A DNA stretch of 64,000 bases from Candidatus Marinacidobacterales bacterium (GCA_965226495.1 OZ245365.1:2272001-2336000); one strand, 5' to 3'. Positions 1 to 64,000 are shown, numbered from the stretch's first letter. Numbers and translations are program-made. Notes: generated by a model not told the origin, from the sequence alone.

Positions 1-139
1 CGGCCCAGGGCTGGGCGTCGTTGACGGTGTAGATCTTGCCGTTGGTGTAGACGGTGTCGGCGACTTCACCGGCCGGCTGCTGGGCACAGCCGAGCGTGAG
101 GGCGACCAGAATTGTTGCGAGCCGAATCGTCGGTTTCAT
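1..139 (-). CDS. Amidohydrolase (YtcJ-like), N-terminal part; runs off window
   Basis: Manual translation MKPTIRLATILVALTLGCAQQPAGEVADTVYTNGKIYTVNDAQPWA: lipoprotein-like signal plus the ADxxxxNGxIYT motif. Confidence 0.7.
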   Translation of the reverse strand, partial: MKPTIRLATILVALTLGCAQQPAGEVADTVYTNGKIYTVNDAQPWA

Positions 140-180
140 CGTGGTTCCTTTCGATGACGAGCACAAGCTTGAGTGAGGTG

Positions 181-1002
181 TCAGTTGAAAAAATATGAGA
201 CCCCGAGCTTCAACTGCCAGCTCGGCGCCCCGTCCGGGCGAACGACCAGGGGATAGACGCCCACGCTCAGGTCCATGAAATCGCCGCTTTCGAAGACGAC
301 GGCCTTGCCGAAGGTTAGACCCAGGGGCACGGCCGCGTTGTCGTCAGCGTTCCAGTTATAGGTGATCGAGTTGTTGTAACCGATGTAGGCACCGGGCATC
401 GACTTCAATAGGTACATGACGATGGGCTGGAGGGTGAAGATACTGAAGTCGTCTTTGCCCCAGATCTGCATGCCGATAGCGCCGTAGGACCACTGGCCCG
501 AACCGCCGAAGACGACGCCGGCCAGGCCGCCGCCCCACCCGGGGCCTGCAGTTCTGTCGGAGGTGTGGGTTTTGAGTGTGACCTGGGGACCGATGCCCCA
601 CTTGAACGAGCCCTCCCCCTTGGGAGAGAAGAAGTACTGGACCACCGTGTCGCCGAGACCCCATTTGGAGCCGCTCTCCGGCCGGGGGTCGTCTCCGATC
701 GGCGGTGCAACGGCGCCGGCCTCGAGGCCGATGATAGGTACCACCGCGCGGACGATCATGTTGATCTTGGTTTTGTTCGGGATCGCATAGACGGGCTGGA
801 CCTGGAAGCCGAAGGACGTGTCGTCCTCATCCTCCCCGGCGTTGAAGGCGATGGTGTTGTCGGTCATGATTGCCTTGACGTTGCCGAGGGGGTCGGAGGC
901 TTTGCGCGCCGCCTCCTCCTCGGGGCTCAATCCCTGGGCCCAGGCCCCGTCCGCTAGAACGGTGAGGACGGCGAGGATTGCTAGGAGAGTTGTCTTTTTC
1001 AC
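181..1002 (-). CDS. Putative outer-membrane beta-barrel protein (transporter-like)
   Basis: GTG start at 1002 gives signal peptide VKKTTLLAILAVL..AWAQ; QPV, GLGD and WGIGP motifs; aromatic C-terminal strand SYFFN. Confidence 0.65.
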   Translation of the reverse strand: MKKTTLLAILAVLTVLADGAWAQGLSPEEEAARKASDPLGNVKAIMTDNTIAFNAGEDEDDTSFGFQVQPVYAIPNKTKINMIVRAVVPIIGLEAGAVAPPIGDDPRPESGSKWGLGDTVVQYFFSPKGEGSFKWGIGPQVTLKTHTSDRTAGPGWGGGLAGVVFGGSGQWSYGAIGMQIWGKDDFSIFTLQPIVMYLLKSMPGAYIGYNNSITYNWNADDNAAVPLGLTFGKAVVFESGDFMDLSVGVYPLVVRPDGAPSWQLKLGVSYFFN

Positions 1003-1017
1003 ACTTTCGCTCCAGTA

Positions 1018-1089
1018 CTCCTGCTCGTAAGCCACTTTTCCTTTGAAGATGGTCTTCTCAACTTCAGTCTTGTTGATCTCGGTTTCGGG
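1018..1089 (-). pseudogene. Possible C-terminal remnant of a YtcJ-type amidohydrolase
   Basis: PETEINKTEVEKTIFKGKVAYEQE resembles the terminal I..T.V..T...GKVVYE motif of amidohydrolase_3 proteins. Confidence 0.35.
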
Positions 1090-1162
1090 ATCTCGAGAAG
1101 CGATCGGTAAACAGTAGTCTCTTGGTCTCATGTCTCATCTCTTTCCGAGGAGTTTAAAGAAC

Positions 1163-1831
1163 TTAGCGGCAGGAAACGCCCAGCTCGCGGCGTTCTGTGC
1201 GCATGTCGAGGACGACTTTGTCGGTTTCGATGCTGGCTTGCTGCACGGTGTCGATGTCCGGATCCTTTTCGGCGATCTCTTCGAAGTACTGGTTGGCTTT
1301 CTTCGAGTCGCGCTGATCGACTGCCACCATGGCATCGAGCCAGATCGACGTAATGCGGTGGTCTTCGTTCTCAGAAACCGCTCCGACTTGGGCGAGCGCC
1401 GAGGCTCGTTTGTGCTGGCAGGCCCGAAGCGCCTTGTAGCCCTCATAGTTGTCTTTACCGATCGCCTCTTCGACTTGCCGCTCTAGGTCCTGGTTGGCTT
1501 TTTGAGCAACCTCAGCGGCCTGCTGTTCTTGCTGGCGTGTTTCCTGAACCTGGGTTTGCTGGGCCTTCTTCTTTTCTTTCCTCTCCTGCTCCTGCACGAC
1601 GGTGTTGGCGATGAGCCCGCCCGCCGCGCCGAGCGCTGCACCCTGAATGGAGCCGACGATCGGGTCGCGCCCAAGGGCGACGCCCAGGAGGGCCCCGATA
1701 CCGGCGGCCTTGCCCACTCCCACTACTTCTGTTTTTTCTTGAGGCTCGGCGGCCAGCGAAACGTGCACCGAGTCAAGCAGGACGGTCGCGACGAAGAGAC
1801 CTGTCGTTCCGAAAGCAATGTTTCTGTCCAT
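1163..1831 (-). CDS. Secreted/membrane protein with glycine zipper and coiled coil
   Basis: 222 aa; GAxxG-rich segment AAGIGALLGVALG...GAALGAAGG followed by a Q/E/K-rich helix. Confidence 0.6.
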   Translation of the reverse strand: MDRNIAFGTTGLFVATVLLDSVHVSLAAEPQEKTEVVGVGKAAGIGALLGVALGRDPIVGSIQGAALGAAGGLIANTVVQEQERKEKKKAQQTQVQETRQQEQQAAEVAQKANQDLERQVEEAIGKDNYEGYKALRACQHKRASALAQVGAVSENEDHRITSIWLDAMVAVDQRDSKKANQYFEEIAEKDPDIDTVQQASIETDKVVLDMRTERRELGVSCR

Positions 1832-1885
1832 AGAAGGTTCTCCCTACCCATAGGAACGCATATAAACTAGCTACTTCTATAAGCG

Positions 1886-2134
1886 TTGAAAGCCAGAATG
1901 TTCCGCAGCGGGAATTCTACTCGAAATCGAGGAAGCTCGACGAGCCCCGGAAAACGACGAAGGTATCCCGAACTTGATCTTCTGGAAGGCCCATTTTATC
2001 TCGGCGCTTCCATAAAGGCCGACCTCGTTGTGATGGGATTCCGCGGTGTCACTGGTGTTGAGCGCTTTCTCGTGGGCAGCGCAACGGAGAAAGTCGCCCG
2101 GTTTAGCGAAGTGCCAGTGTGGGTGGTGAAGTAG
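1886..2134 (+). pseudogene. Universal stress protein C-terminal fragment
   Basis: ADLVVMGFRG...FLVGSATEKVARFSEVPVWVVK is the Usp C-terminal signature; the N-terminal half is not Usp-like. Confidence 0.6.
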
Positions 2135-2167
2135 ACCCGCGGGTCGCCGAAACTTCGAACAAGGGCA

Positions 2168-3019
2168 CTAGGGCGCCCCGCCGAATAGCTCGGCCCAGCT
2201 GAAGACGATCGGCTCCGGGGTGAAGCACAGAACAAAAGTCGCGTACCCCAAAATACCCATCCACTTTCGGCTCTTGGGCAGGGGAGTCTCGTCGCTGAGG
2301 GTCGGTAGGTGTGGCCGCCGGATCCCGAGCAGAAATGCCAGGAGTGCCCAGACTAGCCAGGTCGGTCCGAAATACGCCATCGGGAAAAGCAGCAAAAACG
2401 CGATGCGCGACACTCGATGAGCGTTTCCCCGGAGAAGGGCGTAGGTGGCGTGCCCGCCGTCTAGCTGCCCAATGGGCATCAAGTTAATCGCCGTGGCGAG
2501 AAGGCCGAACCACGCAGCGAGTCCCACCGGGCTGATATAGAGGACTTGGTCGGCGGGTGCGTCAGGCCAAATCAACGCGCTGACGAGTTTGAAGAGGATA
2601 GGTTCTCCCAAGGTAAGGCCCTCTCCTCCGAGAGGCGGACCAAGCTTCGATTGGGAGATGCCGACGAAGAGAGCGGGAATCGTAACGATGAAGCCCGCGA
2701 ACGGACCGGCCAAGCCAATATCGATGAGCGAACGGCGGTGCGGGAAAGGTGATCGAATGAGAATGAACGCGCCCATCGTACCGATGATCGAAAACGGAAA
2801 GGGAATGAAGTAGGGGAGGCTAGCTTTGACATGATAGTAGCGCGCTGTGAGGTAGTGACCCATTTCATGCGAGAGAAGGATCGCCATGATGGTGAAGCTG
2901 AAGGGGGCACCATAAGTGAGAACGGTCTGGAGCTGTTTCGCCATCGGCATGACGCCGGGGAAAAGCTCCTGCGCCTCGGCAGAGGCGAACGCGAGTCCTT
3001 GGTAGGCGCCGACCAGCAA
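2168..3019 (-). CDS. Site-2 protease (M50 intramembrane metalloprotease); true start likely upstream of 3019
   Basis: HEMGH zinc motif, LAGP, NLMPIGQLDGGH; frame stays open up to 3205. Confidence 0.9.
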   Translation of the reverse strand: MLVGAYQGLAFASAEAQELFPGVMPMAKQLQTVLTYGAPFSFTIMAILLSHEMGHYLTARYYHVKASLPYFIPFPFSIIGTMGAFILIRSPFPHRRSLIDIGLAGPFAGFIVTIPALFVGISQSKLGPPLGGEGLTLGEPILFKLVSALIWPDAPADQVLYISPVGLAAWFGLLATAINLMPIGQLDGGHATYALLRGNAHRVSRIAFLLLFPMAYFGPTWLVWALLAFLLGIRRPHLPTLSDETPLPKSRKWMGILGYATFVLCFTPEPIVFSWAELFGGAP

Positions 3020-3205
3020 GGTCGAAGCGGTCGTCAGTAGAAACAGAACGACCTGAACGATCGGAAAACGGGGGCTAATGCGAGGTGCTCGAGGTGCTTG
3101 GCCGTAGGCCGGCCCTAGGAGTTCGTCTCGGAGAGGGGAAGTCGGCGAAGAGATGAGAGCCTCGGAGGAAACCCGAGTCAGCGGAAGGAGAAGTTTCCCG
3201 CGAGA

Positions 3206-3475
3206 CTACGGAATGCTTTGTAAATCCTTGCCCGGCTTGAAGCGGATGGTTCGTCCGGGAGGTATCCGAACCTCTTTCCCGGTACGTGGGTTCCGGCCGA
3301 TGCCGCGCTTACGTGGCTTGACCTGGAAGACCCCAAAGCCCCGCAGCTCGATGCGCTCGCCGCGCTTCATCGACTGTTTCATGGCATCCAAAACCGCCTC
3401 CACCGCCTGCTCAGATTTCACCTTTGTGATGTTCGCGGCAGCAGACACCTCGTTGATGATGTCTACCTTTATCAT
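3206..3475 (-). CDS. HU/IHF-family DNA-binding protein
   Basis: MIKVDIINEV...IELRGFGVFQV...GRNPRTG...FKPGK. Confidence 0.93.
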   Translation of the reverse strand: MIKVDIINEVSAAANITKVKSEQAVEAVLDAMKQSMKRGERIELRGFGVFQVKPRKRGIGRNPRTGKEVRIPPGRTIRFKPGKDLQSIP

Positions 3476-3644
3476 ATTGACCTCCCGAGAGATAGCAGCA
3501 TTCATTATAGGAGGAGCATCAAGAACGTGTCAAGCACTTTCCCCCATATCATGCTCTAAACAGCGAGGTTAGCGGGTTGCCCGCGGTCTCGAGCGGTGTT
3601 ATACTCGGGGACCTTCCTCGGAACTGATAGATTAATAAAGAGAT

Positions 3645-4967
3645 ATGGGCGAAAAAGTACTTCCGGTAGTCGCCATCGTCGGGCGACCGAACGTCGGCAA
3701 ATCGACTCTCTTCAATCGCATCACCGGTGTCCGTCGCGCGATCGTCGACGCCGTGGCTGGGTCGACTCGGGACCGTAACAAGGCGCCCGCGAATTGGGCC
3801 GGTACGGATTTCGAGCTCGTGGACACCGGCGGCCTCTACGATCATCCAGACACTTCGCTCGAACACCAGGTCGTCGCACAGTGCGAGGTCGCGATCGAAG
3901 AGGGCGATTTGCTCTGTTGGGTCGTGGACGGTATCGCCGGGATCGTCCCCGAAGACGAAGCGGTCGCCCAGAAACTTCGGCCCCACTCAGAGCGGGTGCT
4001 GCTGGTGGTGAACAAGGTCGACCATCGTCGCCGAGAAGCCGAAGCCATGGAGTTTCACCGCCTAGGGTTTGGGTCGCTTTTAGAGGTGTCAGCCGAGCAT
4101 GGGCTGGGCGTCAACGATCTCTTGGATGAGATCGTGAGACGTCTGCCGGAAACGACCGAGCTCGAGGAGAGGGATGAAATCCGAATCGCGATCGTCGGTC
4201 GTCCCAACGTTGGCAAGTCATCTCTATTGAATCGGTTCGCCGGCGAAGAGCGCGCGGTGGTTAGTGACAAGGCTGGTACCACTCGCGATCCCGTAGATAC
4301 GGTGCTCGAAGTGGAGGGACGCGTCTATCGTTTCGTGGACACCGCAGGGATTCGTCGGCGAGGCAAGACACCGTCGCGCGCCGATCAGATCAGTGTGCTC
4401 TACGCCGAGCGTGCCATCGCCCGAGCGCACATTTGCTTGCTGGTCGTCGATGCTAGCGAAGGGCTCACGAGTGAGGATCGCACTATCGCTGGCAAGGTGG
4501 CTGACGCAGGACGGGGAGCGATTATCGTCTTTAACAAGTGGGATATTGTCGAGGAGCGCGAAAAAGAGGCTAAGGAGCGCCGGGAAGACGTAGCCGAAGA
4601 TCTCCCGCATCTTGCCTTTGCACCTCTCGTGTTCGTTTCTGCTCTCGATGGAAGGAGTACCCACAAGATCCTTCCTCTGGTCGATGGGGTTAGGAAGCAG
4701 CAGACGCAACGTATTGCTACACCAACACTTAACCAGTTTCTCCAGACCGAAGCGAGCCATCACCCCCCCCGAGCCAAGGGCGGCAAGGAGGTCAATCTCT
4801 TCTACATGGCGCAGGTAGGCACGACACCGCCCCGTTTCGTCGTGTTCGCCAGCAAGTCGAAGGAAGTCGAGCGCACCTACACGCGCTACCTCGCGCGCCG
4901 TCTTCGGGAGGAGTTCGGGTTCGAGGGAACTCCGGTCCGGGTGACGCTCCGAGAACGCCGCAAGTAG
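3645..4967 (+). CDS. der: Ribosome biogenesis GTPase Der (EngA)
   Basis: Two GRPNVGKS P-loops, DTGG/DTAG, NKVD/NKWD, KH-like C-terminus. Confidence 0.97.
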   Translation: MGEKVLPVVAIVGRPNVGKSTLFNRITGVRRAIVDAVAGSTRDRNKAPANWAGTDFELVDTGGLYDHPDTSLEHQVVAQCEVAIEEGDLLCWVVDGIAGIVPEDEAVAQKLRPHSERVLLVVNKVDHRRREAEAMEFHRLGFGSLLEVSAEHGLGVNDLLDEIVRRLPETTELEERDEIRIAIVGRPNVGKSSLLNRFAGEERAVVSDKAGTTRDPVDTVLEVEGRVYRFVDTAGIRRRGKTPSRADQISVLYAERAIARAHICLLVVDASEGLTSEDRTIAGKVADAGRGAIIVFNKWDIVEEREKEAKERREDVAEDLPHLAFAPLVFVSALDGRSTHKILPLVDGVRKQQTQRIATPTLNQFLQTEASHHPPRAKGGKEVNLFYMAQVGTTPPRFVVFASKSKEVERTYTRYLARRLREEFGFEGTPVRVTLRERRK

Positions 4968-4991
4968 GGCCCCATCGTGTAATGTTTACGC

Positions 4992-5019
4992 TTGACTTGG
5001 GTGACAAGTCTCATATAAT
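4992..5019 (+). promoter_or_regulatory. Sigma70-like promoter of ihf-merR with overlapping inverted repeat
   Basis: TTGACT-16 nt-TATAAT; GACTTG-ggtga-CAAGTC dyad at 4994-5010. Confidence 0.6.
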
Positions 5020-5118
5020 GCATTAGGATATCAACTGAACCTCTAGTCTTTTCAGTCCTTTAACTTAACCAGTATTGACCTCTGTGCGCCGAGTGCCGAA
5101 TGGTGTTTTGACTTCTCT

Positions 5119-5394
5119 ATGACCAAGGCCGACCTTGCTAGGGTGGTTTACGAACGTCACGGCGGCCTCTCTAACAAGGAGGCCTCCAAGTTGGTGGACT
5201 TGATACTCGGCTTTATCAAGGAAGGCCTAAAGAGTGGCCAAAGAGTGCAAATCACCGGTTTCGGAACATTTGCTGTCAGGGGCAAGAAGGGCCGAAAGGG
5301 CCGGAATCCGCAAACTGGCGAGGAGATGAATATCCTTCCCCGCAAGTCGGTCGTGTTCAAGCCCTCGAAATCGTTTCAGGCCACCCTCACTTGA
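5119..5394 (+). CDS. ihfA: Integration host factor alpha-like / HU-family protein
   Basis: MTKADL...ITGFGTF...GRNPQTG...FKPS; lies upstream of merR and tRNA-Pro as ihfA typically does. Confidence 0.8.
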   Translation: MTKADLARVVYERHGGLSNKEASKLVDLILGFIKEGLKSGQRVQITGFGTFAVRGKKGRKGRNPQTGEEMNILPRKSVVFKPSKSFQATLT

Positions 5395-5426
5395 GTGGTT
5401 AGCGCCGAAAACCGATCCGAGCGAGC

Positions 5427-5822
5427 ATGGATAAGAAGATCCCGAACAAGCTCTTCTTCAAGATCGGGGAAGTCTGCGATCTGACCGAGACCCAGCCCTA
5501 CGTCCTACGCTATTGGGAGTCGGAGTTTCCTGCGCTGGCTCCAGCCAAGAACAACTCGGGACAACGCATCTATCGGCGCCGAGATATCGAGACCATTCTT
5601 CGCATCAAGGCGCTGCTTTATGAGGAGGGTTTCACCATCGCCGGCGCCAAGAAGAGGCTAGAGCAGGAAGTGAAAGAAGAAGGGGCTGGGGATAAAGGGC
5701 AGCCGCCCGTCACGCGTCCTCTCGAGGGCGAGATGAGCGGCGGCCGGATCGAGGAAATCAAGTCGGGGCTCAAGGATATTTTGCAGATTCTCGAAGCGAA
5801 CACCCCTAAGGTAGAGGAGTAG
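5427..5822 (+). CDS. MerR-family transcriptional regulator
   Basis: KLFFKIGEV...[10 protein letters not shown]...[20 protein letters not shown]. Confidence 0.92.
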
Positions 5823-5830
5823 GGGCTGCA

Positions 5831-5859
5831 TTGAACACCATTTCTGTGCGTGGTACGAT
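5831..5859 (+). promoter_or_regulatory. Putative promoter for tRNA-Pro
   Basis: TTGAAC-17 nt-TACGAT with TGG extended -10. Confidence 0.45.
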
Positions 5860-5883
5860 GCAGTTTGCATCGAACGCCCAGAT

Positions 5884-5960
5884 CGGGACGTAGCGCAGCC
5901 TGGTAGCGCACTTGCTTGGGGTGCAAGTGGTCGTGGGTTCAAATCCCGCCGTCCCGACCA
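5884..5960 (+). tRNA. tRNA-Pro(GGG)
   Basis: CGGGACG...CGTCCCG-ACCA acceptor; anticodon arm CTTGC-TTGGGGT-GCAAG; GGTTCAAATCC T-arm. Confidence 0.96.
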
Positions 5961-6071
5961 TATTTCCTGCTATCATCTTAGTAATAAATCCGGTCGAGAA
6001 TGTTGAGCTTCGAACCGGCGCCCGACCGCTTTGTCTTGGCGCCCGTCGTGTTCTAGTCAAGGAGGAAAGTC

Positions 6072-6836
6072 ATCCGAATCCTGGTGACGAATGACGACGG
6101 TGTGGAGTCCCCCGGGATTCATGCCCTTGCCGAGAAGCTGGCCGAGGTAGGCGAAGTCACCGTCGTGGCACCGGCCCACGAAGTTAGCGGCGTGAGCCAT
6201 GCGCTCACTCTCTCCGAGCCCTTGCGTTACGAGCAGCTCGAGGAAAGACTATTTTCCGTCGAGGGAACCCCTACCGATTGCGTGAATCTCGCGGTGGGGA
6301 ATCTCCTGCCGCACCGTCCGGATTTGGTGGTCTCCGGCATCAATCGCGGTGCGAACCTTGGCGATGACGTTACCTACTCTGGAACGGTGGCGGGTGCTAT
6401 GGAAGGCGCGATGCTCGGTATCACTTCCTTTGCGGTCTCTTTAGCATCGAAGACGTCCGAGGAGTTCGGGACCGCGAGCGAGTTCGCGGTGCAACTCGCG
6501 CACGTCATCACGCGCAAGACGTTGCCGCGGCAGACCTTTCTCAATGTGAACGTGCCCACCGGCGACGTCGAGGGCATTCGGATCACGAACCAGGGGGGCG
6601 GCGACTATCGAGCCAACGCCGATAAGCGTATGGAGCGACGGTCACGCGTTACCTTGTGGCTCAAGCGGGGCTTCAGCCGCTGGGAGCGAAACGGGATCTC
6701 CGATATCGCCGCGGTGCGCGAGAACCTGATCTCGGTGACACCTCTCCACATCGACTTCACGAACTACAACGCCTTAGATGAGCTCGCCTCCTGGGGGCTA
6801 AATTGGAACGGTGGCCCCCGTAACCACAGTCGTTGA
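6072..6836 (+). CDS. surE: 5'/3'-nucleotidase SurE (apparent ATC start at 6072)
   Basis: RILVTNDDG, GTPTDC, SGINRGANLG, YSGTV motifs. Confidence 0.95.
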   Translation: MRILVTNDDGVESPGIHALAEKLAEVGEVTVVAPAHEVSGVSHALTLSEPLRYEQLEERLFSVEGTPTDCVNLAVGNLLPHRPDLVVSGINRGANLGDDVTYSGTVAGAMEGAMLGITSFAVSLASKTSEEFGTASEFAVQLAHVITRKTLPRQTFLNVNVPTGDVEGIRITNQGGGDYRANADKRMERRSRVTLWLKRGFSRWERNGISDIAAVRENLISVTPLHIDFTNYNALDELASWGLNWNGGPRNHSR

Positions 6837-6851
6837 GACGCCCTTCCTGAC

Positions 6852-7451
6852 ATGAAATTGTTTCGCCGTCTCTACGATTGGGTCATGCATTGGGCCGAGA
6901 CGCCCTACGGCACACCGGCTTTGGGCCTGCTGTCTTTTGCGGAGTCCGCTTTCTTTCCGGTCCCCCCCGATCCACTCCTGATTGCGCTGTCACTTTCGAG
7001 ACCGAGACGGGCGATCTTCTACGCGGCGGTGACGTCGGTGTGCTCCGTTGCCGGTGGGCTGCTCGGCTATGCGATCGGAGCCTGGGCGTGGCACTTGGTA
7101 GAGGACTTCTTCTTCCAATACTTGGGGCCGATGGGCTTCACCCCTGACAATTTCGAAGTCGTGCAAGGCAAGTACGAGGCGAACGCCTTCATGGCTATCT
7201 TCGCTGCCGGACTTACGCCGATCCCGTACAAGGTTTTTACCGTGGCGGCGGGGGTCTTCTCGCTTAGTTTGGGCCCATTCGTCTTGGCTTCGATCTTGAG
7301 CCGTTCGCTCAGGTTCTTCGGTGTGGCCACGCTCATTACGCTCTTCGGGCCGAGCATCAAGGTCTTCATCGACCGCTACTTCAACGTCTTGACGGTCCTC
7401 TTCTTCGTGCTCCTATTTGGAGGTTTCCTCGTGGTAAGGTATCTTTTGTAG
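6852..7451 (+). CDS. YqaA/DedA (VTT domain) membrane protein
   Basis: [29 protein letters not shown]. Confidence 0.9.
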
Positions 7452-7464
7452 TCTAGTTTGAAGT

Positions 7465-7541
<77 letters not shown>

Positions 7542-7587
7542 TTTTAGACGGCGCGTGGCCGCGCCTCACATCCTCCTTGGCTTGACG

Positions 7588-8421
7588 CTACTTTCCCTTC
7601 TTAGCTTTGTTTTTGTGCTTCGAGTCGTCGTCCGACGAGCCGTCGTCTTTAGAGTCCTTAGAGCCAGAGTCCTTGGACCCAGAGTCCTTAGAGCCGTCGT
7701 CGGAATCCTTGGATGGGACGTCCAACTCCGCGAGGATGGCCTCCGCATCAGCGATGAGCTCATCGGCGTCAAGCGCGGGGATTTTCTTCCCACGCTGAGC
7801 CTCGACTTCGTGGATGAACGCCTTTAGCACGTTGGCTGCGGCGCGGTCGTTCTTGGGGTTGGGATCGCAGAGAGACCGTCCGGCGTTCCTGAGCTTCTTT
7901 ACCAGACTGTTTCCGGTGCCTTGGTGGAGATTCAGATCCTGAACCTTCTGGATAAGGCCACTAAGCGGGTCACAGAGGAGCGGTCCCCGTAGGTAGGAGG
8001 TGAGTCCCTGGGAGGCGAGGCAGCTTTGGCCGCCGTCGGCGTCCATGCAGCCAGATTTCTTGCTAACCCACGTCTCGAGATCGAAATTGGATCGGTTGCC
8101 GGTCAGCGTGCTTCGCACGCACACCAGTGTCCCGTTGGTGACGAGCTCTTGAGGCTTCATGTTGCACACCTTCATGCCACTGCCTATCTGGCTCGTGGCG
8201 TCATCGAAGGTCGCAATAGTGCAGGACCCGCAAGAGAATTCGAGATTGGTCCCGAGGAGAGGTCCGGAAAAGCCCGATCGGCTGATGGCGACGTTGGGCT
8301 CGATGACCTCGGTGAAGTCGTTGTCTGGGCCCAGGATGACGAGGTCGAACTGGTCCATCCAAGAACCGCTCATACCCAGTAGTCCCAGCGCCAACGCAAA
8401 GATCGCGAGTTTGCCGCGCAT
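7588..8421 (-). CDS. Secreted Cys-rich protein with FIMAH-like helical domain and SKDSG low-complexity tail
   Basis: Signal peptide; SLVKKL..A...AAANVLKAFIHEVEAQRGKKI...ADELIADA; tail repeats. Confidence 0.6.
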   Translation of the reverse strand: MRGKLAIFALALGLLGMSGSWMDQFDLVILGPDNDFTEVIEPNVAISRSGFSGPLLGTNLEFSCGSCTIATFDDATSQIGSGMKVCNMKPQELVTNGTLVCVRSTLTGNRSNFDLETWVSKKSGCMDADGGQSCLASQGLTSYLRGPLLCDPLSGLIQKVQDLNLHQGTGNSLVKKLRNAGRSLCDPNPKNDRAAANVLKAFIHEVEAQRGKKIPALDADELIADAEAILAELDVPSKDSDDGSKDSGSKDSGSKDSKDDGSSDDDSKHKNKAKKGK

Positions 8422-8697
8422 TTCACCCTCCACCGCCCACTGCAGGCAGCTATCCCTTTACGTAGAAGGCCTGGCATGCACCAGTCCCTCCACATTCTTT
8501 ATCGGGTCATGTTGGGGGTGAGACCAAAACTGAGTTGGATACAAATATAGTACAAGAAAAGAGGGGAGTTTGCCAGTGCGAACCCGGGCCGGCGTCGACT
8601 CTTGTCGACTTTTGCTGACTTTTACTTCAGGGCGTGGGGGAAGGTCGGGGAGCTTGTCGTTCGCTCTCCGAGTGCTATTATTTGATCAAGCTCACAA

Positions 8698-9528
8698 ATG
8701 ACTGTCTATAAGCTTCGCCCCCTTTACTCCCTTTACTTCCTGCCGCTAGCGTTTCTCGTCCTCGCCGCAATGGTCCGCCCGACCACCGGCCAAACGATCG
8801 AGACGTATCGCGCCAAGCACCGCCTCGCCGCAGACCTCGTGGCAATCGCCGAGGGTGCGTTGGGGCCGAATGGTCAGGTTGTTCTCGACACTAGGACGGC
8901 AACCTTGATCCTGAACGGAACTCCGCAGGCGGTGCACAGAGCACTTGCCCTCCTCGAGGCACTCGACCGACCGCTTCGACACGTGGTCGTCACGTATGAG
9001 ATGAAAGAAGGGGCCGAGCTTGACGTTCTCGAAGCTCAGGTGGCCTGGAAGGCGTCCATCGGACCGGTGCGAATTGGAACACTAGGGCTGCCGGGAGATG
9101 GCGTCCGACTCTCTGCGAACGCGACGCGTGTCACCCGGCGTGGCAACTCGAAAGCTTCGCTCAAAATGCTCGAAGGCGGCTCGGGGATGATACGCACCGG
9201 TGAGGCGTTTCCTTTCATATACGAGCCATACTACGGCGCCGGCGTACTGGTTCCGGTCGAGTCCGGTTTCGAAGTGTCCGCTTCCGTCCTGGCCGACGAT
9301 CGAGTGCGGCTCGACCTGCGACCCTTCGCGGGGCGGCTGAAAAAGGACGATACATTGCAGTACACGGCGGCCGAGACCTCGCTCACGGTAACGCCCGGCG
9401 AGATGGTGGTGTTTGCCGAAATATCGGAGGATACGACAGACCAGCAGATCGGTCTGGATGGTGGAGGAAGGCACCATCTGAGCAATCAGCAGGTGCTCAT
9501 CCTATCCGTGGATGTCGAAGAGCCCTGA
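8698..9528 (+). CDS. Short secretin-like protein (NolW/N3 domain plus reduced beta domain)
   Basis: DTRTATLILNGT...ALLEALDRPLRHVVV, G..IRTGE..P, SGFEV..S. Confidence 0.6.
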   Translation: MTVYKLRPLYSLYFLPLAFLVLAAMVRPTTGQTIETYRAKHRLAADLVAIAEGALGPNGQVVLDTRTATLILNGTPQAVHRALALLEALDRPLRHVVVTYEMKEGAELDVLEAQVAWKASIGPVRIGTLGLPGDGVRLSANATRVTRRGNSKASLKMLEGGSGMIRTGEAFPFIYEPYYGAGVLVPVESGFEVSASVLADDRVRLDLRPFAGRLKKDDTLQYTAAETSLTVTPGEMVVFAEISEDTTDQQIGLDGGGRHHLSNQQVLILSVDVEEP

Positions 9529-9649
9529 CAACAAAGACAACAAGTGCCACCCACTTGGTAATTCCCCAGGATTCAAGGGTTTGGCTTGCAGCCCCGACAG
9601 CCCACAGACTATAGTTCGTTGCCCGGAGTGCTCAGATGAAACTGACGGA

Positions 9650-10591
9650 ATGTTCTTGAATTTTGCTTCGAACCCGTTCGCTCGGTGGCCTCTCGCCCTG
9701 CTGCTCACGTCCCTCATCACCTGGGGATGCAGTGCGGACGAAACATCCGGGACCCAGGATGACGTGGCGGGCGATGGCGAAGAATCGGCTTCCCAACCCG
9801 CGCGGGGTGTCTTCGCGGAAGTCAACGGGACGCGGCTGTTCTACGACGTCAAGGGAACCGGCCAGCCCCTCGTGCTCATCAGCGGCGGTAGCCTCGACAC
9901 GCGGTTATGGGATCAACAGTTCGAGTCATTTGCGCAAGATCGACAGGTCATCCGGTACGACCCTCGCGGGATTGGCCAATCGGATCTCCCCACGGGCCCT
10001 TTCTCGCACGAGCGAGATTTGTATGCTCTGTTGCAATTTCTGGGCATCCAGGAGACCGACCTCCTCGGATTTTCCTTCGGCGGCGGTGTCGCGATCGATT
10101 TTGTGCTCACCTACCCGGAGGTGGTGCGGAAGCTCATCTTGATAGCCCCCGGGCTCAGTAGTTGGAAGGATGAGATCACGCCTGCGCTTGGCGAGCTTTC
10201 GAAAGTAGCGGAGGCGGAGGGCGCCGCGAAGGCGATCGAGCTGATCCTCGCCGACCCGAGTATGCCGACCGAGGAGCACGAAGCGGCTCGGAAGAAGATG
10301 AGCCAGATACTTTCCGAGAACAGCCGCCTCTTCGATTCGAACTTTGCCTATGTAAGGTTCATGGAGCCCAGCGCTCCGCCGGCGCTCGACCGGCTTGTGG
10401 AAATTGGAGCGCCCACCCTCTTGGTCGTGGGAGAGCGAGATCATGCTGCCATCCACGAGAACGTTGATAAGCTCCAGGGAGGCATCGCGGGCGCCAAGAA
10501 AGTCCTGATCATGGGCGCTGGACACATGATCAACCTCGAGAAGCCGAACGAGCTCAATCGAGTGGCCCTCGATTTCTTGAGCACCGATTGA
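9650..10591 (+). CDS. Alpha/beta hydrolase, probable lipoprotein
   Basis: GFSFGG nucleophile elbow, YDPRGIGQS, GERD, AGHMINLE; lipobox ITWGC. Confidence 0.88.
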   Translation: MFLNFASNPFARWPLALLLTSLITWGCSADETSGTQDDVAGDGEESASQPARGVFAEVNGTRLFYDVKGTGQPLVLISGGSLDTRLWDQQFESFAQDRQVIRYDPRGIGQSDLPTGPFSHERDLYALLQFLGIQETDLLGFSFGGGVAIDFVLTYPEVVRKLILIAPGLSSWKDEITPALGELSKVAEAEGAAKAIELILADPSMPTEEHEAARKKMSQILSENSRLFDSNFAYVRFMEPSAPPALDRLVEIGAPTLLVVGERDHAAIHENVDKLQGGIAGAKKVLIMGAGHMINLEKPNELNRVALDFLSTD

Positions 10592-10708
10592 GCCGGCTGC
10601 CACCGGCGCCGCACCCGCAGTATCTGGACTACCATGTCGAACGAGAGGGTTCCGGTCTGGCCTACGGATTTGTGATAAGCTCCGCGCTAAATTTGACCGG
10701 AGGGGCTC

Positions 10709-11152
10709 ATGTCTGAATACATACGTTTTGCCAAGTTACCCATTGTTCTTTTGGTTATCTTCATGATCGCCCGGCTGATCTTGGGAGCAACCGGGGTTCC
10801 TTACGAGAGCGGCACCATCGTCAGCATGGTGTTTCTTGCCTGGATGTCGGCCTTCTTTTTCGGCGCCTTCTCGAGGCGTCTCCGAGCCTACAACTGGAAA
10901 CAGGCCATGATGCTGGGCTTGACGATTGCGCTAGCCGCTCAGGTTCTCATCTTCACCGCGACCCTCGTGTCGTATTTGGTGGGCGCGGAGACCTATTTCA
11001 ACCATCCTACGGCACTCAACCAGCCCGGCGGCCTGACTCTTGGCCAAGCCCTACCGGTTCGTCTCGGCGGGCTCGTCGCTAATAGCATCATCGGCTCCAT
11101 GTGGGGTCTCCTCGGCTGGACGGCGGGAAAGCTGCTTCCTAAGGCCGCTTGA
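10709..11152 (+). CDS. Hypothetical membrane protein (about 4 TM)
   Basis: 147-aa hydrophobic ORF with GGAGG RBS. Confidence 0.7.
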   Translation: MSEYIRFAKLPIVLLVIFMIARLILGATGVPYESGTIVSMVFLAWMSAFFFGAFSRRLRAYNWKQAMMLGLTIALAAQVLIFTATLVSYLVGAETYFNHPTALNQPGGLTLGQALPVRLGGLVANSIIGSMWGLLGWTAGKLLPKAA

Positions 11153-11158
11153 ATCGGA

Positions 11159-11199
11159 GAGAAGGCCCGGGGGGGGTTCACTCTCCCCGGGCCTTTCTC
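11159..11199. terminator. GC-rich hairpin between convergent genes, overlapping the glgA stop
   Basis: AGGCCCGGGG...CCCCGGGCCT stem. Confidence 0.55.
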
Positions 11200-12635
11200 A
11201 TCGCCAACGCATAGACTTCCAAGTACTGCTGGCAAGCCTTCTTCCAAGAGAAGTCGGTTTTCATGGCCCGCCGAACCAAAGTCCGCCAAACCTCCCGATC
11301 GCCAAAGCGGGCCGCCGCTCTCATTACCCCGTCGATCAGGGCCTTAGCTTCAAACGCGTCGAAGACGAAGCCGTTGCCCGCTGCCTCATCGTGGTCGAAG
11401 TCGGCAACGGTATCCGCCAATCCACCCGTGCGCCGTACCACAGGAATCGTTCCGTAGCGCATCGCGATCATCTGTCCCAGCCCGCACGGTTCGTAACGGG
11501 AAGGCATCAGGAAGAGGTCGGCTCCCGCGTATATGCGCCGCCCGAGCTTTTCGTCGAAACCTTCGTTGAGGCTTACCTGTCCTGGGAATCCCTCTCGAAG
11601 CTTCCTGAAGTCGTTCAGATAGCGGCGCTCCCCACTGCCTAACAACGCGAGCTGAACCCCCGTTTCCAGGAGTTTCGGGGCCGCTTCGAGCAAAAGGTCG
11701 AATCCCTTTTGAGGATCGAGTCTCGCGATAACCGCGGCCACGGGTGCTTTTGTGTCAACGTTGAGACCAAGTCTCTTTTGTAACTCGATCTTGTTGATGC
11801 TTTTGCCCCTCAGCCTACTCATTGTGTAGTTCGCGAAGATTTCTTTGTCCTGTCCCGGGTTCCAGATAGTCGTGTCGATTCCGTTTACTATTCCGAAGAG
11901 CTCTCCGGCGCGATGGTGAAGGACCCCGTCCAATCCTGCACCCGCCTCGGGCGTCTGGATCTCTTTCGCGTAGGTCGGGCTCACTGTGGACAGGAGGTCG
12001 GCATAGACCAGTCCGCCCTTGAGGAAATTGAGCTGGCCAAAGAACTCTAGGCCGTCCATGTGAAAAGTGTGTTCAGGAAGATGCAACCGCTGCAGTTGAC
12101 TCCGGTCGAAGACGCCCTGATAGACCATGTTGTGGATGGAGAGCAGGACCCCTGCCCGCCGAAGGCGAGGGTCGTCGCGATAGTACAGGTGCTTGTAGAC
12201 GGGCAGTAGAGCGGACTGCCAGTCGTTGATATGAAAGACATCGGGTTCAAGATCGAGCACGCGTGCGGCTTCGAGGGCAGCGCGAGAGAGAAACGCAAAT
12301 CGCAAGGCGTTGTCGGAGTAGTCGGCGCCGCTCGTCCCGTAAAGTCCGTCTCGATCGTAGAGGTCCGGGTTCTCCAGGAGGTATACCGGCACGTCTCCCA
12401 GGCTGTACCGCCAAATCCTGCCCTTGTAGGTCGATCCGTCCAAGGGAACCTCGACTTCTAGACCGGTGTCTCGGACTTTGAAAGTCTCGGTGTCGATGAC
12501 CCGATAAAACGGCATCACGACTGAGATGTTCTGCTTGGCGCGACGGAGTGCCAGCGAAAGAGATGCCGCGACGTCGGCAAGCCCCCCCGTTTTGGCTAAG
12601 GGCTCCACTTCCGGCGAGACGAGAACGATGTTCAT
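11178..12635 (-). CDS. glgA: Glycogen synthase
   Basis: KTGGLADV, HINDWQ, NGID, PSRYEPCGL. Confidence 0.97.
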   Translation of the reverse strand: MNIVLVSPEVEPLAKTGGLADVAASLSLALRRAKQNISVVMPFYRVIDTETFKVRDTGLEVEVPLDGSTYKGRIWRYSLGDVPVYLLENPDLYDRDGLYGTSGADYSDNALRFAFLSRAALEAARVLDLEPDVFHINDWQSALLPVYKHLYYRDDPRLRRAGVLLSIHNMVYQGVFDRSQLQRLHLPEHTFHMDGLEFFGQLNFLKGGLVYADLLSTVSPTYAKEIQTPEAGAGLDGVLHHRAGELFGIVNGIDTTIWNPGQDKEIFANYTMSRLRGKSINKIELQKRLGLNVDTKAPVAAVIARLDPQKGFDLLLEAAPKLLETGVQLALLGSGERRYLNDFRKLREGFPGQVSLNEGFDEKLGRRIYAGADLFLMPSRYEPCGLGQMIAMRYGTIPVVRRTGGLADTVADFDHDEAAGNGFVFDAFEAKALIDGVMRAAARFGDREVWRTLVRRAMKTDFSWKKACQQYLEVYALAMRKARGE

Positions 12636-12744
12636 GGCCTATCGAGGTTTATCTGGACTTTTACCTTTACAGCTTTCGGCGGAGCCGACTACAATCTTCT
12701 GCCGTTAGTATTGTCCATCCTCCGAGGAGGTTCCAAGACGCGTC

Positions 12745-14001
12745 ATGGCTAAGCTCGCCCCCCGAGTTCTCGCGCTGGTGCTCGCCGGAGGAAAGGGCGA
12801 GCGTCTCTACCCGCTGACCGCCGATCGCTCCAAGCCCGCCGTACCGTTCGGTGGCAAGTACCGGATCATCGATTTTGTCCTCAGCAATCTCTCGAACTCC
12901 AATATTACCGCCATCTTCGTCCTGACTCAGTACAAGGCACAATCGCTACTCGAGCATCTGCAAATGGGATGGATCCATAGCTCTGGCCATAACAATTTCG
13001 TGACCGCCGTTCCCGCACAGATGCAATTCGGCGAGGCTTGGTACGGCGGCACGGCCGATGCGATCTATCAGAATCTTGCCCTTCTCGATCGCACGCATCC
13101 CGACCTGGTGGTGGTGTTCGGCGCCGACCACATCTACAAAATGAATGTGGCACAGATGATCGATTTCCATCGTGAACGAGAAGCCGCGGTGACCGTAGCT
13201 TCCCTCCCGATATTGGCCGAAGAGGCGTCCAGCTTTGGAGTCGTGAAGGTCGATGAGAATTGGAGGGTCACGGGTTTCGAAGAAAAACCCGCCACGGCAA
13301 CCGAGATTCCGGAGAAGCCCGGCTACGCGCTGGCTTCGATGGGGAACTACATCTTCGACGCTGCCAAGTTGGTCGAGCTCTTGCGAGAAGATGCTACGGA
13401 TCGCTCCTCGGCGCACGACTTCGGTAAGTCTATCCTTCCCAAGATAGTGAGCTCCCACAAAGTATACGCCTACGATTTTCAACAAAACCGCATTGCCATG
13501 GAGTCGGAGGCGGAGTCCGCCTATTGGAGAGATATCGGTACGATTCAGGCGTACTACGAGGCCAACCTGGATCTCAAGGATGTCCAGCCCAAGCTGAATC
13601 TCTATAACTGGGATTGGCCCATTCGCTCGGTGAACTTCAACGACCCGCCGGCAAAATTCGTTTTCAACGAAGACGGCAAGCGCGGAGATGCGCACCAATC
13701 CCTCGTTGCGTCCGGTTGCATCCTGGCCGGGGGCCGTGTGAAGGACTCGATACTTGGTCGCAACGTCTTCGTCGATCAAGGTGCCGAGGTGGTCAGTTCG
13801 GTCATCCACGACAACGTGCGGATCGGGCGGGGGGTGCGAATCCAAAACGCGATCGTGGACAAAAACAACCGCATCCCTGACGGAGCGACTATCGGCTTCG
13901 ACTTGACGCAAGATCGGGAACGATATTTCGTGTCGGAGGAGGGGTTGGTCGTCGTTGCGCGAGGTAAAGATACGCCCGAGAGCCGAGCTCGCGATTTCTA
14001 G
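12745..14001 (+). CDS. glgC: Glucose-1-phosphate adenylyltransferase
   Basis: LAGGKGERLYPLT..RSKPAVPFGGKYRIIDF, GTADA, FEEKP, DFGK. Confidence 0.97.
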   Translation: MAKLAPRVLALVLAGGKGERLYPLTADRSKPAVPFGGKYRIIDFVLSNLSNSNITAIFVLTQYKAQSLLEHLQMGWIHSSGHNNFVTAVPAQMQFGEAWYGGTADAIYQNLALLDRTHPDLVVVFGADHIYKMNVAQMIDFHREREAAVTVASLPILAEEASSFGVVKVDENWRVTGFEEKPATATEIPEKPGYALASMGNYIFDAAKLVELLREDATDRSSAHDFGKSILPKIVSSHKVYAYDFQQNRIAMESEAESAYWRDIGTIQAYYEANLDLKDVQPKLNLYNWDWPIRSVNFNDPPAKFVFNEDGKRGDAHQSLVASGCILAGGRVKDSILGRNVFVDQGAEVVSSVIHDNVRIGRGVRIQNAIVDKNNRIPDGATIGFDLTQDRERYFVSEEGLVVVARGKDTPESRARDF

Positions 14002-14004
14002 TGG

Positions 14005-15729
14005 TTACTCACCTCGCCAATAGGCTTTGTGCACGTACTCGCTCAACATCCTCGCTGCGTTGAAAAAAGAACCGTTCAGGGAAATCGCCTGGCACATCAC
14101 ATCGATATATCCTTGCCTCTTGTTGTGAAAGAGAGGGAGGATCACGTTCTCGAGCTTGTCGTATAGGGACAGAGCGTCTTTGGTTCGTGGGTCTTCCTCT
14201 CCGGCATGTCTGCCGTCCTCTCCAATCGCCCAGCCGGTAATGCCCTCGATGTGACCTTCGATCCACCAGCCATCTAAGACACTCAGGCTGGGGACTCCAT
14301 TGAGGGCTGCTTTCATTCCGCTGGTGCCGGACGCCTCGAGAGGTGGCTCGGGTGTGTTGAGCCAAAGATCCACTCCTGCTGTGATGAGTCGACCGAGGTC
14401 CATGTCGTATCCCGGGAGATAAACGAGTCGCAGGGGTTCCCTGATTTCGTCCTTAACTGCAAAGATGCTTCGGATAAGAGCCTTACCTTGCTCGTCCCGG
14501 GGATGAGCCTTGCCCGCGAACACCATCTGCAGAGGCCCGAATCGAAAGGCCAGGTCCTGGAGCCTTTGGACGTCGTGGAACAGCAGGTCCGCTCGTTTAT
14601 AGGCGGCGGTGCGGCGGGCGAAGCCAATGGTGAACGCTTCGGTATCGAACGAGCTCTTCGAGATGCGGCTGCTGCGGCTGCTGCGGCTGCTGCGGTTGAT
14701 ACACTCGACGAGCAGAGTCTTGGCCCTGATATGGCTGCCCCATACTTCGTCGTGAGGAATGCTGCTCGCGTAACGGAGACTACTGGCATTCTCCCGCCAG
14801 CCCGGGATGTGTCGATCGAAGAGCTCCTGCATCGAAGGCGCGGTCCAAGTGCCGGCGTGAACACCGTTGGTGATGGAGTCGATTTGATACCCTTGGAACA
14901 TCTGCTGTGAAACTTCCTTGTGTTTACGAGCGACGCCGTTGACATACTCGCTGAGATTGAGCGCGAGGTATGTCAGATTCAACTTATCTTCCAGGATGCA
15001 TAGTTGCTGGATCTCGAAAAGGGGGCTCCCGCCCAGAACGTTCCTCGCGAGGTCGAGCGGGAATCGGTCATGACCTGCGGCGACCGGGGTGTGCGTGGTG
15101 AAGACACATTGAGAGCGGACCGCCGCAAGGTCTTTTTCGCTGATGCTCTTCGAGGTCCGGGAACGCCCACGCTCCTCGAGTAACTCCACCGTCAGAAGGC
15201 TCGAATGGCCCTCGTTCATGTGGTACCGCTCGAGTTGGTTGAAAGCGAGCGCGCGCAGCATTCGGATGCCTCCGATCCCAAGGATCGCTTCCTGGCACAA
15301 CCGATAGCGTTCATCGCCGCCGTACAGGAAGTCGGAGAGTGTTCGGTCCCAGCTCGAGTTCTCGGGGAGATCCGAATCGAGGAAATACACCGGTACACGG
15401 TAGCCTCGTACACCTTCGACCTCGTACTTCCACGACCGGAGCACGACAGTTCGACCTTCGATACGGACCGAGACCCGCTCTGGCATCTCCCGCAGATGTT
15501 TCCGGACCTGCCACTCTTCCGCGAGATCCTTTTGCTCGCCGTCTTCTTCCAGCTCTTGGCGGAAGTAACCCTTGCGGTGAAGTAGGGTGACCGCGACCAA
15601 CGGGAGCTCACGGTCCGCGACGGCACGAATCGTATCCCCGGCGAGAACCCCGAGGCCTCCGGAGTACGTGCGGATCGCGGACTCGAGGCCGATCTCCATT
15701 GAAAAGTACGCAATTCGACTGTCGGGCAA
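14005..15729 (-). CDS. glgP: Alpha-glucan phosphorylase
   Basis: AYFSMEIG, YSGGLGVLAGD, HMNEGH, EASGTSGMK. Confidence 0.94.
   Translation of the reverse strand: MPDSRIAYFSMEIGLESAIRTYSGGLGVLAGDTIRAVADRELPLVAVTLLHRKGYFRQELEEDGEQKDLAEEWQVRKHLREMPERVSVRIEGRTVVLRSWKYEVEGVRGYRVPVYFLDSDLPENSSWDRTLSDFLYGGDERYRLCQEAILGIGGIRMLRALAFNQLERYHMNEGHSSLLTVELLEERGRSRTSKSISEKDLAAVRSQCVFTTHTPVAAGHDRFPLDLARNVLGGSPLFEIQQLCILEDKLNLTYLALNLSEYVNGVARKHKEVSQQMFQGYQIDSITNGVHAGTWTAPSMQELFDRHIPGWRENASSLRYASSIPHDEVWGSHIRAKTLLVECINRSSRSSRSSRISKSSFDTEAFTIGFARRTAAYKRADLLFHDVQRLQDLAFRFGPLQMVFAGKAHPRDEQGKALIRSIFAVKDEIREPLRLVYLPGYDMDLGRLITAGVDLWLNTPEPPLEASGTSGMKAALNGVPSLSVLDGWWIEGHIEGITGWAIGEDGRHAGEEDPRTKDALSLYDKLENVILPLFHNKRQGYIDVMCQAISLNGSFFNAARMLSEYVHKAYWRGE
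14664..14695. repeat. 9-bp tandem repeat TGCGGCTGC x3.5 inside glgP
   Basis: Direct reading; encodes RSSRSSRSSR. Confidence 0.8.
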
Positions 15730-15884
15730 GAAAGCTAAGCCCTCCTTTCTTAAGTGTTGGCCTGGGCTAGTGCCGTTCCAACTAGTCTCTGGAACGATAC
15801 TAGGTGCGCTAGTTTATAGGCTCGCTAGCCCCGGACGCGAATCCGGATGGGCCCAGTTAGGTTGGTTGGGTCGGTTGGACTTGT

Positions 15885-17999
15885 TCAACTCCGCCGGATA
15901 CTGGATTTTCTCAAGGTCTCGACGAGCCGAAGGACCTCGACGACTTCCCGCCGCCGAGTGAATTCGTCCAACCGGTATCGAGCCTTTCTCCTCCAGTTGG
16001 GGTTCGCGGTCTTGGGGCCGGGAACGTTTTGAGGTTCGGAGGCCAACCAAAGATCCTCGAGGTTGATGAGGAGCAGTGCCGCACCGCTCGACGCGAGAAA
16101 AGACAAGCAAGACCGCAAGAGCTGAGTGAGTCGCGGGGTCCTACCTCTTGCCCGGAACAATCGTTCCAGGGACTTCCTGACCGCGGTCCGTTCTTGGTGC
16201 TCCTTTTCTGGCTGCTTGTCGGAGATTAGGCCCGATGCGAAGCGGTCGTCGATGTCCAAGCCTGCCACGAAGGCACGAAAGGGAGGTGTGTCGTGCGTAT
16301 TGAGGCTCGCCACCGAGCCACTCGGAACGGGGCGCAGGGGGGGGCGGCTCCGGGGGGCAATCGAGTATTGGAGGACGTAGATCTTCTTGATATTGTGCCG
16401 GGTCATCGCCCGGTTCACACTGCTCGGGACTGTTCCAAGGTTCTCACCAACTAACACCGTCCGGCTGCGGTGGGATTCCAGGCTCAAGATGGCGTAAAGC
16501 TCTTCCGGATGGTAGTGGACGTAAACTCCGTCCTTCGGCTCGATACCCTTCGGAATCCAGAAGAGCCGATGTAGTCCCATGATGTGATCGATGCGAAGCA
16601 TCTTGGCGTGCCGCATTTGGTGTCGCAAGTAGGCGATGACGTAGCGATAGCCCTGCATGCGAATCGCTTCGGGATGAAGCGGAGGAAAGCCCCAGTCTTG
16701 CCCCACAGTGAAAATGCGATCCGGAGGGGCACCCCCCGTCGCGTAGTGTGCGAAAACGCGCTGCTCACGCCAGGCATCGTAGCCATCGGGGTGCACGCCG
16801 AGTGGCAAATCAAGATAGAGCCCCGGCGTCGTTTTCTTTGACAAGGCGCCGAGCTGTTCCTCGGCGAGAAATTGCACATAAAGATGATAGTCGCGAGCGT
16901 CCCGGGCGAAGTCACCCTCGTTCAGCACGCCATCGAACAGGGGGCGAGGCCAGGAGCGCCAGGGGGTTCGAGTTTTCTCGACCGCGGCGCGGAAGCGGGC
17001 GTAGCCTTCGAGCTCCGGGTTGGAGGCGAGGTGCTCTCGCATCGCGGTTCGCCTCGGGCTCGACTCGGGCTCATGAAAGAAAGTGCGCGCCAGCTTCTCG
17101 AGAACCTTCCTTTTGAGTGCCATCTGTCGGCGATAGTCGATCAGGGGTGCGGAGCGAAGAGTCTTCATTTCCTCGAGGGCGGCGCTCGATTCGAGGAAGG
17201 CTCGAGCGCTAGCGCTTCGTTCCAGCTCGGGGGTCCGGGTAGGATCCACGTAGAGCTCGTTCCAGAACAACCTGCTCACCGGGGAGTAAGGGCTAGGATC
17301 GAGTGGTTCGTCCAGAAATGACGCCAACAACGGAAGCGTGCCCACGACCCGACCCTCGAGAGAGGCGGTCCAATCCATGAGCGCTTCGAGATCGGTGAAA
17401 TCGCCCGTTCCCCAGTTTCGTTCGCTATGGAGGGCATAGAGCGGGATGAACGTGCCCCAGTTCCGACCTCTCTTCTCCTTCTTGGGTTGGAAGGCGCGCC
17501 TCGGGGCGGAGAGCATCTTCGTCTCGAAGACTCGACCTCCGGCCTCGAGACGAAGACGGTGGTATCCGAATGGAATCTTCCCCGGAAGGCGGAGCTTCTT
17601 GAGGACGTAGCGGACGCCATCCAATTTGGCGCGCTCCGGGGTACGCAACCGGGCGAACTTGAAGTTGTAAGGATGGAGTTCACCCGATTCCAGCTCGAGA
17701 GCGCAGTGCAGTGATCCCCGGGCTCGGTCCGCGGGAAGTCGCAGGGAGATTTCCGTTGAAGCTCCGTCCCATGCGGTGACGGTTGGTTCGACCACGCGAT
17801 TCCATTGGGCTCGCTCCCGCTCCCGAAGCTCGGCGGGCACGTCATCCAAGGTTCGGAGACCGGCGCCGAGCGCCCTCAAGGTATGAAGAAGAGCCTCGGG
17901 CGACGCCTGCTGGCGTCGTTGAAACATATCTGTGTAGGCGCTCTGGACGCCATACAGGCGTGCCAATTGCCGCAGCTGACCAAGCAGGGGCTTGCTCAT
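15885..17999 (-). CDS. malQ: 4-alpha-glucanotransferase (GH77)
   Basis: SPYSPVSR, LYLDLPLG, GAPPD, QDWG, LRIDH, GENLG, THD. Confidence 0.95.
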   Translation of the reverse strand: MSKPLLGQLRQLARLYGVQSAYTDMFQRRQQASPEALLHTLRALGAGLRTLDDVPAELRERERAQWNRVVEPTVTAWDGASTEISLRLPADRARGSLHCALELESGELHPYNFKFARLRTPERAKLDGVRYVLKKLRLPGKIPFGYHRLRLEAGGRVFETKMLSAPRRAFQPKKEKRGRNWGTFIPLYALHSERNWGTGDFTDLEALMDWTASLEGRVVGTLPLLASFLDEPLDPSPYSPVSRLFWNELYVDPTRTPELERSASARAFLESSAALEEMKTLRSAPLIDYRRQMALKRKVLEKLARTFFHEPESSPRRTAMREHLASNPELEGYARFRAAVEKTRTPWRSWPRPLFDGVLNEGDFARDARDYHLYVQFLAEEQLGALSKKTTPGLYLDLPLGVHPDGYDAWREQRVFAHYATGGAPPDRIFTVGQDWGFPPLHPEAIRMQGYRYVIAYLRHQMRHAKMLRIDHIMGLHRLFWIPKGIEPKDGVYVHYHPEELYAILSLESHRSRTVLVGENLGTVPSSVNRAMTRHNIKKIYVLQYSIAPRSRPPLRPVPSGSVASLNTHDTPPFRAFVAGLDIDDRFASGLISDKQPEKEHQERTAVRKSLERLFRARGRTPRLTQLLRSCLSFLASSGAALLLINLEDLWLASEPQNVPGPKTANPNWRRKARYRLDEFTRRREVVEVLRLVETLRKSSIRRS

Positions 18000-18047
18000 T
18001 GAAGTTTCGGGGACAGGTTATTCAACTCAGCGCACGCGAACGGGACA

Positions 18048-20483
18048 CTATACACGCATGCGGAGGTTTTCGCCGAGCGAGGTGAAATGCTGCAGCCACT
18101 CCGTCGCTGCCACGTCGCCCTCTGAGGCCCGATGCTGGAGGTCGGGGAGGCCCTTCTTGGCCAAATGATAGTAACGGTTTTGGACTTTCCAGAGCTCGAT
18201 CTCGAAGGGGAGGATTCGGGACAACTCGATGGCGGTGTCCAGGCTCCGGATGTCTTCGATGGGCGTTGGGGCAGCCGAGAGCCTCTCCGCGAGCCGATCG
18301 ATGGTGCCTTGAAGTGCGAAGGCGAGCGTCGGGGCGTCCAGAACGACTCCCTCGGCGCGCGCCTGTTCCAAGAGCCCTCGGACTCGTTCCGGGTCGAGCG
18401 GCTCGGCTTCGAAGGCGGCACGGAGATTCCCGTTGAGAACCAACTGGGCCGCCCGAGAAAATGCCTGGGGTGGGGGAGTACCCATGTCCGTCAAGAAACG
18501 CATGGTGGCGGCGTGACGTTCGTAGAGCTCTCGATACACACCTTCCGCTTCCTCGAGAGTGGACTCGAGAATGAGGTTCACGATCTTGCGCTGTTGGTCC
18601 CGAAAAAGAGACCGTAGTGAGTGGTTGGACCCGCCGAACTCGCGATCAAAAAGGCGGATCACTTCGGGGAAGTCAGCCCGGTTGAAGGGCTCTCCCACCT
18701 CCGCCATCAGATTTTGGTAGTCCTCGACCCCGATGTACTTACGCACACCGGCGCTGACGTTGTGATCTCCAAAGCGAAGGGCGCCAAAACTGAGTACGGT
18801 CGAAGCGAGGGTAATACGTGAGGTGAGCTTCGCCCGGCCAAGTACGAGCTTCGGTTTCCCCGTCTCGAACGAGTGGCTGTCTTCCCGCTCCACGTCGTAA
18901 CAGTAAACGCGAGATTTCTCTGGATAAGATTCGAAGAGTGAGCTCACGGCGTAGTGAGCGCCGACTTTCTCCCAATCGACCCTGTGTGTTTTGACGGACC
19001 TTTCGTAGATCTGGCGGCCGTTCTTTTCGTGGGGGATGTTGCTTTTCGCCCGCTCCAGTCGCTCCAGGAAGCCTTCCTCGATGCCGTTGCCGAAGAGGTC
19101 CTGGGCCAATTGAACCGCGCGGCCGGCGTACTGGATCACCTGCACGGTCTCGATTCCTGACAGCTCGCTGAAGAACCAGCCGCAGCTCGTGTACATGAGC
19201 ATCGCATGTCGCTGGAGCTCCAGGAACTTGAGCGCCTCGGTCTTCTGGACGTCCTCGAGAGGACGAACCGCGTGTCGGGTGAAGAATTGGTCGATGTTGT
19301 CCCGCGAACGATCGAGGACGATCGAAATGTAATCGTCGCGAGCCACCCAGGGGTCGCGGAGCAACGTTCGTGCTTTCTCATCGTAGAGCGGATTGAGTTG
19401 GTCGCGAAGCCAATCGAGAGCCTCGCGAAGCGGAGCGCGCCAGCCCTGATTCCAACCAGCCTGACCCCCGGTTTGGCATCCGCAATCCGACCTCCAACGT
19501 TCGACGCCATGCATACAACTCCAAGACGTGTTCTCGAAGATTTCGACGGAATGCGTTGGAGGATACTTTTCTAAGTACTGACTGTAGTTCGTAAGGCGGG
19601 CCAAATTGTTTCGCTCGATGTAATCGAGCGCGAATGCAAGTGCCATGTCGCCGTGACGATGGTGATGTCCATAGGTCTCGCCATCGGTGGCAATGTGTAC
19701 GAGTTGAGGCCACGTCCGTTGGTCGGAGAAGGCCCCGACGAGGCGGTGCGCGAAATTTTCCCCTCGTGAAAGCAAGGATTCGAATGCGACGCCGCGGGAA
19801 ATAGGACCATCGTAGAAAAAAAGTGTTATTGAACGGCCGGACGGGAGTCGTTGGAGGTAGGGCATGGTGGGGTCGATGCTCCCCCCGTCCACATGCCGCC
19901 AGTTCCTGCCACCTATTCGTCGGACTCGACGCGCTTGGGTGGGAGCGAGGAGTGTGAACTGGACCCCGAGCTCGGCGAGGATCTCGAGGCTTTCCAGATC
20001 CACGGCCGTCTCCGGAAGCCAGAGCCCCCTCGGTTTCCGGGCGAAGCGGTGCTCGAAATCGCGGATGCCCCAGAGAATCTGCGTATACTTGTCACGGCGG
20101 TTCGCGAGGGGGAGTATCGTGTGGTTATAAGCTTGAGCGAGGGCCGAACCATGACCCGAGAATAGACTCTGGCTTTCCCGGTCGGCGGCAAGAATCGCTT
20201 CGTAGACTTCGGCGGCGTTCTCCTTCATCCACCCCAGCAGCGTGGGGCCTATGTTGAAGCTGATCTTGGCGTAGTTGTTAACGATCTGGGTGATACGATC
20301 GTCACTATCCAGAATGCGAGAGACCGTGTTCGGCTCGTAACACTCGGCGGTGATGCGTTGGTTCCAGTCATGATAAGGATAGGCGGAGTCCTGGGCCTCG
20401 ATGGCCTCCAGCCAAGGATTCTCACGTGGCGGCTGGTAGAAGTGGCCGTGGATACAGATGTAGCGTTCGTGCCCCTCGGTCAT
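18048..20483 (-). CDS. GH57 / DUF3536 glycoside hydrolase
   Basis: IHGHFYQPPRENPW, WLPETAVD, ATDGETYGHH, SWSC.HGVERW; ATG overlaps the glgB TGA. Confidence 0.93.
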   Translation of the reverse strand: MTEGHERYICIHGHFYQPPRENPWLEAIEAQDSAYPYHDWNQRITAECYEPNTVSRILDSDDRITQIVNNYAKISFNIGPTLLGWMKENAAEVYEAILAADRESQSLFSGHGSALAQAYNHTILPLANRRDKYTQILWGIRDFEHRFARKPRGLWLPETAVDLESLEILAELGVQFTLLAPTQARRVRRIGGRNWRHVDGGSIDPTMPYLQRLPSGRSITLFFYDGPISRGVAFESLLSRGENFAHRLVGAFSDQRTWPQLVHIATDGETYGHHHRHGDMALAFALDYIERNNLARLTNYSQYLEKYPPTHSVEIFENTSWSCMHGVERWRSDCGCQTGGQAGWNQGWRAPLREALDWLRDQLNPLYDEKARTLLRDPWVARDDYISIVLDRSRDNIDQFFTRHAVRPLEDVQKTEALKFLELQRHAMLMYTSCGWFFSELSGIETVQVIQYAGRAVQLAQDLFGNGIEEGFLERLERAKSNIPHEKNGRQIYERSVKTHRVDWEKVGAHYAVSSLFESYPEKSRVYCYDVEREDSHSFETGKPKLVLGRAKLTSRITLASTVLSFGALRFGDHNVSAGVRKYIGVEDYQNLMAEVGEPFNRADFPEVIRLFDREFGGSNHSLRSLFRDQQRKIVNLILESTLEEAEGVYRELYERHAATMRFLTDMGTPPPQAFSRAAQLVLNGNLRAAFEAEPLDPERVRGLLEQARAEGVVLDAPTLAFALQGTIDRLAERLSAAPTPIEDIRSLDTAIELSRILPFEIELWKVQNRYYHLAKKGLPDLQHRASEGDVAATEWLQHFTSLGENLRMRV

Positions 20484-22441
20484 TCTCGGTGGTTGTCGGG
20501 CTTTAGGAAGAGCGCCGCCAGTGGAGGCAGAGTGAGGGCTAATGATTGGAGGCGACCGTGAACGGGGATGGGCTCTGTTTCGACGCCACCCAAATTTCCC
20601 TGCGCACTTCCGCCGTAGTGCTCGCTGTCGCTGACCAAGACTTCCTTCCACCGACCGGGGCCGGGAACGCCCAGGCGGTAGTTCGGTCGTGGTACGGGAG
20701 TAAAGTTGTATACGGCAATCACTGAGTCATCAGCAGACTTTCCGTGACGAAGGAAGGAGATGACACTTTGCTGGGCGTCGGTGCAATCGATCCATTCGAA
20801 TCCGGCTGATTGACAGTCCTGCTCATAAAGGGCCGGTTCTGTTCGGTAGAAGTGGTTGAGGTCACCGACCCACAAACGGAGTCCGGCGTGCAGTGGGTGA
20901 TCGAGCGCATGCCAATCGAGTGAGCCGTCGTGATCCCACTCGCCCCGCTGACCAAATTCATCCCCCATGAAGAGGAGCTTTTTGCCCGGCTGGCCGTACA
21001 TGTAGCCGAAGAGCAGTCGCAGGTTGGCAAACTTCTGCCACTCGTCGCCGGGCATCCTACCCAGGAGGGAGCCCTTGCCGTGCACGACTTCATCGTGGGA
21101 CAAGGGAAGAACAAAGTTCTCGTTTGCCGCATAGACCATACGAAACGTCAGCTGGTCATGATGAAAGGGGCGGTGCACCGGATCGCGAGAAAGATACTTC
21201 AGCGTGTCGTGCATCCACCCCATGTCCCACTTCAGGCCGAAGCCCAGTCCACCGAAATAGGAGGGCCGAGAAACCATGGGCCACGCGGTCGATTCCTCGG
21301 CCACGGTTTGGACGTCGGGGTGCGATCGGTAGACTTCTTCGTTGAAACGACGGAGGAACGAAATGGCTCCAATGTTCTCGTTGCCACCGAACTCGTTCGG
21401 GATCCACTCACCATCCTTTCGAGAGTAGTCGAGATAAAGCATCGAAGCGACGCCATCCACTCGTAATCCGTCGGCGTGGTACTTCTCGAGCCAGAAAAGG
21501 GCGCTGCTGATGAGGAAACTATGCACTTCGTTGCGGTCGTAGTTGAAAATGAAGCTGTCCCAGTCAGGATGAATGCCCTGGCGTGGATCGGCGTGCTCGT
21601 AGAGGTGGGAGCCGTCGAAAAACCCGAGGCTATGTTGGTCGGCGGGGAAATGAGAGGGGACCCAATCGAGGATGACGCCGATGTCGTTTTGGTGGAGCGC
21701 ATCGATGAGGTGCATAAAGTCCTGCGGTGTACCGAAGCGGCTGCTAGGCGCAAAGTACCCGGTCGTTTGGTAACCCCAAGAACCGAAGAACGGGTGCTCC
21801 ATGACCGGCAAGAGCTCGACGTGAGTGAATCCAACTTCTTTGACGTAGTCGACGAGTCGAGTCGCCAGCTCTTGATAGCTGAGCGAGCGATTGTTGTCTT
21901 CCGGCACTCGTTGCCAAGAACCTAGGTGGACTTCGTAGATCGACATCGGAGCATCGAGCGCGTTACGCTCGCGACGAGTGTCCATCCACTGGCCATCACC
22001 CCATGCGTAGTCGAGATCCCATACCACCGATGCCGTTCGGGGCGGCATCTCCTGAAGATAGGCAAAGGGGTCGGCCTTGTCGACTCGATACTTCCGATGC
22101 TTGGAAGCGACGTGGTACTTGTATTGGCTGCCCTGCTTCACTCCCGGGACGAAAATTTCCCATATACCGGCTTTGTCGCGAGGGGTCAGTGGGTGGCTCG
22201 ATTTGTCCCAATCATTGAAATCTCCCATGACCGAAACAGATGCCGCGTCGGGTGCCCATACGCCGAACTGGGCACCCTCGCTTCCCTCGAAAGTGCGCAA
22301 GCGAGAGCCCAGCTTCTCGTAGAGCCTAAAATGACTACCCTCGTTAAAGAGATAGAGGTCGTCGTCGGTTAAAAGGGTGCTCCCGGGCGGCGCCACGACG
22401 CCACCGCTGGTTTTCTTCCCGCCGGAATGCTTCTTGGCCAT
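20480..22441 (-). CDS. glgB: 1,4-alpha-glucan branching enzyme
   Basis: IYEVHLGSW, DWVPSHF, RVDGVASM, AEES, LSHDEVVHGK. Confidence 0.97.
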   Translation of the reverse strand: MAKKHSGGKKTSGGVVAPPGSTLLTDDDLYLFNEGSHFRLYEKLGSRLRTFEGSEGAQFGVWAPDAASVSVMGDFNDWDKSSHPLTPRDKAGIWEIFVPGVKQGSQYKYHVASKHRKYRVDKADPFAYLQEMPPRTASVVWDLDYAWGDGQWMDTRRERNALDAPMSIYEVHLGSWQRVPEDNNRSLSYQELATRLVDYVKEVGFTHVELLPVMEHPFFGSWGYQTTGYFAPSSRFGTPQDFMHLIDALHQNDIGVILDWVPSHFPADQHSLGFFDGSHLYEHADPRQGIHPDWDSFIFNYDRNEVHSFLISSALFWLEKYHADGLRVDGVASMLYLDYSRKDGEWIPNEFGGNENIGAISFLRRFNEEVYRSHPDVQTVAEESTAWPMVSRPSYFGGLGFGLKWDMGWMHDTLKYLSRDPVHRPFHHDQLTFRMVYAANENFVLPLSHDEVVHGKGSLLGRMPGDEWQKFANLRLLFGYMYGQPGKKLLFMGDEFGQRGEWDHDGSLDWHALDHPLHAGLRLWVGDLNHFYRTEPALYEQDCQSAGFEWIDCTDAQQSVISFLRHGKSADDSVIAVYNFTPVPRPNYRLGVPGPGRWKEVLVSDSEHYGGSAQGNLGGVETEPIPVHGRLQSLALTLPPLAALFLKPDNHRE

Positions 22442-22458
22442 TTGCAAATCGGAGTCTA

Positions 22459-23250
22459 TCAGCCGCCTCTGGCGGATGACAATGTGGAGGCGACGCGCTT
22501 GGTCATGCTGAGAGTTTGGCGGAGGGAGAGGGATCTTAAAAGCGGTATTTCAACCAGAACATTCCCGATCGACTCGACGCGTTGGAGCTGTTCCTCCGAC
22601 GTTGCGCTCGCCACGTAGTTGACGTACCGAATCTGGATGTTCTCGAAGTGGGGACGAAAGACGCTCCTCAATATGGGAGCAAAACTTCGAACGACGCCAT
22701 AGCGTTCCTCGGGGGGGATGAGGTGAGCGAGAAACATGAGGGGGTTGAACATGTTGGGTTCGACCGCCAAGAAACGGCCTCCCGGCTTGAGGACACGGTG
22801 GAACTCGCCAACGGCCCTTCGTAGCTGCGGGATGTGGTGAAGCGCGTCGACGCAAAGGACGACGTCGAAGGAACCGTCCGGAAATTGAATGTCTCCACTG
22901 TTCTGGACGGATGGTTTGATGTGTTTCAAGCTCTTGGCAGCCACGAGGCGCTTCGCCTCGTCGATCATCGATTCCGAGGAGTCGATGCCGGAGATGTCGT
23001 CGCCGTATCGAGCGAGAACCGGCCAATAGAGTCCGGTCCCGCATCCCACGTCCAGAATGTTGGTCACTTTGTCGGAGAAGAGGGAAGAGAAGAGACCCTC
23101 GTACACTCGGGCGAGGAATGGTTTCTGGTCCAAAAGGAACGGATCGAACCTCTCGCAGTAGCCGCAGCTGAAGAGGTGGCTGCCGCGCCGGTTCCTGATG
23201 AGCTCGTTGTAGAAGTCGTCCTGAGTCTTGTTTTTCTTGAAAAAGGCCAC
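22459..23250 (-). CDS. Class I SAM-dependent methyltransferase
   Basis: ILDVGCGTG, FPDGSFD, RVLKPGG; likely GTG start after GAGG. Confidence 0.88.
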   Translation of the reverse strand: MAFFKKNKTQDDFYNELIRNRRGSHLFSCGYCERFDPFLLDQKPFLARVYEGLFSSLFSDKVTNILDVGCGTGLYWPVLARYGDDISGIDSSESMIDEAKRLVAAKSLKHIKPSVQNSGDIQFPDGSFDVVLCVDALHHIPQLRRAVGEFHRVLKPGGRFLAVEPNMFNPLMFLAHLIPPEERYGVVRSFAPILRSVFRPHFENIQIRYVNYVASATSEEQLQRVESIGNVLVEIPLLRSLSLRQTLSMTKRVASTLSSARGG

Positions 23251-23417
23251 ACTGATCCTCGGGGATTGAACCAAAGAGTTGGGACAGTAATGCATTTAGG
23301 GAGAGGATTCAAGGCGTTACCAACCCGAACGGCGTGGCAGTTGTCCCCAAGGGGGCCCTGGTGTAACGTGTGGGCTGGCCTGGCAGGGTGGACGCGCTAC
23401 TCAGTCGAGCGAACGGG

Positions 23418-23690
23418 TTGAAGGCGGTACATATTCTTATTTCCGGTCACGTTCAGGGGGTCGGTTTTCGCTGGTTCGCGGAGAAGCGAGCCTCTGAGTT
23501 GGCAGTTGCCGGATATGTCAGGAACCTCCCTGAAGGCGCTGTCGAAGTGCTGGCTCAAGCGGATGAACGAACGCTCGAGAGTTTTTGCCAGGAGCTCCGC
23601 GAGGGTCCGCGGTTCGCACGAGTCGAGGAGCTTTCGATGAGAACGGTCCCGGTGGACGTTGGCCTTCAGGGTTTCGGAGTTCGATACTAG
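23418..23690 (+). CDS. acyP: Acylphosphatase
   Basis: GHVQGVGFR, GYVRNLPEGAVEV, GP..ARV. Confidence 0.93.
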   Translation: MKAVHILISGHVQGVGFRWFAEKRASELAVAGYVRNLPEGAVEVLAQADERTLESFCQELREGPRFARVEELSMRTVPVDVGLQGFGVRY

Positions 23691-23695
23691 GATAA

Positions 23696-24217
23696 ATGAT
23701 GGAACAACTTCGGCAAGTGATTCGTGACGTTCCCGACTTTCCAAAAAAGGGAATCGTGTTCAAGGACATTACCACACTCCTCCGGGACCCTAGTGCCTTC
23801 ACGAGGTCCATTGATCTGTTGTCGTCGGCACTCGAGAACAAGAACTACGACGTGTTGGTCGGCATAGAGAGCCGGGGGTTCATCTTCGCATCGGGCCTGG
23901 CCTACAAGCTGGGAAAGGGCCTGATCCCGGTGAGGAAGCCAGGCAAGCTGCCCGCCGACACCGTCCAAGTGACCTACCAGCTCGAATACGGGACAGACTC
24001 CCTGGAGATGCATTCCGACGCGATCCAGCCGGGGCAGAGGGTGGTTATTGTCGATGACGTCCTGGCCACCGGCGGCACCGCTCGCGCCGTGACGGAGCTG
24101 GTCGAAAAGGTCGGAGGGACCGTCGAGGGACTGAGCTTCTTGGTGGAGCTCGATTTCCTCAAGGGACGAGAGAAGCTGACTGACTACGATGTCCACTCGA
24201 TCCTGCGGTACAGCTGA
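23696..24217 (+). CDS. apt: Adenine phosphoribosyltransferase
   Basis: PDFPKKGIVFKDIT, ESRGF, RKPGKLP, YQLEYG, VDDVLATGGT. Confidence 0.97.
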   Translation: MMEQLRQVIRDVPDFPKKGIVFKDITTLLRDPSAFTRSIDLLSSALENKNYDVLVGIESRGFIFASGLAYKLGKGLIPVRKPGKLPADTVQVTYQLEYGTDSLEMHSDAIQPGQRVVIVDDVLATGGTARAVTELVEKVGGTVEGLSFLVELDFLKGREKLTDYDVHSILRYS

Positions 24218-24221
24218 GTCT

Positions 24222-24251
24222 TTGACAGCCTGGGCCTCCCGAACCTACAAT
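24222..24251 (+). promoter_or_regulatory. Sigma70-like promoter
   Basis: TTGACA-18 nt-TACAAT, 13 nt upstream of ATG 24265. Confidence 0.55.
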
Positions 24252-24264
24252 TAAATAGAATCTT

Positions 24265-25302
24265 ATGAGATTTGGACTTCGCGGGCTCGCCCGCGGCGAG
24301 GGGAGTACTATCCTTGGCGCCCACCTCGCCGTCGAAGGTAAAGAGGCGGGGACTTACCGGTCACCGTTCCTCAAGCTCCACGGCCCTCGGAGCGATCGAC
24401 GACTCCTGGATCGGCTGACTGCCCAGCAGGCTTCGCTCGCCCGCTCGGTCGCCCTCGGGGACGACGATTATTTGGACCGGTCTTCCTACGAGGACCCGGC
24501 GAGTGGAAAACGTATCGCCTACGAGTTGGAGGGTACTGAGCTGACTGAGTTCGCGTCGAGTTGGAAGACCCAGCCTGTCAGTTGCATCCGCGCCATGAAC
24601 CGGGCGATCGGCCGCATTGCGGAGTCGCGGAGAAGGGAACGTTATGTGCGGGCGGCGGTGGATCTGGAGATCCTCATGGATCGACAGAGTCGGACCGAAC
24701 CCACCGGTCGGGTCTACCAAGGTATCCCGGAGTATCTGATGAATGGGTATACCGACATGGGAACGCTTGCCTCCGTCACGGAACGCAATGGACGTGAGAA
24801 GATCAAGGTCGATAAGGAACACGTACGGGGTCGCCTGTTGGCCTGCAAACGTCGCGTGGTCGCGACGGAAGAGCCCGAGGGTCTTTTGGCTCACTACTAC
24901 GACGCGGTGCGCCGGGACATCAAGTTCAACGAACGCGGTGTGGACAAGCTCCTCCGAGAGTACGGCGATCAGAGCATCGCCCTCTCGAAGTACCTAGACA
25001 TGGGGCTAGGGGTTTGCCGGCACTTGTCAATTTTCTATCAGCTTTATTTGCAAGAGGCGGGGATCGAGTCTCATCTCATCAAAGGGAACCTGAAGTTCTA
25101 CGTCTTCAGAGGACGCCATGCCTGGAACCTTGCCTGGGTGGGAAAGCGTGTCGCCTTAGTCGACGTCACCCATCCCAGCCCACACGAGCCTTTTATTGTT
25201 TGGGGCACGTCGGAGGCCGAGGTCTACGAGCGTGCCGCCGACATGTCGCGTTCGTACTCGCCGACCCCAGACGATCAGAATCATTACAAGATCGGCACTT
25301 GA
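24265..25302 (+). CDS. Protein with transglutaminase/EDR1-like papain-fold domain
   Basis: GVCRH...AGIESHLIKG...HAWN...VDV (Cys-His-Asp order). Confidence 0.7.
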   Translation: MRFGLRGLARGEGSTILGAHLAVEGKEAGTYRSPFLKLHGPRSDRRLLDRLTAQQASLARSVALGDDDYLDRSSYEDPASGKRIAYELEGTELTEFASSWKTQPVSCIRAMNRAIGRIAESRRRERYVRAAVDLEILMDRQSRTEPTGRVYQGIPEYLMNGYTDMGTLASVTERNGREKIKVDKEHVRGRLLACKRRVVATEEPEGLLAHYYDAVRRDIKFNERGVDKLLREYGDQSIALSKYLDMGLGVCRHLSIFYQLYLQEAGIESHLIKGNLKFYVFRGRHAWNLAWVGKRVALVDVTHPSPHEPFIVWGTSEAEVYERAADMSRSYSPTPDDQNHYKIGT

Positions 25303-25380
25303 CTGCCTGGCCGGTGCATCGCTGACGACGAATCAAACTTGAAAAGCTCGCGACCAAAGCCAGCAAAGGAAAATTCACCC

Positions 25381-25731
25381 ATGGCCGCCTCGAACAACAG
25401 GCGAGCGTGTCTCAGCCTTACCTATCCGGAATTGGCCTTCATTCAGAAGCTGCTGAAGGCCGAGTACCACTTCATTACGGACAAAGAGCAGAAGACGCGC
25501 CAGTCGTTCGGACGCAAGTTCTCCGACATCACTCTACCCGGGGGCCAAAAGGATGGCGTGGAGCTTTACCTGAGCCACCTCGAGATTTCGTTCCTTCAAA
25601 AGCTCACCAAGACTTCCTACAGTTTTTTGACCCTTGCCGAGCGTGAGGCGAGACAGAAACTTCGCTCGAAGATCCGCTCCGCGTGGGAAGACGTCGTGAA
25701 AGTCGCCGATTCCGCCGAGCGAAAAGCTTAA
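25381..25731 (+). CDS. Hypothetical protein with internal two-fold repeat
   Basis: LSLTYPELAFIQKLLKAEYHFITDKEQKTRQ / LYLSHLEISFLQKLTKTSYSFLTLAEREARQ. Confidence 0.65.
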   Translation: MAASNNRRACLSLTYPELAFIQKLLKAEYHFITDKEQKTRQSFGRKFSDITLPGGQKDGVELYLSHLEISFLQKLTKTSYSFLTLAEREARQKLRSKIRSAWEDVVKVADSAERKA

Positions 25732-25793
25732 CGGCGTCGCCGCGGGCTTGCCCGCCATACCCACCCGAGATAGCATGGTGTCCTTCGAAGGAT

Positions 25794-25870
25794 GCGCCTG
25801 TAGCTCAGTAGGATAGAGCGACGGATTCCTAATCCGTAGGTCGGAGGTTCAAGTCCTCTCAGGCGTACCA
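25794..25870 (+). tRNA. tRNA-Arg(CCT)
   Basis: GCGCCTG...CAGGCGT-ACCA; anticodon arm ACGGA-TTCCTAA-TCCGT. Confidence 0.96.
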
Positions 25871-25873
25871 TTT
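25823..25873 (+). repeat. attL: 51-bp direct repeat (tRNA-Arg 3' half)
   Basis: Identical to 42993-43043. Confidence 0.92.
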
Positions 25874-26333
25874 TACGGGGTCCAGCTGGAGCTCTGGCGA
25901 GTAATTGGTGAGTTCACGGATCCGGTCTCAAAGAGTCGCTGTCCTGGGATCCTCCCAGGGGTTCTGTAGGAGAGGAGAGGGACGAGCTCTCAGCCCTTCC
26001 ACGGGGTCGTGCCCCTGAAATGACAAATTTCGCGTCGCTGGCTGCCCTGTTCGGCCCCAGTTGCGCCGGGGGCTTCGAACCCTGTCAGATGGTTTTCTTA
26101 ACCGGCTGATGGCGCCCGACTTTCGTCTTCATGTGGTTCAGTCCCAACGCTTTCACCATCATTACTAATACTCTACAGTTCTCCCGAGTCCTCTGGAATC
26201 CGCCCCGGTTTTGGAGACATGTTGGAGACGACCCGACTTGTGTTCCGTTGTGGTTGGTCTCAGTGGCCACTCAGATGCCAGCTTGGCGGCTTGGCGTAGA
26301 CACGACAGATGCGATCATCGATGTCCGGATGAG

Positions 26334-27464
26334 CTAGGTGCGACTTAGCAGTTTGTCATAAACGATCTGTCTGAACTCTTTGTTGATGACGATCTCCAGC
26401 CCCTGGTCGTCCTCCTTGAGACCAATCCACCGATCGGAGCTTTCGTCCTCTCGATGCTGAGCCAAAACTATCGCATCATCAGGGCGCAGGGATTGCGGGA
26501 GGTATACATATGCCACTGTTGATTTAGACTGTAGTGTCGGAGGAGCTTTTTCCAAAGCCATCGTGATCCTACGCTTATCCTCTTCGCTCATTGTCTCGGT
26601 CAGGGAACTGATAACCGTGGTCTCTGCTCGCTCGGACCCGACCCGTCGAACCACAAAAGCATCCTCGAAATAGCGGGTTTTTAGAATGACAGGTGTGATA
26701 CTTAGCGTCACCTCCTTTCGATTCTCCTTCAACCGTGCCTCAAAAAAAACGTAAGTCACGTCCGGGGCGAATCGGAACTCGCCATCCCAGTAGCCGGCGA
26801 CTTCGAAGGCCCCACCGTATCCTTCTTTCAAACCCCAGCCAGTGCGTAACTGATGCCCTATGATCTGACCAGCGGATAAGAGGCCGGCGAGCATGGCCCG
26901 GGTCGCACTGCTTTCAGGCGGAAACAGATTCGGGTGATCATTTAAACTGAGTAAAAGGTCGAGTAGGTCATTGGCACCTGTCCCAGCAGCCGATGCGTTG
27001 CCGAACCATTTCGTCTCTCGAGCGTCGCAGTCTACGCAAAACGCGTCACATGGGATCTTCCCCTTGTGATCGGGCCCAGCGACAAAGCCAACCGCAGACA
27101 GCGGATAACCCTTTTCCCGCCACTTCTTGACCATGTCCATGACATCAGAAACGTTGAGACGACGTTTTCGCTCTTCTCGTTCTAACTGCCGCGCAACCTC
27201 TTGCGCTGGGCCGGCAGCCCCGGCGAAAGCGATAACGATTCTGCCGCCGATGATTGCCACCTTTCGGGACAATCCGCTGACTACGTACTCTGGCTTACTG
27301 CCAAGCGTCTCCCGCCGTTTGATTACGGCATTAGCGTCTGGAGCGGTCGGAATGGGGAAAGGATGGATTCGGTCGGGGCTCGTGGTTCCAGCGTCTCTGG
27401 ACTCCAGGATATCTGCAAGAACAACTGGATGATTGTTGACGTGGAACGCGGCTACGAGGGTCAT
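26334..27464 (-). CDS. Divergent proteasome-beta/HslV-like Ntn hydrolase (putative)
   Basis: After Met removal T1 and D17; K...G spacing of 14 in RKVAIIGGRIVIAFAG; AGTG and YGG motifs. Confidence 0.6.
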   Translation of the reverse strand: MTLVAAFHVNNHPVVLADILESRDAGTTSPDRIHPFPIPTAPDANAVIKRRETLGSKPEYVVSGLSRKVAIIGGRIVIAFAGAAGPAQEVARQLEREERKRRLNVSDVMDMVKKWREKGYPLSAVGFVAGPDHKGKIPCDAFCVDCDARETKWFGNASAAGTGANDLLDLLLSLNDHPNLFPPESSATRAMLAGLLSAGQIIGHQLRTGWGLKEGYGGAFEVAGYWDGEFRFAPDVTYVFFEARLKENRKEVTLSITPVILKTRYFEDAFVVRRVGSERAETTVISSLTETMSEEDKRRITMALEKAPPTLQSKSTVAYVYLPQSLRPDDAIVLAQHREDESSDRWIGLKEDDQGLEIVINKEFRQIVYDKLLSRT

Positions 27465-27572
27465 GTGTCACAAACGCTAGCAGAGCAACTTGCGGAAGGC
27501 AATCTGTGTTCGTGGAAGAGGCGATCCGCGGATGCTAGAATTGTCTTACTGAAGCTCCACAATCAGTAAGAG

Positions 27573-28254
27573 GTGCGTTTCGTGCCCCACGCTATTAGAA
27601 GGCTGCCTTTAGTCTGCTTTCTGCTGCTCGCCGTCTACCTCCTAGCGCCAGCTACCCTCTCCGCCCAGACCTTCTCCGGCAAGGTTGTCGGAATCTCGGA
27701 CGGCGACACTATTAAGGTCCTCCGGGACGGCATAGAAACCAAGATCCGCATGGAAGGCATCGACTGCCCGGAATCGGGCGAGCCCTTCTCCGCCAAGGCC
27801 AAGAAGTTCACATCCAGTTTGGTCTATGGAAAGACCGTCACCATCCGGGTCAAAGAGACGGATCGGTATGGTCGCCTCGGGAAGAGTCATTGCCGACGGC
27901 CAGGATGTCTCAATCGCACTCGTCCAAGCGGGCCTCGCTTGGCACTACACCAAGTACTCCTCCGACCCGGCCCTCGCCCAAGCGGAGAAGACTGCCCGCG
28001 CCGCCGAAATCGGCATCTGGTCCCTTCCGAATCCCGCGCCCCCTTGGGAGCTAAGGGCCCAAGCGGTGGCATCGCAATCAGCGGTTAGTCAGTCAGAGCA
28101 ATCCGGAACCGTCTACCGGGGCAACCGAAACAGCCACGTGTTCCACGCTCCCTCGTGTCGCTACTACAGTTGTAAAAACTGCACGGCCATCTTTAATTCG
28201 AGAGAAGACGCAATCAAAGCCGGCTATCGACCCGGCGGCCACTGCAAGCCTTAG
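27573..28254 (+). pseudogene. Thermonuclease (SNase) with C-terminal Ada-like metal-binding domain; frameshift near 27880
   Basis: ISDGDT, IRMEGIDCPE, DRYGR in one frame; LVQAGLAW..GIWS..PWE..GNRNSHVFH..C in another. Confidence 0.85.
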
Positions 28255-28261
28255 CCGGATA

Positions 28262-28405
28262 GTTGGTGCCGGACTCGTTGCCATCCTGGTCGTGGTGATC
28301 GCCGGTCTTTTTACCGGTGACGTGCGGGACTGGATCGCCGGAAGAAACGACTCCCCTCGAATTGAAACGATTGCTGTTTTGTCCCTCGGCTACCGCGTTC
28401 GTTAG
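28262..28405 (+). pseudogene. Remnant of TM/TolB-like region of a kinase- or cyclase-TPR gene
   Basis: VGAGLVAILVVVIAGLFTGDVRDWIAGRNDSPRIETIAVLSL resembles the TM-...SIAVLPL segment. Confidence 0.4.
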
Positions 28406-28455
28406 TCCGGAGAAGATCGGCTAGGATGTCTTGAGAACCGCCGAGACCCTTTGCC

Positions 28456-29853
28456 ATGAGAACTCATAAAGCCGTACACGTCTTCGAAGTTGGAGGACTC
28501 CCGCAGCACACATACGTCGCAAGGCATGAGTTCGATCTTGAGTCAAGGTTGGCGATGGTAACTGACAACATGTGCAAACTGGCCGTCGTATCCGGCCCCA
28601 CGAAATCGGGGAAGACGGTGCTGTCGAGAAAAGTCCTTCCCAAGGAAAAAGCTGTTTGGTTGGATGCTGGTGGCATCGACAATGACAACCAACTTTGGAC
28701 AGAAGTCGTGAACGAGCTTGAGGGCGCTACGTCTGTCGAGGAGACTTTAGAATCACGCTCTGACACGACTGTAACAGGATCCGTCGAGGCGGAGGCGAAA
28801 GTCCCGCTACTGATTAGCGGTACGGGCGCTGTATCCACCGAACGCCAGAGATCCCGTGGAACCGGCACTCGGAAGAGTCGGTCCCGCTCTGTTAAGGCGG
28901 CGGCGCTGGCAGCTCTCAGGGAGTCCCGGCGACCACTTGTGATTGACGACTTTCATTGCCTAGGCGCATCGGACCAGGCCGCTATAGTAAGAGCTTTGAA
29001 ACCCCTTGTTTTCGACGGCCAACCAGTAGTAATCCTTACCATACCGCATCGTCGCTTTGACGCCGTAAAGCTTGAGCGTGAAATGACAGGGCGCGTTGAG
29101 GTCATTGAGATTCCGCCCTGGACACCTACAGAACTCAATCGCATTCCACAGATGGGATTCGAGCTATTGAACGCGAATGTAGATGATTCCCTGATGCGAT
29201 TTTTTGCTGCTGAAGCTCTCGGAAGTCCGCACCTCATGCAAGATTTTTGCTTCAGGCTTTGTTTGACTTGCGGCCTACCGGAAACCGCTCAAGAGAATGT
29301 GAGCTTGCGGCTGTCGAATGCCGACACCGAGCTGCTGCTAAACCGAATTGCAAGTGGTGCCAACAGTGCAGTGTTTGATCGGCTGGCTAGGGCCTACCGT
29401 CAAGAGAATGTGAGCTTGCGGCTGTCGAATGCCGACACCGAGCTGCTGCTAAACCGAATTGCAAGTGGTGCCAACAGTGCAGTGTTTGATCGGCTGGCTA
29501 GGGGGCCGCGACGACGCTCCGCTCGAAAACAGCGCCAACTTGTGGATGGTTCGCAAGATGATATCTACGGAATATTACTTCGAGCAATCGCCGAACTCGG
29601 TCCGGGCGTAGAAAGCCTCGCATACGAGGAGATTCGGGACTCAGTGAGAGAAATATTGGACTATGGTGAGCCTACGCCAAGATCTCATGAGATATCTAGA
29701 GTCCTAAACCATATGACTGAGATAGCGATCCAAGATGGAGCACGAGTACCCGTCATAGAATGGGATGCAAAAGATCATCAGCTTCACATTTCTGACCCGT
29801 TCTTTGCGTTTTGCCTGAAGTGGGGCCCTTACGCTGCTCGCATTGCTACGTAA
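28456..29853 (+). CDS. P-loop ATPase (AAA/STAND-like) with putative winged-helix C-terminus
   Basis: Walker A GPTKSGKT, Walker B LVIDDFH, GSP motif, C-terminal LHISDPFFAF..KW. Confidence 0.8.
   Translation: MRTHKAVHVFEVGGLPQHTYVARHEFDLESRLAMVTDNMCKLAVVSGPTKSGKTVLSRKVLPKEKAVWLDAGGIDNDNQLWTEVVNELEGATSVEETLESRSDTTVTGSVEAEAKVPLLISGTGAVSTERQRSRGTGTRKSRSRSVKAAALAALRESRRPLVIDDFHCLGASDQAAIVRALKPLVFDGQPVVILTIPHRRFDAVKLEREMTGRVEVIEIPPWTPTELNRIPQMGFELLNANVDDSLMRFFAAEALGSPHLMQDFCFRLCLTCGLPETAQENVSLRLSNADTELLLNRIASGANSAVFDRLARAYRQENVSLRLSNADTELLLNRIASGANSAVFDRLARGPRRRSARKQRQLVDGSQDDIYGILLRAIAELGPGVESLAYEEIRDSVREILDYGEPTPRSHEISRVLNHMTEIAIQDGARVPVIEWDAKDHQLHISDPFFAFCLKWGPYAARIAT
29290..29503 (+). repeat. 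Exact 103-bp tandem duplication (period 111 bp) inside the ATPase
   Basis: 29290-29392 identical to 29401-29503. Confidence 0.93.
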
Positions 29854-30149
29854 GCTCGTAGGCCCTCCCTGTTCGACAACGGCGTTTATGTGAACCCTTT
29901 GCGCCAAGAGGATCGGTCTTGATTACGAGCTCTTCAAGCCTCCGGAACCTTCCCACCGAGAAAAGCCCACGCCTCAATAGATGCTTCCCCTGCAAGCTCG
30001 TCCGATGCTTGAATCATTAAGAGAGCCTCCAGCACTATCTTCGCACTCCACACTGAAAGCAATATGCCTCTCTAAAGATAGTGACTCTTCCCCGTCGATG
30101 TACTGGTAGAACTCCTCCATCGCCGGGTGATCCTCTGGCCGCTACGGCG

Positions 30150-30179
30150 TTGACTTTTCAGCCTGTAGAGGGCTATTTT
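30150..30179 (+). promoter_or_regulatory. Putative promoter of the kinase array
   Basis: TTGACT-18 nt-TATTTT. Confidence 0.35.
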
Positions 30180-30198
30180 CATGCTCAAAGGGCTAGCC

Positions 30199-32928
30199 AT
30201 GTCATTAACCCCCGGCACGAAGCTGGGTCCCTATGAAATCCTGGCACCTCTAGGTGCAGGTGGCATGGGTGAGGTCTACAAAGCCAAAGACACCCGGCTC
30301 GACCGCACGGTCGCCATCAAAGTCCTCCCCGCTCACGTCGCCAGCCATCCGGAAGTCCGCCAGAGATTCGAGCGAGAAGCTCGCGCCGTCTCGAGCCTGA
30401 ACCACCCGCACATCTGCACGCTTTTCGACATCGGCAGCGAGAATGGCATCGACTTCATGGTCATGGAGCACATCGAGGGAGATACGCTCGCCGATCGATT
30501 GAAGAAAGGCGCACTGCCCCTCGACCAGGCACTGCAGTACGGAATCGAGATCGCCGACGCTCTCGACAAAGCTCACCGTCAAGGCGTGGTGCATCGGGAT
30601 CTGAAGCCCGGGAACATCATGCTCACGAAGACCGGAGCAAAGCTTCTCGATTTTGGGCTTGCGAAGATGACGGCGGCGGAAACGAATGCCGGCGGTTTGT
30701 CGGCGTTGCCCACTGAAGCGCAGCCGCTCACGAAAGAAGGTTCGATACTCGGCACTTTCCAGTACATGGCCCCGGAGCAACTCGAAGGCAACGAAGCCGA
30801 CGCCCGCTCCGACATCTTCGCTTTCGGTTCCGTGCTCTACGAGATGGTGACCGGCAAGCGAGCGTTCGAGGGAAAGAGTCAGGCGAGCCTCATCGCAGCC
30901 ATTCTAGAGCACGAGCCCCCGGCGATGTCCACGCTCCAAACGATGACGCCGCCTGTTCTGGATCACGTGGTCCGGAGGTGCTTGGCGAAGGATCCCGACG
31001 AACGCTGGCAAACGGCGCACGATCTCACGGCCGAATTGAATTGGATCGTCGAGGCTGGCTCGCAGCCCGGTGTTACCTCACCGCTCGTTCCTGGGCGGCG
31101 AGTGTCTCGACGGCTGGCAGCAGGGATTCTTGGCTTTCTCCTCGGAAGTGTTTTCGTCTGGAACCTAAAGCCCGGTGCACCAACCGCCGGTTCTGTCACG
31201 CGTCTGCGCATGGGGTTGCAGCCTGCCGAGGAAATCGGCGGCTTCTTTTTGGAAACCGTATTGGCCGGATGGCGCCCGACTCGCACCGCGGTGGCTTTTT
31301 CGCCCGACGGCCGACACCTCGTTTACCGTGGTGGGGCGGGTGAGACCTGGCAGCTTTACCTACGCCCCATGGATCAGGCTGAAGCTTCACCCATGCCTGG
31401 TACCGAAGGCGCCGTCGGCCCGTTCTTCTCGCCTGACGGTCAATGGGTGGGCTTCTGGGCCAACGGCGAGCTCCGAAAGGTCCGGCTGACGGGTGGGCCC
31501 TCGGCGGCCGTGTGCGAGACACCCCTCCTGTTCGGTGCGAGTTGGGGCGAGGAGAACACGATTGTCTTTGCTCAATATACTGGGGGCCTTTGGTCTGTCT
31601 CGGCAGATGGTGGTACGCCCAAGGAACTGACTACTTTGAGGGAGGGCGAAGTGAGCCACCGCCTCCCGGAGGTCCTGCCTGGCGCCAAGGCCGTGATTTT
31701 CACTGTCAGCAAGCGTTCTTTTGAGTGGAAAGATGCGGAGATCGCAATGCAGGACTTGGCGACGGGTGAACGGAGGGTTCTTGTCGCAGAGGCTGCGGAC
31801 GCTCGGTACGTTCGCACCGGGCATCTATTGTATGCCCGATTAGGAACCCTGATGGCCGTGCCGTTTGATCTCGAACGTCTGGAGGTGACGGGCGGTTCGC
31901 TTCCGGTCATCGAAGGTGTGATGCAGGCGGTATACGCCGGCCATTCTGCGATCGACACAGGCGCCGCGCAGTTTAGTGTGTCCGGCGCCGGATCACTAGT
32001 CTATGTCGAAGGCGGAACCTACCCGCTACTCCGGAAGTCGTTGGTCTGGGTCGACCGCGAAGGAAGAGCACAGCCATTGGGGGGGACGGAACGTGGGTAT
32101 TGGCACCCTCGGCTCTCGCCTGATGGTCGACGGGTGGCCGTCTTCATTTCGGAGCCCGAGCAGAGGGACATTTTTGTCTACGACATCTCTCGTGGCACGC
32201 TCACTCGGGTGACGCAGGAAGGAGCGAACGCTTATCCCGCTTGGTCACCGGATGGTAAGCGAGTCGCTTTCCAGTCGACGACGGGTGGACCGGCGAACAT
32301 CTTTTGGGTACAGCCGGACGGTAGCGCCCTCGAACGGCTCACGACCAGCGAAAACCGGCAGTATCCCGCCTCGTGGTCCCCGGACGGTAAGGCGCTTGCC
32401 TTCCTGGAGGGTAGAGACATCTGGGTGCTGCCGTTCGACAACGGCGAGCATGAACCGAGGCCTGTCGTCCAAACGCGGTTCGAGGAAGAATACCCCACGT
32501 TTTCACCTGACGGTCGTTGGCTAGCGTACACTTCCGATGAGTCTGGCCGGCGCGAGGTTTACGTCCAGCCCTATCCCGGTCCAGGGCCGAGGACCCAGAT
32601 CTCCGTTGAAGGTGGAATGTCCCCGGCGTGGGCACGCAACGGCCGAGAACTGTTCTATCGCGTGCTGTCCGGCGGGCGCTGGGGAGGAAAGCGCAAAATG
32701 ATGGCGGTCAAGATCACGACGGACCCGACTTTTATTGCTGGAAAGCCCCGCATGCTCTTCGAGGAGGCCGGCTACCAACCGAGCGAACCCTTTAGAAGTT
32801 ACGATGTCGCTGCCGACGGGCGGTTTCTAATGCTCGAGATGGCCGAGCAGCCAAGTCAACGCGTGACCGAGCTCCGTGTGGTCCTCAACTGGTTCGAAGA
32901 ACTCAAGCGACTCGTTCCCACGAACTAG
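30199..32928 (+). CDS. Hanks-type Ser/Thr kinase + TM + PD40/TolB-like beta-propeller (kinase 1)
   Basis: GAGGMGEVY, AIK, HRDLKPGN, DFG, APE; repeated SPDG motifs. Confidence 0.95.
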   Translation: MSLTPGTKLGPYEILAPLGAGGMGEVYKAKDTRLDRTVAIKVLPAHVASHPEVRQRFEREARAVSSLNHPHICTLFDIGSENGIDFMVMEHIEGDTLADRLKKGALPLDQALQYGIEIADALDKAHRQGVVHRDLKPGNIMLTKTGAKLLDFGLAKMTAAETNAGGLSALPTEAQPLTKEGSILGTFQYMAPEQLEGNEADARSDIFAFGSVLYEMVTGKRAFEGKSQASLIAAILEHEPPAMSTLQTMTPPVLDHVVRRCLAKDPDERWQTAHDLTAELNWIVEAGSQPGVTSPLVPGRRVSRRLAAGILGFLLGSVFVWNLKPGAPTAGSVTRLRMGLQPAEEIGGFFLETVLAGWRPTRTAVAFSPDGRHLVYRGGAGETWQLYLRPMDQAEASPMPGTEGAVGPFFSPDGQWVGFWANGELRKVRLTGGPSAAVCETPLLFGASWGEENTIVFAQYTGGLWSVSADGGTPKELTTLREGEVSHRLPEVLPGAKAVIFTVSKRSFEWKDAEIAMQDLATGERRVLVAEAADARYVRTGHLLYARLGTLMAVPFDLERLEVTGGSLPVIEGVMQAVYAGHSAIDTGAAQFSVSGAGSLVYVEGGTYPLLRKSLVWVDREGRAQPLGGTERGYWHPRLSPDGRRVAVFISEPEQRDIFVYDISRGTLTRVTQEGANAYPAWSPDGKRVAFQSTTGGPANIFWVQPDGSALERLTTSENRQYPASWSPDGKALAFLEGRDIWVLPFDNGEHEPRPVVQTRFEEEYPTFSPDGRWLAYTSDESGRREVYVQPYPGPGPRTQISVEGGMSPAWARNGRELFYRVLSGGRWGGKRKMMAVKITTDPTFIAGKPRMLFEEAGYQPSEPFRSYDVAADGRFLMLEMAEQPSQRVTELRVVLNWFEELKRLVPTN

Positions 32929-32931
32929 GTC

Positions 32932-35586
32932 ATGGCACTCGACGCTGGCACAAAGCTAGGACCCTACGAGATTCTCTCCCCTATCGGTGCAGGAGGCATG
33001 GGTGAGGTTTACAAAGCCAAAGACACTCGGCTTGATCGCACCGTTGCCATCAAAGTCCTTCCCTCTCACGTAGCCGGCAACCCCGAAGTCCGTCAGAGAT
33101 TTGAACGTGAAGCCCGTGCCGTCTCCAGCCTCAACCATCCCAACATATGCACGCTTCACGACATCGGCAGCGAAAACGGCATCGACTTCATGGTCATGGA
33201 GCACATCGAAGGAGACACCCTCGCGGACCGATTAAGGAAAGGGGCTTTACCTCTCGACCAGGCTCTACAGTATGGAATCGAGGTTGCCGACGCTCTGGAC
33301 AAAGCCCATCGCCAAGGCGTCGTACATCGGGATCTGAAGCCCGGGAACATCATGCTGACGAAGTCAGGGGCCAAGCTGCTTGACTTCGGGCTTGCCAAGA
33401 TGTCGGCCGCACAAACGAATGCCGCTGGTCTATCGGCGTTGCCCACTGAAGCGCAGCCGCTCACGAAAGAAGGTTCGATTCTCGGCACGTTCCAGTACAT
33501 GGCCCCCGAGCAGCTTGAAGGGAAAGAAGCCGATGCACGCACGGACATCTTCGCTTTTGGTTCCGTGCTTTACGAGATGGTGACTGGCAAGCGTGCGTTC
33601 GAGGGCAAGAGCCAGGCAAGCCTCATCGCAGCCATTCTCGAGCACGAGCCACCGGCGATGTCCACTCTCCAAACGATGACCCCGCCTCTTCTGGATCACG
33701 TGGTCCGGACATGTCTCGCCAAAGATCCGGACGAGCGGTGGCAATCAGCATCCGATGTGATGCGCGAGCTTGCTTGGATTTCTAACGAAGGCTCCGACGC
33801 TGGTCCCGCTTCTTCCGTTCAAGCCAGCGGTAGAACCAGGAAGCGGCTCGTTCTCGGGCTAGTTGCGGGAACTGCCCTTGGCGCTCTCTTGGCAAGCATT
33901 GTCTGGAACGCGAAACTGCAGCCGGAACCAGCAGGGCCCGTCTTGCGGGTGGACCTGGCACTCCCACCTGACCAGCGAGTGACCGATGGACTGCGTGTCG
34001 TGGCTCTCTCGCCCGACGGCACACATCTTGTCTATCGCGCGAACAACCAACTCTACCTGCGCAACATGAGAGAGCGGCATACGTCGGCGATCGCCGGCAC
34101 GGACGGCGGCCAATTCCCCTTCTTCTCGTCCGACGGACAGTGGGTAGCGTTCTGGTCTCCGATGGGGAGGGTGCTCAAAAAAGTATCCATCAGTGGTGGA
34201 ACACCCCTGACGTTGTGCGATGCAGACCTCCCTTGGGGAGCGAGCTGGGGTTCTGACGACGCCATCGTCTACCAACAGGGGACCGGAGCCATCTTGCGGA
34301 TTTCGACGGCAGGTGGCACGCCGGAGGTCTTGGTCTCTGATGAGGGGCGAGACCTTCGCCAACCCGAGATGCTTCCCGACGGAAAAACGCTACTGTTCAC
34401 GGCTGGCGCGTCGCTGTCCTTGGGGAGTCAGAGGCAAATCCTCGCCCGCTCCCTGGAGACCGGAGAGGAGCATGTTCTAATCGAAGGGGCCTCCGATGGG
34501 CGATATGTTCCGAGCGGGCACCTAGTTTATCGCCATGACGGGTCGCTCCTGGCGGTACCCTTCGATGTCGATCGCCTCGAGGTAACCGGCGGTCCGGTTC
34601 CTCTGCCAGAGAGCGTGAACGAGATTCGGGGAACCGGCATGGCACAATTCAGTTTTTCTCGAGCTGGTAGCTTGGTCTACGTTCAAGGAGGCTTCAGCCA
34701 ATCCACGTTGGTATGGGTGGATCGCCAAGGAATCTCACGGCCAGTCATCGAAACTCGGGGTGCCTATTCGACCCCTAGGCTCTCACCGGATGGCCAACGT
34801 CTCGCCGTCACTGCCGTTGATGAGAATAACCAACGCAAAGTTTGGATACTGGATCTGGCTCGAGGCTCCCAAAGCCGGTTAACCTTCGAGGGAGACTCCA
34901 CGGATCCGGTCTGGACTCCCGACGGCAAGACAATCCTTTTTGCCTCCACTCGGTCGCAGTTCTCTTTTAACATCTTCTCGATGCCTGCCGACGGCCGTGG
35001 CGAAGCCAGACCGATGTCAACCAACGACACGGCGACCTTCCCGTCTTTTGTGTCGCCGGACGGAAAGAACCTACTCTTTATCAAGGGCCTTGACACGATC
35101 GGTTACTTGCCGCTTGAGGGCGATGGCAACCCGACGATCCTGTTCGACACGCCCTATGGCGAGTTGTTCCCAACTGTTTCACTCGACGGTCGATGGCTCG
35201 CGTACGTTTCCGACGAGTCGGGCCGGCAGCAGGTTTACGTACGAGATTTCCCGGACCTCGAAGGCAAATGGCAAGTTTCCAGCGAAGGCGGGACGGAGCC
35301 GCTGTGGTCCCCTCGTGGCGGCGAGCTCTTTTACCGCAATGGCAACAAGATGATGGTAGTTTCGGTCTCGACGGAGTCTACTTTCGAGCATGGCACGCCG
35401 GCATTGTTGTTTGAGGGCAACTATGAAACTGACCCGGTCGGCGGCAATGCGCTCAACTACCATGTCTCGTCTGACGGCCAGGAGTTCGTGATGGTCGAGA
35501 CATACCAGGAGGCATTGGGATCGACGCAACTGAACCTAGTCCTCAACTGGTTCGAAGAACTCAAGAAACTCGCCCCAACAAACTAA
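32932..35586 (+). CDS. Hanks-type Ser/Thr kinase + TM + PD40 beta-propeller (kinase 2)
   Basis: Same motifs; kinase domain nearly identical to kinase 1. Confidence 0.95.
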   Translation: MALDAGTKLGPYEILSPIGAGGMGEVYKAKDTRLDRTVAIKVLPSHVAGNPEVRQRFEREARAVSSLNHPNICTLHDIGSENGIDFMVMEHIEGDTLADRLRKGALPLDQALQYGIEVADALDKAHRQGVVHRDLKPGNIMLTKSGAKLLDFGLAKMSAAQTNAAGLSALPTEAQPLTKEGSILGTFQYMAPEQLEGKEADARTDIFAFGSVLYEMVTGKRAFEGKSQASLIAAILEHEPPAMSTLQTMTPPLLDHVVRTCLAKDPDERWQSASDVMRELAWISNEGSDAGPASSVQASGRTRKRLVLGLVAGTALGALLASIVWNAKLQPEPAGPVLRVDLALPPDQRVTDGLRVVALSPDGTHLVYRANNQLYLRNMRERHTSAIAGTDGGQFPFFSSDGQWVAFWSPMGRVLKKVSISGGTPLTLCDADLPWGASWGSDDAIVYQQGTGAILRISTAGGTPEVLVSDEGRDLRQPEMLPDGKTLLFTAGASLSLGSQRQILARSLETGEEHVLIEGASDGRYVPSGHLVYRHDGSLLAVPFDVDRLEVTGGPVPLPESVNEIRGTGMAQFSFSRAGSLVYVQGGFSQSTLVWVDRQGISRPVIETRGAYSTPRLSPDGQRLAVTAVDENNQRKVWILDLARGSQSRLTFEGDSTDPVWTPDGKTILFASTRSQFSFNIFSMPADGRGEARPMSTNDTATFPSFVSPDGKNLLFIKGLDTIGYLPLEGDGNPTILFDTPYGELFPTVSLDGRWLAYVSDESGRQQVYVRDFPDLEGKWQVSSEGGTEPLWSPRGGELFYRNGNKMMVVSVSTESTFEHGTPALLFEGNYETDPVGGNALNYHVSSDGQEFVMVETYQEALGSTQLNLVLNWFEELKKLAPTN

Positions 35587-35589
35587 CCG

Positions 35590-37060
35590 ATGGCACTCGA
35601 AGCCGGAAGGAAGCTGGGTCTCTACGAGATCCTCGAGCCCATCGGCGCCGGTGGAATGGGAGAGGTCTACCGCGCCCGGGACACGAAGCTCGGTCGTGAA
35701 GTCGCCATCAAAGTCCTGCCCGAAGCCTTCGCCGAGAACGAAGAACGCCTAGCCCGCTTCGAGCGAGAAGCCAAAGTCCTCGCCCAGCTGAACCACCCAG
35801 GCATCGCTCATCTCTATGGACTCGAGCAGTCCGAAAGCATCAATTACCTGGCGATGGAGCTCGTGGACGGTGACACGCTTGCCGAGCGGATTGCGCGTGG
35901 CCCGATTGCCGTTGATGAAGCCCTTCCGCTTTGCCAGCAGATTGCGGAAGCAGTGGAGGCAGCTCACGAGAAAGGGATCATCCACCGTGACCTGAAACCA
36001 GCCAACATCAAGGTCAACTCCGAAGGCAAAGTGAAGGTACTCGACTTCGGTCTGGCCAAGGCCTTCGCGGAAGAGACACCGGACGCCGATTCCTCGATGT
36101 CCCCGACCCTCACACGGGACTCGACGCGAGTGGGGGTCATTCTCGGTACCGCGGCCTACATGAGCCCGGAGCAGGCGAAGGGCAAGGCTGTCGATAAACG
36201 CACGGATATCTTCTCCTTCGGTATCGTGCTTTTCGAGATGTTGACGGGAAAAAAGGCGTTCGCCGGGGACGATGTCTCGGACGTTTTAGCAAGCATCATC
36301 AAGTTGGAGCCCGATTGGAAAGCTGTTTCTGATTTCGACCCGCGCGTGCAGAACCTCATCCGTCGCTGTCTCCGGAAAGACCGGAAGAACCGTCTCCAGG
36401 CCATCGGGGATGTCCGCATCGAGATTCAAGAGATCCTCGCCAAGCCGGAAGGTGCATCCCCAGAGCAGCCCATAGCAATCTCTGCCCGGAGCAGAAGGAG
36501 AGAAAGGGTCGCCTGGGGACTGGTGATAGTCTTCGGCGCGCTCCTCGCAAGCATCGCTGTCTGGAGCGTGATGCGTGGCGAGCCGCGTGCGCAGACCATC
36601 ACCCGCTTTTCCGTAACGTTGCCACCAGGGGACTTCCTGACGGGTACCGGCCGTCGTGTTGTAGCTCTCTCGCCGGACGGAACTCACTTTGTCTATGTCG
36701 CCAACCAGCAACTCTATCTCCGCAAGATGGACCAATTGGAGGCGGCCCCCATCCGCGGCACCGATGTGAGCCCAATAAGTCCTTTCTTCTCCTCCGACGG
36801 TCAGTGGGTGGGGTTCTTCTCTTATAACAAACTCATGAAGGTCTCAGTGACGGGCGGGGCACCGGTGACCTTAAGCGAGAATGGCAATCCCTATGGTGCG
36901 AGCAGCTGGGGTGATGACACTATCGTCTTCGGGCAAGAGGGGGGCATCCTTCGCGTCTCGGCCAATGGCGGCACGCCGGAGGTTCTCGTCCCCATGGACT
37001 CCGGACAATGGGCTACTGGGCCGCAGATGCTGCCAGACGGGGAAACGGTCCTCCGGAGCG
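35590..37060 (+). pseudogene. Kinase 3, N-terminal part (kinase + TM + start of propeller), interrupted by IS3
   Basis: HRDLKPAN, DFG, SPEQ; similarity to paralogues stops at LPDGETVL. Confidence 0.9.
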
Positions 37061-37093
37061 TGTCAACAACATTGAGACACCCGGGAGCTGCAT

Positions 37094-38233
37094 TTAGTGA
37101 GCCTCGATTGGTGTCAGGAGGCTCGTGACGTGGTTTTTGTCCACGTCTGCCTGGATCGAGATCTCGTTACGTGGAGCGGAAAAAGGGGGGACCCCAGGTA
37201 TGGACCACCCGGAGAAAGTGGTTCCTAGGCGATCCTCGCGCGTCTTTTTCTCAGGTGGAGGGTTGATCCAAGCCTGAGACGGCAAAACAGGGGGTTGAGG
37301 TCTTCCACGGACGAAGCGTTCGGGATGAGCCCGATGAGCGGCGAGGAGCGTGTGTCGGCGAGCCGCGTTGAGTTGTTCGGCGCGACCCTGATGAACGACG
37401 GCCGGTGTCATGAGACCGATTCCCGAGTGCCGGTGTTCGTAGTTGTAGTAGTCGAAGAAGTTGCGGGAGAACAGGCGAGCATCTTCGATGGAGCCGAAAC
37501 GACGCGGGAACTGGGGGCAATACTTCAGCGTCTTGAACTGAGACTCGGAGTAGGGATTGTCGTTCGAGACGTGAGGTCGGGAGTGAGTCTTGGTCACGCC
37601 GAGATCGGCCAGGAGCAAGGCGACGGACTTGCTTCGCATCGAGCTGCCCCGATCCGCGTGGATGGTGAGCTGGCCTGGTTCAATGCCTTGCTTGCGACAG
37701 CTCTCGCCGATGAGACGACGAGCGAGCTCGGCGCTTTCTCGGTGAGCCAGCATCCAGCCCGTCACGTAGCGGGAGAAGATGTCCAGGATGACGTAGAGGT
37801 AGTAGTAGGTCCACTTGACCGGACCACGAAGTTTCGTGATGTCCCACGACCAAACCTGGTTCGGGGTTTCGGCCAACAGCTCCGGCTTGCGGTAGTTCGG
37901 ATGGCGCAGCTGGTTCCGGCGTTCTCGGACTTCTCCGTGCTCCGACAATATCCGATACATCGTGCGGATCGAGCAGTAGTAGGTTCCCTCGTCCAGAAGC
38001 GTGGCCCACATTTCGGCGGGCGCCTTGTCGACAAACTGCTCGGAGTGCAAGGCGCCGAGCACCTGCTCTCGCTCGGTTTCGCCAAGGGCTCGGTGGGGCC
38101 GAGGGCGACGCTTCGGTCTGGACGTCACCGGCCGACGACGACGATACAGCGTAGAACGAACGACTCCCAGGGCCTCACACGCTTCCGCTGTCTGTCCAAT
38201 CCGTCCCGCCAGCTCCTCGGCCGCCGCCATCAA
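37094..38233 (-). CDS. IS3 transposase OrfB (DDE)
   Basis: WSWDIT, DIFSR, HADRG, NDNPYSESQFKTLK. Confidence 0.95.
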   Translation of the reverse strand: MMAAAEELAGRIGQTAEACEALGVVRSTLYRRRRPVTSRPKRRPRPHRALGETEREQVLGALHSEQFVDKAPAEMWATLLDEGTYYCSIRTMYRILSEHGEVRERRNQLRHPNYRKPELLAETPNQVWSWDITKLRGPVKWTYYYLYVILDIFSRYVTGWMLAHRESAELARRLIGESCRKQGIEPGQLTIHADRGSSMRSKSVALLLADLGVTKTHSRPHVSNDNPYSESQFKTLKYCPQFPRRFGSIEDARLFSRNFFDYYNYEHRHSGIGLMTPAVVHQGRAEQLNAARRHTLLAAHRAHPERFVRGRPQPPVLPSQAWINPPPEKKTREDRLGTTFSGWSIPGVPPFSAPRNEISIQADVDKNHVTSLLTPIEAH

Positions 38234-38697
38234 TCGTTCTCGTCGCTGTCGGGCGGATTCAGGGGGATCCCCAGGAGCTCGGAGGCTTTTTTTTGGATCT
38301 CGAGCATCGTCTCCACCCGAGCGAGGCGACGCTTCAGTCGCGTGTTCTCGCGCGCGAGTTCCTTGACTCGAGGATCCTCGACCTTGCCCTTTCGTCCCCG
38401 CTTGATTGCGGCGAGCCCGACCCCCGCAATCTCATCCCGCTGGCGACGCCAACTCGACAGGAGCGACGAGTACAGTCCTTCTCGACGCAGAAGCGCTCCC
38501 ACATCGCCATCGCCCTTGCAGGCATCCGCTTCACGCAGTATCCGCAGCTTGTACTCCGCGGTAAAGCGTCGACGCTTCGCTTGTTCACTCACTTCGGGAT
38601 CCGGGGCCACCACTGCTTCGCGGCGGGCGGGCTCTACAGTCGCCCTTCCGGCTCCTTCCGACCCCGCCAAGTTCGTCTTCTCAGTCAACAGACTCAT
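38230..38697 (-). CDS. IS3 transposase OrfA
   Basis: RRRFTAEYKLRIL...LLRREGLYSS; A8 slippery run at 38287-38294 leads into the open -1 orfB frame. Confidence 0.92.
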   Translation of the reverse strand: MSLLTEKTNLAGSEGAGRATVEPARREAVVAPDPEVSEQAKRRRFTAEYKLRILREADACKGDGDVGALLRREGLYSSLLSSWRRQRDEIAGVGLAAIKRGRKGKVEDPRVKELARENTRLKRRLARVETMLEIQKKASELLGIPLNPPDSDEND

Positions 38698-38767
38698 TCA
38701 TGATCCTCCTCCGCCTTCCACACTAATTTCAAGGGGCGGAGTGTCTCAAGCATGTTGGCACGGAGGG

Positions 38768-39784
38768 CTAACCGGTGGTCCAGTTCCGATTGTCGAAGAT
38801 GTCGCGCGCGCGCGCGCAACCGGGGCGGCGCAAGCGAGCTTCTCCGATTCCGGATCGCTCGTCTACGTTCCAACGTTTCTATCTGGGGCTATGCGCGAGT
38901 TGGTCTGGGTCGACCGCGACGGAGTCGAGCATCCCCTCATCGAGCGGCGGGCAGGCTATCTGGTCCCTCGACTCTCCCCGGATGGCCGTAGACTGGCCGT
39001 TACGATCATGGAAGACGACCGAGACATCTGGGTTTATGAGATGGCCCGAGATACGCTGACTCCGCTGACGTTTGCAGCAGGAGACGACACCGATCCCGTC
39101 TGGTCGCCCGATGGCCAGCGCGTCGCCTTTTACTCGAGCCGGTCTAATGCAGATGGCACAGTGGGGGGCCTACTTACAAAAGCAGCTGATGGCAGTGGCG
39201 AAGCCGTCGCGCTAAACACCACATTAGGACATCATCCCTCTTCCTGGTCGGCGGACGGCAATGTGATCGTCTTCCGGACGGACACAGGAGGGGAGGATAT
39301 CGGAGTGCTTTACTTGGATGGCGAGCCGAAAGACGAGATTCTCCTAGGAACGCCGTTTCGGGAACTCCATCCGAGCTTGTCACTGAACGGTCGCTGGCTC
39401 GCCTACACCACGGACGAGTCGGGCCAGAGGGAGGTGTACGTGCGGCCCTTTCCCGGCCCTGGCGGCAAGTGGCAGATTTCGACGAGGGGAGGCGCGGAGC
39501 CCATCTGGGCACGGGACGGGACCGAGCTCTTCTACCGGAACGGTGACAAGATGATGGCGGTCCCCGTCTCTGCCGAAGGGACGTTCACCCGCGGGAAACC
39601 CATCGAGCTCTTTGAAGGAAGCTACGCCGTCGACCCCTTTGGCAACGATGCGATTAACTACGACGTGGCGCCCGACGGCCGCTTCGTGATGATCAAAGAA
39701 GGCAAGGAGGACTCAGCGCCAGTCCGAATCAATGTCGTCCTCAACTGGTTCGAGGAACTTAAGGAACTCGTCCCCACCAACTGA
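38768..39784 (+). pseudogene. Kinase 3, C-terminal propeller part
   Basis: LTGGPVPIVE...SPDG repeats...VVLNWFEELKELVPTN. Confidence 0.9.
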
Positions 39785-39787
39785 ACC

Positions 39788-40596
39788 ATGCCCCTCACTC
39801 CCGGCACCCGGCTCGGCAACTACGAAATCGTCTCCCCGCTCGGCTCGGGCGGCCTCATTCTACGACTGCGCCTCGGGGCTTTGCTGGCTTGTCTCCTGAT
39901 GGTTCCTGCAGTTGTCGAACCAAGTCACTGGCAGGAGCACGTTCCGGCCCGTCCGCTTCCCAGCAACCCACCGCCCTCCTATCCGGAGAAGGCACGCCAG
40001 GAGACGGTAACGGGAAAAGTCTTCTTCCGAGCACAGGTGACCGAGGAGGGTATCGTTGACTCTGTTCAGATTCTGAAAGTGCCCGCGCCAGACATGGGTT
40101 TCGAGGACGCTGTGGAGAAAGCCGTGAGAGTTTGGCAGTTTGAGCCCGCTCGCGTCGACGGACGGCCAATTCTGTCCACGTACGTGGGCAGCGTCAATTT
40201 CGGACTCTATCCCATCAACGAAAAAGGTATCCGCGAAAAAGGTATCCGCGAGGCGGTGAAGCAAGCCGAGTCCGCATGGAACAAAGGTGAGGCGAAGGCG
40301 ATTGCCAATCTGCTGGATTCAGATGGCCACATCCATTCGATTGACGGCTTGGCCAAAGGCCCGACTGAGGTTGAGAGTTGGTTTGCTGAGCAGTTGTCCG
40401 GGGCCTACGAAGGGAGCAGATTAGCACTGACCCTGGACATGATTCGCTTCCTAGAATCGGGCGATGCCCAGGTCGTCTTGAGTTTTGAGATAACGCGCCC
40501 CGGCCCCGAAGAGGAGGAGATGCCGTTAAGCGAGGGACGTGTTACTGCCCACATGATCCCAAAAGTCGGCGCTTGGTTAGTCAGGCGTGGGCACAG
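39788..40596 (+). pseudogene. Kinase 5' stub fused to TonB C-terminal domain + NTF2/SnoaL-like domain; 3' end interrupted by IS3
   Basis: MPLTPGTRLGNYEIVSPLGSGG then PPSYPEKAR..G.V...WQFEPA..DGRP, then AWNKG.A.AIA.L...W. Confidence 0.7.
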
Positions 40597-40661
40597 TGTT
40601 CTAGTTCAGTTGAAACGTGACACCAACCGGCTCCAAGATAAGGAGCCAAGAGGAGTCACAG

Positions 40662-40988
40662 ATGAGCCATCAAACCCGCCGAAAGTTCAGCGCCGAGGAA
40701 AAGGCCGCGTTGCTGCGCCAGCACCTTGTGGACAAGAAGCCCGTGTCGGACGTGTGCGACGAGCACGGCATCCAGCCGAGCGTGTTCTACAACTGGCAGC
40801 GTCAGCTGATGGAGAATATGGCCGCCTCTCTCGACGGGGGCGCACGGCATCGCAAGAGCAACGGGCAGGAGGAAAGGCTCGCGCGCGAGATCGAATCGTT
40901 GAGGGCAAAGCTCGCGAAGAAGGACAACGTGATCGCGGAGGTGTCGGAAGAGTTTGTACGCCTAAAAAAAGAACTTGGGGAGCCCTGA
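40662..40988 (+). CDS. IS3 transposase OrfA
   Basis: RRKFSAEEK...VSDVCDEHGIQPSVFYNW. Confidence 0.92.
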   Translation: MSHQTRRKFSAEEKAALLRQHLVDKKPVSDVCDEHGIQPSVFYNWQRQLMENMAASLDGGARHRKSNGQEERLAREIESLRAKLAKKDNVIAEVSEEFVRLKKELGEP

Positions 40989-41956
40989 CGGGTCGCTGGG
41001 TCCCCCCCGATACCCGAGACGAGGTCGTGGACTTCGTGACGAAGTGGTCGGCTACAACCGAGCTGCCGGCGACGCGGTTCGCAGCGTGGTTGGGTGTCGC
41101 CCGTGGAAAATACTACGCGTGGAAAAACCACTACGGCCGCGCCCACGAGCATAACGGCAAGATTCCGCGAGATCACTGGATCGAAGCGCGGGAGCGAGAG
41201 GCGATCCTCGACTACTTCGATGCCCATCCCCTCGACGGCTATCGTCGCCTAAGCTTCATGATGCTCGACGAGGATGTCGTCGCCGTGAGCCCGTCGACGG
41301 CGTTCCGGACGCTGCGGGACGCGGGCCGTCTCGATCGCTTCAATGGTCGGCCATCGAAGAAGGGTACCGGATTCGTGCAGCCTGACGGGGCTCACAAGCA
41401 CTGGCATATCGACATCTCGTACCTCAACCTCGCCGGGACCTTCTACTATCTGTGCTCGATTCTCGACGGCTACAGCCGTTTCATTGTCCATTGGGAAATC
41501 CGCGAGTCGATGAAGGAGTCCGAAGTCGAGACCATCCTGCAGCGAGCACGCGAGAAGTTTCCCGATGCTCGCCCTCGCATCATCAGCGACAACGGACCGC
41601 AGTTCATCGCTCGCGACTTCAAGGCGTTCATTCGACTCTCAGGCATGACCCACGTTCGAACCGCACCCTACTACCCGCAGTCCAACGGCAAGATCGAGGC
41701 GTGGCACAAGACGCTCAAAACCACGACCATCCGGCCCAATGCTCCAGCGTCCGTCGACGACGCCCGTCGCCTCGTCGCGTCCTTCGTCACCTACTACAAC
41801 GACAAGCGTCTTCACAGCGCCACAGGCTACATCGCACCCGCCGACAAGCTCGCTGGCCGAGAACACATCATCTGGACCCAACGCGATGCTAAGCTCGAGG
41901 CGGCTCGCGAGCTTCGACGTCAACGCCGCGCTCAACTCCGGGAGACACCAGCGTGA
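40964..41956 (+). CDS. IS3 transposase OrfB (reached by -1 frameshift at A7G, 40964-40971)
   Basis: WHIDIS, DGYSR, SDNGPQF, PQSNGKIE. Confidence 0.92.
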   Translation, partial: KKRTWGALTGRWVPPDTRDEVVDFVTKWSATTELPATRFAAWLGVARGKYYAWKNHYGRAHEHNGKIPRDHWIEAREREAILDYFDAHPLDGYRRLSFMMLDEDVVAVSPSTAFRTLRDAGRLDRFNGRPSKKGTGFVQPDGAHKHWHIDISYLNLAGTFYYLCSILDGYSRFIVHWEIRESMKESEVETILQRAREKFPDARPRIISDNGPQFIARDFKAFIRLSGMTHVRTAPYYPQSNGKIEAWHKTLKTTTIRPNAPASVDDARRLVASFVTYYNDKRLHSATGYIAPADKLAGREHIIWTQRDAKLEAARELRRQRRAQLRETPA

Positions 41957-42181
41957 TCGTCCGTTTCAACAGCCTCAGTCCAACACGTGTTCGACTGCGT
42001 TATCCTGCTAACCGCAATGTCGCGTTCCCGCTGAACCAATACAGTCGCCGCGCGCCGCCTGAACAGACCTAGACAGGGCCTGGATTACTCCTGTAATTCC
42101 GCGCTTTCCGCGGTTTTCGTGTTTGGGCATACGTAATTTCCTCTCTCTTCTATTTTCTCACGAAGAAAAAGACGCGCCCCT

Positions 42182-42700
42182 CTAGGAGCCTGATTTCGTC
42201 TGCTTGCGTAGGTCTATATATAGTTTTGCGACCCAAGTAATGATAACCAGCAAGATACCGGACCAAAACGCAAGTGCCGCATACCGAACCAGAGAGGTAT
42301 CGAAGAAGATTTCCTTGATGCTTTTCTCTGGGTCCCGGATAGTCACACGAAGTGCGTTCTGGCCTGGGACCGAAACATTAATATCGACGGTAGGGCCCGC
42401 CTGGATTCTTCGGTCTGGAGGAGAAATGTTCAGACCAGACCTACCGCGATATCGAATGCCGAGAGTGTTCTGAGGCGCAATTTCCAATCCATTCGCAATT
42501 GCCAGCTCCACGATTTCTTGGTAGCCCTTGTCTGGTGGTGAGAGGAAACCTTCTTTGAGAAGGGTGTCATAGCCAGCGGTGGCGGCGGCGAACCGCGGGG
42601 CGAGGGTTCTTCCTATCAGCGAGTCTGGCTCCGAGTTCTCGGCACAGTGACCGAGAATAGTCAGTAGGATTCCCGCTCCTGTCGCTAAATGCTTCAGCAT
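42182..42700 (-). CDS. Hypothetical membrane protein
   Basis: 172 aa, AGGAGG RBS, hydrophobic N- and C-terminal segments. Confidence 0.6.
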   Translation of the reverse strand: MLKHLATGAGILLTILGHCAENSEPDSLIGRTLAPRFAAATAGYDTLLKEGFLSPPDKGYQEIVELAIANGLEIAPQNTLGIRYRGRSGLNISPPDRRIQAGPTVDINVSVPGQNALRVTIRDPEKSIKEIFFDTSLVRYAALAFWSGILLVIITWVAKLYIDLRKQTKSGS

Positions 42701-42992
42701 TAGGCCTCCTTTCTAAATTATGACAGGATGACGCAATCCCTTATGACCATAAGGCGCGCCCTGTTTTCCTATCCTTATTATGTCTGTTCCTGCACGCCGG
42801 CCACGGCCGGTGTACATGGGACAAGGTCCCGTCGTAGCGCCTTCGCGGGTGTCTCGATTGAGTCACCACTCCGCGCTCTTCGCTGTACTTTGATGTCACT
42901 CAGTGACAACGATATATGGTGTAAATGGTTGATGATACTACAGAAAGGCTAATCGGCGGGGGTCCGCGTAAGTCGTTGAAAAATACTGATTT

Positions 42993-43043
42993 GGATTCCT
43001 AATCCGTAGGTCGGAGGTTCAAGTCCTCTCAGGCGTACCATTT
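42993..43043 (+). repeat. attR: duplicated tRNA-Arg 3' half
   Basis: GGATTCCTAATCCGTAGGTCGGAGGTTCAAGTCCTCTCAGGCGTACCATTT identical to 25823-25873. Confidence 0.92.
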
Positions 43044-43044
43044 G

Positions 43045-44103
43045 ATGAGAAGATTATCGATTGTTCCTCTCATTCTTCTAGCCGGACCTGTTTACTCTTC
43101 GCAAACGACTGAAGCCCCGCTCCCTGTCAAAGTCGTCGTCGTCGCGATGTTCGAACCTGGCGATGATGTCGGTGACCGCCCAGGGGAATTTCAAAACTGG
43201 GTGGAACAGTTCCCACTTCCCGAGACCGTCCCTTTTCCCCAGGGATACCGGAGTCTCCGGTACAGTGAACACGGCGTGCTTGGCGTGGTGACCGGCATCG
43301 GAACCGCGCGTGCCGCCGCCACCGTCATGGCACTGGGGATGGATCCTCGTTTTGACCTGAGCAGAGCCTATTGGCTCGTAGCTGGCATCGCAGGAGCCGA
43401 CCCTGCGGATATGTCGCTCGGATCAGTCGCGTGGGCCGAATGGCTGGTGGACGGGGACATCGCCCACGAAATCGATGTTCGTGAAGCCCCCCGGGATTGG
43501 CCTACGGGTTACGTTCCGTTGCGCAAATCCTTTCCCTATGAACAACCTCGCCCGGAAGACGACGAAGGAGCGGTTTATCGTCTCAATGCCGGCCTCATGG
43601 GATGGGCTTTTGAGCTTACCGAAGACATTGAGCTTCAAGATATAGAGGACATGAAAGTGTTGCGCTCGCGATACGTCGGTTTCCCGAACGCCCAGAGACC
43701 GCCCTTTGTCCTGAAAGGTGACAACATGGCCTCCTCTACTTTCTGGCACGGTCGACTGCTTACCGATTGGGCCAACGCCTGGGTGGAGTACTGGACCAAC
43801 GACGAGGGAAATTTCGTCACCTCGGCTATGGAAGATACTGGCACTCACCAGGCCCTCAATTTCCTTGCACAAGCGGGAAAGGTCGACCCGTCCCGTCTCT
43901 TGGTCTTGCGCGCCGCGAGCAACTACGTCATGCCGTACGAAGGCCTGACCGCCGCGGAAAGCCTCGCCGGTGAAAAAAAGGACAAGGGCTACTCCGCCTA
44001 CTTTCCTTCGCTCGAGAACGCCTATCGAGTAGGCAGTACCGTAGTCGAGGAACTCGTGAGGAACTGGGCTACATATGAAGATAACGTTCCCACGGTGAAG
44101 TAG
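43045..44103 (+). CDS. Purine nucleoside permease (NUP family)
   Basis: VKVVVVAMFE.G..GDRPGE, DPRFDLS.AYWLVAGIAG, AMED. Confidence 0.88.
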   Translation: MRRLSIVPLILLAGPVYSSQTTEAPLPVKVVVVAMFEPGDDVGDRPGEFQNWVEQFPLPETVPFPQGYRSLRYSEHGVLGVVTGIGTARAAATVMALGMDPRFDLSRAYWLVAGIAGADPADMSLGSVAWAEWLVDGDIAHEIDVREAPRDWPTGYVPLRKSFPYEQPRPEDDEGAVYRLNAGLMGWAFELTEDIELQDIEDMKVLRSRYVGFPNAQRPPFVLKGDNMASSTFWHGRLLTDWANAWVEYWTNDEGNFVTSAMEDTGTHQALNFLAQAGKVDPSRLLVLRAASNYVMPYEGLTAAESLAGEKKDKGYSAYFPSLENAYRVGSTVVEELVRNWATYEDNVPTVK

Positions 44104-44108
44104 AAGCG

Positions 44109-44132
44109 CAAATCTTGTCCGGACAAGATTTG
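44109..44132. terminator. Perfect 24-bp palindrome between convergent genes
   Basis: CAAATCTTGTCC|GGACAAGATTTG. Confidence 0.5.
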
Positions 44133-45508
44133 TTACTGCCCGTCTCGCCGTTCCTTCCCTGTCTCAACTGCGTAACTCATATCCCGCGTCGGAACGATCA
44201 CACCGTTCTGAGTGACGTAGTCTTCCCAAAGGGCGAGCAACTCTCGCCGAATCTCCGGCTCGTCTTCTGAGAGATCGCGAGACTCGGCGACGTCCGTGGA
44301 TAGATTGAAGAGCTCCCAACGCTCGGGGCCGTACGGTTCGAAGAACCACGTGAGTTTCCACCGACCCCTGCGAATCGCCCGCCGCCCGAAGAGTTCCCAC
44401 GCCATGACGAAGTTTTTGTCGTCGTGAATGGATACCGCGCGCCCGGTCAAGAAAGGTAGCATCGACGTCCCCTCGATAAGGGCTATGTCTCGCCCTTGGT
44501 AGGTGGTTCCAGGATGTTCGACTCCCGCAAGCTCCAGTAGCGTTGGGGCGACGTCTTTGACCGTTGCGATGCGATCGCTCCGTTCGCCGTCATGGTTTAG
44601 GCTAGGAAAACGCACGATGGCCGGGACCCTAACGCCTCCTTCGGTCGGAAACGTTTTGAACAATCGGAATGGTGCCACGACGGCTTGCGCCCACCCCGGG
44701 CTGTAGTAGACGTAGGAGTTGACACGTCCGATGTTCTGGTGGCTGTTATCGAAACGCCTCTCGATCCAACCATCTTCGTCGACCATCTGGGCGAGTGGAT
44801 TCCCCTCCGGACCGTTGTCGGAGGCAAAGAAGATGAAGGTGTTTTCGAGCTCGCCAGACTGATGGAGAAAATCGATCAAGCGGCCGATGTTGTGATCCAG
44901 GTTCTCCACCATGGCGGCGTAGATCTCCATGGTACGCGTCGAAGCTTTTCGTTCTTCTTCGGACAGCTCGTCCCAGGGGCTTTCGAAAGGAATCCGATCT
45001 GGGAGCGTTGCGGTGGAAGGAATGAGACCTTGCTGCTTGGCGTTCTGGAAACGCCGCGCGCGATGCTCGTCGTAACCTCCGTCGTAGACGCCCTGGTATT
45101 TGTTCAAGTACTCGTCGGGAACCTGGAGCGGCCAATGGGGAGACGTGTAGGCGGCGTAAGCGAAGAAAGGCTCGGCGTTCGCGCTCAAGCCGTCCCGCAT
45201 GTACTCGATGAGCCTGTCGGTGTAAAACGGCTCGAGTAGAAATCGTCCGGCAAGCTGATCTCCTGTCCGTCTTCGCGATAGGGAGCCGGGTGGTCCATCT
45301 CGATGTTCCTTACAGCGTCACTGAAGTGCGAGGCACCACCCGGAAGCAGTGCAAACGAACGTTCGAAGCCACGGCGGTGTGGCCCCTGGTGTTCCTCCCT
45401 TCCTAAATGCCATTTTCCAACCATATAGGTGCGATAGCCGCTGTCCCGAAGCAGCGTCGGAAAGGTGACGACGCGGTCGTTGAGGACACCCTCATATCCG
45501 GGCTGTCC
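44133..45508 (-). pseudogene. Arylsulfatase (AtsA-like), N-terminally truncated and frameshifted
   Basis: GKWHLG, SPHWPLQ, SDNGPE, EGGVRVP; frameshift at A4 45224-45227; no CxPxR region. Confidence 0.85.
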
Positions 45509-45546
45509 GACTTATATGCCAAGAGTGAAGGCAATGAAGAAATGCC

Positions 45547-47496
45547 TCATCGGCGCCTGTTATAGCCCATCACCTTGAGTGCGCCCGCGATCTCTTCGAG
45601 GATCGTCGGATCGTCGATTGTGGCCGGCATCTTGTAGTCTTCGCCATCGGCGATCTTCTTCATCGTACCGCGCAAGATTTTTCCGGAGCGTGTCTTGGGC
45701 AGCCGTTGAACGACGGTTGCGATCTTGAAAGCAGCGACAGGTCCGATCTTGTCTCGAACCATCTGGATGGCTTCTTTAACGATCTCGGTGTCATCGCGCT
45801 CGACACCAGACTTGAGGACGAGTAGCCCGAGGGGTAGTTCTCCTTTGAGCTCGTCGGCCACGCCAATCACTGCGCACTCGGCGACGTCGGGATGGGCGGA
45901 GAGAACTTCCTCCATCGCTCCGGTAGAGAGGCGGTGGCCCGCGACATTGATAATGTCGTCGGTCCTCGACATGACATATACGTAGCCGTCTTCGTCGATA
46001 AATCCGGCGTCGGCGGTTTTGTAGAAACCGGGGAACTCGGTGAGGTAGGCCTCGACGAATCGTTCGTCGGCGTTCCAAAGAGTAGGAAATGTGCCGGGTG
46101 GCAATGGCAATTTGAGAACCAAGGCACCGATCGTTCCCGATTCCACCTCGTGACAGTTTTGGTCCACAACACGTACGTCCCAGCCCGGCGCGGGCTTGGT
46201 GGGTGAGCCGTGTTTCACGGGTAGAGCCTCGATTCCAAGGCAATTGGAGCAAATCGCCCAGCCGGTCTCCGTCTGCCACCAATGGTCGATGACTGGAACG
46301 CCTAGGTTCCGTTCCGCCCACTGGAGGGTGTCGGGATCGGATCGCTCCCCGGCCAGAAACAGAGATTTGAAACCGGAGAGGTCGTACTTCTTGATGAGCT
46401 CGCCGTCCGGATCCTCCTTCTTGATGGCACGGAACGCGGTGGGTGCGGTGAAGAGTGTGCGGACACGGTGCTGAGAGATGACTCGCCAAAAGGCACCGGC
46501 GTCGGGCGTTCCTACTGGTTTTCCCTCATAGAGCACGGTCGTGTTTCCGTTGAATAACGGGCCATAGACGATGTAGGAGTGGCCCACGACCCAACCCACA
46601 TCGGATGCAGCCCAGTAAACGTCGCCAGGATTCACATCGTAGATATGCTTCATGGACCATTTCAGGGCGACGAGATGCCCGCCATTGTCACGAACGACGC
46701 CCTTCGGCTCGCCGGTGGTACCGGACGTATAAAGAATGTAGAGAGGATCCGTCGATGCTACGGGTACGCAATCATGGGGCTTGGCTGACGCCGCGGTTTC
46801 GTTCCAGTCGAGATCGCGGCCGGGGACGAGCTCTGCCTTCTCCATTGAACGTTGCAGAATGATGCACTTGTCCGGTTTGTGGTGGGCCAAGGTGATGGCT
46901 TCGTCGAGAAGAGGCTTGTATCGGATGACGCGCGTGACCTCAATCCCACAGGAGGCCGAAACGATCACTTTGGGCTTCGCGTCGTCGATGCGGACCGCCA
47001 ATTCGTTCGGCGCGAATCCGCCGAAGACCACGGAGTGCACCGCACCCAACCGGGCGCACGCCAGCATCGCCACCACAGTTTGCGGAACCATCGGCATGTA
47101 GATGACGACGCGGTCGCCTTTTTGGACGCCTTGTCCCGCCAGGCACCCTGCGAAGCGCGCGACCTCATCGCGCAGCTCACGATACGTGAAGGTTTGGATC
47201 GTGTCCGTGACCGGGCTGTCGTAAATGAGAGCCGCTTGATCCGCCCGGCCGTTCTCGACGTGCAGATCGAGGGCGTTGTAGCAGGTGTTCAGCTCGCCGC
47301 CGGTGAACCAGCGATAGAAGGGTTTCTTGCTGTCGTCGAAGACTTTGTCCCACTTCTTGGTCCAGTGAACGGCCTCGGCTGCCTCTGCCCAGAACCTGCT
47401 TGGATCCTCGAGCGAGCGTGTGTAGGTGGTCACGTAGTCCCTCGTGCCCCTCGTGCCCCTCATGCCCCTCATGCCCCTCATGGTTGACTGGCTCAT
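45547..47496 (-). CDS. prpE: Propionyl-CoA synthetase (acetate/propionate-CoA ligase)
   Basis: YTSGTTGEPKGVVRDNGG, DHWWQTETG, PKTRSGKILR. Confidence 0.88.
   Translation of the reverse strand: MSQSTMRGMRGMRGTRGTRDYVTTYTRSLEDPSRFWAEAAEAVHWTKKWDKVFDDSKKPFYRWFTGGELNTCYNALDLHVENGRADQAALIYDSPVTDTIQTFTYRELRDEVARFAGCLAGQGVQKGDRVVIYMPMVPQTVVAMLACARLGAVHSVVFGGFAPNELAVRIDDAKPKVIVSASCGIEVTRVIRYKPLLDEAITLAHHKPDKCIILQRSMEKAELVPGRDLDWNETAASAKPHDCVPVASTDPLYILYTSGTTGEPKGVVRDNGGHLVALKWSMKHIYDVNPGDVYWAASDVGWVVGHSYIVYGPLFNGNTTVLYEGKPVGTPDAGAFWRVISQHRVRTLFTAPTAFRAIKKEDPDGELIKKYDLSGFKSLFLAGERSDPDTLQWAERNLGVPVIDHWWQTETGWAICSNCLGIEALPVKHGSPTKPAPGWDVRVVDQNCHEVESGTIGALVLKLPLPPGTFPTLWNADERFVEAYLTEFPGFYKTADAGFIDEDGYVYVMSRTDDIINVAGHRLSTGAMEEVLSAHPDVAECAVIGVADELKGELPLGLLVLKSGVERDDTEIVKEAIQMVRDKIGPVAAFKIATVVQRLPKTRSGKILRGTMKKIADGEDYKMPATIDDPTILEEIAGALKVMGYNRRR
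47439..47482 (-). repeat. 9-bp tandem repeat x5 at the prpE 5' end
   Basis: CATGAGGGG x3 then CACGAGGGR x2; encodes MRGMRGMRGTRGTR. Confidence 0.85.
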
Positions 47497-47523
47497 GCGA
47501 TCGTCCTTCGAAGCCCTTCCAAA

Positions 47524-48831
47524 CTAGCGCACGCGGCGGCGTTGCATGTCCGCCTTCTCCATCACGCCGATCGCGACCTTCACGCCCATGCCCGCCTCAC
47601 CCCACCCGAGATCGAGTCGGACCATGTTGACAAAGGGAATAATCGCCCGTAGTCCAAACCCGTACCCACCAATGAAGCTGGGCATGAACTGCTCTCCGTC
47701 GTTCCAGGCGGTCCCGAGATCACCGAACGCGGCTAACTGTAACCCTAGAAATCCGGAAAAACCGAAAATCGATCCGGAACGGGGGGCCATCAACTCGTAG
47801 CGATATTCCAGAGCGTTGAGGAATTGGTTCTTGCCTTCTCGAGCGCCGAGAGTCCAGCCCCGGACCGTGTTGGTGCCCCCGATGTTGAATTGTAGATAGA
47901 CCGGTATGTCTTCGCCTACCGTACCGGTGCGCAACGACGCGAGGGAGAAGACGGCAAGCGTATGGCGGGTAGCGAGCGGCTGGTATCTCCGAGCGTCGAT
48001 GGTGTATGTCCAAAAGTCACTGTCGCCGCCGAGGATCCCACTCTTGGATAGGACGAACTGGTTCTGCCACCCTTCGTGTGGGTTCGAGATCACGTCTCGA
48101 CTGTCGTAAGCAATGAAGAAGCCAAGGGCGGGAATCTCGTCTTTGTTGCTGGACGAGAGAGTCACGCCACCGGTGTCGCTTTTGACGGACAGAAAGTTGA
48201 AGATGGCGCCGAAACGGCCGGTCTCGCCCCACCTCCGACCGAAACCGACTTCGAAGTCAGTGGAGACCTCTTGGAATTCGTAGACCTCATTGAAACGGTC
48301 GCGGTAAACGAAGGCTCCTTCGTAAGCCATGCGTGATCCCAGAAACAAAGGCGTTTCTGCCCTCAGTTCCACGACGGTCTGGCCGCCGAACCGGGCCGCG
48401 GCCGACATCTTGATGGCTCTACCCAGGAGGTTGACCGACTTGAGGCCTGGCCCTACCGCCGTGCCGTTTTCTTCCGTAATCTCAATGCTCAGAGTTGGCA
48501 GATACGGGAAAATCTCTCTGACGTCGATCTGAAGAACGACACCTTCGCCTTCGGCGATGGCGTTGAATTTCACAGAGCTGAAAACACCGAGCCGATCCAA
48601 CCGGTCCGGATCCCGATCGGCATTCACCGCAAGGTACGGCTGGCCTTCCTTGGAAGCGAGCTCTCTGATGACGAGCTCTTTTTTCGTATGGCGCAAGCCG
48701 GAGATTTCTATTCTCTTTAGAATCCTTCCCCAAAGAGACTGCTCGTCCTGTGCGGCAGTTGCCGGCGCCACGGCGAGTATGAGCAACCACGAGGTCAACG
48801 CTAGTCTGGCACCGGACTTGGAGGCGAACAT
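47524..48831 (-). CDS. Omp85 (BamA/TamA family) protein with a single POTRA domain
   Basis: IEISGLRHTK..VIREL POTRA; IGG.NTVRG; GYGFGLR. Confidence 0.85.
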   Translation of the reverse strand: MFASKSGARLALTSWLLILAVAPATAAQDEQSLWGRILKRIEISGLRHTKKELVIRELASKEGQPYLAVNADRDPDRLDRLGVFSSVKFNAIAEGEGVVLQIDVREIFPYLPTLSIEITEENGTAVGPGLKSVNLLGRAIKMSAAARFGGQTVVELRAETPLFLGSRMAYEGAFVYRDRFNEVYEFQEVSTDFEVGFGRRWGETGRFGAIFNFLSVKSDTGGVTLSSSNKDEIPALGFFIAYDSRDVISNPHEGWQNQFVLSKSGILGGDSDFWTYTIDARRYQPLATRHTLAVFSLASLRTGTVGEDIPVYLQFNIGGTNTVRGWTLGAREGKNQFLNALEYRYELMAPRSGSIFGFSGFLGLQLAAFGDLGTAWNDGEQFMPSFIGGYGFGLRAIIPFVNMVRLDLGWGEAGMGVKVAIGVMEKADMQRRRVR

Positions 48832-48872
48832 AGAGGTCGGTGCAGTCTATATTGCCGCTTCAGTCGAATCTA

Positions 48873-50012
48873 CTAGGGGAGAATTGTTTTGAGGCAGGTG
48901 ATGAAACGCTCGAGGTCTTGGTCGGTATTGTAGAGGTGTGGTGTTACACGAAGCGACGAGCCACGTACGCTGCAATAGACATTGTCCGCGGCGAGACGGG
49001 AGGGGAGGTCGGCCGGCGCGTTCGTGGGAAGTCTGAGGCACAGATAGTGGCCAGCGCGCAGGGACGCGGGGAGGCACTCGAGACCCAAGGAGCTTGTCTC
49101 ATCGGCCAAGCGCTTGGTCATGCTCGCGACGCTGTCACGGATACTCTCTACTCCCCATTCGAGAATCTGCCGAATCGCAGCATCAGCCATGGGAAGGAGT
49201 GCGAAATTCGACCGCTCTCCCACATCGAAACGGCGAGCGCCGGCCGCGAATCGATCCTCGTAGCCGGCCAACGCCGAGAAGTTCTCGGCGTTCCGGCGAT
49301 GGTACCAACTGTGTTCGATGGGGAGGCTGTCTTGCCAGCGCTTGGAGACATAAAGAAATCCTAGAGAGTAAGAGCCCAGGAGCCACTTGTAAGTGGGGAC
49401 TGCGAGAAAGTCCGGCTGGATTTCTTGCACCGAGAACGGGAGGACACCGAGAGACTGACTCGCGTCGACGACGAGGTGCGTTCCCCGCTTGCGGCACTGC
49501 TCTCCGATTGCAGCGAGGTCGAAGAGGCCGCCGTCCGTCCAATGACAGTGTGCCAGGGCCACCGTAGCCGTGTCGTCATCGAGCGCCTCGAGCACCGCCG
49601 ATGTCCAGTCTCCGTCGCCGGGCCTGGGAACGATCTTGACGTGGGCGCCGACTTCCTTGGCTCGCTCTCGCCAAGGATAGTAATTCGATGGGAATTGCTC
49701 CTCGGCGACGAGAATGGACTGGCCTTTCTCGAGCGGCAGGATGCGGGCCGCCGTCGAGATGCCGTAGCTCACGGCCGGGGTGATGGCAACATCCTCTGCC
49801 GTGCAACGGATCAATCCAGCGAAGACCTCTCTCAAGGACTCGGATTCCGTGAAGAAGTCGGGAGGACTGATCTCCCAGGGCGCGGCTTTCCGCATCACGC
49901 CACGTTTGCCGGCCTCTGTCACCGACTGCATCAGAGGGGACATGTAGGCGCAGTTCAAGTAGGTCACATCGTCCGGTATGTCGAAGAGCGCCCGCTGGTT
50001 CGGAAGAATCAA
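48873..50012 (-). CDS. Aminotransferase class V (PLP)
   Basis: YLNCAYMSP, VDASQSLG, YKWLLG, LRVTPHLYN. Confidence 0.9.
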   Translation of the reverse strand: MILPNQRALFDIPDDVTYLNCAYMSPLMQSVTEAGKRGVMRKAAPWEISPPDFFTESESLREVFAGLIRCTAEDVAITPAVSYGISTAARILPLEKGQSILVAEEQFPSNYYPWRERAKEVGAHVKIVPRPGDGDWTSAVLEALDDDTATVALAHCHWTDGGLFDLAAIGEQCRKRGTHLVVDASQSLGVLPFSVQEIQPDFLAVPTYKWLLGSYSLGFLYVSKRWQDSLPIEHSWYHRRNAENFSALAGYEDRFAAGARRFDVGERSNFALLPMADAAIRQILEWGVESIRDSVASMTKRLADETSSLGLECLPASLRAGHYLCLRLPTNAPADLPSRLAADNVYCSVRGSSLRVTPHLYNTDQDLERFITCLKTILP

Positions 50013-51118
50013 TGGGATTTGACCTCGGTTAAAATATCGTTCAGGACCTCGAGCGCTTGTGGAAAACCGTCGTCACAAGCTCCGAAGCCCAACCGGAAGT
50101 GTGGGGGATAGCCGAAGCAATCTCCGGGGGCCAATAGAACGCCGCGCCCGGCGGCCGCCTTGCACATGCGGCGGGCATCTTCACCACTGACCAGATTAGG
50201 AAATCCAGTCAACCCGCCCTCCGGGCGGACCCAAGCGAGAACATCTTTTTGCTCCTCGAAGAACCTATCGAGGAGTGCGAGATTGGTAGTGGCGACCGCC
50301 TTCGCTTGGGCGAAGAGCCTCTCGCGGTTTCGAACTGCTGTCGCAGCCAGTGCTTCACTCACCGAGCTGTTGCTGATTGTGAAGTAGGCGCGTGAGTGCC
50401 AGTACCGTTCTCTGCGTGCCTCGTCCCGTTCGACGAACCAGCCGACGCGGAGACCGCTGAGGCTAAACGCCTTGGAGAAGTCGCCGAGGATCGTGGCATG
50501 GGGGAGCACCGTGGCAGAAGGGAAGTCGGCGTTGAAGTAGATGGGATGGTAGACCTGGTCGACGACGAATTGGACGTCCCGATCGGCGACGAAGTCATGG
50601 AGCTCACGCAACGTCTCCGGTGTGGCGATCGCACCGGTTGGATTGTGTGGGGAGTTCACAAGAAGTAGCTTCGTATTGTCGTCCACTAAACGCTTCACTT
50701 CATCGACATCGATCCGGAAGTCGTTCTCGGGTCGGAGCTCGTACGTTCGGGCCTCGACCCCCAGTGCTCTCGCAAGCTCGGTGAACGTAGGGAAACAGGG
50801 GCTCGGCACAACGATATTGGCGTCGGGCTCTGCGGCCATGAAGAAAAGGATGTGGAGCGCTTCGGAGGCCCCGGTTACGATTTGGATGTCTTCAGGTTGG
50901 ACACCCTCCATTTCTGCTAGCGCCTCCCTTAGCGGTTCGGTGCCATCGGCAGATGTGTAGGACACCGGCCCGTCTAGGAAACGTTGTTTCTCGCTGGGCG
51001 TCATGAGCTCCAGGAGTCCTCTTACCGTCCAAGCCGGTCCTGTACTCGCCGCTAGGTTGTAAGGAACGTGTTCGTACTCCTCGAGCCATTGATCTAAGAG
51101 AAAGGGTTTGACTTGCAT
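50009..51118 (-). CDS. Aminotransferase class I/II (PLP)
   Basis: NSPHNPTG, DQVY, SKAFSLSGLRVGW, FRLGFG. Confidence 0.92.
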   Translation of the reverse strand: MQVKPFLLDQWLEEYEHVPYNLAASTGPAWTVRGLLELMTPSEKQRFLDGPVSYTSADGTEPLREALAEMEGVQPEDIQIVTGASEALHILFFMAAEPDANIVVPSPCFPTFTELARALGVEARTYELRPENDFRIDVDEVKRLVDDNTKLLLVNSPHNPTGAIATPETLRELHDFVADRDVQFVVDQVYHPIYFNADFPSATVLPHATILGDFSKAFSLSGLRVGWFVERDEARRERYWHSRAYFTISNSSVSEALAATAVRNRERLFAQAKAVATTNLALLDRFFEEQKDVLAWVRPEGGLTGFPNLVSGEDARRMCKAAAGRGVLLAPGDCFGYPPHFRLGFGACDDGFPQALEVLNDILTEVKSH

Positions 51119-51221
51119 TCGTGTTCTCCCAAACTTTAATTCAATATTTTGATTTCCTTTACGCTCCCTCAATTCGGCATTATAACGAACTCGGACCCCT
51201 CAGCCCGAGCGCAGCGCGAGC

Positions 51222-51251
51222 GACCCGACTTCGCCAAGGCTTCGTCGGGTC
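51222..51251. repeat. REP-like imperfect palindrome
   Basis: GACCCGAC-ttc-GCC-aa-GGC-ttc-GTCGGGTC. Confidence 0.55.
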
Positions 51252-51523
51252 CGTTTTTGTATTCGCATTGGTGGTTCCCACGGGCATGGCCCGCTCGATG
51301 GCCTCGGAAGGAATGTATCGCGACCTGGCCGGTTTTCGCGTGTTGATGAACAGGTAGTTTCTCGCCTGAATAGGACCGGCCCCAGCCGGTGGCTTCGCTT
51401 GCCTGGACGAGGTCGATGGTTTACTTGTCCCCGAGACTCCTGTCTTATACTGCAATGCGCGCTCGGAAAAGCAATTCTTGCTTTTCGGTTCATGAGGCCA
51501 TAGATTTGTCACCGCGATGACCC

Positions 51524-51571
51524 ATGCCTCTAAGTCCGGGAACTCGGCTCGGCCCGTACGAAATCCTCTGA
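51524..51571 (+). pseudogene. 15-codon Ser/Thr kinase 5' stub
   Basis: MPLSPGTRLGPYEIL* matches the starts of the array kinases. Confidence 0.75.
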
Positions 51572-51605
51572 ACTAGGGGCGATTTTGAAACGGCTTCAGT
51601 AAAAA

Positions 51606-53231
51606 ATGAGGGGTGGACCTGCATTGCTCGTCCCGCTATTGCTGGCGAGCGTCGTCTCTGCCGGGCAGCCGGATTCCCGCACCGGTCAGGTCAACGCCCT
51701 CTTCAAGAATTACGACCGGGCCGATGTCCCCGGCTGCGGGTTGGGTATCATCCAGGACGGCCGCTTCATCTACCAACGTGGGTACGGGATGGCGAATTTG
51801 GACTACGGCATTCCAATTCTGCCGCAGACCGTGTTTCGCCTCGGGTCAGTCTCGAAGCAGTTTGCCGCGATGGCAATTGCCTTGGCCGCAGCGGATGGGA
51901 AGCTTTCCCTGGACGACGACGTACAAAAGCATCTTCCCGAGCTCAAGAATCTTTCCGCCCCAGTAACCATCCGCCACATGCTGTACCACACGAGTGGGAT
52001 CCGGGACTATTTGGACCTCATGGATGTCGCAGGTATTCGGTCGGAGGATGACTACTACACGGTGGAGGACGCCTTCGCGATGATTGCCCGGCAAAGGCAT
52101 CTCAACTTTCCGCCGGGAGACGAGTATCTGTACAGCAATTCCGGTTACTTTCTGATTTCCCAGATCATTCCTCGGGTGACCGGAAAGAGTCTGCGCGAGT
52201 GGGCCAGCGAAAAAATCTTCAAGCCTTTGGGAATGAACAACACACAGTTCCTCGACGACCTCCGGATGGTTGTGCCGAACCGGGCGACCGGGTATCGACG
52301 CACCAAGGGTGGTGGTTTCGAAATCGATGTTTCGAAACTGGATCTGGTCGGCGACGACGGGGTGTTTTCCACTGTGGATGATCTCCTCCTTTGGGATCAG
52401 AACCTTTACGAAAACAGGCTGGGTGGGGCGGCGGTGCTGAAGGAGATGTTGACGCCGGGTGTACTGAACGACGGGGTCACTCAGGAATATGCGCTTGGTT
52501 TGGACGTAAGCACGTACCGCGGGCTGAATACGGTGGGGCACGACGGTTCTTGGGTCGGCTACCGCGCCGGCATCCTGCAATTTCCGGAACAGGAGTTCTC
52601 GGTAGTGTGCCTCTGCAACCGGAGTGACGCTGAACCGATGGACTTGGCTCGAAGGACTGCCGACATCTACTTAGACGAGCACATGGAATCGCAACCCGTG
52701 TCGGCAGGGCTGCCGATTGAGGTGGGGCGCGTCGGGGAGTACTGGGGCGAGCGGACGGGAGAGTTCGTTGAGGTTGCGAACGAAGAGGAAGGACCCGTGT
52801 TGAAGATCGACGGAGACTCCTACCGACTGTTGGGACGAGGTGAGAACCGATTCCGTGCCGTTTCCGGCTTGGACGAAGCGGACGTCGTTTTCGACGCGAA
52901 CCATCGGATGACGGTACAGGACCGAGGCCAGCGGCCTTTCGAGTTCGAGCCTCTTCGCGATCTTCCGCCCCCCGCGTCTGATCTAAAGGCGTACCAGGGT
53001 TCTTATTATTGCGACGAGGTCGAGGCCACTTACCAGGTTCAACTATCGGAAGAGGGGAAACTGACTTTGGCAGGCCTGGTCTTGGACGATCCAGCGCTCG
53101 AACCCATGTTTCGGGATGGTTTCCGTTGGGAGTGGGGAAGTATTGTCTTCCAGAGAGACGCCCGCGAAGACGCCTCGGGATTTCGTCTAAGCATGGGGCG
53201 AGCCCGGAACTTCCGATTTGTAAGGAAATAG
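51606..53231 (+). CDS. Serine hydrolase (beta-lactamase class C / D-aminopeptidase-like)
   Basis: SVSK, YSN, HDG motifs; signal peptide. Confidence 0.9.
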   Translation: MRGGPALLVPLLLASVVSAGQPDSRTGQVNALFKNYDRADVPGCGLGIIQDGRFIYQRGYGMANLDYGIPILPQTVFRLGSVSKQFAAMAIALAAADGKLSLDDDVQKHLPELKNLSAPVTIRHMLYHTSGIRDYLDLMDVAGIRSEDDYYTVEDAFAMIARQRHLNFPPGDEYLYSNSGYFLISQIIPRVTGKSLREWASEKIFKPLGMNNTQFLDDLRMVVPNRATGYRRTKGGGFEIDVSKLDLVGDDGVFSTVDDLLLWDQNLYENRLGGAAVLKEMLTPGVLNDGVTQEYALGLDVSTYRGLNTVGHDGSWVGYRAGILQFPEQEFSVVCLCNRSDAEPMDLARRTADIYLDEHMESQPVSAGLPIEVGRVGEYWGERTGEFVEVANEEEGPVLKIDGDSYRLLGRGENRFRAVSGLDEADVVFDANHRMTVQDRGQRPFEFEPLRDLPPPASDLKAYQGSYYCDEVEATYQVQLSEEGKLTLAGLVLDDPALEPMFRDGFRWEWGSIVFQRDAREDASGFRLSMGRARNFRFVRK

Positions 53232-54268
53232 ACCGGTGCCGGCTCGCGAGCCGAGTCGCCTTTGCGTTTGTACCGCGCCATCACGTCCTTACCGTAGTCG
53301 CACTCGGCCAGATACTGGTTGTGAGCGTGGCACATCAAATAGATATTCTCTGGCCTGTGGTCGCCGCCACGACCAAATGGCTCCCGGTGGTGAAACTGGA
53401 GCCCTCCGCGATCGTTGCACCGTTTGCCTCGTACGTCGATAAACGTGCACTGGTCCCCGTCACGCTCCCGCACCGCCCGCTTCACCGCAGCCGGGATGTG
53501 GCGTGACGATGGCGATGAATCGGTCTGTTCAAGATTCTTTCTTGGGGCCTTCGTCTTCCCAAAGCGCTTCGATTCGAGCCGCTCGAGCTTCTCGGTCACG
53601 GCCTCTTCTATGATCGCCGTCAGATCGCCGTCGGGAACTGAGCAGCGCATCAGCATCTGGAGTCGCTCAAGCTTTGCGTGAAGCTCGGCGCTCGCGGTGA
53701 ACTGAATTTTGTAGCGGGCAGGTGCTAGGGGCTGCACCACGGCGGGCTTGGCCGGAGCCGGTGACGGTCGAGCAACTCGGTCCGGACCGAGTTCAAGGGC
53801 TGGCGTTGGTCTCGTTTTCTCCTGACGTTCTGGCAGCTTGCGCATCGTCGCCTGGACATCTGGCTTGGGAGAAAGCTCGGCCACCAGCTCCTCGATTTCC
53901 CTTTTGGACTTGTGCGCTGCTCGGGCCAGCAGCGTCTGTCGATTAGCCTCGGTGAGGTGTGGTGCAAGCTTGGCGATGGCGCTCAAGTGAAGCCGTCCAT
54001 CGCCGAGCATCTCTAGCAGGACAGCGTGTTTCCGGGACGCGCGCGCCGCTGCGATGCGCAGATAGGCTTCGTGCTCCGACAGATGCAATACCTCAGTGCA
54101 GTACGAAAACATCGAAGGACAGGCCTCTCGAGCATACAGTCGCCGCTCGTCCACTTCGCCAATGTGTGCGACCAACTCTGACTCGACACACCTGGATTTC
54201 TTTAGAAGTTCGGACAGGCTGCGGAGTAGCCCATCATCCGAAAGCGATTTAAGTAAGTCGTCAAGCAT
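53039..54268 (-). CDS. DUF222-like domain + HNH endonuclease
   Basis: LVAHIGEVDERRLY..ACPSMF.YC; RHIPAAVKRAV.ERDG.QC..C...FHH..P...GG...NI..C.AHN. Confidence 0.85.
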   Translation of the reverse strand: MLDDLLKSLSDDGLLRSLSELLKKSRCVESELVAHIGEVDERRLYAREACPSMFSYCTEVLHLSEHEAYLRIAAARASRKHAVLLEMLGDGRLHLSAIAKLAPHLTEANRQTLLARAAHKSKREIEELVAELSPKPDVQATMRKLPERQEKTRPTPALELGPDRVARPSPAPAKPAVVQPLAPARYKIQFTASAELHAKLERLQMLMRCSVPDGDLTAIIEEAVTEKLERLESKRFGKTKAPRKNLEQTDSSPSSRHIPAAVKRAVRERDGDQCTFIDVRGKRCNDRGGLQFHHREPFGRGGDHRPENIYLMCHAHNQYLAECDYGKDVMARYKRKGDSAREPAPVYFLTNRKFRARPMLRRNPEASSRASLWKTILPHSQRKPSRNMGSSAGSSKTRPAKVSFPSSDS

Positions 54269-54543
54269 GACTCGTTCCCCCTCACAACTAATATAGCAAC
54301 ACGTTTTTCTTGGGCGTGAGACGACACAGACTGGGAAGACATGTGCTCAGACAAGCTTCTTGTCTCGAAAGTACCAGGCAGTGATCAGAGGGGCAATGGT
54401 AGGTTCTCAAGTAGGATTTGGAAGGCGGCAACCAAGAACCGGAATGGGCTCGCCAAATCCTGTCAAGGGGAAATTTCTCTTTTTTTTTGCTCTAGTGATT
54501 CACGCTTGAGTGACATGTCGCAACTGCAGAGTCGTTTTCTCAC

Positions 54544-55779
54544 TTACCTAACGACTTCGCTGACGACTTCTCCATCGATCACGGTGCCCACACAGTGGCT
54601 GGTGTACTCGAAGGGGTCTCCGTCGTAAAGCGCGACGTCGCCATCCTTGCCAGCTTCGAGCGACCCCACCCGATCGTCGATCCCCAAGAGGCGAGCGGCA
54701 TCGACCGTGATGGAGGCGAGAGCATCCTCGAACGACAGTCCATTGGCAGCGGCGAGAGCGGCTTCGAAGAGAACGACGCGGGTCTTGGGTACATAAGCCT
54801 CATAGCCGCTTTGTAGGGCGAAAGGAATGTCTGCCGCCTTAAGGCGAGACGCCGCCTCCATGGTGAGGTTCTCGGTCTCCCCGCCCGAACGATACATCGT
54901 GGGATGCAAGATCACCGGATATCCAGAAGCCCTGATCTGGTCGGTGACCAAGTAACTTTCTGCAGCGCCGTCCAAGACCAGTCGAATGTCGAACTCCTTC
55001 GCAAGGCGGATGGCGGTCAAAATATCCTGAGAGCGTTGGGCGGTCACGAGAAGGGGAAGCTCGTGATTGAGCATTTTGGCGAAGACTTCAAGCCTGAGGT
55101 CGCGGTCGGGTTTGTCCTCCTCCTCGTCGCTCGTGGTTTTGTCGAGGTAGTCCTGCGCCTTGATGAATTCGGTTCGCAGCATCGCAACCATCTTGGCGCG
55201 CGTTCCGGGTGGCTTCTCCTTTTCAGCCCGGGCGCTGTCGCCCAGTGTGGCCGCCACCATCGCCTCGGGAACGAGAACGGCTTCGTCGACGTTGTTGCCC
55301 CGAGTCTTGACGATCATCGTCCGTCCGGAGATGAGGGCTCCCGGGGAATGCCCGGTGTGCATCGTCGTGATGCCGAACTCACGAAGCCACTCCACCAGTG
55401 GCTCCCGTGCGTCGTAAGCGTCCATCGCATTCAGCTCGGGTTGCATGGGCGCGGAGGCTTCCAGCTGCTCTTGGTCGTTGGGCTGGTTGAGGTAACCCGC
55501 GATGCCCACGACGGTGTGCGCGTCGATCAGGCCCGGTGTGACGACCTTGGCGGTTAGAACCCGGAATCCGTTTGGTATCGTGACACTAGAGGCAGGACCT
55601 ACGCGCTCGATCCTGCCGTCGCGGATCAGCACAACACCGTCCGCGATGGAAGGGCCGGCCATCGTATAGACCGTCTCCCCCCGGACCGCGACTTGAGCCC
55701 CTTGAATCTGTAGAGTCGAAGAGAAAAAGAGGGTGAGGGTCAAAGCCTGCAACAGAACTCCGCCATGGCTTCGCATCAT
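54544..55779 (-). CDS. Amidohydrolase family protein (subunit B-like)
   Basis: PGLIDAH, VGSLEAGKDGD...GDP. Confidence 0.9.
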   Translation of the reverse strand: MMRSHGGVLLQALTLTLFFSSTLQIQGAQVAVRGETVYTMAGPSIADGVVLIRDGRIERVGPASSVTIPNGFRVLTAKVVTPGLIDAHTVVGIAGYLNQPNDQEQLEASAPMQPELNAMDAYDAREPLVEWLREFGITTMHTGHSPGALISGRTMIVKTRGNNVDEAVLVPEAMVAATLGDSARAEKEKPPGTRAKMVAMLRTEFIKAQDYLDKTTSDEEEDKPDRDLRLEVFAKMLNHELPLLVTAQRSQDILTAIRLAKEFDIRLVLDGAAESYLVTDQIRASGYPVILHPTMYRSGGETENLTMEAASRLKAADIPFALQSGYEAYVPKTRVVLFEAALAAANGLSFEDALASITVDAARLLGIDDRVGSLEAGKDGDVALYDGDPFEYTSHCVGTVIDGEVVSEVVR

Positions 55780-57104
55780 CGCCCCTCGTCCAAGAGCTCT
55801 TGGAATACGAGCGGTTGATCGTGGCCGGCCCCGTAGCCACCCACGGCGTATAAGCGATCTTGGGGAATGTCACGGTCGAAGACCTTGTCGCCCTCCACCC
55901 ATGTTTGTAAGACCTTGGTGTACACACTAAGCGGATCTCCCGAAAGGATGACGAAATCGGCGTCCTTGCCTGGTTCGAGAGATCCGACGCGGTCCTCGAG
56001 CTCTAACATTCTGGCTCCCGCCATGGTGAGTCCGTAGATGGCTCCGGCGCGCGTCATTCCCGCCCTTACTGAGAGACCCGCGCAACGCAAAAACAGTCGA
56101 GAATCGGAGATAGCGTCATCGGTATGAAAACCCACGAGGACTCCCGCTTGCTCGAGGGCGGCGCCGTTTCCCTGCGAGAATTGTGCGTCCTTAGCTTCGA
56201 TCTTTCCTCCCGGGCTGTCGATCGTAATGATCGAGACCGGCGCCCCCGCCGCCGCAATTTCATCGGCGACTTTGTGTGCGTCGCTCGCGTGTTGGAGAAC
56301 GACGCGGAATCCGAACTCCTCGGCGAGCCTCAGGACAGTCAGGATGTCATCGTAGCGGTGAGTGTGATGGTGCACCATCCGCTTCCCGTCGAGGATCTCG
56401 ACCAGAGCCTCCATGCGTAGGTCGCGCGGCGGCATTTTGTCCGGATCGCCGTCGGCGCGACGCATCTTGTCGCGATACTCCTGAGCCTTGACGTACTGTT
56501 CCCGTACGAGTGCCGCGGACTTGGCTCTTGTGCCGGGAAAAGGAGGATCCCTTCGCGAATTAGTTCCGTTTGCCATCTTCATTCCGGATGCGATGGTTCC
56601 ATCTTCGTTCGTGATGAGAAAGTCGTCGATGACCCGGCCTTCGCGAAGCTTGAGATAGAGAGTTTGACCGCTCATCAGGTGCCCAGACCCCGGCATGACG
56701 TTGACGGTAGTGATCCCACCGGCCTGGGCTTTTTGAACACGAGCATCGCGCATGTTGAGCGAATCGAGCACGCGGGTGTCTGGCTGGATCGGTGCGCTTC
56801 GATCGGCGCCTCGTGGTCCGGCGATGTGGCTATGGGTATCGATTAACCCCGGCATGATGACCAGTCCTTCAACATCGTGTCGCTCCGCGTTCGAGGGAAT
56901 GTCGACCGAGCCGGTAGGGCCGACCGCGACGATCTTGCCTTCCTCGATGACGAGAACGCCGTCTTCGATCTCGATGCTTCCATCCGGGCTCACCGGGATG
57001 ATGCGCCCGCCGACGAAGGCTTGAGGCCTGTCTTGGGCGAGGGCGGGCCTTGCCAGCAGGAGTGGCGCGCCAAGGAACAACAAGATGGTGGTTTGTCTCA
57101 ACAA
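55776..57104 (-). CDS. Amidohydrolase family protein (subunit A-like)
   Basis: PGLIDTHSH, HHHTH, FHTD, GSLEPGKDAD. Confidence 0.9.
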   Translation of the reverse strand: MLRQTTILLFLGAPLLLARPALAQDRPQAFVGGRIIPVSPDGSIEIEDGVLVIEEGKIVAVGPTGSVDIPSNAERHDVEGLVIMPGLIDTHSHIAGPRGADRSAPIQPDTRVLDSLNMRDARVQKAQAGGITTVNVMPGSGHLMSGQTLYLKLREGRVIDDFLITNEDGTIASGMKMANGTNSRRDPPFPGTRAKSAALVREQYVKAQEYRDKMRRADGDPDKMPPRDLRMEALVEILDGKRMVHHHTHRYDDILTVLRLAEEFGFRVVLQHASDAHKVADEIAAAGAPVSIITIDSPGGKIEAKDAQFSQGNGAALEQAGVLVGFHTDDAISDSRLFLRCAGLSVRAGMTRAGAIYGLTMAGARMLELEDRVGSLEPGKDADFVILSGDPLSVYTKVLQTWVEGDKVFDRDIPQDRLYAVGGYGAGHDQPLVFQELLDEGR

Positions 57105-57126
57105 ATCCTACCTCCTCATTTCATAG

Positions 57127-58107
57127 TCAACGACAGAGTCTCTTCATGAAGCTATCTTCGTGACCCTTATGTTCAGTCCACATGATCGTGGCTTTGAGCT
57201 GAGCGCAAAAGTACGGGTTGAGTGCGGCCCCTCTCATGAGCTCGGAGAGAGCGGTTTCCTTGTCGCCGGCGGAGTAGGCGAGGAGGCCTAAGTTGAGATG
57301 GGTGTTAGGGCCGTCCGGCCAGAGCTCCACCGCGCGCTCCGCCTGTGCAAGGGCTCCCTTCACGTCTTTCACGCGAGCCAAGCGGCGACTCTCCGACACG
57401 GCACTCATCGAAAGCTGGATATTTAGAAGCCGACGTAGTTCGAGGATCGGCATCGGATGATCGTCGACGTGTAGTCGCACCGCGACATCGTTGTTGGTAT
57501 TGCGGCCACCATCTTTTTCAACAACCAAGAGCGCCGCCGACTGGCGGCCCCTCCGGTCGCCTCCCGCAGCCTGGCCGCCTTCGAGCGCGGCGAGCAATCG
57601 CTCGGCGAGGCTGCCAGTGGAATTCTCGAACACTTCTGCCATCTGCTCGACGACTTCCGGGCCGGCCAAAATGTTGCCTTGGGCCGAATAGTCCTTACCC
57701 TTCTTGTGTCCCGCCCAGTCGGAGGCCTCTGGGCCGGTGAACACCGCGACGTTGCCTTTGGGGTCGACGATGGCGACTTGGCGTCCATCCTTACCGGGGA
57801 ACGTGTCCTCTGCCAATAGGCGCTCCAGTACTTCGTCGGCGGTCAGTCCTTCTCTGAGAAGCGCCATACCTTGCGGCCCATAGCCGACATTCACATTTGC
57901 CTGGGTGGCGATGACTCCGATGTCGGCCTCTCCCCAGGGCACAACGGCACCCACCGCGAAGTAGCGGGACTGCACCGCGCAACCCATGGCACGGGTCTCC
58001 GGATCTATCGCAACGATCGAAAATGTCGCGACGACATCCTCTTCCGCTGGGGCGTTGGTTGCGGCGAGCAACAAACCGAGAGCCGTCGAGCTAAGCAGTC
58101 TGCTCAT
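57127..58107 (-). CDS. DUF1028 (Ntn-hydrolase-like) protein with C-terminal TPR
   Basis: TFSIVA.D, IATQA, QGNILAG, GGDRRGRQSAAL, VDDH..P. Confidence 0.9.
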   Translation of the reverse strand: MSRLLSSTALGLLLAATNAPAEEDVVATFSIVAIDPETRAMGCAVQSRYFAVGAVVPWGEADIGVIATQANVNVGYGPQGMALLREGLTADEVLERLLAEDTFPGKDGRQVAIVDPKGNVAVFTGPEASDWAGHKKGKDYSAQGNILAGPEVVEQMAEVFENSTGSLAERLLAALEGGQAAGGDRRGRQSAALLVVEKDGGRNTNNDVAVRLHVDDHPMPILELRRLLNIQLSMSAVSESRRLARVKDVKGALAQAERAVELWPDGPNTHLNLGLLAYSAGDKETALSELMRGAALNPYFCAQLKATIMWTEHKGHEDSFMKRLCR

Positions 58108-58133
58108 TTGCGTTCCTCTTCTTGTGCGCCGGG

Positions 58134-58394
58134 CTATGCCGAGGCCAAGCGGTTATAAACCCACGCCAAGACCGCTCCCGCGAACGCTCCGTCCAAGGCC
58201 CCATAGAGAGTGCCGACGATGACCTGGCCGAAGCTGGCAGCCGCTTCGTAGCCCGGATAGAGTGAGGCGGCTACATCTAGGAAGGCCTGACCGTAGCCGG
58301 GCCAGATGAGGTTGGCCAAGCCTGTCAGGAACAGGGCGAGTCCGCCCCAGCCGATGGCTCCGGTGAGAGCCATAGCTCTAATATCGAGTTTCAT
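58134..58394 (-). CDS. Small two-TM membrane protein
   Basis: MKLDIRAMAL...SLYPGY...DG...AWVYNRL; AAGGAGG RBS. Confidence 0.7.
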   Translation of the reverse strand: MKLDIRAMALTGAIGWGGLALFLTGLANLIWPGYGQAFLDVAASLYPGYEAAASFGQVIVGTLYGALDGAFAGAVLAWVYNRLASA

Positions 58395-58429
58395 GATTAC
58401 GCCTCCTTGTGATGACCTCTGTCGTCATG

Positions 58430-58876
58430 TTAGGCCGAGCCCTTAGCTACAATTCGAAAGACCGGATGCTTAGCGGCCTCGGCGACGAAGGCATCTTGTG
58501 GTGAATCGGGGGTGACGTCGAAGTAAGGTCGTGTAATCGGGGTGGTGCGGATGTACTCTTTCAAAATGGGCGCGGCCGTCTCCGCGTCTGCTTCCTCGAG
58601 GTATACCGTTTCGTCTCGGACCCCGCGCCGAATTCGAGCCTCTCCTCCCCCAGCATGGACGTTCTTCACCCACCCCCGCTCGCCGTACGGTGAGACGATC
58701 CAGCGCTCATTGTTAAACTCCATCACGTTGACAGGCGTGCTGCGGGGACTTCCCGATTTCCGGCCCGTGGTGGTCAAGACGTGCAGAACCTTCGGACCGA
58801 AACCTAACTTAACGAGCGGGCTCATGAGCGAATTGATGAATCGGAGTGATCGGCTGAGTTCGTATTTTCGCGCCAT
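58430..58876 (-). CDS. Nitroreductase-family deazaflavin (F420)-dependent oxidoreductase (Ddn-like)
   Basis: LTTTGRKSG.PRSTPV, WVKN, HPVFR. Confidence 0.85.
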   Translation of the reverse strand: MARKYELSRSLRFINSLMSPLVKLGFGPKVLHVLTTTGRKSGSPRSTPVNVMEFNNERWIVSPYGERGWVKNVHAGGGEARIRRGVRDETVYLEEADAETAAPILKEYIRTTPITRPYFDVTPDSPQDAFVAEAAKHPVFRIVAKGSA

Positions 58877-58985
58877 CTCACTAGTAGTAAGAAGAGGGCC
58901 TACTCTACCCTCAGTTGATGCCGTATCTCAACGTCCATAAGAGGGCGATTTGACGTCGGACCTCAGGGTGTAGAATAGAGTCGTC

Positions 58986-59816
58986 GTGCACATCGTAGCC
59001 TCGTTAGCGTTGATGGCACTCGCCGCTGGTGGCGATCGGTCGCTGGATCAGACTTCTCAGCTGTCGCTCTGGTATCAATCGGTGGGTGCGCCGCTGCCCC
59101 ATGAAGGCTTCGGCGAGTTCCTGAGCCGAGTCGCTCGAACCCGAGTCGACACCCCTTACGACCGTTCTCCCGAAATGGGAGCTGAGGAAATCCTCCGTGC
59201 CGGGCTGCGGCGTTTCGAGTGCGTGTCGTTCATCGAGAGCAGTCTCGGTGTCGCTCGCTGTGCGTGGCGCGGACAGTCCACCGAAGGTTGCTTCGTGTGG
59301 GAACTGCTAGGGCTTCGCTACCGAAGCGGGATGATGTCCAATTACGCGTCGCGTCTTCATTATTTCGTCGACTGGCTCGGGGATAACCGGGGGCGATGGC
59401 GTTTGCAGAACGTTACCAAGGAGCTCGGGGGAACGCCCGTCACGCGTAACTTCTTCTACTTGACGCGGCGTGCCGCTTTGATCCCCGCCCTGTCGTCGCC
59501 GTCAGAGCGAAAGGCGATCGCTGACATCGAAGCTCGTTTGAGCTCACGGTCTCAGGTTGTCGTGGGGCGCAACCGCATCGGACAAGCGGCCGCGGGCCTG
59601 CGGGATGGAGACATCGTTGCGATCACGGGCAGCAAGCCGGGGCGACTTGTCACCCACGCTGGCTTCGTTTCTAGGAGCGAGGACGGTATTGCTCATTTGG
59701 TTCATGCTTCGAGCTACCACGACCGGGTGGTAATAACGCGGCGGGATGTATCGGATTACGTGCTGCGAAGGCCGGAGCGCCGGGGCTTGATCATCGCACG
59801 ACCGCTCGCACCCTGA
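58986..59816 (+). CDS. DUF1460 / AmiA-like N-acetylmuramoyl-L-alanine amidase
   Basis: TPY, FECVSFIE, RLHYF.DW, GDIV, THAG, HAS. Confidence 0.8.
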   Translation: MHIVASLALMALAAGGDRSLDQTSQLSLWYQSVGAPLPHEGFGEFLSRVARTRVDTPYDRSPEMGAEEILRAGLRRFECVSFIESSLGVARCAWRGQSTEGCFVWELLGLRYRSGMMSNYASRLHYFVDWLGDNRGRWRLQNVTKELGGTPVTRNFFYLTRRAALIPALSSPSERKAIADIEARLSSRSQVVVGRNRIGQAAAGLRDGDIVAITGSKPGRLVTHAGFVSRSEDGIAHLVHASSYHDRVVITRRDVSDYVLRRPERRGLIIARPLAP

Positions 59817-59833
59817 AAGAAAAGGCATCTGTT

Positions 59834-61576
59834 ATGAAGCACTCGAAAATGGCTTTGATCCTTGCCGTTATGGTGCTGAGTTCAGCGGCAGCGTCGGAAG
59901 GTCCTCGACTCCATTTTGTCGCCACGGCTCGGCAATTTGGTCCGGTCGGTTATCGGGATCCGGCGGGCGCGATGTCGCCAGATGGAGTCTGGTTGGCATA
60001 CTCGGTCGGCCGCACGCTCCGGGCACAACGGATCGACGGCGGGCCAGTGCATGAAGTCGGCGCTATCAATAGTCAGATTCGTTACATTGCGTGGCTTCCC
60101 GACAGTCGGCACGTGGCGGTTCGAGATCGGGAGCCGGATACCGGAGCACCGAGCTGGGAGGTCTTCGAGGTACTAACTGGCAAGAAGGAGCGGCTCTGGC
60201 CCAATAATCCCGAGGCGGCACGCCTCAGCCACCTCGCGTGGTCGCCGGATGGTGGCAGCGTCGCTGGCGTCTTGCGGCAGGGGGATGGTTCGCAGCTATG
60301 GCGAATGGACGGGAGTGGAAAGCAGATCACGGTCACCGAGAGCAAGGCTCGCCTCTCGTATCCGGTTTGGACGCCCCACGGCGCAAAGATAGCCTGTCTC
60401 GTTTTCGGGAACGGATCACAGCGTGTGAGTCTCGACTGCGAAGCGGATCCAAACGGATCGGGGAGTTGGGATCAAGAAGGCTACGGTCGTTTCGCCCTTT
60501 CGGCCGACGGCAAGAAGATTTACCTCGCCGCTCCGAACGAACACGGCATGCTAGATGTGTGGTCGCGAGGACTCGCCGATGGAAAGATGACGCGACTGAG
60601 TGCGTTTTCGAGAGATGCTTATGAGATCACGGCGGCAGCAGACGGCCGCGTTTTGTTCAAGACCCAAATCTACGACCCCCGCATCGCAGTGGTTCCTGCG
60701 AACGGGGGACCTACAAGGGAACTCGCGACATTTCTAGCCGAGACTCCGTCTTGGGATTGGACCGGAACAAAAGTCGGGTTCACGTACGGAAACTGGCGGC
60801 GGGTGATCGATGATTTCCATTACCCGGACATTGCGCAACACGTCGGGGTGATCACCGTAGGAGGTTCGGCGGCGACCGAACCGGAGCATACGGTTCAGTC
60901 GTCGACTTCCGAAGATCAAGGCATGTGTTGGTCTCCGAATGGGAAGTGGATCGCCTTTCATTCTCATTTCGGTCCTTCCGACGATCTGTGGATTGAGCCA
61001 GCGGACGGCTCACAAGCGTCACGTCAGATCACGCGAGACGGGCACGAGACCGGCTGGCCGCGTTGGTCGCCGGACGGGAAGTGGCTGATCTACCCTAGCC
61101 ATGTCAATGATCGGCCGAAGGCTCGGATCTACGTCGTGGGAATGGACCAAGAGACCGGCACCGTCACCCGACCTCAGCAAGAAGTGCCACTGGAAGGTTT
61201 CACGCAGCACGCGATGCAGACCGAGTGGATGCCGGACAGCGAAACGCTGGTCTTCGAAAGCGGTGGACCTCCCGGAAAGAAGGCGATCTACACCGTGAGT
61301 CGCACCGGAGGACGACCGAAATTAATCCATCAGTGGGATAGCGAGCAACATTACTCGGGGATTGGCCTCTCGCCCGACGGCAAGTGGGTTGCGTTCGTCG
61401 GGCCTTCCTCCAACGGTTACTTCCAGATCTTTCGCGTGCCGGCCACCGGTGGAACCCCCGAGCAGATCACGTTTGATCCCACGGACAAAACCCAGCCCTC
61501 ATATTCTCCGGACGGGGACCGTATCGTCTTTACGGTCTTCAGTTACGAGTCCCAGTTCTGGCTCGTCTCGCCCTGA
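59834..61576 (+). CDS. Secreted TolB/PD40 beta-propeller protein
   Basis: Signal peptide; many WSPDG repeats. Confidence 0.85.
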   Translation: MKHSKMALILAVMVLSSAAASEGPRLHFVATARQFGPVGYRDPAGAMSPDGVWLAYSVGRTLRAQRIDGGPVHEVGAINSQIRYIAWLPDSRHVAVRDREPDTGAPSWEVFEVLTGKKERLWPNNPEAARLSHLAWSPDGGSVAGVLRQGDGSQLWRMDGSGKQITVTESKARLSYPVWTPHGAKIACLVFGNGSQRVSLDCEADPNGSGSWDQEGYGRFALSADGKKIYLAAPNEHGMLDVWSRGLADGKMTRLSAFSRDAYEITAAADGRVLFKTQIYDPRIAVVPANGGPTRELATFLAETPSWDWTGTKVGFTYGNWRRVIDDFHYPDIAQHVGVITVGGSAATEPEHTVQSSTSEDQGMCWSPNGKWIAFHSHFGPSDDLWIEPADGSQASRQITRDGHETGWPRWSPDGKWLIYPSHVNDRPKARIYVVGMDQETGTVTRPQQEVPLEGFTQHAMQTEWMPDSETLVFESGGPPGKKAIYTVSRTGGRPKLIHQWDSEQHYSGIGLSPDGKWVAFVGPSSNGYFQIFRVPATGGTPEQITFDPTDKTQPSYSPDGDRIVFTVFSYESQFWLVSP

Positions 61577-61768
61577 GGGGCGCACAGTAAGGCGGTGCCA
61601 CCGCCAAATGGACTGACGCCCAAACCACTCCCGTGCTTGTCTCCAGTGGACAGGGCGGATTGTCATGTTGTATAGTTATGACACTCGAAAAACTTAAAGT
61701 GCAGAGCGGCTACTATTCGCGTTCTGTTGGCTTGGTCGCGGCGAAGTCTTCTTCCCCAAGGGAGCGTG

Positions 61769-63853
61769 ATGCGGCAGGACCAGCGCATTCTCTTTGTAGA
61801 CGACGAAATTTCTTCCCGGGAAGCGTTCGCTTCTTCTTTGAAGCCGCTCGGCTTCCATATCGATCTTGCAAGTGACGCCGAAGAGGCGCTCTCTCTGGCC
61901 AGCCGCCATCAATATACGGTTGTCGCAGCCGATCTCCGTATGTCGGGCGCCGACGGTCTCAGTCTCATCGAGCGTCTCCGCGTGAAATGTCCGTGGGCGA
62001 CATATCTCTTGGTCACCGAGACCGCTAACCTCGGCGTTCCGGTCGATTCGCGCACGGTCGATGGAGTCCTTGCCAAGCCATGGAGTCCCGACGGCGTGTG
62101 CGCAGCCATTCGAGACGCTGTCCAACTGCATGCTGCCCGAGCAGGAGCGGAAGCCTGGAGCCCTCACGCGATCGGGGATCCGGCAAGCGCCATTCTTCTC
62201 ATCGAAGACAAGCCCGGTGACAAGCAGGTGGTCTCAGAACTGTTGACAAACTCTGCGGGAACGAATCACCGTGTCATACAAGTTAATCGCTTGAGCGAGG
62301 CGCTGAGATTGATGGACGGCACTTCCTTCAAGGCCGCATTCGTCGACATCGGAGTTCCCGACGCGCGCGGGCTCGAGTCTGTCGCCCGGCTGCGCGCCGC
62401 CGCGTCATCGCTACCCATCATCGTGTTAGCGGGAATAGATGATGAAGGTCTAGCGGTCCAGGCGCTGCAAGTTGGAGCGCAGGACTACATTCTCAAAGGT
62501 TTGTTCGACACCGGACTTCTCAATCGGGCGCTTCGCTACGCCATCGAACGGAAGGAATCCGAGGAGAAGCTCACGCGCTTGGCGTCCTACGACCAACTTA
62601 CGACGTTGGCCAACCGCCGACTGTTTCATGAAAGGCTTTCCCTGGCCTTGGCTCGGGCGAAACGCCGGGAAACCCATGTGACCGTGCTGGTTCTCAATCT
62701 GGATCGATTCAAGAGCATCAATGAGAGCTTCGGTTATGAGGCAGGGGATGCCCTTCTACGGGAAGTGGGCAAGCGGCTCAGTGAGAGTGTGAGGGAGTTC
62801 GAGACCTTGGCGCGTTTGGGTGGTGATGAGTTCGCCATCATCTTGGATGACCTCGAGCAGGAACAAGAGGCCACTGTGGTTGCGCAACGCGTTCTCGACA
62901 CGCTCGCAACTCCGTACCGAGTGAATGACCAAGAAGCAGTCGTCACCGGGAGCGTGGGCATAGCCTTCTATCCAGAGAACGGAGAGACGATCGATCAACT
63001 ACTCAAGTGTGCGGACTCGGCCATGCATCGCTCCAAAGAACGGGGAAGGAATAGTTATCAAATCTTCAGCAAGGAAATGCACTCCGACGTTCTCACCCGA
63101 ATGAGCCTGGAAAGGGATTTGCGCCACGCCTTGGAACGGGACGAATTTCGACTGCACTACCAACCGCAGCTATCTCTGGAGGACAACGAGCTCTTGGCTG
63201 TCGAGGCGTTGGTGCGGTGGGAGCACCCCGAGCGCGGTCTGATCGCGCCGATGGACTTCATCTATCTCCTCGAGGATACCGGTCTGATTATTGCCGCCGG
63301 GGAGTGGATCCTTCGAAAGGCTTGCGGGCAGGTGCGAGAGTGGCAAACTGGAGGGTTCAACAACCTGCGGGTGGCAGTCAACCTGTCGCCGAGGCAGTTC
63401 GAAGACAAGAATCTAGTCCAGGTCGTTCGCCGTGCGCTCGAGGATTTCCAGCTCGCTCCGCAATGTCTGGAGCTCGAGATCACCGAGAGCCATCTCATGC
63501 AGGACACCGAGCGGACCAAGGCGACGCTAGCCAGCATCAAATCCCTCGGCGTTCGGATTGCGGTGGACGACTTCGGGACGGGTTACTCGTCTTTGTCCTA
63601 CCTCAGAAAATTTCCCATCGATTCCCTCAAGATTGACAAGACCTTTGTGAGGGACATCACCACCGATCGGGACGATGCATCGATCGCGGCAGGAATCATC
63701 GGATTAGGACACAACCTCAGGCTGGACGTGATCGCCGAGGGCGTCGAGACGGAGGAGCAGTTGGCTTTTCTCTACAAGGAAGGCTGTGACGCGATCCAAG
63801 GCTATCTTTGCGGTCGACCGCAGCCGGCGGACGTCCTTCCTCGCGAGATATAA
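61769..63853 (+). CDS. REC-REC-GGDEF-EAL c-di-GMP signalling protein
   Basis: ILFVDD, ILLIED, RLGGDEF, EALVRW, DDFGTGYSS. Confidence 0.95.
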   Translation: MRQDQRILFVDDEISSREAFASSLKPLGFHIDLASDAEEALSLASRHQYTVVAADLRMSGADGLSLIERLRVKCPWATYLLVTETANLGVPVDSRTVDGVLAKPWSPDGVCAAIRDAVQLHAARAGAEAWSPHAIGDPASAILLIEDKPGDKQVVSELLTNSAGTNHRVIQVNRLSEALRLMDGTSFKAAFVDIGVPDARGLESVARLRAAASSLPIIVLAGIDDEGLAVQALQVGAQDYILKGLFDTGLLNRALRYAIERKESEEKLTRLASYDQLTTLANRRLFHERLSLALARAKRRETHVTVLVLNLDRFKSINESFGYEAGDALLREVGKRLSESVREFETLARLGGDEFAIILDDLEQEQEATVVAQRVLDTLATPYRVNDQEAVVTGSVGIAFYPENGETIDQLLKCADSAMHRSKERGRNSYQIFSKEMHSDVLTRMSLERDLRHALERDEFRLHYQPQLSLEDNELLAVEALVRWEHPERGLIAPMDFIYLLEDTGLIIAAGEWILRKACGQVREWQTGGFNNLRVAVNLSPRQFEDKNLVQVVRRALEDFQLAPQCLELEITESHLMQDTERTKATLASIKSLGVRIAVDDFGTGYSSLSYLRKFPIDSLKIDKTFVRDITTDRDDASIAAGIIGLGHNLRLDVIAEGVETEEQLAFLYKEGCDAIQGYLCGRPQPADVLPREI

Positions 63854-63893
63854 AGCAGTCCCTTCTAGTGTCCTGTATCAGTAGATCGTTGCC

Positions 63894-64000
63894 TAAAGCT
63901 CGAGACCATTTTGTGGGCTGGCGAGGAGTGACGACGACGTCATATCTGGATATTTCGAGGAGTAACAACGAAGCCAGCGCGCAAAAGGGGCCGAGACTTA
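63894..64000. repeat. Structured REP/MITE-like element
   Basis: Inverted arms TTTTGTGGGCTGGC / GCCAGCGCGCAAAA, internal direct repeat CGAGGAGTRACRACGA x2, central ATATC-TG-GATAT. Confidence 0.45.

Follow-up and report, generated by a model that had tools for sequence, protein, structure and literature searches.

Head-to-tail genes for double-propeller receptor kinases on a tRNA-Arg island: a probable operon with family-wide tails and junctions, a mosaic history and signs of decay

Tandem genes for receptor-type kinases, in which similar kinases are joined to dissimilar sensors, raise the question of whether their conserved parts serve to exchange the variable ones. In plant receptor-like kinase clusters, tandem genes combine a conserved kinase with a divergent ectodomain and undergo unequal exchange among paralogues. 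The window analysed here, a stretch of 64,000 nucleotides from Candidatus Marinacidobacterales bacterium (GCA_965226495.1 OZ245365.1:2272001-2336000), carries an array that by analogy shows the same working pattern, in contrast to which its sensors are non-homologous to those of plants and its genes would be operonic and translationally coupled. A preliminary description had viewed it as a diversifying receptor repertoire, with conserved ends acting as recombination handles. The reading that we consider probable is that of a head-to-tail operon of paralogous receptor kinases, with a tail and junction common to the family and an old exchange of modules, now decaying in an island.

Table 1. Features of the array and of the island around it (positions counted from the first nucleotide of the window).
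Feature	Position	Strand	Remarks
tRNA-Arg (anticodon CCT)	25794..25870	+	ARAGORN; 3' part forms the left island repeat
attL-like 51-nt direct repeat	25823..25873	+	tRNA-Arg 3' part + TTT; 51/51 identical to 42993-43043
Left arm of island	26334..29853	.	GC 0.552 vs 0.591 in genome
Left-arm ORF, 376 aa	within 26334..29853	-	no family assignment
SNase-like nuclease, left arm	27573-28088		
AAA-type ORF, 465 aa, left arm	28456-29853		matches candidate defence family PDC-S59
Promoter-like site	30150..30179	+	TTGACT-18-TATTTT, precedes gene 1; sole + strand site across 29800-40700
Gene 1	30199..32928	+	909 aa; Hanks Ser/Thr kinase (A type), hydrophobic stretch, two TolB-like propellers, C-terminal helix; from Pfam, AF2 model, PknB and TolB superposition
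Gene 1 tail, stop, 3 nt and gene 2 ATG	32881..32934	+	counterparts at 35539-35592 and 39737-39790
Gene 2	32932..35586	+	884 aa; architecture as gene 1; kinase core A type
Gene 3, N part	35590..37053	+	488 codons; B-type kinase, membrane segment, beginning of first propeller
IS3-family insertion sequence	37054..38767	-	1,714 bp; splits gene 3; HTH_Tnp_1 and rve matches
orfB (rve) of IS3 element	37094-38233	-	
orfA (HTH_Tnp_1) of IS3 element	38230-38697	-	
Gene 3, C part	38768..39784	+	338 aa + stop; ectodomain end with family tail
Stub of fourth kinase gene	39788..39853	+	22 codons, MPLTPGTRLGNYEIVSPLGSGG
TonB_C + SgcJ/EcaC-like coding sequence	39854..40596	+	fused in frame to stub; truncated by second IS
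Second IS, rve transposase	40597..42043	+	4 genome copies, ~99.7% identity
attR-like 51-nt repeat copy	42993..43043	+	immediately before purine nucleoside permease gene

The features of the locus are collected in Table 1, the start of gene 1 having been set by the N-termini of paralogues. Three kinase-membrane segment-PD40 genes and the start of a fourth had been proposed, which stands for genes 1 and 2, whereas gene 3 is split by an insertion sequence and of the fourth there is only the stub. Model PF00069 (Pkinase) was matched at 167.2, 165.8 and 188.2 bits by genes 1 and 2 and the N part of gene 3 (cut-off 31.7), and PF07676 (PD40) at 113.7, 84.8 and 70.6 bits in the array proteins. When aligned, genes 1-3 show the VAIK lysine and the HRDLKPxN, DFG and APE catalytic motifs and are predicted kinases. 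An AF2 model of gene 1 (mean pLDDT 86.5) was superposed on known structures, its kinase domain on PknB (1mru; Z 29.5, rmsd 2.2 with 254 residues aligned, Foldseek TMt 0.89) and its residues 609-884 on TolB (2ojh, Z 28.8; 1c5k, Z 26.5). The first propeller would lie at residues ~340-600, where the model is all-beta with pLDDT >90. The hydrophobic stretch LAAGILGFLLGSVFVW is apparent from the sequence, and AF2 confidence is low over residues 288-329. In the model the tail forms a strand (891-896) and a helix (898-905), and the sensor may thus end in a conserved last strand and short helix with a structural role. The array proteins appear to be Hanks kinases of the receptor type whose sensor is PD40/TolB-like; each would comprise a kinase in the cytoplasm, a single membrane helix and, in the periplasm, a pair of propellers.

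Kinase fold, motifs and the succession of kinase, hydrophobic stretch and extracytoplasmic sensor are shared with PknB/PknA-type kinases (M. tuberculosis PknB, Staphylococcus aureus Stk1). In contrast to these, the sensors of the array are two TolB-like propellers rather than PASTA repeats, with the NCBIfam model PknB_PASTA reaching 305 bits (cut-off 450), and the genes number in the tens and form tight tandem arrays. The likeness to the six-bladed beta-propeller of TolB (Tol-Pal) lies in the superposition and in the PD40 score of gene 1; however, the array proteins carry two propellers joined to a kinase, with an NWFEELK strand-helix tail at the end. TolB proper was rejected as an identification, with TIGR02800 at 143 bits (cut-off 343) and the architecture being kinase-membrane segment-propeller.

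As had been stated, genes 1 and 2 encode nearly identical kinases (91% in protein over 279 codons; 91-93% across the comparisons made), with 84% identity in DNA and a dN/dS of 0.05/0.86, whereas their ectodomains are 44-45% identical. In the collections searched the ectodomain of gene 2 has no relative above 52% identity, and its first 20 codons look like those of other second-position genes. The gene 3 kinase shares only 47-48% identity with the other two and falls in the other deep kinase clade, so that the kinase described as constant is constant in two genes of the three.

The histories of kinase and sensor were then compared across the family. The kinase tree resolves clades A and B (support 100/99), which the propeller tree, a "quick" tree of sequences only ~45% identical, mixes. 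Kinase clade B was rejected by the propeller data (delta lnL 331, p-AU 5e-64) and a propeller clade by the kinase data (delta lnL 335, p-AU 4e-5), the tested clades having been chosen after both trees had been inspected. Four-fold silent sites display the same mosaic against a baseline of ~0.32-0.37, in that gene 1 and p3424226 agree at 72/115 kinase and 37/124 propeller sites, while p2710227 and p4463426 agree at 26/67 and 108/188, respectively; the pairing of gene 1 with p2707500 in the propeller tree is without silent-site support (39/152). In a scan with FastTree likelihoods and a single breakpoint each time, separate topologies gained 656 lnL at the best position, near residue 303 between kinase and membrane helix, and 641 lnL at a second optimum near residues 558-595, close to the boundary of the two propellers. 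Comparison with database proteins taken as orthologues provided a control: gene 1 and P0004 are 79% identical in the kinase and 82% in the ectodomain (91-93% and 44-45% for gene 1 vs gene 2), and gene 3 and P0145-P0148 72-78% in the kinase and 70-76% in the N-propeller (90% and 44% for gene 3 vs p3421583 of the same genome), orthology being judged by sequence alone, such that these values would equally result if the other lineage had replaced its kinase. The incongruence of kinase and propeller trees, which had been proposed as a test, is thus found alike by AU tests, silent sites, breakpoint scan and both orthologue controls.

Kinase and sensor modules have therefore clearly moved between members of the family at some earlier time, presumably with breakpoints at the kinase/membrane helix boundary and close to where the two propellers meet, and the near-identical kinases and diverged sensors of genes 1 and 2 probably derive from such an earlier exchange among paralogues. 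Gene conversion or recombination may homogenise a promoter-plus-kinase module within subsets of the in-genome paralogues while the sensors keep diverging. In the in-genome comparison, no two paralogues had in common an HSP reaching both 80 nt in length and 88% identity. The exchange is probably old, a qualitative dating given that the NG86 dS of the gene 1/gene 2 kinases (0.86) is near saturation.

We then considered the ends of the genes. Reading of the sequence confirmed that every junction consists of a stop codon, exactly 3 nt and ATG (TAG-GTC-ATG at 32926-32934, TAA-CCG-ATG at 35584-35592 and TGA-ACC-ATG at 39782-39790), that all three reading frames end in VLNWFEELKxLxPTN, and that GTCCTCAACTGGTTCGA occurs at 32881, 35539 and 39737, with 27 nt in common between the first two tails. 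This 17-mer occurs seven times in the genome, four of these in paralogues outside the array, and the tail motif ends 26 ORFs genome-wide. At conserved columns, codon identity in the tail was 0.45 where codon usage predicts 0.42; for the kinase the observed and expected values were 0.45 and 0.38, and for the propeller 0.39 and 0.36. The DNA identity of the tail is thus real, yet it is neither specific to the array nor above what amino-acid conservation and codon bias yield, and the conservation beyond codon bias for which a check had been suggested was not found. Of the 9 kinase starts directly behind a tail in this genome, 5 have a 3-nt spacer, and 22 of its 31 tail ORFs have no downstream kinase; in other genomes a kinase starts at -4 to +5 nt after 3 of 36 tail ORFs and, in a second sample, after 15 of 67 judged tail ORFs. 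The sequence that genes 1 and 2 have in common does not extend as far as the junction, DNA identity being 70% over the first 20 codons and 85% over the next 40. The proposal that conserved tail and junction are recombination handles particular to the array is therefore not supported, both being family-wide and accounted for by protein conservation and codon bias, nor is the proposal that exchange took place at the conserved ends, none of the inferred breakpoints lying at the tail. Tail and tight junction are better regarded as inherited signatures of the family.

A leader of ~50 nt is conserved upstream of four paralogues (gene 1, p2710227, p3424226 and p4573462), and the promoter-like site is conserved in all four leaders. 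Genes 2 and 3 have no promoter-like site of their own on the + strand of 29800-40700 and no SD-like motif before either, in agreement with the earlier remark that a clear ribosome-binding site is lacking. A single promoter ~50 nt before gene 1 would drive the array. Since the downstream genes lack such sites and start 3 nt past the upstream stop, their translation by termination-reinitiation coupling is most likely; genes 1-3 would then form an operon with translational coupling, the latter as judged from spacing alone. One metatranscriptome contig (195 nt, 0 differences) includes the 3' end of gene 1 but extends only 10 nt into gene 2, and possibly represents DNA carry-over.

The element inside gene 3 belongs to the IS3 family, as evident from orfA and orfB, terminal inverted repeats (read by eye), target duplications and the presence of four genome copies at 99.9-100% identity. 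The other three copies have perfect 3-bp target duplications, whereas that in gene 3 is flanked by CTC/CTA, and the break lacks ~62 codons that both gene 2 and the aligned paralogues have. Gene 3 could be a single gene that suffered the insertion and a small adjacent deletion, or else two array genes fused by recombination between IS copies that deleted the intervening DNA, in which case the array was formerly longer. This fusion we regard as possible but doubtful. The missing duplication, the lost codons and the match of P0145-P0148 to the N part at 70-78% but to the C part at only 46-50% all agree with it; however, a family-wide evolutionary breakpoint already lies near the same inter-propeller region, gene 2 is the nearest relative in the window of both halves (54-63% and 51-62%), and an IS-adjacent deletion accounts equally well for the missing duplication. 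With gene 3 inactivated in either manner and gene 4 a stub, the array is now decaying in its island. Elsewhere in the genome, the paralogous pair p2710227/p2707500 is preceded by a copy of the second IS at a distance of 217 nt.

The array locus is a tRNA-integrated genomic island without a detectable integrase, as the preliminary description had supposed for its tRNA setting. The island measures 17.2 kb between perfect 51-nt repeats, and the two genomes of the same genus that were compared lack it at the syntenic position: in one (G002) the flanks are 86% identical and enclose unrelated content with no kinase, an intact tRNA-Arg lying directly beside the permease, and in the other (G001) the array is absent between the flanks. 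The copies of the tRNA 3' end that flank it on either side, the absence from two of two congeners, the low-GC edges and the internal IS elements are features of tRNA-integrated islands. Unlike these, an integrase was not detected (none of the seven PF00589 tyrosine-integrase matches of the genome lies inside, and the edge ORFs have no recombinase match), and the cargo kinase genes have native-looking kinase modules and a genome-typical GC (0.58-0.61, against 0.52-0.55 at the island edges).

The genome encodes ~32 full-length paralogues, mostly outside any island, and 35 of its ORFs match both kinase and propeller. As 7,771 of 8,000 scored database candidates reached E<=1e-20, the receptor-kinase family runs to thousands across Acidobacteriota, and the expansion of Hanks kinase/PD40 fusions in Acidobacteria that had been stated is upheld by these members and their Pfam matches. 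Large paralogue sets with a cytoplasmic kinase and a periplasmic WD40/TPR-type sensor are described for Myxobacteria and the Planctomycetota 'Ca. Uabimicrobium', with species-specific kinase clades put down to 'duplication and/or recombination' and some copies adjacent (PMC11032199), and Ser/Thr kinase paralogues are expanded in 'Ca. Solibacter usitatus' (PMC3174227). In the passages cited, both reports treat these expansions through kinase-domain trees only, whereas here the kinase was tested against sensor and orthologues. In the literature searched, no description of the PD40 double-propeller family, its tail or its coupled junctions was found.

How do other explanations fare against this evidence? 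That the array is diversifying at present, with conserved kinase and tail/junction as handles around a variable sensor cassette, we hold to be quite improbable. Such a view would agree with the incongruent histories of kinase and sensor, with the recurrence of tight-junction tandem arrays in this genome and in relatives, and with P0001, a near-identical copy of gene 1 from another assembly that has an internal tandem duplication of ~169 residues in its propeller. The tail, however, is family-wide and also ends genes with no kinase downstream, its codon identity equals expectation, the breakpoints fall at the kinase/membrane linker and between the propellers, and the sequence common to genes 1 and 2 ends before the junction. 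The lack of near-identical tracts between paralogues, a kinase dS of 0.86, the absence of a recombinase from the island in the tyrosine-integrase search and the decay of the array also argue against it, as do, weakly since contigs drop rare variants, contigs from three studies with the same structure and 0 differences from the window in their long pieces. A diversifying repertoire is thus not supported. Nor is a programmed diversity system (silent-cassette conversion, shufflon, DGR), as no near-identical tract between paralogues, no tyrosine recombinase in the island and no differences in the long contig pieces were found.

At the opposite extreme, genes 1-3 could be old tandem duplicates that never recombined, the kinase merely being under stronger purifying selection than the sensor. 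The low kinase dN/dS of genes 1 and 2 and the greater share of conserved columns in the kinase fit this idea, which we nevertheless consider scarcely credible, as AU tests reject congruence both ways, silent sites show the mosaic in both directions, orthologues diverge about equally in kinase and sensor, and the gene 3 kinase belongs to the other deep clade. It is only slightly less implausible that the array encodes anti-phage defence kinases (PD-T4-6-like or Stk-like) on a defence island beside a candidate ATPase and nuclease. The kinase domain does match PD-T4-6 models (E 6e-95), the neighbouring 465-aa ORF matches the candidate system PDC-S59 (E 9e-27) and an SNase-like nuclease adjoins on a tRNA island; yet the PADLOC matches are limited to the generic kinase domain (residues 9-285), which PknB-type models match equally well, the proteins carry a large periplasmic double-propeller sensor, their chromosomal paralogues lie mostly off islands, and the kinase genes are of native GC whereas the left arm is not. 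We therefore return to the array as most probably an ordinary operon, in part decayed, that belongs to an expanded family and has a mosaic history.

A further reading of this mosaic, which we put forward as speculative and rather unlikely, is that of plug-and-play receptors, in which a promoter-plus-kinase module and both propellers would be separately exchangeable cassettes and the kinase end of a newly arriving sensor, brought here by a tRNA island, would be overwritten by gene conversion from resident paralogues. It is compatible with our data because in genes 1 and 3, both testable cases, the kinase resembles in-genome paralogues more closely than it does the orthologue defined by the sensor, because four paralogues share promoter, leader and kinase, and because the island edges look foreign. 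If true, foreign or newly diverged sensors would be wired into the phospho-signalling and expression control of the host, with tight coupled arrays as the workshop for such wiring, and the family would offer a bacterial counterpart of plant receptor-repertoire evolution, attained via concerted evolution of the signalling half.

The receptor array is made up of three head-to-tail genes, each encoding a Hanks Ser/Thr kinase, a hydrophobic stretch and a PD40/TolB-like propeller sensor, followed by the stub of a fourth. The start of gene 1 was set at 30199 and not at the ORF start 30181, on the basis of the N-termini of its paralogues. As the preliminary description had reported, all three junctions consist of a stop, 3 nt and an ATG (3/3), all three ORFs carry the C-terminal tail VLNWFEELKxLxPTN, and a 17-mer DNA word within the tail is present at 32881, 35539 and 39737, with 27 nt common to tails 1 and 2. 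Genes 1 and 2 do have near-identical kinases (91% protein identity over 279 codons, 84% DNA identity, with ectodomains at 45%), but the kinase is not constant in gene 3, where it is only 47-48% identical to those of genes 1 and 2. The earlier observation was largely right, although it overlooked the IS, a deletion, the stub and the divergence of the third kinase.

Features of the receptor-kinase array and of the left arm of its island (positions in the window)
Feature	Position	Strand	Description
Gene 1	30199-32928	+	Intact; Pkinase 167 bits (cut-off 31.7), hydrophobic stretch, PD40 repeats (ORF listing, Pfam)
Gene 2	32932-35586	+	Intact; Pkinase 166 bits (cut-off 31.7), hydrophobic stretch, PD40 repeats (ORF listing, Pfam)
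Gene 3, N part	35590-37053	+	Exactly 488 codons
Element breaking gene 3	37054-38767	-	1,714 bp; orfA HTH_Tnp_1, orfB rve
Gene 3, C part	38768-39784	+	338 aa and stop
Gene 4 stub	39788-39853	+	22 kinase-like codons, in frame into TonB_C/SgcJ-like sequence
Second IS	40597-42043		Cuts TonB_C/SgcJ-like sequence at 40597; 4 genome copies at ~99.7%
Island left arm	26334-29853		SNase-like nuclease; AAA-type ORF matching PDC-S59 (E 9e-27, PADLOC candidate); unknown-family ORF with faint proteasome-like signal

The genome carries four copies of the element that splits gene 3 (identity 99.9-100%). The three outside the window are flanked by perfect 3-bp target duplications (gaa, ggg and gac), and the one in gene 3 by CTC/CTA; at the break, about 62 residues are missing relative to gene 2 and the aligned paralogues. 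Another copy of the second IS lies at C1:2713104-2714550 on the genome's contig, just upstream of the paralogous pair p2710227/p2707500 (p-names denote paralogues within the same genome), the window copy being just downstream of the array. A clear (4-bp) target duplication was seen in only one of the four copies of this second type, a pattern that hints at IS-mediated rearrangements. The notion that the window copy and the copy beside p2710227 had recombined, and had once linked the two arrays, was dropped, as their flanks have only 'cag' in common and fail the 4-bp duplication length of the one clean copy. The array is partly dead and does not represent a special mechanism.

Long pieces of the island were matched, without a single difference, by sequencing-run contigs from three studies. 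One such piece, 33552-35679, spans the junction of genes 2 and 3; another, 39730-40626, takes in the gene 3 tail as well as the stub, the TonB-like ORF and the margin of the second IS, and zero-difference pieces reach 29-30 nt into the first IS from both sides. The truncated product of gene 3, 512 aa long, is recorded in exactly this form from five contigs. Together, these matches and the recorded product indicate that, in the places sampled for the organism, the array is commonly in its decayed state. A single metatranscriptome contig (195 nt, 0 differences) covers 32747-32941, and at most this places the end of gene 1 in an RNA library. Joints in the read contigs were considered as copy-number variants and rejected: their sides are short (20-36 nt) with 90% likeness, the intervening sequence is mostly undefined, and the uncovered stretches are repeats and uninformative. 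Such joints are what paralogues and other organisms produce, and thus give no evidence of copy-number variants. Two database proteins resemble the gene 1 product closely: P0001, from another assembly (5.05-Mb contig), is identical except for an internal tandem duplication of ~169 residues in the propeller, and P0003 (5.41-Mb contig) differs in a 3-residue patch. Each difference reflects either genuine structural variation in the sensor or an error of long-read assembly.

The source genome is a single contig of 6,337,479 bp, in which BLASTP found 35 ORFs matching gene 1 in both the kinase and propeller parts. Family analyses took the best 32 of the 35, leaving out a 605-aa fragment (2486037) and two ORFs that matched only weakly (1322231 and 6139298). 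Family matches occur in 19 of 21 genomes of the same order (the source genome counted, and an unpublished genome, G007, included), each genome of two families having 27-50 matches and those of a third, ~3 Mb in size, 0-1. The same-genus genome G002 gave 13 matches at E<=1e-100, many of them partial and the set too fragmentary for surveying orthologues, from an assembly that may be error-prone, judging from stops inside several housekeeping genes. In a protein search with the gene 1 sensor, 7,771 of the 8,000 candidates scored reached E<=1e-20, and the relatives are annotated at source as Ser/Thr kinases or as 'Tol biopolymer transport system component'. By record title, related loci belong to Vicinamibacterales, Terriglobia, Solibacteraceae, Marinacidobacterales, Aminicenantes and Thermoanaerobaculia, along with a few MAGs labelled Gemmatimonadaceae, Bacteroidota or proteobacterial.

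Elsewhere on C1, a six-gene head-to-tail array of the same kinase family, with 1-nt junctions, overlaps and one larger gap, occupies 4514783-4530918 and combines kinases of both types distinguished below, A and B; further family pairs lie at 4463426-4468849, 3421583-3426922 and 2707500-2712887. Two distinct conserved sequences recur directly after the stop codon in some solo members of the family: C1:2782315, 2414627 and 1349553, and 94530, 4547771 and 4667237. One contains ...GGACCACCGGCC, and the other begins with a run of A followed by ...CACTTGACAA, resembling a -35 box. These post-stop sequences suggest that the duplicated units reach beyond the genes.

The preliminary description had proposed that the conserved ends bracket a variable sensor module, so that the array could swap sensors by recombination. 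The motif NWF.EL stands within the last 40 residues of 26 of the 16,356 ORFs of at least 100 aa, and the 17-mer occurs seven times in the genome, four of these outside the array. At alignment positions with one residue common to at least 26 of 32 paralogues, pairwise codon identity in the tail was 0.45, where the codon usage of the genome predicts 0.42 (4 columns); the corresponding values were 0.45 and 0.38 for the kinase (106 columns) and 0.39 and 0.36 for the propeller (101 columns). Some single tail positions exceed codon usage (Leu-CTC 20/25 and 22/27), as do many kinase columns (Leu40 CTC 23/31, Arg42 CGC 23/32). With codon identity this near to expectation, the DNA identity of the tails is what a conserved peptide yields in this genome.

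A kinase start follows within a few nt after 9 of 31 tail ORFs in the source genome, at spacings of -4 (2), 1 (1), 3 (5) and 8 (1). A 3-nt spacer is found at the three window junctions and at p2710227>p2707500 and p3424226>p3421583; ATGGCACTCGA follows it in four of these five, and the gene 3>stub junction reads ATGCCCCTC there instead. Of 84 nt at the gene 2>gene 3 junction, 72 are the same in p3424226>p3421583, and this likeness fits the common descent of a two-gene unit. In other species, a kinase start was found after 3 of 36 tail ORFs (spacings -1, 3 and 3; 60 genome loci), and in metagenomes after 15 of 67 judged tail ORFs (79 loci; five at contig ends left unjudged), at -4 (5), -1 (4), 0 (2) and 2, 3, 4 and 5 (1 each). 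Tight or overlapping junctions are therefore a habit of the family, and the exact 3-nt spacer is lineage-specific. The role of the tail and junction as recombination handles is not upheld, and both are instead inherited features of the family, with a probable structural and translational role.

The AF2 model of the gene 1 product, built from 68 aligned sequences, has a mean pLDDT of 86.5, and its only low-confidence parts are the activation-loop region and residues 288-329. For the kinase, the structural match is PknB (Z 29.5). Residues 334-909 form an all-beta part, where pLDDT is mostly >90, and residues 609-884 superpose on the TolB propellers 2ojh (Z 28.8, rmsd 2.7, 260 residues) and 1c5k (Z 26.5). 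Foldseek with the whole model against the PDB returned kinases only, the sensor match coming from a wider structure search. The tail forms a strand (891-896) and a helix (898-905). From this model, we infer that the ectodomain probably comprises two TolB-like propellers, at roughly 340-600 and 609-896, and that the tail would belong to the folded sensor.

The kinase and sensor differ in their histories. The kinase tree (33 rows, careful search) splits into two deep clades with support 100/99: clade A, of 21 rows, includes genes 1 and 2, p2710227 and p3424226, and clade B, of 12 rows, includes gene 3 with its sister p3421583 at 90% identity. The propeller tree (33 rows, quick search) intermixes the two, placing p2710227 (A) with p3421583, p4466189 and p4463426 (B) with support 99, and p4517478 (B) with p4520120 (A) with support 100. 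Clade B as a single clade was rejected by the propeller data (delta lnL 330.8, p-AU 4.7e-64) and the propeller clade by the kinase data (delta lnL 335.1, p-AU 4.2e-5), the groups tested having come from the other domain's tree and been chosen after both trees were known. A pairing of the gene 1 propeller with p2707500, starred in the propeller tree, was set aside, as silent sites do not bear it out (39/152). Protein identity falls steeply where the kinase ends: between gene 1 and p2710227, it is 92-100% over residues 7-206 and 33-68% from residue 287 onward. A one-breakpoint likelihood scan, comparing separate topologies with one topology with separate branch lengths, placed the best breakpoint near gene 1 residue 303, between the kinase and the membrane segment (gain 656 lnL), with a second optimum near residues 558-595 (gain 637-641 lnL), shortly ahead of residue 609, where the TolB-like match starts.

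As NG86 dS was saturated in the propeller (1.7 to >4, or undefined), identity at four-fold sites was used instead, with median baselines of 0.32 for the propeller and 0.37 for the kinase. Gene 1 and p3424226 agree at 72/115 such sites in the kinase and 37/124 in the propeller, and gene 3 and p3421583 at 72/124 in the kinase and 11/49 in the N-propeller. The opposite direction was seen for p2710227 and p4463426 (kinase 26/67, propeller 108/188) and for p4520120 and p4517478 (22/67 and 93/171). Genes 1 and 2 agree at 65/117 sites in the kinase and 58/138 in the propeller.

Database proteins served as orthologue controls. Gene 1 and P0004, which comes from another organism, are 79% identical over 189 aa of the kinase part and 82% identical over the ectodomain, whereas the gene 1 kinase is 93%, 85% and 83% identical to those of the in-genome gene 2, p2710227 and p3424226, whose ectodomains reach 40-48%. 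Likewise, gene 3 is 72-78% identical in the kinase and 70-76% in the N-propeller to P0145-P0148, as against 90% and 44% to the in-genome p3421583. Within this genome, kinase modules therefore resemble one another more closely than do those of sensor-defined orthologues, a signature left either by gene conversion or by replacement in the other lineage. Genome-collection and metagenome scans with the sensors of genes 1 and 2 gave at most 55% and 48% identity, and in the protein search relatives of the gene 2 sensor stood at <=52% among the listed matches, which did not include the window's own protein; the orthologue controls hence cover genes 1 and 3.

Gene 1, p2710227, p3424226 and p4573462 have in common a conserved stretch of ~50 nt before the ATG, including TTGACT-18-TATTTT, upstream of which conservation ends, so that the shared kinase module seems to begin at the promoter. 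The first 20 codons of gene 2 have 82% DNA identity to the second-position genes p3421583 and p4517478 and 70% to gene 1, while codons 21-240 are 85-87% identical to A-type kinases versus 53-62% to B-type; gene 2 may thus be chimeric, the first stretch being just 60 nt. With a kinase dS of 0.86 between genes 1 and 2, and no paralogue pair having an HSP of at least 80 nt at at least 88% identity, the exchange of modules is not recent. The proposal that modules were exchanged among receptors holds in that exchange shaped the family, but nothing indicates an active diversifying mechanism.

The location of the array on a tRNA island was confirmed. A 51-nt stretch at 25823-25873, made up of the 3' part of tRNA-Arg and TTT, is repeated perfectly at 42993-43043, directly before a purine nucleoside permease gene, and the two copies border an island of 17.2 kb. 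In the same-genus genome G001, the left flank and tRNA-Arg are followed 3.5 kb on by an acetyl-CoA synthetase gene, with no array. In G002, both flanks have 86% DNA identity, tRNA-Arg directly abuts the permease gene, and 15 kb of unrelated genes without a kinase lie between the flanks; this insert (within C1:173000-194000 of that genome) differs from the island, is on the other side of tRNA-Arg and has two inverted copies of a 417-aa ORF. With different inserts beside it, the tRNA-Arg neighbourhood is a hotspot in both genomes. None of the seven Phage_integrase matches of the genome falls in the island, and the 376-aa ORF adjoining the tRNA was ruled out as an integrase by Pfam, PHROGs, PADLOC and Atlas features. 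GC content is 0.591 for the genome and 0.58-0.61 for the kinase genes; the leftmost 4.3 kb of the island stand at 0.552 and the rightmost 0.95 kb at 0.521. By its gene content, the left arm may be a small defence cluster. Within its 465-aa AAA-type ORF, 29289-29510 is a 111-nt direct tandem duplication (first 104 nt identical), of which one contig each from sequencing runs X1 and X2 omits one copy (29289-29399), and a contig from X3 stops at 29288; the skipped copy reflects either true length variation or the collapse of short reads. At 25861, one X3 contig has the tRNA-Arg end and then a 157-nt loose end unlike the island, and may come from a relative without the island or with another insert. 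Two tRNA-Pro genes, with anticodons GGG and CGG, lie 1.5 kb apart at 5884-5960 and 7465-7541.

Among the uncharacterised signalling families of Acidobacteriota from soil and sea, that of the PD40/TolB-like receptor Ser/Thr kinases is one of the largest. The sections of PMC3174227 that concern 'Ca. Solibacter usitatus' place Ser/Thr kinase paralogues among its expansions and report no positive selection among them. For Planctomycetota, parts of PMC11032199 describe membrane Ser/Thr kinases with periplasmic WD40/TPR arrays and, citing Perez et al. 2008, ascribe species-specific kinase clades to 'duplication and/or recombination', some duplicates being adjacent. Literature searches on PD40 kinases in Acidobacteria, on kinomes, TolB and WD40, and on the tail motif turned up no account of the tail, junction or kinase-sensor incongruence of this family. 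The evolutionary pattern of the array is modestly interesting. As hallmarks of the family, the tail and tight junction are an aid to gene calling and family definition, and the other useful results are a predicted ectodomain of two TolB-like propellers and the measurably different histories of the kinase and sensor modules. If the likeness of kinases within a genome generalises, it would explain species-specific kinase clades in other expanded bacterial kinomes, and would caution against receptor orthology inferred from kinase trees.
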